Positions 1 through 38,762 of a DNA stretch of 38,762 nucleotides are shown piece by piece; positions within the stretch are counted from its first letter, which is position 1, and the number at the start of each line of letters is the position of its first letter. The notes under the pieces were generated by a model. That model was given only the letters and a program-made list of their open reading frames with translations, was not told the DNA's origin and did no database searches. Origin of the DNA: Nemertoderma westbladi (lineage: Eukaryota; Animalia; Xenacoelomorpha); contig JAUCBJ010001634.1 in the NCBI GenBank assembly GCA_032718475.1, forward strand, positions 1 through 38,762, given 5' to 3'. A program made the translations under genes and the position numbers.

Positions 1-1227
1 GTAAAAGCTTTTACTGAATTGTCCGGTTATTTTTCCTTATTTTTCCCGTAAAGTACTCTGTAGTTGGTTTACCAGGCATAAAAAGGCCGTGTCCTTGCTG
101 TACTGGTGTTTTAGCGGACATAAGAGCTATTTCTTCTGTATTTGTACTTTAGAGGACATAATCCGTAATTCCGTGACGTAAAAGCACGATACTCTTGAAA
201 ACAGTGTCGCTACCATGACGACGGCTAGCAGCTGATATTGCCACGTCGACGTTTCTTTGTTTCTCTGTTCTCTCGTTGTTCAGGTTGACCAATCAGAGCG
301 TTTGTTATCTCTGTGTTGGAGGTATATACAGAAACTCAGTAGTTCAGTGTTATGTTTTTGTCCAGAGCCTAAGAACCGGCTTTGGCACCTCCGTGTTTTA
401 GTTTTTAGTCTTACACTAGTAGGTTTAATTATAAAGGGCATATATCCTTTAACGCACCTACCTGACTCATGGAATCACTGCATACTGATGACTGATGTCT
501 GTATACTGCAGTACTGCATACACTGCATACTGTGTAACATTGTGCATACCTTTATATTGTTATACTGCTATTTACCGTCAGTTCTTCATAATATGGTTGA
601 TGAATAATTATATTTGGAATAACGATAAACAACCCCGAAACCCAATATTCTTGATATACCGAAGGTAAGAGAGAAGGGTTACAGATAAACGATTGTGACT
701 TATGTTAAAGTGGTTTGAAGTGAATCTAATGTTATTTGATAGACCCTACATGAGTCAGTCTGTGTTCCTTTTATATGTGACTAAAATCAGTGAAGATCGG
801 CAGATTAGTGTGCAGTATTGTGCAGCATTGTGTATGAGTGAGTCTGTTAAAGAAGCATTCCTAAAGAATGCGCCATATATGTGAATTATAATTAAGCCAT
901 ATCGTTGTGAGTAGTTTAAGTCATAACTCTGTTTATATAGATAAAGCGCCACGTCCTAAAGGAACTGTTAATCTTCCCGAAGGTGAATAATATTGTCAGA
1001 GATTATATAATACTGTCAGTCGAATAATACATTAGGCTTACATAGCAATAAAATTAAACCGTCGAACCCAGTCTCCCGGGAATCTCCAACGGGTGAATGG
1101 TCGCGCACGGATTGGTTTCGACTAGTGTAGTGAATCGAATACTTGTCATAGACTAAAAACTGATTTAATATCTGGAAGACATCTTAATTTGGTGGGTTAA
1201 ACTGCCAAAGGTCTGAAAGCGCGAACA

Positions 1228-4200
1228 GCCTATTACTTATACTACTCCAACATTTCGCACCCAATACACGCGACTGCCTATTACTTATACTACTCCAACA
1301 TTTCGCACCAAATACACGCGACTGCCTATTACTTATACTACTCCAACATTTCGCACCAAATACACGCGACTACCTATTACTTATACTACTCCAACATTTC
1401 GCACCAAATACACGCGACTGCCTATTACTTATACTACTCCAACATTTCGCACCAAATACACGCGACTACCTATTACTTATACTACTCCAACATTTCGCAC
1501 CAAATACACGCGACTACCTATTACTTATACTACTCCAACATTTCGCACCAAATACACGCGACTACCTATTACTTATACTACTCCAACATTTCGCACCAAA
1601 TACACGCGACTGCCTATTACTTATACTACTCCAACATTTCGCACCAAATACACGCGACTACCTATTACTTATACTACTCCAACATTTCGCACCAAATACA
1701 CGCGACTGCCTATTACTTATACTACTCCAACATTTCGCACCAAATACACGCGACTGCCTATTACTTATACTACTCCAACATTTCGCACCAAATACACGCG
1801 ACTACCTATTACTTATACTACTTATACAATTCGCACCAAATACACGCGACTACCTATTACTTATACTACTCCAACATTTCGCACCAAATACACGCGACTA
1901 CCTATTACTTATACTACTCCAACATTTCGCACCAAATACACGCGACTGCCTATTACTTATACTACTCCAACATTTCGCACCAAATACACGCGACTGCCTA
2001 TTACTTATACTACTCCAACATTTCGCACCAAATACACGCGACTGCCTATTACTTATACTACTCCAACATTTCGCACCAAATACACGCGACTGCCTATTAC
2101 TTATACTACTCCAACATTTCGCACCAAATACACGCGACTGCCTATTACTTATACTACTTATACAATTCGCACCAAATACACGCGACTGCCTATTACTTAT
2201 ACTACTCCAACATTTCGCACCAAATACACGCGACTGCCTATTACTTATACTACTCCAACATTTCGCACCAAATACACGCGACTGCCTATTACTTATACTA
2301 CTCCAACATTTCGCACCAAATACACGCGACTACCTATTACTTATACTACTCCAACATTTCGCACCAAATACACGCGACTGCCTATTACTTATACTACTCC
2401 AACATTTCGCACCAAATACACGCGACTGCCTATTACTTATACTACTCCAACATTTCGCACCCAATACACGCGACTACCTATTACTTATACTACTCCAACA
2501 TTTCGCACCCAATACACGCGACTACCTATTACTTATACTACTCCAACATTTCGCACCAAATACACGCGACTACCTATTACTTATACTACTCCAACATTTC
2601 GCACCAAATACACGCGACTGCCTATTACTTATACTACTCCAACATTTCGCACCAAATACACGCGACTACCTATTACTTATACTACTCCAACATTTCGCAC
2701 CAAATACACGCGACTGCCTATTACTTATACTACTCCAACATTTCGCACCAAATACACGCGACTGCCTATTACTTATACTACTCCAACATTTCGCACCAAA
2801 TACACGCGACTACCTATTACTTATACTACTCCAACATTTCGCACCAAATACACGCGACTGCCTATTACTTATACTACTCCAACATTTCGCACCAAATACA
2901 CGCGACTGCCTATTACTTATACTACTCCAACATTTCGCACCAAATACACGCGACTGCCTATTACTTATACTACTCCAACATTTCGCACCAAATACACGCG
3001 ACTGCCTATTACTTATACTACTCCAACATTTCGCACCAAATACACGCGACTGCCTATTACTTATACTACTCCAACATTTCGCACCAAATACACGCGACTG
3101 CCTATTACTTATACTACTCCAACATTTCGCACCAAATACACGCGACTGCCTATTACTTATACTACTCCAACATTTCGCACCAAATACACGCGACTACCTA
3201 TTACTTATACTACTCCAACATTTCGCACCAAATACACGCGACTACCTATTACTTATACTACTCCAACATTTCGCACCAAATACACGCGACTACCTATTAC
3301 TTATACTACTCCAACATTTCGCACCCAATACACGCGACTGCCTATTACTTATACTACTCCAACATTTCGCACCAAATACACGCGACTGCCTATTACTTAT
3401 ACTACTCCAACATTTCGCACCAAATACACGCGACTACCTATTACTTATACTACTCCAACATTTCGCACCAAATACACGCGACTACCTATTACTTATACTA
3501 CTCCAACATTTCGCACCAAATACACGCGACTGCCTATTACTTATACTACTCCAACATTTCGCACCAAATACACGCGACTACCTATTACTTATACTACTCC
3601 AACATTTCGCACCAAATACACGCGACTGCCTATTACTTATACTACTCCAACATTTCGCACCAAATACACGCGACTGCCTATTACTTATACTACTCCAACA
3701 TTTCGCACCAAATACACGCGACTACCTATTACTTATACTACTCCAACATTTCGCACCAAATACACGCGACTACCTATTACTTATACTACTCCAACATTTC
3801 GCACCAAATACACGCGACTGCCTATTACTTATACTACTCCAACATTTCGCACCAAATACACGCGACTACCTATTACTTATACTACTCCAACATTTCGCAC
3901 CAAATACACGCGACTACCTATTACTTATACTACTCCAACATTTCGCACCCAATACACGCGACTGCCTATTACTTATACTACTCCAACATTTCGCACCAAA
4001 TACACGCGACTGCCTATTACTTATACTACTCCAACATTTCGCACCAAATACACGCGACTACCTATTACTTATACTACTCCAACATTTCGCACCAAATACA
4101 CGCGACTACCTATTACTTATACTACTCCAACATTTCGCACCAAATACACGCGACTGCCTATTACTTATACTACTCCAACATTTCGCACCAAATACACGCG

Positions 4201-7200
4201 ACTACCTATTACTTATACTACTCCAACATTTCGCACCAAATACACGCGACTGCCTATTACTTATACTACTCCAACATTTCGCACCAAATACACGCGACTA
4301 CCTATTACTTATACTACTCCAACATTTCGCACCAAATACACGCGACTACCTATTACTTATACTACTCCAACATTTCGCACCAAATACACGCGACTGCCTA
4401 TTACTTATACTACTCCAACATTTCGCACCAAATACACGCGACTGCCTATTACTTATACTACTCCAACATTTCGCACCAAATACACGCGACTACCTATTAC
4501 TTATACTACTCCAACATTTCGCACCAAATACACGCGACTACCTATTACTTATACTACTCCAACATTTCGCACCAAATACACGCGACTGCCTATTACTTAT
4601 ACTACTCCAACATTTCGCACCAAATACACGCGACTACCTATTACTTATACTACTCCAACATTTCGCACCAAATACACGCGACTACCTATTACTTATACTA
4701 CTCCAACATTTCGCACCAAATACACGCGACTACCTATTACTTATACTACTCCAACATTTCGCACCCAATACACGCGACTGCCTATTACTTATACTACTCC
4801 AACATTTCGCACCAAATACACGCGACTACCTATTACTTATACTACTCCATACATTTCGCACCAAATACACGCGACTACCTATTACTTATACTACTCCAAC
4901 ATTTCGCACCAAATACACGCGACTGCCTATTACTTATACTACTCCAACATTTCGCACCCAATACACGCGACTGCCTATTACTTATACTACTCCAACATTT
5001 CGCACCAAATACACGCGACTGCCTATTACTTATACTACTCCAACATTTCGCACCAAATACACGCGACTGCCTATTACTTATACTACTCCAACATTTCGCA
5101 CCCAATACACGCGACTACCTATTACTTATACTACTTATATAATTCGCACCAAATACACGCGACTACCTATTACTTATACTACTCCAACATTTCGCACCAA
5201 ATACACGCGACTGCCTATTACTTATACTACTCCAACATTTCGCACCAAATACACGCGACTACCTATTACTTATACTACTTATACAATTCGCACCAAATAC
5301 AAGCGACTGCCTATTACTTATACTACTCCAACATTTCGCACCAAATACACGCGACTGCCTATTACTTATACTACTCCAACATTTCGCACCAAATACACGC
5401 GACTGCCTATTACTTATACTACTCCAACATTTCGCACCCAATACACGCGACTGCCTATTACTTATACTACTCCAACATTTCGCACCCAATACACGCGACT
5501 GCCTATTACTTATACTACTCCAACATTTCGCACCAAATACACGCGACTGCCTATTACTTATACTACTCCAACATTTCGCACCAAATACACGCGACTACCT
5601 ATTACTTATACTACTCCAACATTTCGCACCAAATACACGCGACTACCTATTACTTATACTACTCCAACATTTCGCACCAAATACACGCGACTACCTATTA
5701 CTTATACTACTCCAACATTTCGCACCAAATACACGCGACTACCTATTACTTATACTACTCCAACATTTCGCACCAAATACACGCGACTGCCTATTACTTA
5801 TACTACTCCAACATTTCGCACCAAATACACGCGACTGCCTATTACTTATACTACTCCAACATTTCGCACCAAATACACGCGACTGCCTATTACTTATACT
5901 ACTCCAACATTTCGCACCAAATACACGCGACTGCCTATTACTTATACTACTCCAACATTTCGCACCAAATACACGCGACTGCCTATTACTTATACTACTC
6001 CAACATTTCGCACCAAATACACGCGACTGCCTATTACTTATACTACTCCAACATTTCGCACCAAATAGACGCGACTATCTATTACTTATACTACTCCAAC
6101 ATTTCTCACCCAATACACGCGACTACCTATTACTTATACTACTCCAACATTTCGCACCAAATACACGCGACTGCCTATTACTTATACTACTCCAACATTT
6201 CGCACCAAATACACGCGACTGCCTATTACTTATACTACTCCAACATTTCGCACCAAATACACGCGACTGCCTATTACTTATACTACTCCAACATTTCGCA
6301 CCAAATACACGCGACTGCCTATTACTTATACTACTCCAACATTTCGCACCAAATACACGCGACTGCCTATTACTTATACTACTCCAACATTTCGCACCAA
6401 ATAGACGCGACTATCTATTACTTATACTACTCCAACATTTCGCACCCAATACACGCGACTACCTATTACTTATACTACTCCAACATTTCGCACCAAATAC
6501 ACGCGACTGCCTATTACTTATACTACTCCAACATTTCGCACCAAATAGACGCGACTATCTATTACTTATACTACTCCAACATTTCGCACCCAATACACGC
6601 GACTACCTATTACTTATACTACTCCAACATTTCGCACCAAATACACGCGACTGCCTATTACTTAAACTACTCCAACATTTCGCACCCAATACACGCGACT
6701 ACCTATTACTTATACTACTCCAACATTTCGCACCAAATACACGCGACTGCCTATTACTTATACTACTCCAACATTTCGCACCAAATAGACGCGACTATCT
6801 ATTACTTATACTACTCCAACATTTCGCACCCAATACACGCGACTACCTATTACTTATACTACTCCAACATTTCGCACCAAATAGACGCGACTATCTATTA
6901 CTTATACTACTCCAACATTTCGCACCAAATACACGCGACTGCCTATTACTTATACTACTCCAACATTTCGCACCAAATAGACGCGACTATCTATTACTTA
7001 TACTACTCCAACATTTCGCACCCAATACACGCGACTACCTATTACTTATACTACTCCAACATTTCGCACCAAATAGACGCGACTATCTATTACTTATACT
7101 ACTCCAACATTTCGCACCAAATACACGCGACTGCCTATTACTTATACTACTCCAACATTTCGCACCAAATAGACGCGACTATCTATTACTTATACTACTC

Positions 7201-7534
7201 CAACATTTCGCACCCAATACACGCGACTACCTATTACTTATACTACTCCAACATTTCGCACCAAATAGACGCGACTATCTATTACTTATACTACTCCAAC
7301 ATTTCGCACCAAATACACGCGACTGCCTATTACTTATACTACTCCAACATTTCGCACCAAATACACGCGACTACCTATTACTTATACTACTCCAACATTT
7401 CGCACCAAATACACGCGACTACCTATTACTTATACTACTCCAACATTTCGCACCAAATACACGCGACTGCCTATTACTTATACTACTCCAACATTTCGCA
7501 CCAAATACACGCGACTGCCTATTACTTATACTAC
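1228..7534. repeat. 48-bp minisatellite, ~131 copies
   Basis: Unit gcctattacttatactactccaacatttcgcaccaaatacacgcgact; very homogeneous, with a few recurring variants. Confidence 0.98.
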
Positions 7535-8014
7535 ATTTTCATGATGAACAACTTGTTGGTTTGTTGGCTCTATCGAACCGTGTTGATCGACTTAGTTAGT
7601 AGGTGGATAATATCTTCAGAACCATCGAGTAGAGAGATTAGTTCTTGAGATAATCCACAAGAAGGTGCTGTTGGATCGTTTAATTCAACATCAAAGCGTG
7701 AAAGCGATGTAGTCATTTCATTAAACAATAATGATTTAAATTAACTTACAGATTCAAGTTTAGCGAATTCGAATCCCAATAATCTATTTAATGAGAGTAG
7801 ACGCCACCTTCTAAGTGATTAATTATTCAGATTTGTACAAAAAGTCTCGTCCACGCGGATTCACCTTCACCCTCACATTTGCTCTATATTATACATTCAG
7901 ATACCGATTAGTGTGTCTTAGGCGTCATATATAACATTACAAGGCGGACAAGTTTTTATGGTCGAGCTAACATCAGTCTATAGCTGTATTTATCATGTAA
8001 TCGCGCGCAATCTA

Positions 8015-8587
8015 AATAAGTTCCGAATATTTAGAGCAGCAGTAGTTCCAGTACTCCTCTATGGGAGTCCATGCTGGGCTTTAACTGCTAAGTGCTGAGG
8101 ACACCAAATCGTTGGATGGCACATTTACAATAATGCTACGTCGGGTTCATTGTGTCAAGTACAATGAACACATCTTCAACCAGACACTACATCAATTGGA
8201 TGTGTCTCATTGGTTCCCCCAAGCTTGACACTAGAACAAAGCCGCCTCCGCTTTACAGGACATTGTTTTCGCCGTGAGGACCAGCCAGTGCATAATCTTG
8301 TACTTTGGCAGCCTCATGGAGTGAATACGCATGGTGGACAGCCCATGACTTTCTTGAGACGCCCCATAAAGGATACTGACCTTGAAGATGCGGATAATCT
8401 CGTGAAAGTCGTGGGGGATAGGGAGTTGTGGCGACGCAATTTTGTCGACAAGCCGGTTTACCATTATTAATGCACGCTGTATTGTGCTTGCCAATAGAGG
8501 ATTGCATGGTTGTGACAAAATGTTTTTGTTAAGCTGGCATCTCAATGTGCAGTTCAATGCAGTAGGCCAATTATAGTAGTAGTAGTA
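8015..8587 (+). mobile_element. 5'-truncated RTE-clade LINE 3' end (degenerate)
   Basis: Encodes RLRFTGHCFR...LWQP...GDRELWRRNFVDKP (RTE-type C-terminus), has an upstream frameshift and ends in a (TAG)n tail at ~8573-8587. It aligns by eye with the minus-strand copy at 32.3-34.8 kb. Confidence 0.85.
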
Positions 8588-8984
8588 TTTATCATTTATT
8601 GCAGCTGCATTATGTTATTATATTTGGTGCCCGTCGTACCACATCACCCATACAAAACATCGAGATACACAGTGTCTTTGGTTTGGTCGGCAACCTCTCT
8701 GCTGAACCTGGGTACACGGCTCTCTAGTAGACACCGCCACTGTTTCGCTCACTGCTCAGCTCAACCATGAATCCAGGATTAGAAACTTATATTTCAAAAG
8801 GCGCATACATTCCTCAACCACATTTTTATTTTTTCAGGACCGGTCATTTCTATTACAAAATTTAGTTGGGATTCTATTTTTTTTTATTTTACAACTTAGC
8901 GTAAATAGAGAAGGCTCTATACTGAATTGCTGATAGACCCTATTCTAGTACACATTGTAGTCATATTGACAAACATCTATTATA

Positions 8985-8990
8985 TTTATT
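8985..8990 (-). promoter_or_regulatory. Candidate polyadenylation signal of the GPCR
   Basis: AATAAA on the minus strand about 95 nt after the stop; the context is AT-rich, so it may be chance. Confidence 0.3.
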
Positions 8991-9084
8991 ATTTGTAGGA
9001 CCACATTATAATTACTTATTAGTATACTCAGTGAATCTGATAACAACTTCAGCATCCAACACGCAAACAGAATTATTGTCTAAT

Positions 9085-9325
9085 TTAAACATCCCGATTC
9101 GAACTGCTTTTCCGTAATTCCGAGTTAATTTCATCCGCATCATATCTGTCGGTTTCGGACAAATACCGGTCAACTGCTTCAGAATGTCCGTCATTTAGTG
9201 GTTGTTGGTTGGCATGGTAAATGTTGGAATGTTGTACTGACGTCAACCGAATAGAATTGCCTTGGTAGTTAGGGCGGTTAGACGATCGGCAACAACAAAA
9301 GAATTGTTTCAATCCCAAACGAAAT
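9085..9325 (-). CDS. Class A GPCR, last coding exon (helix 8, Cys cluster, C-tail)
   Basis: Acceptor CTTTTTCAACAG|A at 9326; phase 2 completes AG|A = Arg, giving SKRFRLGLKQFFCCCRSS...SSSNRDV*. This is a typical helix 8 (FR..LK.FF) followed by candidate palmitoylation cysteines. Confidence 0.9.
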
Positions 9326-9618
9326 CTGTTGAAAAAGTTAAGACGAAGTAAAACGAAACTGGCGGAATTACCCCCCCCCCCCCCCCCCCCCCCAACTCCC
9401 GCCACTTTTTCAACTAAACAACGTTAGAACTGGAAATTATGGTTTTCCGCAAAGGTAAACTCGCCTTGCTGGAGCTAATTCTGGAAAGAGAGGAATCCAT
9501 TGTATTCGATTCAGCTTTCTGATGGATACATTGATTATTTGAAGTTCCTCCGGGGATCCGTTAACCCCATCTATCTCCAGAATCATTGTTTTTCGGACTT
9601 CTTGGACATCCATAACTC

Positions 9619-11085
9619 AAATGTTAGGGAAATCTTGTTGATAAAGGGTTTTTCACCATGTGGATATATTGAAAATGGTGGATTGTTTACCGTATGGCCA
9701 TTTCACCCATCACGGGCGTCTTCAGCGGTATATATATACACAACAATAAAATAAATAAAACCATTTAAATCGAATTAGAGACCAACAAGATTTCGATTAG
9801 ACATTAGAGACCTTTAAAAGATTTCCAAGAAGCATAGTGTGCAGAGGGTGTACAATATAAATTAAAATAAAACAAACACAACCTCTGTACAATATAAATT
9901 AAAATAAAACAAACACAACCTCTGCACAATATAAATTAAAATAAAACAAACACAACCTCTGCACAATATAAATTAAAATAAAACAAACACAACCTCTGTA
10001 CAATATAAATTAAAATAAAACAAACACAACCTCTGCACAATATAAATTAAAATAAAACAAACACAACCTCTGTACAATATAAATTAAAATAAAACAAACA
10101 CAACCTCTGTACAATATAAATTAAAATAAAACAAACACAACCTCTGCACAATATAAATTAAAATAAAACAAACACAACCTCTGCACAATATAAATTAAAA
10201 TAAAACAAACACAACCTCTGCACAATATAAATTAAAATAAAACAAACACAACCTCTGTACAATATAAATTAAAATAAAACAAACACAACTTCTGTACAAT
10301 ATAAATTAAAATAAAACAAACACAACCTCTGTACAATATAAATTAAAATAAAACAAACACAACCTCTGTACAATATAAATTAAAATAAAACAAACACAAC
10401 CTCTGTACAATATAAATTAAAATAAAACAAACACAACCTCTGTACAATATAAATTAAAATAAAACAAACACAACCTCTGTACAATATAAATTAAAATAAA
10501 ACAAACACAACCTCTGTACAATATAAATTAAAATAAAACAAACACAACCTCTGCACAATATAAATTAAAATAAAACAAACACAACCTCTGTACAATATAA
10601 ATTAAAATAAAACAAACACAACCTCTGTACAATATAAATTAAAATAAAACAAACACAACCTCTGTACAATATAAATTAAAATAAAACAAACACAACCTCT
10701 GTACAATATAAATTAAAATAAAACAAACACAACCTCTGTACAATATAAATTAAAATAAAACAAACACAACCTCTGCACAATATAAATTAAAATAAAACAA
10801 ACACAACCTCTGTACAATATAAATTAAAATAAAACAAACACAACCTCTGTACAATATAAATTAAAATAAAACAAACACAACCTCTGCACAATAACCTGCT
10901 TGGAAATCTTTTAAATTTGTTGGTCTCTAATTCGATTAAAATTGTTTTATTTATTTTATTGTTGTGTATATATTCCCTCTGAAGACGCCCGTGATGGGTG
11001 AAATGGCCATACGGTAAACAATCCACCATTTCCAATATATCCACATGGTGAAAGACTCTTTCTAAACGAGATTTACCCAATATTT
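9619..11085. mobile_element. Foldback/MITE-like element with ~200-bp inverted arms
   Basis: 9619-9850 is the imperfect reverse complement of ~10878-11085 (e.g. ttcaccatgtggatatattg / caatatatccacatggtgaa and ggccatttcacccatcacgggcgtcttca / tgaagacgcccgtgatgggtgaaatggcc). Outer ends are fuzzy and no TSD was resolved. Confidence 0.75.
9852..10892. repeat. 37-bp minisatellite, ~28 copies, between the foldback arms
   Basis: Unit acaatataaattaaaataaaacaaacacaacctctg(t/c). Confidence 0.97.
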
Positions 11086-11344
11086 AATATGAATACCCCT
11101 GGTAAGTCTGGTATATCTGGTAAGCCGCGGATTACCAGCAAAAAGTTACAGAAATGCGCTCAACTATCGGCATCAGTGCTTATTCATGGAGATTAGATGG
11201 ACCACAAATATTAAGTGGCTGGAGGGGGAACTGAACGCAAACCCCCATCTCGGCGAATCGATATCAAGTCTCAATGTTATATTATAATTAAGGGGAAGGA
11301 ACAGGTTAGAGTGGTACGTTAACCAAACGATCACACGATGGAAC

Positions 11345-12496
11345 GATCACTTCAGCAACTCGCTTGGGCTGCCACCAAGAGGGCTGCTAAGGAGGTTGGA
11401 TTGCATATAAATGCTACCAAGACCGAATTCAATTCATGACTTTTAATGTTGATGGAAACTTGACAACAATCGATAATAATCAACAAGGAAGGTTGACGAT
11501 TTCCAGTACCTTGGATCATGAATGCCTGAACGGGACAGCTCCTAACTACCTATCACAGTTGGTTTCAGTTTACCAACCGGCACGAGATCTTCGTTCTGCT
11601 TACCAAAACAACCTGGTACAACCTAGGTACCGACTTGAACATTATGGACGTCGATCATTTTCGGTTGCAGCTCCGATGATATGGAACGCACTCCCAGATT
11701 CGGTTAAATCTTGTGGGTCTCTGGAGTCATTTAAGCGATGTCTCAAGACTCATTATTTTAGCCGTGTATATAAATGATCTTTTAATTACTTAGTACTGCT
11801 TTTACTTTTTAGCTAGTGCGCCTAGAGCACTTTTTAATTAATTTGAATAGGCGCTGATAAATAAATATATTATTATGGATAGAGAGAGTAGCAGAAAAGA
11901 CATAGAAATTAAGAAAGCAAAGGCTTGGGTAGCTCTATCAAAAATGGATACCATCTGGAAATCAGATCTCTGCAGGCACCTGAAGACTAAGTTCTTTCGA
12001 GCCACAGTGGAAAGTGTATTTTTATACGGGGGTGAGACCTGGACACTGACTAAATCACTTGAACAACGAATTGATGGTTGCTACACAAGACTACTAAGGG
12101 CTAAGGGCAGCCCTAAACATCAGCTGGAGACAACACATGACAAACACCGAGCTCTATGGTACTATACCACCTGTATCAAACACCCTCCGTGAACGCAGAT
12201 TAAGATTCAGTGGGCACTGCTGGCGAAGTAAAGACGAGGTCATACCAGATCTACTTCTCTGGCAACCAACTCATAGAAAGCGTAGTCGTGGACGACCGGC
12301 CATAACATATATAGACCAACTTGAAAGGGATACTGAACTTGGGAGAAACGAAATTGCGACAACTATGGAGAATCGGGAAGCCTGGAAGGATCTCATTTCC
12401 ACTGTCCGAGCTCACTCGACCTATTAGTATTTGGAGAATCGGGAAGCCCGGAAGGATCTCATTTCCACTGTCCGAGCACGCTCGACCTAGTATTAA
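11345..12496 (+). mobile_element. RTE-clade LINE fragment (second family), interrupted by an L2/CR1-group fragment
   Basis: Frameshifted peptides AKEVGLHINATKTEF, VDDFQYLGS|..SRKDIEIKKAKAW, FFRATVESVFLYGGETWTLT, RRLRFSGHCWR, RSRGRP and NREAWK. The last ~65 bp is duplicated. Confidence 0.85.
11521..11877 (+). mobile_element. L2/CR1-group LINE 3' fragment nested in the RTE
   Basis: Encodes CLNGTAPNYLSQL..Y.PARDLRS...YGRRSFSVAAPMIWNALP....SLESFKRCLKTHYF, the typical L2/CR1-group ORF2 end. The 3' UTR has gcgcct...aggcgc stem potential and an AT-rich tail. It splits the RTE YLGS/W motif. Confidence 0.85.
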
Positions 12497-12895
12497 TAGT
12501 TCCCCAAAAGAGGAATGAATTTTGATTGCGTTCAAAGTCCACGCCTTTCTTTTTTCTAGCTGTATTTGCTGGGTGTAAAAGGTAATGGGGGTACGGTATT
12601 TAATAGGTCAAAGTAACATTCCCTACGAATGTATTAAAGGATCGACGACATTATAATAATATTTTGCATTTAATTTAGTTATTCAACCAGCCAACCAGTC
12701 ATTCAACATGCATTCAGTGGTTGGTCAGGACATGATCATGTGTAATTACTGCAACTTTAACTTATATCTCCAGCTGGTATATGCTACATTTACTCCCTAA
12801 CTTAGTGTCAGTATCTTTAGCAGCTCTAAACACGCGGTCCAATTAAGCACTAGTTTGTGGTAATCATTTTAAATAAACAATAAGCATTTGCTAAC

Positions 12896-13092
12896 CTTTT
12901 GCTCATTGCGAAATAGACAAACGGATTGTAAGCTGACGAAGCGAGAAATAACCAATTGGATATTCGAGTGAATGCGTAGAAAGCACTGCTTCCATCTTCT
13001 ATATTGCTGTATAGCGAAGCTATGTTAGCAATATTTCGTGGTAGCAAAGATAAGCTGGCCAGAAACGCTGATAGCATTAACATTTTTGCCAA
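12896..13092 (-). CDS. Class A GPCR, TM6-TM7 exon
   Basis: Acceptor CTTTTTAG|TTG at 13093 (phase 0, giving RRK|LAKML); encodes LAKMLMLSAFLASLSLLPRNIANI...NWLFLASSAYNPFVYFAMSK with the NPxxY motif; donor AAAAG|GTTAGC at 12895, phase 2. Confidence 0.93.
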
Positions 13093-13218
13093 CTAAAAAG
13101 TATATAAAATATAGGTTTATAGTTAGTTATCTGGACTCCACATTATTGTTTCTACGCAGAAATATATATAGAACCTAATAGCTCAGCATCCAATGTATTC
13201 CTTTCAGTATCAAATAGC

Positions 13219-16200
13219 TGGTAGTCCACATATTACTTACCTTGCGTCGTCCAATAGCCTGCTTGCTAGTCCACATATCACTTACTTTGCGTCGTCCAAT
13301 AGCCTGCTTGCTAGTCCACATATCACTTACTTTGGGTCGTCCAATAGCCTGCTTGCTAGTCCACATATCACTTACTTTGGGTCGTCCAATAGCCTGCTTG
13401 GTAGTCCACATATCACTTACTTTGGGTCGTCCAATAGCCAGCTTGGTAGTCCACATATTACTTACTTTGGGTAGTCCAATAGCCTGCTTGATAGTCTACA
13501 TATCACTTACCTTGCGTCGTCCAATAGCCTGCTTGGTAGTCCACATATCACTTACTTTGGGTCGTCCAATAGCCTGCTTCGTAGTCCACATATCACTTAC
13601 TTTGGGTCGTCCAATAGCCAGCTTGGTAGTCCACATATTACTTACTTTGGGTCGTCCAATAGCCTGCTTCGTAGTCCACATATCACTTACTTTGGGTCGT
13701 CCAATAGCCAGCTTGGTAGTCCACATATCACTTACTTTGGGTCGTCCAATAGCCTGCTTGCTAGTCCACATATCACTTACTTTGGGTCGTCCAATAGCCA
13801 GCTTGGTAGTCCACATATCACTTACTTTGGGTCGTCCAATAGCCTGCTTGGTAGTCCACATATCACTTACTTTGGGTAGTCCAATAGCCTGCTTGATAGT
13901 CTACATATCACTTACCTTGCGTCGTCCAATAGCCTGCTTGGTAGTCCACATATCACTTACTTTGGGTCGTCCAATAGCCTGCTTGGTAGTCCACATATCA
14001 CTTACTTTGGGTAGTCCAATAGCCTGCTTGATAGTCTACATATCACTTACCTTGCGTCGTCCAATAGCCTGCTTGGTAGTCCACATATCACTTACTTTGG
14101 GTCGTCCAATAGCCTGCTTCGTAGTCCACATATCACTTACTTTGGGTCGTCCAATAGCCAGCTTGGTAGTCCACATATTACTTACTTTGGGTAGTCCAAT
14201 AGCCTGCTTGATAGTCTACATATCACTTACCTTGCGTCGTTCAATAGCCTGCTTGGTAGTCCACATATCACTTACTTTGGGTCGTCCAATAGCCTGCTTC
14301 GTAGTCCACATATCACTTACTTTGGGTCGTCCAATAGCCTGCTTGGTAGTCCACTTATCACTTACTTTGGGTCGTCCAATAGCCTGCTTGCTAGTCCACA
14401 TATCACTTACTTTGGGTCGTCCAATAGCCTGCTTGATAGTCCACATATCACTTACTTTGGGTCGGCCAATAGCCAGCTTGGTAGTCCACATATTACTTAC
14501 TTTGGGTAGTACAATGGCCTGCTTGATAGTCTACATATCACTTACCTTGCGTCGTCCAATAGCCTGCTTGGTAGTCCACATATCACTTAGTTTGGGTCGT
14601 CCAATAGCCTGCTTGCTAGTCCACATATCACTTACTTTGGGTCGTCCAATAGCCTGCTTGCTAGTCCACATATCACTTACTTTGGGTCGTCCAATAGCCT
14701 GCTTGCTAGTCCACATATCACTTACTTTGGGTCGTCCAATAGCCTGCTTGCTAGTCCACATATCACTTACTTTGGGTCGTCCAATAGCCTGCTTCGTAGT
14801 CCACATATCACTTACTTTGGGTCGTCCAATAGCCAGCTTGGTAGTCCACATATTACTTACCTTGCGTCGTCCAATAGCCTGCTTGGTAGTCCACATATCA
14901 CTTAGTTTGGGTCGTCCAATAGCCTGCTTGGTAGTCCACATATCACTTACTTTGCGTCGGCCAATAGCCTGCTTGGAAGTCTACATATCACTTACTTTGC
15001 GTCGTCCAATAGCCTGCTTGGTAGTCCACATATCACTTACTTTGGGTCGTCCAATAGCCTGCTTGCTAGTCCTCATATCACTTACTTTGCGTCGTCCAAT
15101 AGCCTGCTTGGTAGTCCACATATTACTTACTTTGGATCGTCCAATAGCCTCCTTGCTAGTCCACATATCACTTACCTTGCGTCGTCCAATTTGGTAGTCA
15201 CATATCACTTACTTTGGGTAGTCCAATAGCCTGCTTGCTAGTCCACATATCACTTACTTTGGGTCGTCCAATAGCCTGCTTGCTAGTCCACATATCACTT
15301 ACTTTGCGTCGTCCAATAGCCTGCTTGGTAGTCCACATATCACTTACTTTGGGTCGTCCAATAGCCTGCTTGCTAGTCCACATATCACTTACTTTGGGTC
15401 GTCCAATAGCCTGCTTGCTAGTCCACATATCACTTACTTTGCGCCGTCCAATAGCCTGCTTGGTAGTCCACATATCACTTACTTTGGATCGTCCAATAGC
15501 CTCCTTGCTAGTCCACATATCACTTACCTTGCGTCGTCCAATTTTTTAGTCACATATCACTTACTTTGGGTAGTCCAATAGCCTGCTTGCTAGTCCACAT
15601 ATCACTTACTTTGGGTCGTCCAATAGCCTGCTTGCTAATCCACATATCACTTACTTTGGGTCGTCCAATAGCCTGCTTGCTAGTCCACATATCACTTACT
15701 TTGCGTCGTCCAATAGCCTGCTTGGTAGTCCACATATCACTTACTTTGGGTCGTCCAATAGCCAGCTTGGTAGTCCACATATTACTTACTTTGGGTAGTC
15801 CAATAGCCTGCTTGATAGTCTACATATCACTTACCTTGCGTCGTCCAATAGCCTGCTTGGTAGTCCACATATCACTTACTTTGGGTCGTCCAATAGCCTG
15901 CTTCGTAGTCCACATATCACTTACTTTGGGTCGTCCAATAGCCAGCTTGGTAGTCCACATATTACTTACTTTGGGTCGTCCAATAGCCTGCTTCGTAGTC
16001 CACATATCACTTACTTTGGGTCGTCCAATAGCCTGCTTGTTAGTCCACATATCACTTACTTTACGTCGTCCAATAGCCTGCTTGGTAGTCCACATATTAC
16101 TTACTTTGGGTCGTCCAATAGCCTGCTTGCTAGTCCACATATCACTTACTTTGGGTCGTCCAATAGCCTGCTTGCTAGTCCACATATCACTTACTTTGGG

Positions 16201-19200
16201 TCGTCCAATAGCCTGCTTGCTAGTCCACATATCACTTACTTTGGGTCGTCCAATAGCCTGCTTGCTAGTCCACATATCACTTACTTTGGGTCGTCCAATA
16301 GCCTGCTTCGTAGTCCACATATCACTTACTTTGGGTCGTCCAATAGCCAGCTTGGTAGTCCACATATTACTTACCTTGCGTCGTCCAATAGCCTGCTTGG
16401 TAGTCCACATATCACTTAGTTTGGGTCGTCCAATAGCCTGCTTGGTAGTCCACATATCACTTACTTTGCGTCGTCCAATAGCCTGCTTGGAAGTCTACAT
16501 ATCACTTACTTTGCGTCGTCCAATAGCCTGCTTGGTAGTCCACATATCACTTACTTTGGGTCGTCCAATAGCCTGCTTGCTAGTCCTCATATCACTTACT
16601 TTGCGTCGTCCAATAGCCTGCTTGGTAGTCCACATATTACTTACTTTGGATCGTCCAATAGCCTCCTTGCTAGTCCACATATCACTTACCTTGCGTCGTC
16701 CAATTTGGTAGTCACATATCACTTACTTTGGGTAGTCCAATAGCCTGCTTGCTAGTCCACATATCACTTACTTTGGGTCGTCCAATAGCCTGCTTGCTAG
16801 TCCACATATCACTTACTTTGCGTCGTCCAATAGCCTGCTTGGTAGTCCACATATCACTTACTTTGGGTCGTCCAATAGCCTGCTTGCTAGTCCACATATC
16901 ACTTACTTTGGGTCGTCCAATAGCCTCCTTGCTAGTCCACATATCACTTACCTTGCGTCGTCCAATTTGGTAGTCACATATCACTTACTTTGGGTAGTCC
17001 AATAGCCTGCTTGCTAGTCCACATATCACTTACTTTGGGTCGTCCAATAGCCTGCTTCGTAGTCCACATATCACTTACTTTGGGTCGTCCAATAGCCTGC
17101 TTGCTAGTCCACATATAACTTACTTTGCGCCGTCCAATAGCCTGCTTGGTAGTCCACATATCACTTACTTTGGATCGTCCAATAGCCTCCTTGCTAGTCC
17201 ACATATCACTTACCTTGCGTCGTCCAATTTGGTAGTCACATATCACTTACTTTGGGTAGTCCAATAGCCTGCTTGCTAGTCCACATATCACTTACTTTGG
17301 GTCGTCCAATAGCCTGCTTGCTAATCCACATATCACTTACTTTGGGTCGTCCAATAGCCTGCTTGCTAGTCCTCATATCACTTACTTTGCGTCGTCCAAT
17401 AGCCTGCTTGGTAGTCCACATATTACTTACTTTGGATCGTCCAATAGCCTCCTTGCTAGTCCACATATCACTTACCTTGCGTCGTCCAATTTGGTAGTCA
17501 CATATCACTTACTTTGGGTAGTCCAATAGCCTGCTTGCTAGTCCACATATCACTTACTTTGGGTCGTCCAATAGCCTGCTTGCTAGTCCACATATCACTT
17601 ACTTTGCGTCGTCCAATAGCCTGCTTGGTAGTCCACATATCACTTACTTTGGGTCGTCCAATAGCCTGCTTGCTAGTCCACATATCACTTACTTTGGGTC
17701 GTCCAATAGCCTCCTTGCTAGTCCACATATCACTTACCTTGCGTCGTCCAATTTGGTAGTCACATATCACTTACTTTGGGTAGTCCAATAGCCTGCTTGC
17801 TAGTCCACATATCACTTACTTTGGGTCGTCCAATAGCCTGCTTCGTAGTCCACATATCACTTACTTTGGGTCGTCCAATAGCCTGCTTGCTAGTCCACAT
17901 ATAACTTACTTTGCGCCGTCCAATAGCCTGCTTGGTAGTCCACATATCACTTACCTTGCGTCGTCCAATTTGGTAGTCACATATCACTTACTTTGGGTAG
18001 TCCAATAGCCTGCTTGCTAGTCCACATATCACTTACTTTGGGTCGTCCAATAGCCTGCTTGCTAATCCACATATCACTTACTTTGGGTCGTCCAATAGCC
18101 TGCTTGCTAGTCCACATATCACTTACTTTGGGTCGTCCAATAGCCTGCTTGCTAGTCCACATATCACTTACTTTGGGTCGTCCAATAGCCTGCTTGCTAA
18201 TCCACATATCACTTACTTTGGGTCGTCCAATAGCCTGCTTGCTAGTCCACATATAACTTACTTTGCGCCGTCCAATAGCCTGCTTGGTAGTCCACATATT
18301 ACTTACTTTGGATCGTCCAATAGCCTCCTTGCTAGTCCACATATCACTTACCTTGCGTCGTCCAATTTGGTAGTCACATATCACTTACTTTGGGTAGTCC
18401 AATAGCCTGCTTGCTAGTCCACATATCACTTACTTTGGGTCGTCCAATAGCCTGCTTGCTAATCCACATATCACTTACTTTGGGTCGTCCAATAGCCTGC
18501 TTGCTAGTCCACATATCACTTACTTTGCGTCGTCCAATAGCCTGCTTGGTAGTCCACATATCACTTACTTTGGGTCGTCTAATAGCCTGCTTGGTAGTCC
18601 ACATATTACTTACCTTACGTCGTCCAATAGCCTGCTTGGTAGTCCACATATCACTTACTTTGGGTCGTCCAATAGCCTGCTTGGTAGTCCACATATCACT
18701 TACTTTGGGTCGTCCAATAGCCTGCTTGGTAGTCCACATATTACTTACCTTACGTCGTCCAATAGCCTGCTTGGTAGTCCACATATCACTTACTTTGGGT
18801 CGTCCAATAGCCTGCTTGGTAGTCCACACATCACTTACCTTGCGTCGTCCAATTTGGTAGTCACATATCACTTACTTTGGGTAGTCCAATAGCCTGCTTG
18901 CTAGTCCACATATCACTTACTTTGCGTCGTCCAATAGCCTGCTTGGTAGTCCACATATCACTTACTTTGGATCGTCCAATAGCCTCCTTGCTAGTCCACA
19001 TATCACTTACCTTGCGTCGTCCAATTTGGTAGTCACATATCACTTACTTTGGGTAGTCCAATAGCCTGCTTGCTAGTCCACATATCACTTACTTTGCGTC
19101 GTCCAATAGCCTGCTTGGTAGTCCACATATCACTTACTTTGAGTCGCCCAATAGCCTGTTTCGTAGTCCACATATTACTTACCTTGGGTCGTCCAATAGC

Positions 19201-19385
19201 CTGCTTGGTAGTCCACATATTACTTACCTTACGTCGTCCAATAGCCTGCTTGGTAGTCCACATATTACTTACCTTACGTCGTCCAATAGCCTGCTTGGTA
19301 GTCCACATATCACTTACTTTGGGTCGTCCAATAGCCTGCTTGCTAGTCCACATATTACTTACCTTACGTCGTCCAATAGCCTGCT
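13219..19385 (-). repeat. 45-bp tandem array (~139 units, 11 of them 37-bp variants) derived from the GPCR exon/intron donor junction
   Basis: Minus-strand unit AGCAGGCTATTGGACGAC(G/C)(C/T)AA(G/A)|GTAAGT(G/A)ATATGTGGACTA(C/G)CA; the first unit overlaps the last 23 nt of the TM5 exon. Confidence 0.97.
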
Positions 19386-19507
19386 CCGAACTCCAGGTAT
19401 GCTCCAACTCAGGTGGACGGCACAATGTATATGCTATTATGGTGTAACAGACGAATACGATTGTCAAAGGTATAAAACATGAGAATATAGCGAACAATGT
19501 GATTTCT
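19363..19507 (-). CDS. Class A GPCR, TM5-ICL3 exon
   Basis: Acceptor TTGTTTCAG|A at 19508; encodes EITLFAIFSCFIPLTIVFVCYTIIAYTLCRPPELEHTWSSEQAIGRRK with P5.50 and Y5.58 at the correct spacing; donor AAG|GTAAGT at 19362, phase 0. Confidence 0.92.
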
Positions 19508-21296
19508 CTGAAACAATATAAATAGAGTGCAATTTATAGTAAACTTACAAATTAATTACATACATTTAACTTCATAAAAAATAAAAATCAAATCTGGTTT
19601 CAAATCTAATGACCCCACTCCGAACTAATTTTATAGATTTATAATGTTAATAATTTTTAGAGAATATACATCCCAAGAGCAGATAATCGGTTTAATAATT
19701 AAAATGATTCAGTTTAAAATTAGTGCACTTAGTAATAAATATAAAGAAAATGAAATGCAACTACACAGTGTGTGCGATGTGTGTGCTGTTTGTGATTTAT
19801 AGTTTCGTATTATACTAGTGATGCTAAATTTAAAACCTTTTTATCATTTGTTTCTCCTTTCCATGCTGGCAATTTTCGACTTCACAAACTCACTGCCATT
19901 CAAATTTGCTAGGAAGAAGCATTCAGCTGGGATTTAATAAGCGTATGGCCTACTAAGATAAACTCGATCATCACCCTGCAGAAACAATGTGTCATATTTA
20001 CTGAATTGTTAGCTGCGGTAACATGACTCTCTCTTCTTGGAAATTCTTAACTCATTTTCTTGGAAATTAATGCTGCTGAGTTGTGTGTAGAGAGACCTTT
20101 AATCCAATTAAAATTAGTTCAGATAATTATATGAACTTTGGCTTTTATAAACTCGGGTTTCGGCTTCACCTTACAATATTATTATGTTCAGTTGGTGTTT
20201 TCCCTAATTGTCATCGGATATTGCCAGACAAACTAACTCCCTACAGCTCCCCTCAGTGCTGAATCACTTCCAGTTAATTAGAAATCGACGCAAGGCGAAT
20301 GGGAAGGCGCCTGGTTTAAATCTGGAAGAAATCTCACACCAGTTCCAATAAACAAGTCACCGGTACCATTACCACTTCCTTAATAATAATTTCATTTAGT
20401 GCTTCTCCAGCCTAAGTTGTGTCTTTCAGTAAATTGTTGTCTTCGATTTTCGCTGAAAGAAATTTATATTTTTGGGATCATCAAACGGTCGCAAGACATT
20501 GTAAATTATTTCGATATGTGAAATAAATTACTTTTTTACTTTTTTATTTTATGCCAAAATGTTTCTAGTTTGCACCGGATGATGCAATTACTTTCTGTCT
20601 TGCAGTGGAAGCGAAATACCGAACGCGCGCCCGGGGCAACGAACATAGCAGAGGTCTCAAATCCCCCACACCATCATCCTTAAAAAGGTACACATTTACA
20701 TAAATTAAGTTGAGATTCATCGGTAAATGAATACAATTTACACCGGGCTGTCGCACGCTAATAGCTACGTTGTTGGAAGACAGATCGGAACAGAAAATTT
20801 GTAAAAGCATAAAAAACTGCACAATAGATGAAGAACCGGTACCGTTACTGATTCAAACAATTAGACAATTTATTAATGATAGGATAAGTGGAAGTGGGGT
20901 TACTTAAGTGCCCCCTTCGTAGAGAAGTTGTGTAACGAGTAAGCCAAAATGATAATAAAAATGGTTAATTAATGCTGGTGAACACGAATTTTTATAATAT
21001 AATATAATTTAATTTCATATCCATACATATGGAGTAATTGAAGCGGTCTATAAATAAAATAAATGAATTATTATAATTACTAATTATGAGTATCACGATA
21101 AAAACTATTTAAAAATAGGGCATAGTGAAGGACCGAGTTGCATTGTGTGATTTTGGTGAAGGATTAATAGTGTTCCTTGGTTGTTGCCAGGCAGTCACAG
21201 ACCCAACAGACACATGATTCCGTGGGTCTCCAGCATTTCTGCCGATCACACAGTTTATGATTATGATGATAGCCGTTACATATTATTTGGCATTTT

Positions 21297-24200
21297 TATA
21301 GGAAACAGAGTGGAAGGGTTTATTGTGGAAGATCACCCATGGTGGTGAACAGGCATTCCTTTATAGGAAACAGAGTGGAAGGGTTTACTGTGGAAGATCA
21401 CCCATGGTGGTGAACAGGCATTCCTTTAGGAAACGGAGTGGACGGGTTTACTGTTGAAGATCAGCCATGGTGGTGAACAGGCATTCCTTTAGGAAACAGA
21501 GTGGAAGGGTTTACTATGGAAGATCACCCATGGTGGTGAACAGGCATTCCTTTAGGAAACAGAGTGGAAAGGTTTACTGGGGAAGATCAACCATATAGTA
21601 GTGAACATGCATTCCTTTAGGAAACAGAGTGGAAGGGTTTACTGTGAAAGATCACCCATGGTGGTGAACATGCATTCCTTTATGAAACATAATGGAAGGG
21701 TTCACTGTGTAAGATCACCCATGGTGGAGAACAGGCATTCCTTTATGAAACAGAGTGGAAGGGTTTACTGTGGATGATCACCCATGGTTGTGAACAAGCA
21801 TTCCTTTAGGAAAAAGAGTGGAAAGGTTTACTATGGAAGATCAACATGGTGATGAACAGGCATTCCTTTAGGAAACGGAGTGGACGGGTTTACTGTGGAA
21901 GATCAGCCATGGTAGTGAACAGGCATTCCTTTAGGAAACAGAGTGGAAAGGTTTACTGTGGAAGATCAACCATATAGTGGTGAACATGCATTCCTTTAGG
22001 AAACAAAGTGGAAGGGTTTACTGTGGAAGATAACCCATGGTGGAGAACAGGCATTCCTTTATGAAACAGAGTGGAAGGGTTTAATGTGGAAGATCACCCT
22101 TGGTGGAGAACAGGCATTCCTTTATGAAACAGAGTGGAAGGGTTTACTGTGGATGATCACCCATGGTTGTGAACAGGCATTCCTTTAGGAAACAGAGTGG
22201 AAGAGTTTACTGCGGAAGATCACCCATGGTGGAGAACAGGCATTCCTTTATGAAACAGAGTGGAAGGGTTTACTGTTAAGATCACCCATGGTGGTGTATA
22301 GGCATTCCTTTAGGAAACAGCATGGAAGGGTTTACTATGGAAGATCACCCATGGTGGAGAACAGGTATTCCTTTATGAAACAGAGTGGAAGGGTTTAATG
22401 TGGAAGATCACCCTTGGTGGAGAACAGGCATTCCTTTATGAAACAGAGTGGAAGGGTTTACTGTGGATGATCACCCATGGTTGTGAACAGGCATTCCTTT
22501 AGGAAACAGAGTGGAAGAGTTTACTGCGGAAGATCACCCATGGTGGAGAACAGGCATTCCTTTATGAAACAGAGTGGAAGGGTTTACTGTGGAAGATCAC
22601 CCATGGTGGTGAACAGGCATTCCTTTCGGAAACAGAGTGGAAGGGTTTACTGTGGAAGATCACCCATGGTGGAGAACAGGCATTCCTTTATGAAACAGAG
22701 TGGAAGGGTTTACTGTGGAAGATCACCCATGGTGGAGAACAGGCATTCCTTTATGAAACAGAGTGGAAGGGTTTACTGTGGATGATCACCCATGGTTGTG
22801 AACAGGCATTCCTTTAGGAAACAGAGTGGAAGAGTTTACTGCGGAAGATCACCCATGGTGGAGAACAGGCATTCCTTTATGAAACAGAGTGGAAGGGTTT
22901 ACTGTTAAGATCACCCATGGTGGTGTATAGGCATTCCTTTAGGAAACAACATGGAAGGGTTTACTATGGAAGATCACCTATGGTGGAGAACAGGTATTCC
23001 TTTATGAAACAGAGTGGAAGGGTTTACTGTGGAAGATCACCCATGGTGGTGAACAGGCATTCCTTTCGGAAACAGAGTGGAAGGGTTTACTGTGGAAGAT
23101 CACCCATGGTGGAGAACAGGCATTCCTTTATGAAACAGAGTGGAAGGGTTTACTGTGGAAGATCACCCATGGTGGAGAACAGGCATTCCTTTATGAAACA
23201 GAGTGGAAGGGTTTACTGTGGATGATCACCCATGGTTGTGAACAGGCATTCCTTTAGGAAACAGAGTGGAAGGGTTTACTGCGGAAGATCACCCATGGTG
23301 GAGAACAGGCATTCCTTTATGAAACAGAGTGGAAGGGTTTACTGTGGATGATCACCCATGGTTGTGAACAGGCATTCCTTTATGAAACAGAGTGGAAGGG
23401 TTTACTGTGGAAGATCACCCATGGTGGAGAACAGGCATTCCTTTATGAAACAGAGTGGAAGGGTTTACTGTGGATGATCACCCATGGTTGTGAACAGGCA
23501 TTCCTTTAGGAAACAGAGTGGAAGGGTTTACTGCGGAAGATCACCCATGGTGGAGAACAGGCATTCCTTTATGAAACAGAGTGGAAGGGTTTACTGTGGA
23601 AGATCACCCATGGTGGAGAACAGGCATTCCTTTATGAAACAGAGTGGAAAGGTTTACTGTGGATGATCACCCATGGTTGTGAACAGGCATTCCTTTAGGA
23701 AACAGAGTGGAAGGGTTTACTGCGGAAGATCACCCATGGTGGAGAACAGGCATTCCTTTATGAAACAGAGTGGAAGGGTTTACTGTGGAAGATCACCCAT
23801 GGTGGTGAACAGGCATTCCTTTAGGAAACAGAGTGGAAGGGTTTACTGTGGAAGATCACCCATGGTGGTGTATAGGCATTCCTTTAGGAAACAGAGTGGA
23901 AGGGTTTACTGTGGAAGATCACCCATGGTGGTGAACAGACATTCGTTTAGGAAACAGAGTGGAAGGGTTTACTGTGGAAGATCACCCATGGTGGTGTATA
24001 GGCATTCCTTTAGGAAACAGAGTGGAAGGGTTTACTGTGGAAGATCACCCATGGTGGAGAACAGGCATTCCTTTATGAAACAGAGTGGAAGGGTTTACTG
24101 TGGAAGATCACCCATGGTGGTGAACAGGCATTCCTTTAGGAAACAGAGTGGAAAGGTTTACTGTGGAAGATCACCCATGGTGGTGAACAGGCATTCCTTT

Positions 24201-24472
24201 AGGAAACAGAGTGGAAGGGTTTACTGTGGAAGATCACCCATGGTGGTGAACAGGCATTCCTTTAGGAAACAGAGTGGAAGGGTTTACTGTGGAAGATCAC
24301 CCATGGTGGTGAACAGGCATTCCTTTCGGAAACAGAGTGGAAGGGTTTACTGTGGAAGATCACCCATGGTGGAGAACAGGCATTCCTTTATGAAACAGAG
24401 TGGAAGGGTTTACTGTGGATGATCATCCATGGTTGTGAACAGGCATTCCTTTGGGAAACAGAATGGAAGGGT
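21297..24472. repeat. 63-bp minisatellite, ~50 copies (intronic)
   Basis: Unit ggaaacagagtggaagggtttactgtggaagatcacccatggtggtgaacaggcattccttta with variants. Confidence 0.97.
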
Positions 24473-25244
24473 ATAAGTCGTCAGACTTTGTGCGTAATCA
24501 ATGGCCTAGCGGCCAAAGAACATTTACTTTACTTTTACTTTTAGGGAAAAACATGGAATTAATGGTAACATCTATAAACATTTTGGGATTATTAGAAAAT
24601 AATTATGTAGGATAAAAAAGTAGTTCGGATAAATCGCGAATTAGTTTTGGGTTATCCTTTAATTTGCCTAGTTTCACTGGACTATATAAACCCAATGTAA
24701 ATTATATCAATTAGGTTTGTTAAAGCGATAAAGATGTCAGGATGAAAGGGTCACTCATCAATGTATTTATTATCTATTTATATTTACGTAATATATCTCG
24801 CCGCGGCCGCCCGCCGATGCCGCACGCCGCTCCTGCTGTGTATCATGATCTTTACCGCTGCACATGAATTCAAAAATAAGCAAATGTGCTTGTTAAGATG
24901 TGTGTAAAGTTTCCCAGTGTGCTTGTTGAGATGTGTGTAAAGTTTCCCAGTGTTTTTGTGTTGGCAAATATACCAAAGGGCTAGCTTTGCAAGCTCTTTT
25001 TCCGCTATTGTGCTAACTTTTCCAAAATGCTAACTCAAAGTGCTAACTCGTGGTCCTTGCAATCTGAAACTTTGTCAAAACGTTTTTTAGACCATTTCCC
25101 ACAAGTTAGCATTTTACCACTTTTGCAGTCCAGTGTGTCATGTGTATGAAAAACTTGGCTTAAACTTATGGGAACTGATACTTTTCAAACACACTTAAAC
25201 ACTCAAGAGTATGGAATGGCCATAATGCTAACTTACAAACACAC

Positions 25245-25710
25245 TTCTTACACTTACATTCCATTTGTACCAACTACCAAGTGCTAAATGATTATAAGAC
25301 CGCAAATACCCTAATACGCTAACTCGCTGAATGTTAATTGCGAATACCCCTCCGCTTCGCGAATAGCCAATTGTACACGTATAACCTAATAATAAAAGCG
25401 TTTTGCACAAACTGCGGGGGCGCTAAAGTCTTAACTTATTACTTTTAGATAGTCTTTGAAAGTACTCTATACAAAGTCCTAACCCGATAACTGTGTATTG
25501 TCATGGAAACGTAATGGCTTCTTACCTGGACATCCATACAATGTATTTCAATTTATTGCACAGGCGACATATTATTATGTAGTGAGTGATTGCCGTGAAA
25601 TGGAAATACCTAGATATATTGACAATCGTTATTTCAAAATTGATCCGGTCTAATTGTTGAGATACCCCAAATTGAGGTTCTAAATTTGTGAAAATATTAG
25701 TGAAACAATT
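25245..25710. repeat. Diverged duplicated segment, copy 1 (paralogous to 31095-31562)
   Basis: Shared collinear blocks: aagtgctaaatgatt, ttgcgaatacccctc, gcgctaaagtc, tttgaaagtact.tatacaaagtcctaacccgataa, gtattgtcatggaaac, ttcttacctggaca, gtgaaatggaaa, gacaatcgttatt, ttagtgaaacaat. Confidence 0.85.
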
Positions 25711-25734
25711 TTATGGTTAAAGAGAAAACTCTAT

Positions 25735-26245
25735 TTGTGGGGCGAGCCACGAAGTGAGTGAGCCTTAGCGTAGTGGTACCATTAATCAACCTGTCGTTCT
25801 GTCGTTCTGTCGTTCTGTCGTTCTGTCGTTCTGTCGTTCTGTCGTGTTCAATTTTAAACGTTAATAACTCGGCCAATCTTTGATGAAATCTATCCAAACT
25901 TGGTACACATGTTGTTTGGCAAAAGTTTAGAAATTTTCCAAGTAGAATTTCCGTGTGGCCTTCGAGAAGCTAAGATAATAGCAGTTAATTAGTTAATTAA
26001 GTTGATTACGGTAAAAACACCATTTTCAACCTGCCTTTTAAAGGAAATTAATTGTTTTACAGTATAAGACTTCAATAATTATACTTAAAAAATATACAGA
26101 TGTAATCCGCATACTCCATTCTATTATAGTTTTTAATTAGTTCAAGTGATTTGCTTTAATAATCGTGTCTTTAATTGATCTAAAGTAATTAAACCGGCAT
26201 AAAAAATGTATTCTCATTAAATACTGCTCATTTATTGGTTAACAT
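25735..26245 (+). mobile_element. Helentron-associated (HINE/DINE-1-like) non-autonomous element, 5' part, copy 1
   Basis: Starts ttgtggggcgagccacgaagtgagtgagcc, followed by a (ctgtcgtt)n microsatellite and the core aatctttgatgaaatctatccaaacttggtacac; near-identical to the starts at 27799 and 28342. Confidence 0.7.
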
Positions 26246-27798
26246 CCAAGTTGGCTTGATTCCCAGCAACACTTGAGGTATTCAGTCAGCCTTGCTTGTA
26301 AGAGGCAGACTGCTGCTGCTGCTAGTAGCCATCCATTCACTCACTCTCCATTGAACTGGCTGATTGGAGGTGTGTGTGTATCGGGTTCAATGACATTAAT
26401 ATTATTACTAAAGTAACGTCGGGATGTTAATATTCACTGGAGCTATGAGTCTCTCTGGTTAGTTGAATGAATGAAATAAATAATTGTTTTACTGTTCCGA
26501 ATATCAATGTTTATTTCTGTAGGCCAACTTACTGTATTATTATTTAATCTAAATGTACATAATAGTTTAAATAAATTATTTCACAATTTCATTCCAATTC
26601 ATACTGCTTACGCAACCATGCTAATTAGGTATATTAAATGGCAGGATTGTTTTTAATTAAAATTTTTACAGAGCAAACAAGTATATTGTATTTAACTGAA
26701 AGTTAATTTATTTCGGTAAGTAGGCCTTGCGGTTTGTTAGTTTAGTTAGTATAATAAGTATCAAATATATTACGTGCTGCTGTACAGTAAACGCGGCTTT
26801 GCGTTATTGAATTACATAATTGGCGGTACAAAGTACGTTAATAGGGATCAGGCATATTGCATTTATATAATTGTTGTTGTAAATGTACAATAATATGCGC
26901 CACTTTTATTTTAGTAACTGCAATGTGTATTTCATTTGTACCTGCAACCCATTAAAAAGGGCAGCTGAACATATCGCGGACAGGCTGACTATTCACCATA
27001 ACAAAAAAACCCAAATCGCCGCAGTTCCACTTACAGTTCCATATTATTCTGTTTTGCAATTCAACCCAATTTATCTGCTCTCTGCTACACGCGGTTTTAT
27101 CCACGAGTTTTGTAAAGTCCCGACTTATCGGGAATGACATGAACTTAGCGTCCGGAATATTCTGATCAGATTAAATCTACTTGGCGCTGTAATACTGCAT
27201 CCCGTTGTACCAGAAGTTATTAAAACATACCGGCCCCTCAAATGCGCTTGCAGTGGGTTAGAGAACAACATATACCGCCCCAGTACAACCGCTATTTTGA
27301 TAAGGTCCAATATATAATATATATATATGGTCTAACATATGATAGTTCACTAATCAGCTAATAGGCCTATTAATTCGTGAGATTTCAATTTATAAATAAA
27401 ACTAATATACGAGCTCATATGAGCTCAATTGATTGATTGATTGAAGGTATGACCGTTGTTGTGGGGGACTAGGTCTACCTGTCTAGCAGCTAATAACTCG
27501 TCCGTGGAGAGAATAATATAAGTCGAGGAACATAACGAAACGCGTTTAATTTATTTATTTATTCCAATTGGGGATGCTTTCTAACGCGGGAATGCGGTGC
27601 TATTAAACATCAACACATTCCTGCGCGTGCGTCGATATTGTGCACCCTAATACTAACAACCCACCCAGACACCCCCTACCCCTCACCCCCCCCCCCCCCC
27701 CCCCCCATCACCCAACATTACTATGTATAGATCAATGCAGCTCAATATATTAGTAAAGGTATCGTCTGATTAGCTTTCCTACACATGACCTCTTATCC

Positions 27799-30335
27799 TT
27801 GTGGGGCGAGCCACGAAGTGAGTGAGCCTTAGCGTAGTGGTACCATTAATCAACCTGTCGTTCTGTCGTTCTGTCGTTCTGTCGTGTTCAATTTTAAACG
27901 TTAATAACTCGGCCAATCTTTGATGAAATCTATCCAAACTTGGTACACATGTTGTTTGGCAAAAGTTTAGAAATTTTCCAAGTAGAATTTCCGTGTGGCC
28001 TTCGAGAAGCTAAGATAATAGCAGTTAATTAGTTAATTAAGTTGATTGCGGTGAAAACGCCATTTTCAACCTGCCTTTTAAAGGAAATTAATTGTTTTAC
28101 AGTATAAGATTTAAATAATTATACTTAAAAATTATACAGATATAATCCCCATACGCCATTCTATTATAGTTTTTAATTAGTTTAAGTGATTTGCTTTAAT
28201 AAATGTGTCTTTAATTGATCTAAACGTAATTAAACCGCACAATTATTGAGTACAAATTTAATCCTTCCCATTATTGGTCAAGTCTCTGCTGGTGTGGAGC
28301 TAGCTGCTGGGAGTTGTGGCTGTAGACTAACCTGAGAGGAATTGTGGGGCGAGCCACGAAGTGAGTGAGCCTTAGCGTAGTGGTACCATTAATCAACCTG
28401 TCGTTCTGTCGTTCTGTCGTTCTGTCGTGTTCAATTTTAAACGTTAATAACTCGGCCAATCTTTGATGAAATCTATCCAAACTTGGTACACATGTTGTTT
28501 GGCAAAAGTTTAGAAATTTTCCAAGTAGAATTTCAGTGTGGCCTTCGAGAAGCTAAGATAATAGCAGTTAATTAGTTAATTAAGTTATTACGGTAAAAAC
28601 ACCATTTTCAACCTGCCTTTTAAAGGAAATTAATTGTTTTACAGTATAAGATTTAAATAATTGTAATTAAAAATTATACAGATGTAATCCCCATACGCCA
28701 TTCTATTATAGTTTTTAATTAGTTCAAGTGATTTGCTTTAATAATTGTGTCTTTAATTGATCTAAAGTAATTAAAACGGCAAAAAAAATTTATTCTCATT
28801 AAATACTGCTCATTTATTGGCCAACATGCTGGTACATAGATGGGATGTGTGTGTCATTCCCAGTTGCTGGGAATGATTATTGGTCAAGTCTCTGCTGCTG
28901 GCTGGGAGTTGTTGCTAAGACTAACCAGAGAGGAATAGTAATAGACAACCAGTATTGCTATTCCAGCCCAGACAGCATTCTTTAAATTCACTATAAATGT
29001 TGTATTGCTATCTCAGGTGAATGACAGATATCATAACATAAATACTATCCATGGCATGGCTGTTGTGTAGGCTTCTGAAATAGTTTATTCCACAATGTAT
29101 ATGTCTGGTTATTTTTTAATTGAATTTTTGCAAAGTAGTAAAATTAATGTTCTTAAAAATAATATTATTATTTTATATGTAACCTAGGAAATTAGCTACA
29201 TTTTTTCGCTGCAGCTTTAAGAGTGTACATTAATTTAATATTATTTCAATACCCATATTACTACATCGGCATAAGATGCGTTGGCGTTGTATCACACATC
29301 TCCACATATCACACATATCCACATAGATGTATCAACAGTTACTCGCACAGTTTCGAAACTTCGCATAGTTACACCTGTATAAAGATCGTCAGTCTGCGTT
29401 TAGGAAAAATATTTTATAACAAAACAGGACAAGCGACGAGTGCAACGAGGCATATAATGAAGACGAGTACTGCGTTGACTAAATGATTATATAAACCACC
29501 TGGCTTCACATATTGATCGCATCCCTAGTTATTATTATTATAAAGAACGTCCTAGCCTGCGTTTAAGAAATATATTTAAATACAAAACAGGACGAACGCA
29601 ACGAGGCTTATAATGAATACGAGTACTGCGTTTATTATATTCCTATAAACCACCTGGCTTTGCATATTGAACGTGCGATTGGAAATAAGTTCGTGCTACC
29701 CTTCCGTGGGTGGTAGATGTCGCGGTTATGTATTGGTGGTTGGGAAGGGTGGGGGGGGGGGGGATTAAAAGGGGTGAACACGTACTGTCCCCCTTTCTTT
29801 GATTGATTGGTGGTGTGGGTAAATTTCTCAAAACCTGATTTTGTGATGCAGTCGCTCAATTTTAATTTGTATCTCATAACTGGGCCTCGTGCTGCGCGAA
29901 GGCCCCACGAACGTGTAGTTGTTTATTTATTTACACTATTTTTTGTTGAGTAAATCTTTCTGATAGGGGGGGGGGGGGGGGACTTACTCTGGACGAGCGC
30001 AATGATTGAACGACGCTTATAATAATTAAGACGAGTACGGCGTTGATTATATTCATATACACCACCTGGCTTTGCATATTTAACGTGCGATTGGAAATAA
30101 GTTCGTTCTACCCTTCCGTGGGTGGTAGATGTCACGGTTATGTATTGGTGGTTGAGAAGGGTGGGGGGGGGGGGGGGGGGATTAAAAGGGGTGAACACGT
30201 ACTGTCCCCCTTTCTTTGATTGATTGGTGGTGTGGGTAAATTTCTCAAAACCTGATTTTGTGATACAGTCGCTTAATTTTAATTTGTATCTCATAACTGG
30301 ACCTCGTGCTGCGCGAAGGCCCCACGAACGTGTTT
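27799..30335 (+). mobile_element. HINE-like element, copy 2 (apparently interrupted by copy 3)
   Basis: Same 5' end at 27799. Sequence at 28270-28341 matches copy 3 internal 28876-28936, and a second 3' terminus (cctcgtgctgcgcgaaggccccacgaacgtgt) lies at ~30300-30333. Confidence 0.6.
28342..29920 (+). mobile_element. HINE-like element, copy 3 (apparently complete)
   Basis: 5' gtggggc matches 3' gccccac as a short subterminal inverted repeat; microsatellite near the 5' end; 3' hairpin ggcctcgtgc-t-gcgcgaaggcc; T-rich flanks and no TSD. Confidence 0.7.
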
Positions 30336-31094
30336 TTATGTAGAGTAATGCGTAATTTTATTCCACAAAGTTGCCTTTTCTTTTATAGCAGGTAAATTGC
30401 AATAATTAGTGCATTATAGGCGTACCTAAACGTGCGCTATTTTTATGAAAATTAACAACTTCTCGATGTGGTGATATCCTCATAACGCAGCTAAGTAATA
30501 ATCACTAACTTAGTAACAAAAACTTCTATAACAAATATTGATAGTATTTCCCATTACTGATAACCATTGATTGTAGGCGAAGTGTAAGTTTAGTTGATGT
30601 TCCAACTGCGCAATTAATTGCATAAAAAGGATACGAATTTCATTAATATTCCTAAACATTACAATATTAACGCTAATAATTAAGCATTCAGAATGCCCTT
30701 AAATTGACATAATTTAACAAAATGTCACCATTTTGTGAAAAGGGCACTGTCAACGTTTATGAATGAATGACCCTTGTATATTTATGGAAACATCCCTCGC
30801 CACCCTCGCTCGGTACATAAATACTGCTTATGTGAAACCTCTCACACAATCATGTAAAATAGTTATAGTTTCACTTTTATCAATTTACAATATTTGCAGG
30901 AAAAAATAATACAATTCAATCATTATTCGTGTAACATCAGTTATAAATCGGTAAAATATGAAAGTTCCTTTACATAAATCATTACGTCGGTTTTTCTGAC
31001 TTTTATTGTCTGCTATATTTTAATTTTTTTTACCTATTATCAATAATGTTTTTTACTTTCTCTCGTGTTATTTTAATTTTCGTTTGTTAGTCAA

Positions 31095-31562
31095 TCACAC
31101 TTATATTCAATTTGTACTAAGTGCTAAATGATTGTAAGACCGAAAATATTGATTGCGAATACCCCTCAGTTTAGCAAATAACCAATTTCACATCGAACAC
31201 AAAAATAAAACCGTTTGCATAAACTCCGGGAGCGCTAAAGTCCTAACTTATACTTTCTTTTGAAAGTACTTTATACAAAGTCCTAACCCGATAATTTTGT
31301 ATTGTCATGGAAACCTAATGGATTCTTACCTGGACAGTGACAACTAGTCTAATGAAACATAGGCAAACCGAAATTTTTTTCCCAGACTGAAACGAATAAG
31401 AATGGTGAAATGGAAAACTTACGCATAGATAGACAATCGTTATTAGAATATTTCCCTGTTTCGTCTATTGTTGAGATATAATAAAATACATAAAACACAA
31501 ACTCAAACTGTGGCAAATTTAATTTGGGTTGTAAATTGGTGAAATTAGTTAGTGAAACAATA
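31095..31562. repeat. Diverged duplicated segment, copy 2 (paralogous to 25245-25710)
   Basis: Same collinear blocks as copy 1, in the same orientation. Confidence 0.85.
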
Positions 31563-32379
31563 AATATAATATGCGTCAGATTAATAATTAACAATTGTTA
31601 AAATTCAAAACAATTAAAATTCACTATAATGATAGGCTGCTCAGAGTAACTTAAACCCACATAAATAATTCCCTTGAGTGAATTCTATCCGCGTAGGAGA
31701 AATTAAATATAAAAATGTTAATTATGCGATCATTTTAGAAATTTTGATCTTATGAAAAGATAATGAAAGGAGTCATAGTGAAATTCCCATATTAAAGCAA
31801 CGTTTCAAAACCAATCCGGATAATTCTAAAGTGCCGGGGGAAAATAAATTAACACAGTCCAAGAATTGGAGCCGCACCTAACTAATATATCGTGGACACT
31901 GATAAAACACAAGATATACTGTATAATAATAATTTTGATGAAAAATATGAAGCATTAGTTGCATCATTAACTGAAAAATATGACTCATCTCATTGCACTG
32001 ATTCACATGAATAGCCTTGAATTATTATATAGGAGCTACGGCAATTTTGATATTTTGTATCTCTTAGAATTTTCCCAGGAGTCTTTTTCCCAAGTTTTGT
32101 TTTGAATCCGTTACTGTAAAATGATGATCCATTACCAAATTTACAGTAATATAACATTCCCTTGCAATAAATAGACCTATAAACTGATCTGAAATTTTCA
32201 AAACCAAGTTTCATATCGTGACTACTGTAATCTTTGACAAGTTTTTCTGATAAATGAAAAATCAGGTATCCCGAATGCCAACTAGCTAGGATCGGCATGC
32301 TGCATTGCAGCTGCATTTTTAAAAATGCTGTGCCGGCTTGTCGACAAAATTGCGCCGCCACAACTCCCTATCACCCATG

Positions 32380-33640
32380 CAGGGTTGTTTGAATTAAATC
32401 ATTTGATTTAAATCATTGATTTAAATCATGATTTAAATCACATATAAAAATAAAAAAAAATCAGATAGTTTTGATTTTTTTAAATCATGAATTTTATCAA
32501 TCATGCTTTAAGGCCAGGATAAACATTGCATTACTGATTATTAATAAATGATTCAAATTACCTAAATATTTACATGAAAATACAGTATCATCTCGCATTT
32601 CCAATACCATACATTCACAGGCCCATTAATTAAGTTGTACTTTAGAGTTCTATTCAGTTTGTTGTTTATTTAGTTTATATTCGAATTCAGACTTTTCGGG
32701 ATTTCCGGGATCGGGTATACGGGATTATTCCTCTCGAGATCCCGTTTTACGGGATCGGTATTGAAATTTTGGATTAAATTCATCAAAGTTAATAGTATAT
32801 GAGGCAGGTTTTCAGTAACACTCACTTTATTTTACACTTCTGAAATATTAGTAAGATAAAGTTATATTAAAATTATCTTATAATTGATTACTGGATGGTT
32901 TACTGAAATAAAAATTAGATATAATCAAAACATTTCCGTTCTGCTGGAACTTTTTTTTAGATGTTCAACAAATTTATTTAACCATTTAAACTTCGGGATC
33001 CCGTTTCAAATAAGTCGGAATCGGGATTCGATATTTCGCTGGGATCCCGGTTTTTCGTTTTTTTTTAAACATTAGTGCATTGATGAAGCCAGAAGTCTTC
33101 CGATTGTTTAAATATAAAATCTGATTTAAATAAAAAAAATCTGATTTAAATAAGAAAAAAGTGATTTAAATGAGTGACTACAAAACAAAGACCAAAGACC
33201 TAAATAATAAAGACCTGCATAATCTTTGAAACATGTGTTAACTTTCGTTTATGGTTTTGGTTCCCCCAACAAGCCTCTGTAACATGCTCCTTTACTAACC
33301 TGTTCCTTTAAATGCAATGTAACCTAAGGCTCTTTGGCACCTGTACAAAACAAAGATATAAAGTCGCGTTACGTCCTAAAGGGGATTAGGTCCCATTGCC
33401 ATATAGCGTTAGGTCCCATTGCCATTTACAGGAGCAGGTTACAGAGGCGTGTTTGGGGAACCAAAACAATAAACGAAAGTTAACACATGTGTTTCATACA
33501 GGTCTTTGTTATTTGGGTCTTTGCTTTTTAGTCACCCGATTTAAATGAAAAAAATTCTGATTTAAATCAAATAAATCTGATTTAAATAAAAAAAATCTGA
33601 TTTTTTTTATTTAAAAAAATCACGATTTTTATCAACCCTG
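32380..33640. mobile_element. Non-autonomous hAT-type DNA transposon (1261 bp)
   Basis: Termini CAGGGTTG...CAACCCTG, a perfect 8-bp TSD CACCCATG (32372-32379 and 33641-33648), and subterminal GATTTAAAT repeats at both ends. Confidence 0.9.
33172..33537. mobile_element. Mutator (MULE)-like MITE nested in the hAT element
   Basis: ~110-bp imperfect TIRs (GAGTGACTA... / ...TAGTCACCC; catgtgttaactttcgtttat / ataaacgaaagttaacacatg) flanked directly by the 9-bp direct repeat GATTTAAAT (33163-33171 and 33538-33546). Confidence 0.75.
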
Positions 33641-34874
33641 CACCCATGACATTTGCTAGATCATCCGCTTCTTCAAGGCCAGTGTCCTTTAAGATGCGTC
33701 TCAAGAAAGTCATGGGCTGTCCACCATGCTTATTCAGTCCATGAGGCTGCCAAAGTATAAGTTTATGCACTGGCTGGTCCTCACGGTGAAAGCAATGTCC
33801 TGCAAAGCGGAGGCGATTTTGTTCTAGTGTCAAGCTTGGGGGAACCAATGAGACACCTCCAATATTATATAGTGTCTGGTTGGAGATGTGTGCATTGTAC
33901 TTGACACAATGTACCCGGCGTAGCATTCTTGTGAATGTGCCATCCAGAGATTTGGTGTCCTCAGCAGTTAGAGCCCAACATGGACTCTCATAGAGAGGTA
34001 CTGAAACTACTGCTGCTCTAAATAATCGGACCTTAAGTTTCCGATTAATTCTCGGTGACTTCCAAATCCTGCAAAGCATATTCAAGGCTGCCCAATGCTT
34101 CCCCTTACGTATTCGAAGGTCCTCATCTGACTTCCGGATCCATGATCCCAGGTAACAGAAGTCGTCCACATGCTCAAGCATACCATCCGATCAGAGACTT
34201 GCTGAGGACTTTCAAAGTTAACTGTCAAAATTTTGGTCTTTCTGGAGTTAATAAAAAGACCAACACTAGAAGCAGCATATTATAATGAGCCGAGGAGCCG
34301 TTGGGCTCCCTCTAGTGCTTCTGAGAGTACTCCTAAGTCATCAGCAAAGTCTAGATCAGTTAGGTACTTGGCAGGATTTCCTCGACTTCTGGAGCCAGTA
34401 GGTGGAGTTATCATCACCCCATCATCATTATGATGATCTAAGGACGTGAGTAGAACATAGTCAACCACAATTATGAACAAGAATGGTGCAAGTGTGTCTC
34501 CCTGGAGGACGTCCCATTACACTTCAAATGGTTCTCTGTCACCGTCAACAGTAGAAACAAATGTTGTCGAACCATCGTATACTGATCTGATTGCTGCAAT
34601 AATTTCATCAGCAATCCCATATAATGAAAGTATGTTGAACATACGTGAGCGAGAGACTGAATCAAAGGCCTTGAAGAAGTCAACAAAGATAACAGCCAGA
34701 TGCCTGTCTTTCTTTTTTGATAACTCTTCAATTATCCTTCGGGTATCCATAGTCCCACGAATGCCGAATTGGCCGAATGCCAAAATAAGAAATGACAGAA
34801 GAAATTACAGAAATGCTGGAATGTTTGATCCTGTTTAAACACTTAGTTAGTAGGCCTACAACATGAATAAACTA

Positions 34875-35128
34875 TGCAGTTAGGTGTATAATAATACTGT
34901 TCGGGTTTGCAATTAGCACAACATTAATTTGACCATGCAATTAGGTGTATAATAATACTGTTCCGGTTTGCAGTTAGCTCAACATTAAATTGACCATGCA
35001 GTTAGGTGTATAATAATACGGTTCGGGTTTGCAGTAAGCACAACATTAATTAGACCTTGCAGTTAGGTGTATAGTAATACTGTTCAGGTTTGCAGTTAGC
35101 ACAACATTAATAGACAATGCAGTTAGGG
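34875..35128. repeat. 61-bp tandem repeat, ~4 diverged copies
   Basis: Unit approximately gcagttaggtgtataataatactgttcgggtttgcagttagcacaacattaatttgaccat. Confidence 0.85.
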
Positions 35129-36874
35129 CTATGGTATATGTGTAGTCTTTACCACCCTTGTACTCTAGCGACCTTCCAGAGAATTTGTTAGTTAGGTGTA
35201 TAGTTAATTTGCATGCGTCTGGAACAGTTAGCACTTTGGACGAAAGAGAGCACGTTAGCGTTTCGAGTGGTTTGCCGGTATGTGTGTTAAGATGTGTGTA
35301 AAGTTTCCCAGTGTGTTTGTTAAGATGTGTGTAAAGTTTCCCAATATTATTGGGCTAGTATTAAACAGATTTATCGACACGTCGCAGACTGTAGACAGAC
35401 TTATCCACCATATAGTCATATAGAGGAACAGTATTGTATCTATTATATCTTAATATATCTGTATAGATAACTGATCTGCTAAACTGTAAGTGGACAGGAC
35501 ATGCTTCTGAAACGAGTGTGTGTCTGGGTTGGTAAAAATAACTATGGCATTGCAAATCATATTAAATGGTCGGGGAACTTTATTGACTTAGTAATTTATA
35601 AAGTTTGAAACGAATAAATATATATATAGCACGAACATGATCATCTTTTAAAATGAAGATCTACTATGAAATAGTTCCACCTAACTGTGGGCTGACGCGG
35701 GTGGTTTTTTAACACAATCGGAGGTCGAATAAGTGGAAGTTTTATGGTAAGTTATCTAAGTAACGTTCTACGGAGAATGACGGCTTAGCACCCCACCGCA
35801 CTCATTGGGTTTCTATCAAACTGAACTTTTAATTTCTCCTGGAGCTTTGCAGTTACCCCCTACCTTCTAATTTAACTTCCACAAGGGGGGCAAGAACGAG
35901 TTTCTTTCAAACATTTATCTTTCATGAATAAATTTACAATTGGATGTCAACGAAAGATGAGGATATTCGCCGGGGGTCGAAGAGGTAATTGGTCCGGGAT
36001 GGGCGTCCTAAAGAAACCTTAAGTAAGGCTTTATGGACGGGAGATGATCAAACCACACAGAGGCTGTGCAGTCCTTGAGAATCCTCGATGATTAATACTT
36101 TCTGTTATCCAAGTAGCTCAGCGCGCATGATTAAATCTGGTAACATATGGTTTCTCTTTGAGAATAAGATTTCAATATAATCCTAGTTTACTACTACAAT
36201 GTAGTTGAGTGAATTTGCTACGCTTCCTTGAACTTTACTTAGTTAAATCCCAGGTCCCAATCCCATTTCCTCCTCTCCCGTCCTCACCCATCCTCTCCAC
36301 GCCCCGTTAATTGCTTGGTTTTATATCCGTTCCTCGTCCCTACAAGCTGTTTCCTTCCTCCCACCCCCCCCCCCCCCCCCCCCCCCCCCTCTCCCATCCA
36401 ATACAAATAAATAGTTGGCTCCTAATGGTGTGTTTTACTACTCAGGATGTAAAATGATAGCGCTTATATTTGCAAGATAATTTAAAATTTGGATATTCAC
36501 CGCCGGCGCAACCCACATCGTTAGATGCATTTGCTCTTCTATTTGGATTTGTGATCTACATGAATTAGATCACGGCCACCGGTCCACTTCTAGAATCGAT
36601 GTCCCCGATATTATAATGCGGTAGGTAATGAATCACCTTACGCCACCAATCAGATAGATCTATCAAGAGGTAGCTCAAATGGTAGTAAAATTTTAGCAGA
36701 TGCTACCAACATTATCTCAATTTATTGAAGGCCTAGCAAGTGTGCACAAAAGGCATATTAAAAAGTATATAAAACAGTTATTTATATTTTATACCAGTAC
36801 TGCAAACGATTTGAGTTTATGATTCCATTTTTTGATTTAAGTAACTTATAATCGTTTACCAATTCGCTCTGCTT

Positions 36875-37001
36875 GAGGGGCGGACGCTGTCTAGGGCGGC
36901 ACTCGGGTTTAGCGATGGGGCCGGTCTTTGTGGTGTCGAGGGGCGGACGCTGTCCATGGCGGCACTCGGGTTTAGCGATGGGGCCGGTCTTCGTGGTTTC
37001 C
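36875..37001. repeat. GC-rich 63-bp direct duplication (2 copies)
   Basis: ggggcggacgctgtc...ggcggcactcgggtttagcgatggggccggtctt occurs twice, 63 bp apart. Confidence 0.85.
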
Positions 37002-37158
37002 ATCTTGGGGATAACTATTAACTTATTAAGGAACATGAGGGGTGGAACCTAATAACGCTCGGGATTATTCTACTGTATATTATCTTTGGTTTATAATATT
37101 CGTGCGTAAAGGGAATTATTTTGTTAATTTTAGTTATTATAGTACAAATTATAGCAGT

Positions 37159-37458
37159 ATCCGATCCGCCATGCGGCCGTTTCCGATCCGCCTTGCGGCC
37201 GACTCTGGTCCGCCATGCGGCCGTATCCGATCCGCCATGCGGCCGTATCCGATCCACCTTGCGGCCGTATCCGATCCGCCATGCGGCCGTATCCGATCCA
37301 CCATGCGGCCGTATCCGATCCACCATGCGGCCGTATCCGATCCACCATGCGGCCGTATCCGATCCGCCATACGGCCGTATCCGATCCGCCATGCGGCCGT
37401 ATCCAATCCGCCATGCGGCCGTATCCGATCCACCATGCGGCCGTATCCGATCCACCAT
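37159..37458. repeat. 22-bp GC-rich minisatellite, ~13.5 copies
   Basis: Unit atccgatcc(g/a)ccatgcggccgt; explains the overlapping ORFs in all six frames. Confidence 0.95.
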
Positions 37459-37766
37459 CCTCCATCCAAATCCTTAAGTATCACTCGCACGTCTTCCTTG
37501 CGAACCCTGAGACCATGTAGCCTACACTTTGCATGCATCATACGATAGCCCAAAAGTCTTCCAGACCCATTCAATTCATGTTGAATAAATGAATAAACAT
37601 CGTCTAAGTCGTCATATACACGACGCGACAGCCCCATAGCATTAATAACGCGTTTAATTTGGCGAACTCCTATAAGGATATTATGATCCTTCTCCAACAC
37701 GAAACTAATTTCCTTGTAAGTATATGATAAATCGAAGTACGTTTTGATGACTTCGTTGCGTTCCAT
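37459..37766 (-). pseudogene. N-terminal fragment of an IS3EU-like (integrase-core/DDE) transposase
   Basis: MERNEVIKTYFDLSYTYKEISFVLEKDHNILIGVRQIKRVINAMGLSRR...IQHELNGSGRLLGYRMMHAKCRLHGLRVRKEDVRVILKDLD resembles, from memory, the N-terminal HTH region (YF..G..Y.EI...L...H, EL.GSG..LGYR.M, L..LDP) of eukaryotic IS3-related transposases. It breaks off into the 22-bp array before the catalytic domain. Confidence 0.7.
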
Positions 37767-37974
37767 TATTTGCGACAAAATAATGACCTACGACCTATTG
37801 GAACCTAATAAAATTAATAAAGAAACTGAGAAGGAAACCGGTACCACAATTACCAATACTATCAGTATTGTAAGATAATGAACTATAAGACAGTCCTTAT
37901 ACAGTACAGTACTACCACTACCTACATGATTGGATTGCAATATACCACCCTTGTAATTTGAATTTCCCTCCTCC

Positions 37975-38055
37975 CTAACACGAACTTCGTGTTAGTAACA
38001 CGAAGTTCGTGTTAGAATTTTTTTTTATTTTTAATGTCCCCTTAGGGGCTCCGTA
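37975..38055 (-). mobile_element. Probable left terminus of the IS3EU-like element
   Basis: Minus strand begins TACGGAGCCCCTAAGGGGACAT (TAY start), followed by two tandem palindromes TAACACGAA(C/G)TTCGTGTTA, ~290 bp upstream of the transposase ATG. The partner terminus was not found. Confidence 0.5.
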
Positions 38056-38172
38056 ATATCTACATAGAGCGGTTATTATATCGATTCATCGTATCAGTAA
38101 ACAGTAATTATGGAAGATCAACATGAAAAATAATAATTAAACCAGTAAACTTAATTAAACAAAGTTACGTAT

Positions 38173-38664
38173 ATTAATTATGTTTAATTAATTATGATTA
38201 ATTAATTATGTTTAATTAATTATGTTTAATTAATTATGTTTAATTAATTATGTTTAATTAATTATGTTTAATTAATTATGTTTAATTAATTATGTTTAAT
38301 TAATTATGTTTAATTAATTATGTTTAATTAATTATGTTTAATTAATTATGTTTAATTAATTATGTTTAATTAATTATGTTTAACTAATTATGTTTAATTA
38401 ATTATGTTTAATTAATTATGTTTAATTAATTATGTTTAATTAATTATGTTTAATTAATTATGTTTAATTAATTATGTTTAATTAATTATGTTTAATTAAT
38501 TATGTTTAATTAATTATGTTTAATTAATTATGTTTAATTAATTATGTTTAATTAATTATGTTTAATTAATTATATTTAATTAATTATGTTTAATTAATTA
38601 TGTTTAATTAATTATGTTTAATTAATTATGTTTAATTAATTGTGTTTAATTAATTATGTTTAAT
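38173..38664. repeat. 14-bp AT-rich minisatellite, ~35 copies
   Basis: Unit tatgtttaattaat. Confidence 0.97.
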
Positions 38665-38676
38665 ACCGGTACTCAC

Positions 38677-38762
38677 AGAGCTCGTCTGCTTTCAATGTGT
38701 TCTTCAATATCATCTAGTGTTTGGTTAACTTGGTAGGCGAAGCCACAAACTGTTATGCACTC
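38677..38762 (-). CDS. Class A GPCR, ECL2 exon (5' part lies beyond the window)
   Basis: Minus strand reads ECITVCGFAYQVNQTLDDIEEHIESRRA+CT, then a GTGAGT donor at 38676. The phase-2 end fits the phase-2 start of the TM5 exon (CT|A = Leu, giving ...RRALEITLFAIF). It contains Cys residues and an NQT sequon, as expected for ECL2. Not in the ORF track. Confidence 0.8.

Follow-up and report, generated by a model that had tools for sequence, protein, structure and literature searches.

The question raised by this locus is which splice donor is used when an exon–intron boundary has been copied in tandem inside a GPCR gene, and whether the copies grade the length of ICL3. The window, i.e., the whole 38,762-nucleotide stretch of Nemertoderma westbladi DNA analyzed here (contig JAUCBJ010001634.1), contains such copies on its minus strand. 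An earlier note had described them as a ladder of eight in-frame donors, each skipped donor adding a 15-residue module. The eight positions are right: a motif search finds GTAAGT on the minus strand at 19362, 19317, 19272, 19227, 19182, 19137, 19092, and 19047, preceded by AAG (AAG/GT, the slash marking the boundary) at 19362, 19272, 19227, and 19182 and by AAA (AAA/GT) at the other four. However, they make up only the top 353 bp of an array of ~139 units and 8 of its 136 GT donors.

Three minus-strand exons (19507–19363, 13092–12896, and 9325–9085) join in frame through canonical splice sites. The TM5 exon (19363–19507, 145 nt) has a phase-2 acceptor, ends at a phase-0 donor, and matches Pfam 7tm_1 with E = 0.0038; its exon–intron boundary was taken from the sequence. 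The TM6-ECL3-TM7 exon (12896–13092, 197 nt) contains NPxxY, has a phase-2 donor, and matches 7tm_1 with E = 4.8e-05. The two fragments cover positions 154–189 and 201–260 of 7tm_1, and both lie below the curated gathering cut-off. The putative last coding exon (9085–9325, 241 nt) comprises a helix-8-like stretch, a Cys cluster, the C-tail, and the stop; since it has no Pfam match on its own, it was placed by splice signals and frame. Among PDB entries, the TM6-7 exon matches orexin receptor 1 best (E = 1.5e-04), and the nearest Atlas clusters of this exon are 7tm_1 (0.90–0.93). On account of these two matches and the 7tm_1 fragments, the sequence points to a class A (rhodopsin-family) GPCR, perhaps a peptide receptor. 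The PDB matches of the TM5 exon are weak but mostly GPCRs (best E = 0.049), and the translation contains the TM5 and TM6 prolines and NPxxY, which we take to be class A motifs. Class A receptors usually have CWxP in TM6; at about 13040–13060 (minus strand), this TM6 reads SLLP, keeping the proline, and the aligned orexin receptor likewise has no Trp.

No exons for TM1–TM4 were found in the window: none of the 99 upstream minus-strand ORFs scanned (of 153 with at least 27 aa) matched 7tm_1, and an upstream motif scan for TM1–TM4 or DRY gave nothing convincing. These exons may lie beyond the window end. A word-seeded search among longer proteins returned 49 candidate homologues of the TM6-7 exon, none at E ≤ 0.01, and none for the TM5 exon, while none of 590 pattern matches in metagenome contigs was a homologue. 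The read-through frame matched H2TH_5 and TOH_N in Pfam, which was put down to noise inflated by the repeats. Upstream of the TM5 exon lies a 63-bp array (21299–24472, ~50 copies). At its 5′ edge is a candidate ECL2 exon (24505–24416, minus strand), a short open frame after AG with two cysteines, which ends in phase 2 at ACA/GTAAAC, a poor donor matching the TM5 exon acceptor phase; no GPCR match was found for it. Together with this candidate, the 63-bp array could be a second junction-spanning array. A 37-bp AT-rich array (9849–10893, 28 copies) sits midway along the last intron of the gene; its unit has no donor motif.

The array between the TM5 and TM6 exons was delimited by Tandem Repeats Finder as a minus-strand minisatellite at 13219–19385 (period 45, 139.0 copies, 90% matches), i.e., ~139 head-to-tail units over about 6.1–6.2 kb of a single haplotype. 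As the earlier note had stated, the 45-nt unit consists of the last 23 nt of the TM5 exon and the first 22 nt of its intron. The 5′ edge thus sits 23 nt inside an exon that matches 7tm_1 and is linked in frame to the following exon by its donor. At both ends, the array runs cleanly into unique sequence (exon on one side, intron on the other), and the unique 3′ part of the intron (13093–13218, 126 nt) contains the pyrimidine tract and acceptor. Among the 139 donor-register positions, 136 are GT and three have been inactivated by a change to CT; the spacing between consecutive positions is 45 nt in 127 units and 37 nt in 11. The shorter unit, first seen at 19011–19047, carries a 1-nt and a 7-nt deletion, and its 1-nt deletion creates a stop, which in this first copy is the TGA at 19035–19033. 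This is indeed the first in-frame stop, as had been noted. In total, 39 distinct unit types are present in a nested structure. A head-to-tail array of a ~10–160-bp unit, the spanning of a real boundary, and repetition of the donor are the structural features of a junction-spanning, donor-repeating minisatellite, and all three are found at 13219–19385, together with a fourth, tandem turnover with less-homogenised edges. The array is therefore of the kind known from human genes and from the amphioxus 'mirages'.

Of the human examples, IFI6 reportedly has an in-frame repeat unit. As far as the available parts of PMC1557585 describe them, the F7 intron 7 37-bp VNTR, IFI6 (6-16), CBS intron 13, LMNB2, and PDGF intron 4 resemble the present array in that the first unit spans the boundary and the donor is repeated. 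In contrast to these F7-type arrays, which have 5–26 units, ~139 units are present here, and the unit is divisible by three, stop-free, and located within a GPCR ICL3; the donor is near-perfect, whereas that of F7 is weak (PMC1557585). The amphioxus mirages (Adh3, BflGb6, and BflGb9) are likewise tandem copies of an exon–intron boundary with its splice signals, and undergo concerted evolution inside with less-homogenised edges; the edge pattern found here matches their edge exclusion, although the copy number is far higher here (PMC3087553, in part). Another long array starting at a donor is the 25-bp VNTR of human ABCA7 intron 18, with alleles of 837 and 9711 bp. Its unit, however, begins with GT, and retention, which an alternative form shows for one unit, causes a frameshift (PMC5954066, in part). 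In the present array, 23 bases of the unit are exonic, and up to seven units can be retained in frame. Finally, the 48-bp VNTR in DRD4 exon 3 has 16 codons per repeat versus 15 here, and this array would similarly set the ICL3 length of a class A GPCR. Yet, DRD4 repeats are constitutively coding and number 2–11 between alleles, whereas those described here become coding only through the choice of a downstream donor and otherwise belong to the intron (PMC3164202, in part). A DRD4-type coding ICL3 VNTR was ruled out, as every unit contains a donor and the reading frame closes after the seventh. What is new relative to the known arrays is the scale, the donor strength, and the position in ICL3.

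Ordinary repeat expansion is the likely origin of the array. An imperfect 12-nt direct repeat has one copy at the start of the first unit, on the exon side (19372–19383, minus strand), and the other at the end of the last unit, on the intron side (13210–13220, minus strand); aligned as 19383–19372 and 13220–13210, they are identical in 10 of 12 columns. This pair likely seeded the first duplication: mispairing of the repeats flanking the donor would have duplicated 45 nt at the junction of an intron of ~148 nt, and unequal exchange, with nested block duplications, would then have amplified the array to its present size, leaving the 5′ edge closest to the original. The intron is now 6270 nt long. 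Exact duplications of blocks of 14, 9, 8, 8, and 6 units attest to turnover. The mean difference from the edge-derived original is 2.6 bases for the first five units, compared with 4.7 for the rest, and 6 of the 20 singleton unit types are at units 1, 3, 4, 5, 137, and 138. Because edge units stay near the original and the array ends on a donor of the same strong class as the first, the clustering of strong donors at the top can be accounted for without selection. Repeat expansion is, moreover, the local background, since six arrays occupy 45% of the window.

A 48-bp array at 1220–7534 (131 copies) has very long open frames in all three frames of the plus strand; it is not linked to any gene here. 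Decayed non-LTR retrotransposon fragments are present at 33585–34804 (minus strand; RVT_1, E = 0.0016; DUF6451, E = 1.1e-06), with pieces that look similar by eye near 11851–12427 and 8168–8470. A block of ~500 bp occurs in three near-identical copies (about 25700–26200, 27780–28270, and 28270–28790), each holding a CTGTCGTT microsatellite of different length. A 212-aa open frame (37149–37787, minus strand) runs into a 22-bp array and gives a faint HTH_21 match (E = 0.98), and is possibly a transposon remnant.

Donor strength was expressed as the duplex energy with the U1 5′ end motif. Donor 1, the presumed authentic one (19355–19365, minus strand, with GT at 19362), reads AAG/GTAAGTAA and belongs to the strongest class in the array (9 of 139 positions, −12.2 kcal/mol). 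Donor 2, at +45, belongs to the commonest class (96 of 139 positions, −6.4 kcal/mol) and is much weaker. From −3 to +8, donors 3, 4, and 5 have exactly the sequence of donor 1, and the array's final donor (13240) is in the same strong class. Selection of donor 1 by RNA structure was ruled out, as the predicted accessibility of the first 12 donors (0.003–0.15; 0.06 for donor 1) shows no pattern. An out-of-frame donor-like motif, GTAAGG, overlaps five donors, including donor 1, 5 nt upstream (motif search, minus strand: 19367, 19277, 19232, 18753, and 18618). In most units of the 13219–19385 array (minus strand), a phase-0 CAG also precedes the donor by 18 nt and could delimit a microexon of six codons; use of this microexon is unlikely because the CAG has no pyrimidine tract.

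Coordinate joins to exons 13092–12896 and 9325–9085 confirmed that the eight donors are in phase 0, like the acceptor AG at 13094–13093. A complete reading frame results from 8 of the 136 GT donors, open to the natural stop and 193 to 298 aa long counted from TM5, so that a ladder of zero to seven modules is formally possible. The TM5 exon would be 145 nt long with donor 1 and 190 to 460 nt with donors 2–8, which end the seven open 15-codon modules (19048–19362, minus strand). Because of the TGA at 19035–19033 in the first 37-nt unit, all donors after the eighth are unproductive; these are 128 of the 136, including 22 of the 26 AAG/GTAAGT donors, and donor 9 is one of the 22. The proposed module pattern, VS(N/D)MWT(S/T)KQAIGR(R/P/L)K, does not cover the seventh module, which ends in GLPK. 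The junction into TM6 is restored as RRK with donors 1, 3, 4, and 7, but the basic patch before TM6 contains Pro with donors 2, 5, and 8 and Leu with donor 6. R-[RK]-x-[ST] is a PKA-type site motif, and the longest form has four such sites, not the seven expected from one R-K-x-S site per module.

A long open frame was also considered as a sign of selection and was ruled out. Of 138 units, 119 are open when each is read in its own register, and they form runs of 7, 3, 10, 8, 4, 5, 5, 5, 5, 4, 14, 5, 7, 4, 9, 6, 3, 2, 8, and 5 units; runs of 8–14 units lie deep in the intron, and a first run of at least seven occurred in shuffles with P = 0.35. It is the phase-0 donor together with a unit length that is a multiple of three, rather than design, that keeps the frame open over seven units, and GTAAGT in phase 0 contains no in-frame stop. 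Outside the arrays, 40 of 57 GT[AG]AG motifs are stop-free for seven codons, which, with a one-third chance of a length divisible by three, means that about one quarter of such duplications would be open. Thus, the repeat itself exceeds chance, but the open run does not. Across the array, 29 substitution alleles comprise 8 synonymous, 20 missense, and 1 nonsense, and the synonymous share is not unusual against the 29 of 135 possible changes (one-sided P = 0.27). In the first seven modules, 5 of 10 alleles are synonymous, compared with 3 of 19 that occur exclusively deeper in the array (Fisher two-sided P = 0.083; binomial P = 0.044), and none of the 124 overlapping seven-unit windows elsewhere reaches a synonymous share of 0.5. 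This excess favors selection only as a weak hint, because the test is post hoc, only three alleles are private to these modules and all of them are in one unit, and one synonymous allele is the donor −1 base.

From the donor sequences and the precedents, we infer that splicing probably takes place mainly at donor 1 (19362) and that the other donors are mostly silent pseudo-donors. The exon would be defined from the acceptor at 19508 to the first strong donor transcribed, which would yield the 145-nt exon and an RRK/LAKML entry into TM6. A premature stop upstream of exon junctions is the usual trigger of nonsense-mediated decay, and stray use of donors 9–136 would place such a stop upstream of two junctions and lead to decay. 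First-donor use is favored because donor 1 is in the strongest class while donor 2 is much weaker, and because natural cases behave in this way. In the accessible text of PMC1557585, F7, LMNB2, and PDGF use the authentic donor only, IFI6 and CBS use two more, and even the in-frame pseudo-donors of F7 are unused; in that of PMC3087553, regular splicing is undisturbed by the amphioxus mirages. Nevertheless, several observations weigh against first-donor splicing. Besides the identity of donors 3, 4, and 5 to donor 1, nearly all splicing took place at the downstream donor when two strong ones were at least 45 nt apart in model substrates, in HeLa cells and in vitro (PMC3413131, in part), and in F7 minigenes, perfect-consensus pseudo-donors competed and took 70–90% of the splicing from the weaker authentic donor (PMC1557585, in part). 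The synonymous excess in the first seven modules points the same way, donor 1 is not singled out by local folding, and the precedents are mammalian or from amphioxus, whose rules may not be those of this organism.

The downstream preference of the model substrates (PMC3413131, in part) and the two extra donors used by IFI6 and CBS (PMC1557585, in part) fit with leaky or shifted splicing, in which donors 3–5, along with donor 2, would take a real share as a by-product, with no selection for a ladder. Such a leak would yield receptors with 15–60 extra ICL3 residues, and since donors 2–4 keep the frame with an exon of 190–280 nt, these products would escape decay. It is possible but doubtful, considering the first-donor use in F7, LMNB2, and PDGF (PMC1557585, in part) and in amphioxus (PMC3087553, in part), and the proline that donors 2 and 5 place in the basic patch before TM6. 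A further step is improbable, namely that one gene produces several in-frame receptors differing by 15-residue steps in ICL3 and in G-protein or arrestin coupling, with the first stop-bearing unit setting the top of the ladder in each allele; this reading draws on the equality of donors 3–5 with donor 1 and on spacings that favor downstream use.

The array might instead poison the gene: splicing would slide past the stop or skip the TM5 exon, most of the mRNA would be destroyed, and the gene would be weakly expressed or decaying. The 128 unproductive donors are in line with this, as are the downstream preference in model substrates (PMC3413131, in part) and the ABCA7-type arrays, with which exon skipping rises as an alternative form (PMC5954066, in part). 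The TM1–TM4 exons were also not found in the window, but they may lie beyond position 38762, and in the three identified exons the frames are open, the splice sites canonical, and class A motifs present. Poisoning is accordingly considered quite improbable. Still less probable is the proposal of the earlier note in its full form, a selected rheostat in which eight donors would grade the length of ICL3 through phosphorylatable modules, with differences between alleles. In its favor are the eight complete frames, the strength of four of the first five donors, the weak excess of synonymous alleles among modules one to seven, and the importance of ICL3 repeat number in DRD4 (PMC3164202, in part). 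However, the 128 unproductive donors begin at donor 9 and include 22 strong ones, the open run is at chance level, PKA-type sites number only four, and RRK junctions occur with four of the eight donors; moreover, no natural case compared uses more than three donors, as far as the cited portions extend (PMC1557585, PMC5954066, PMC3087553). It is most improbable of all that the array or its top eight units are an assembly artefact: one exact 14-unit block occurs twice, and the copy number could be off for this reason, but there are 39 distinct unit types in a nested structure, units 1, 3, 4, and 5 occur once each, and the transitions to unique sequence, exonic at one end and intronic at the other, are clean.

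Most likely, the locus is a further example of a junction-spanning minisatellite, albeit a large one whose donors are near-perfect. It also constitutes a natural test of two rules. The oriented-scanning rule derived from F7 predicts the use of 19362, whereas the downstream-preference rule for strong donors at least 45 nt apart predicts donors 3–5 or beyond, and in-frame products would survive decay here and hence be countable. To date, a used, in-frame, multi-step donor ladder was not found in the open-access literature, nor was a GPCR loop whose length is graded by splicing. If several of these donors were used and the isoforms signaled differently, this gene would provide such a loop, and a DRD4-like repeat would be read out by splicing inside one cell.
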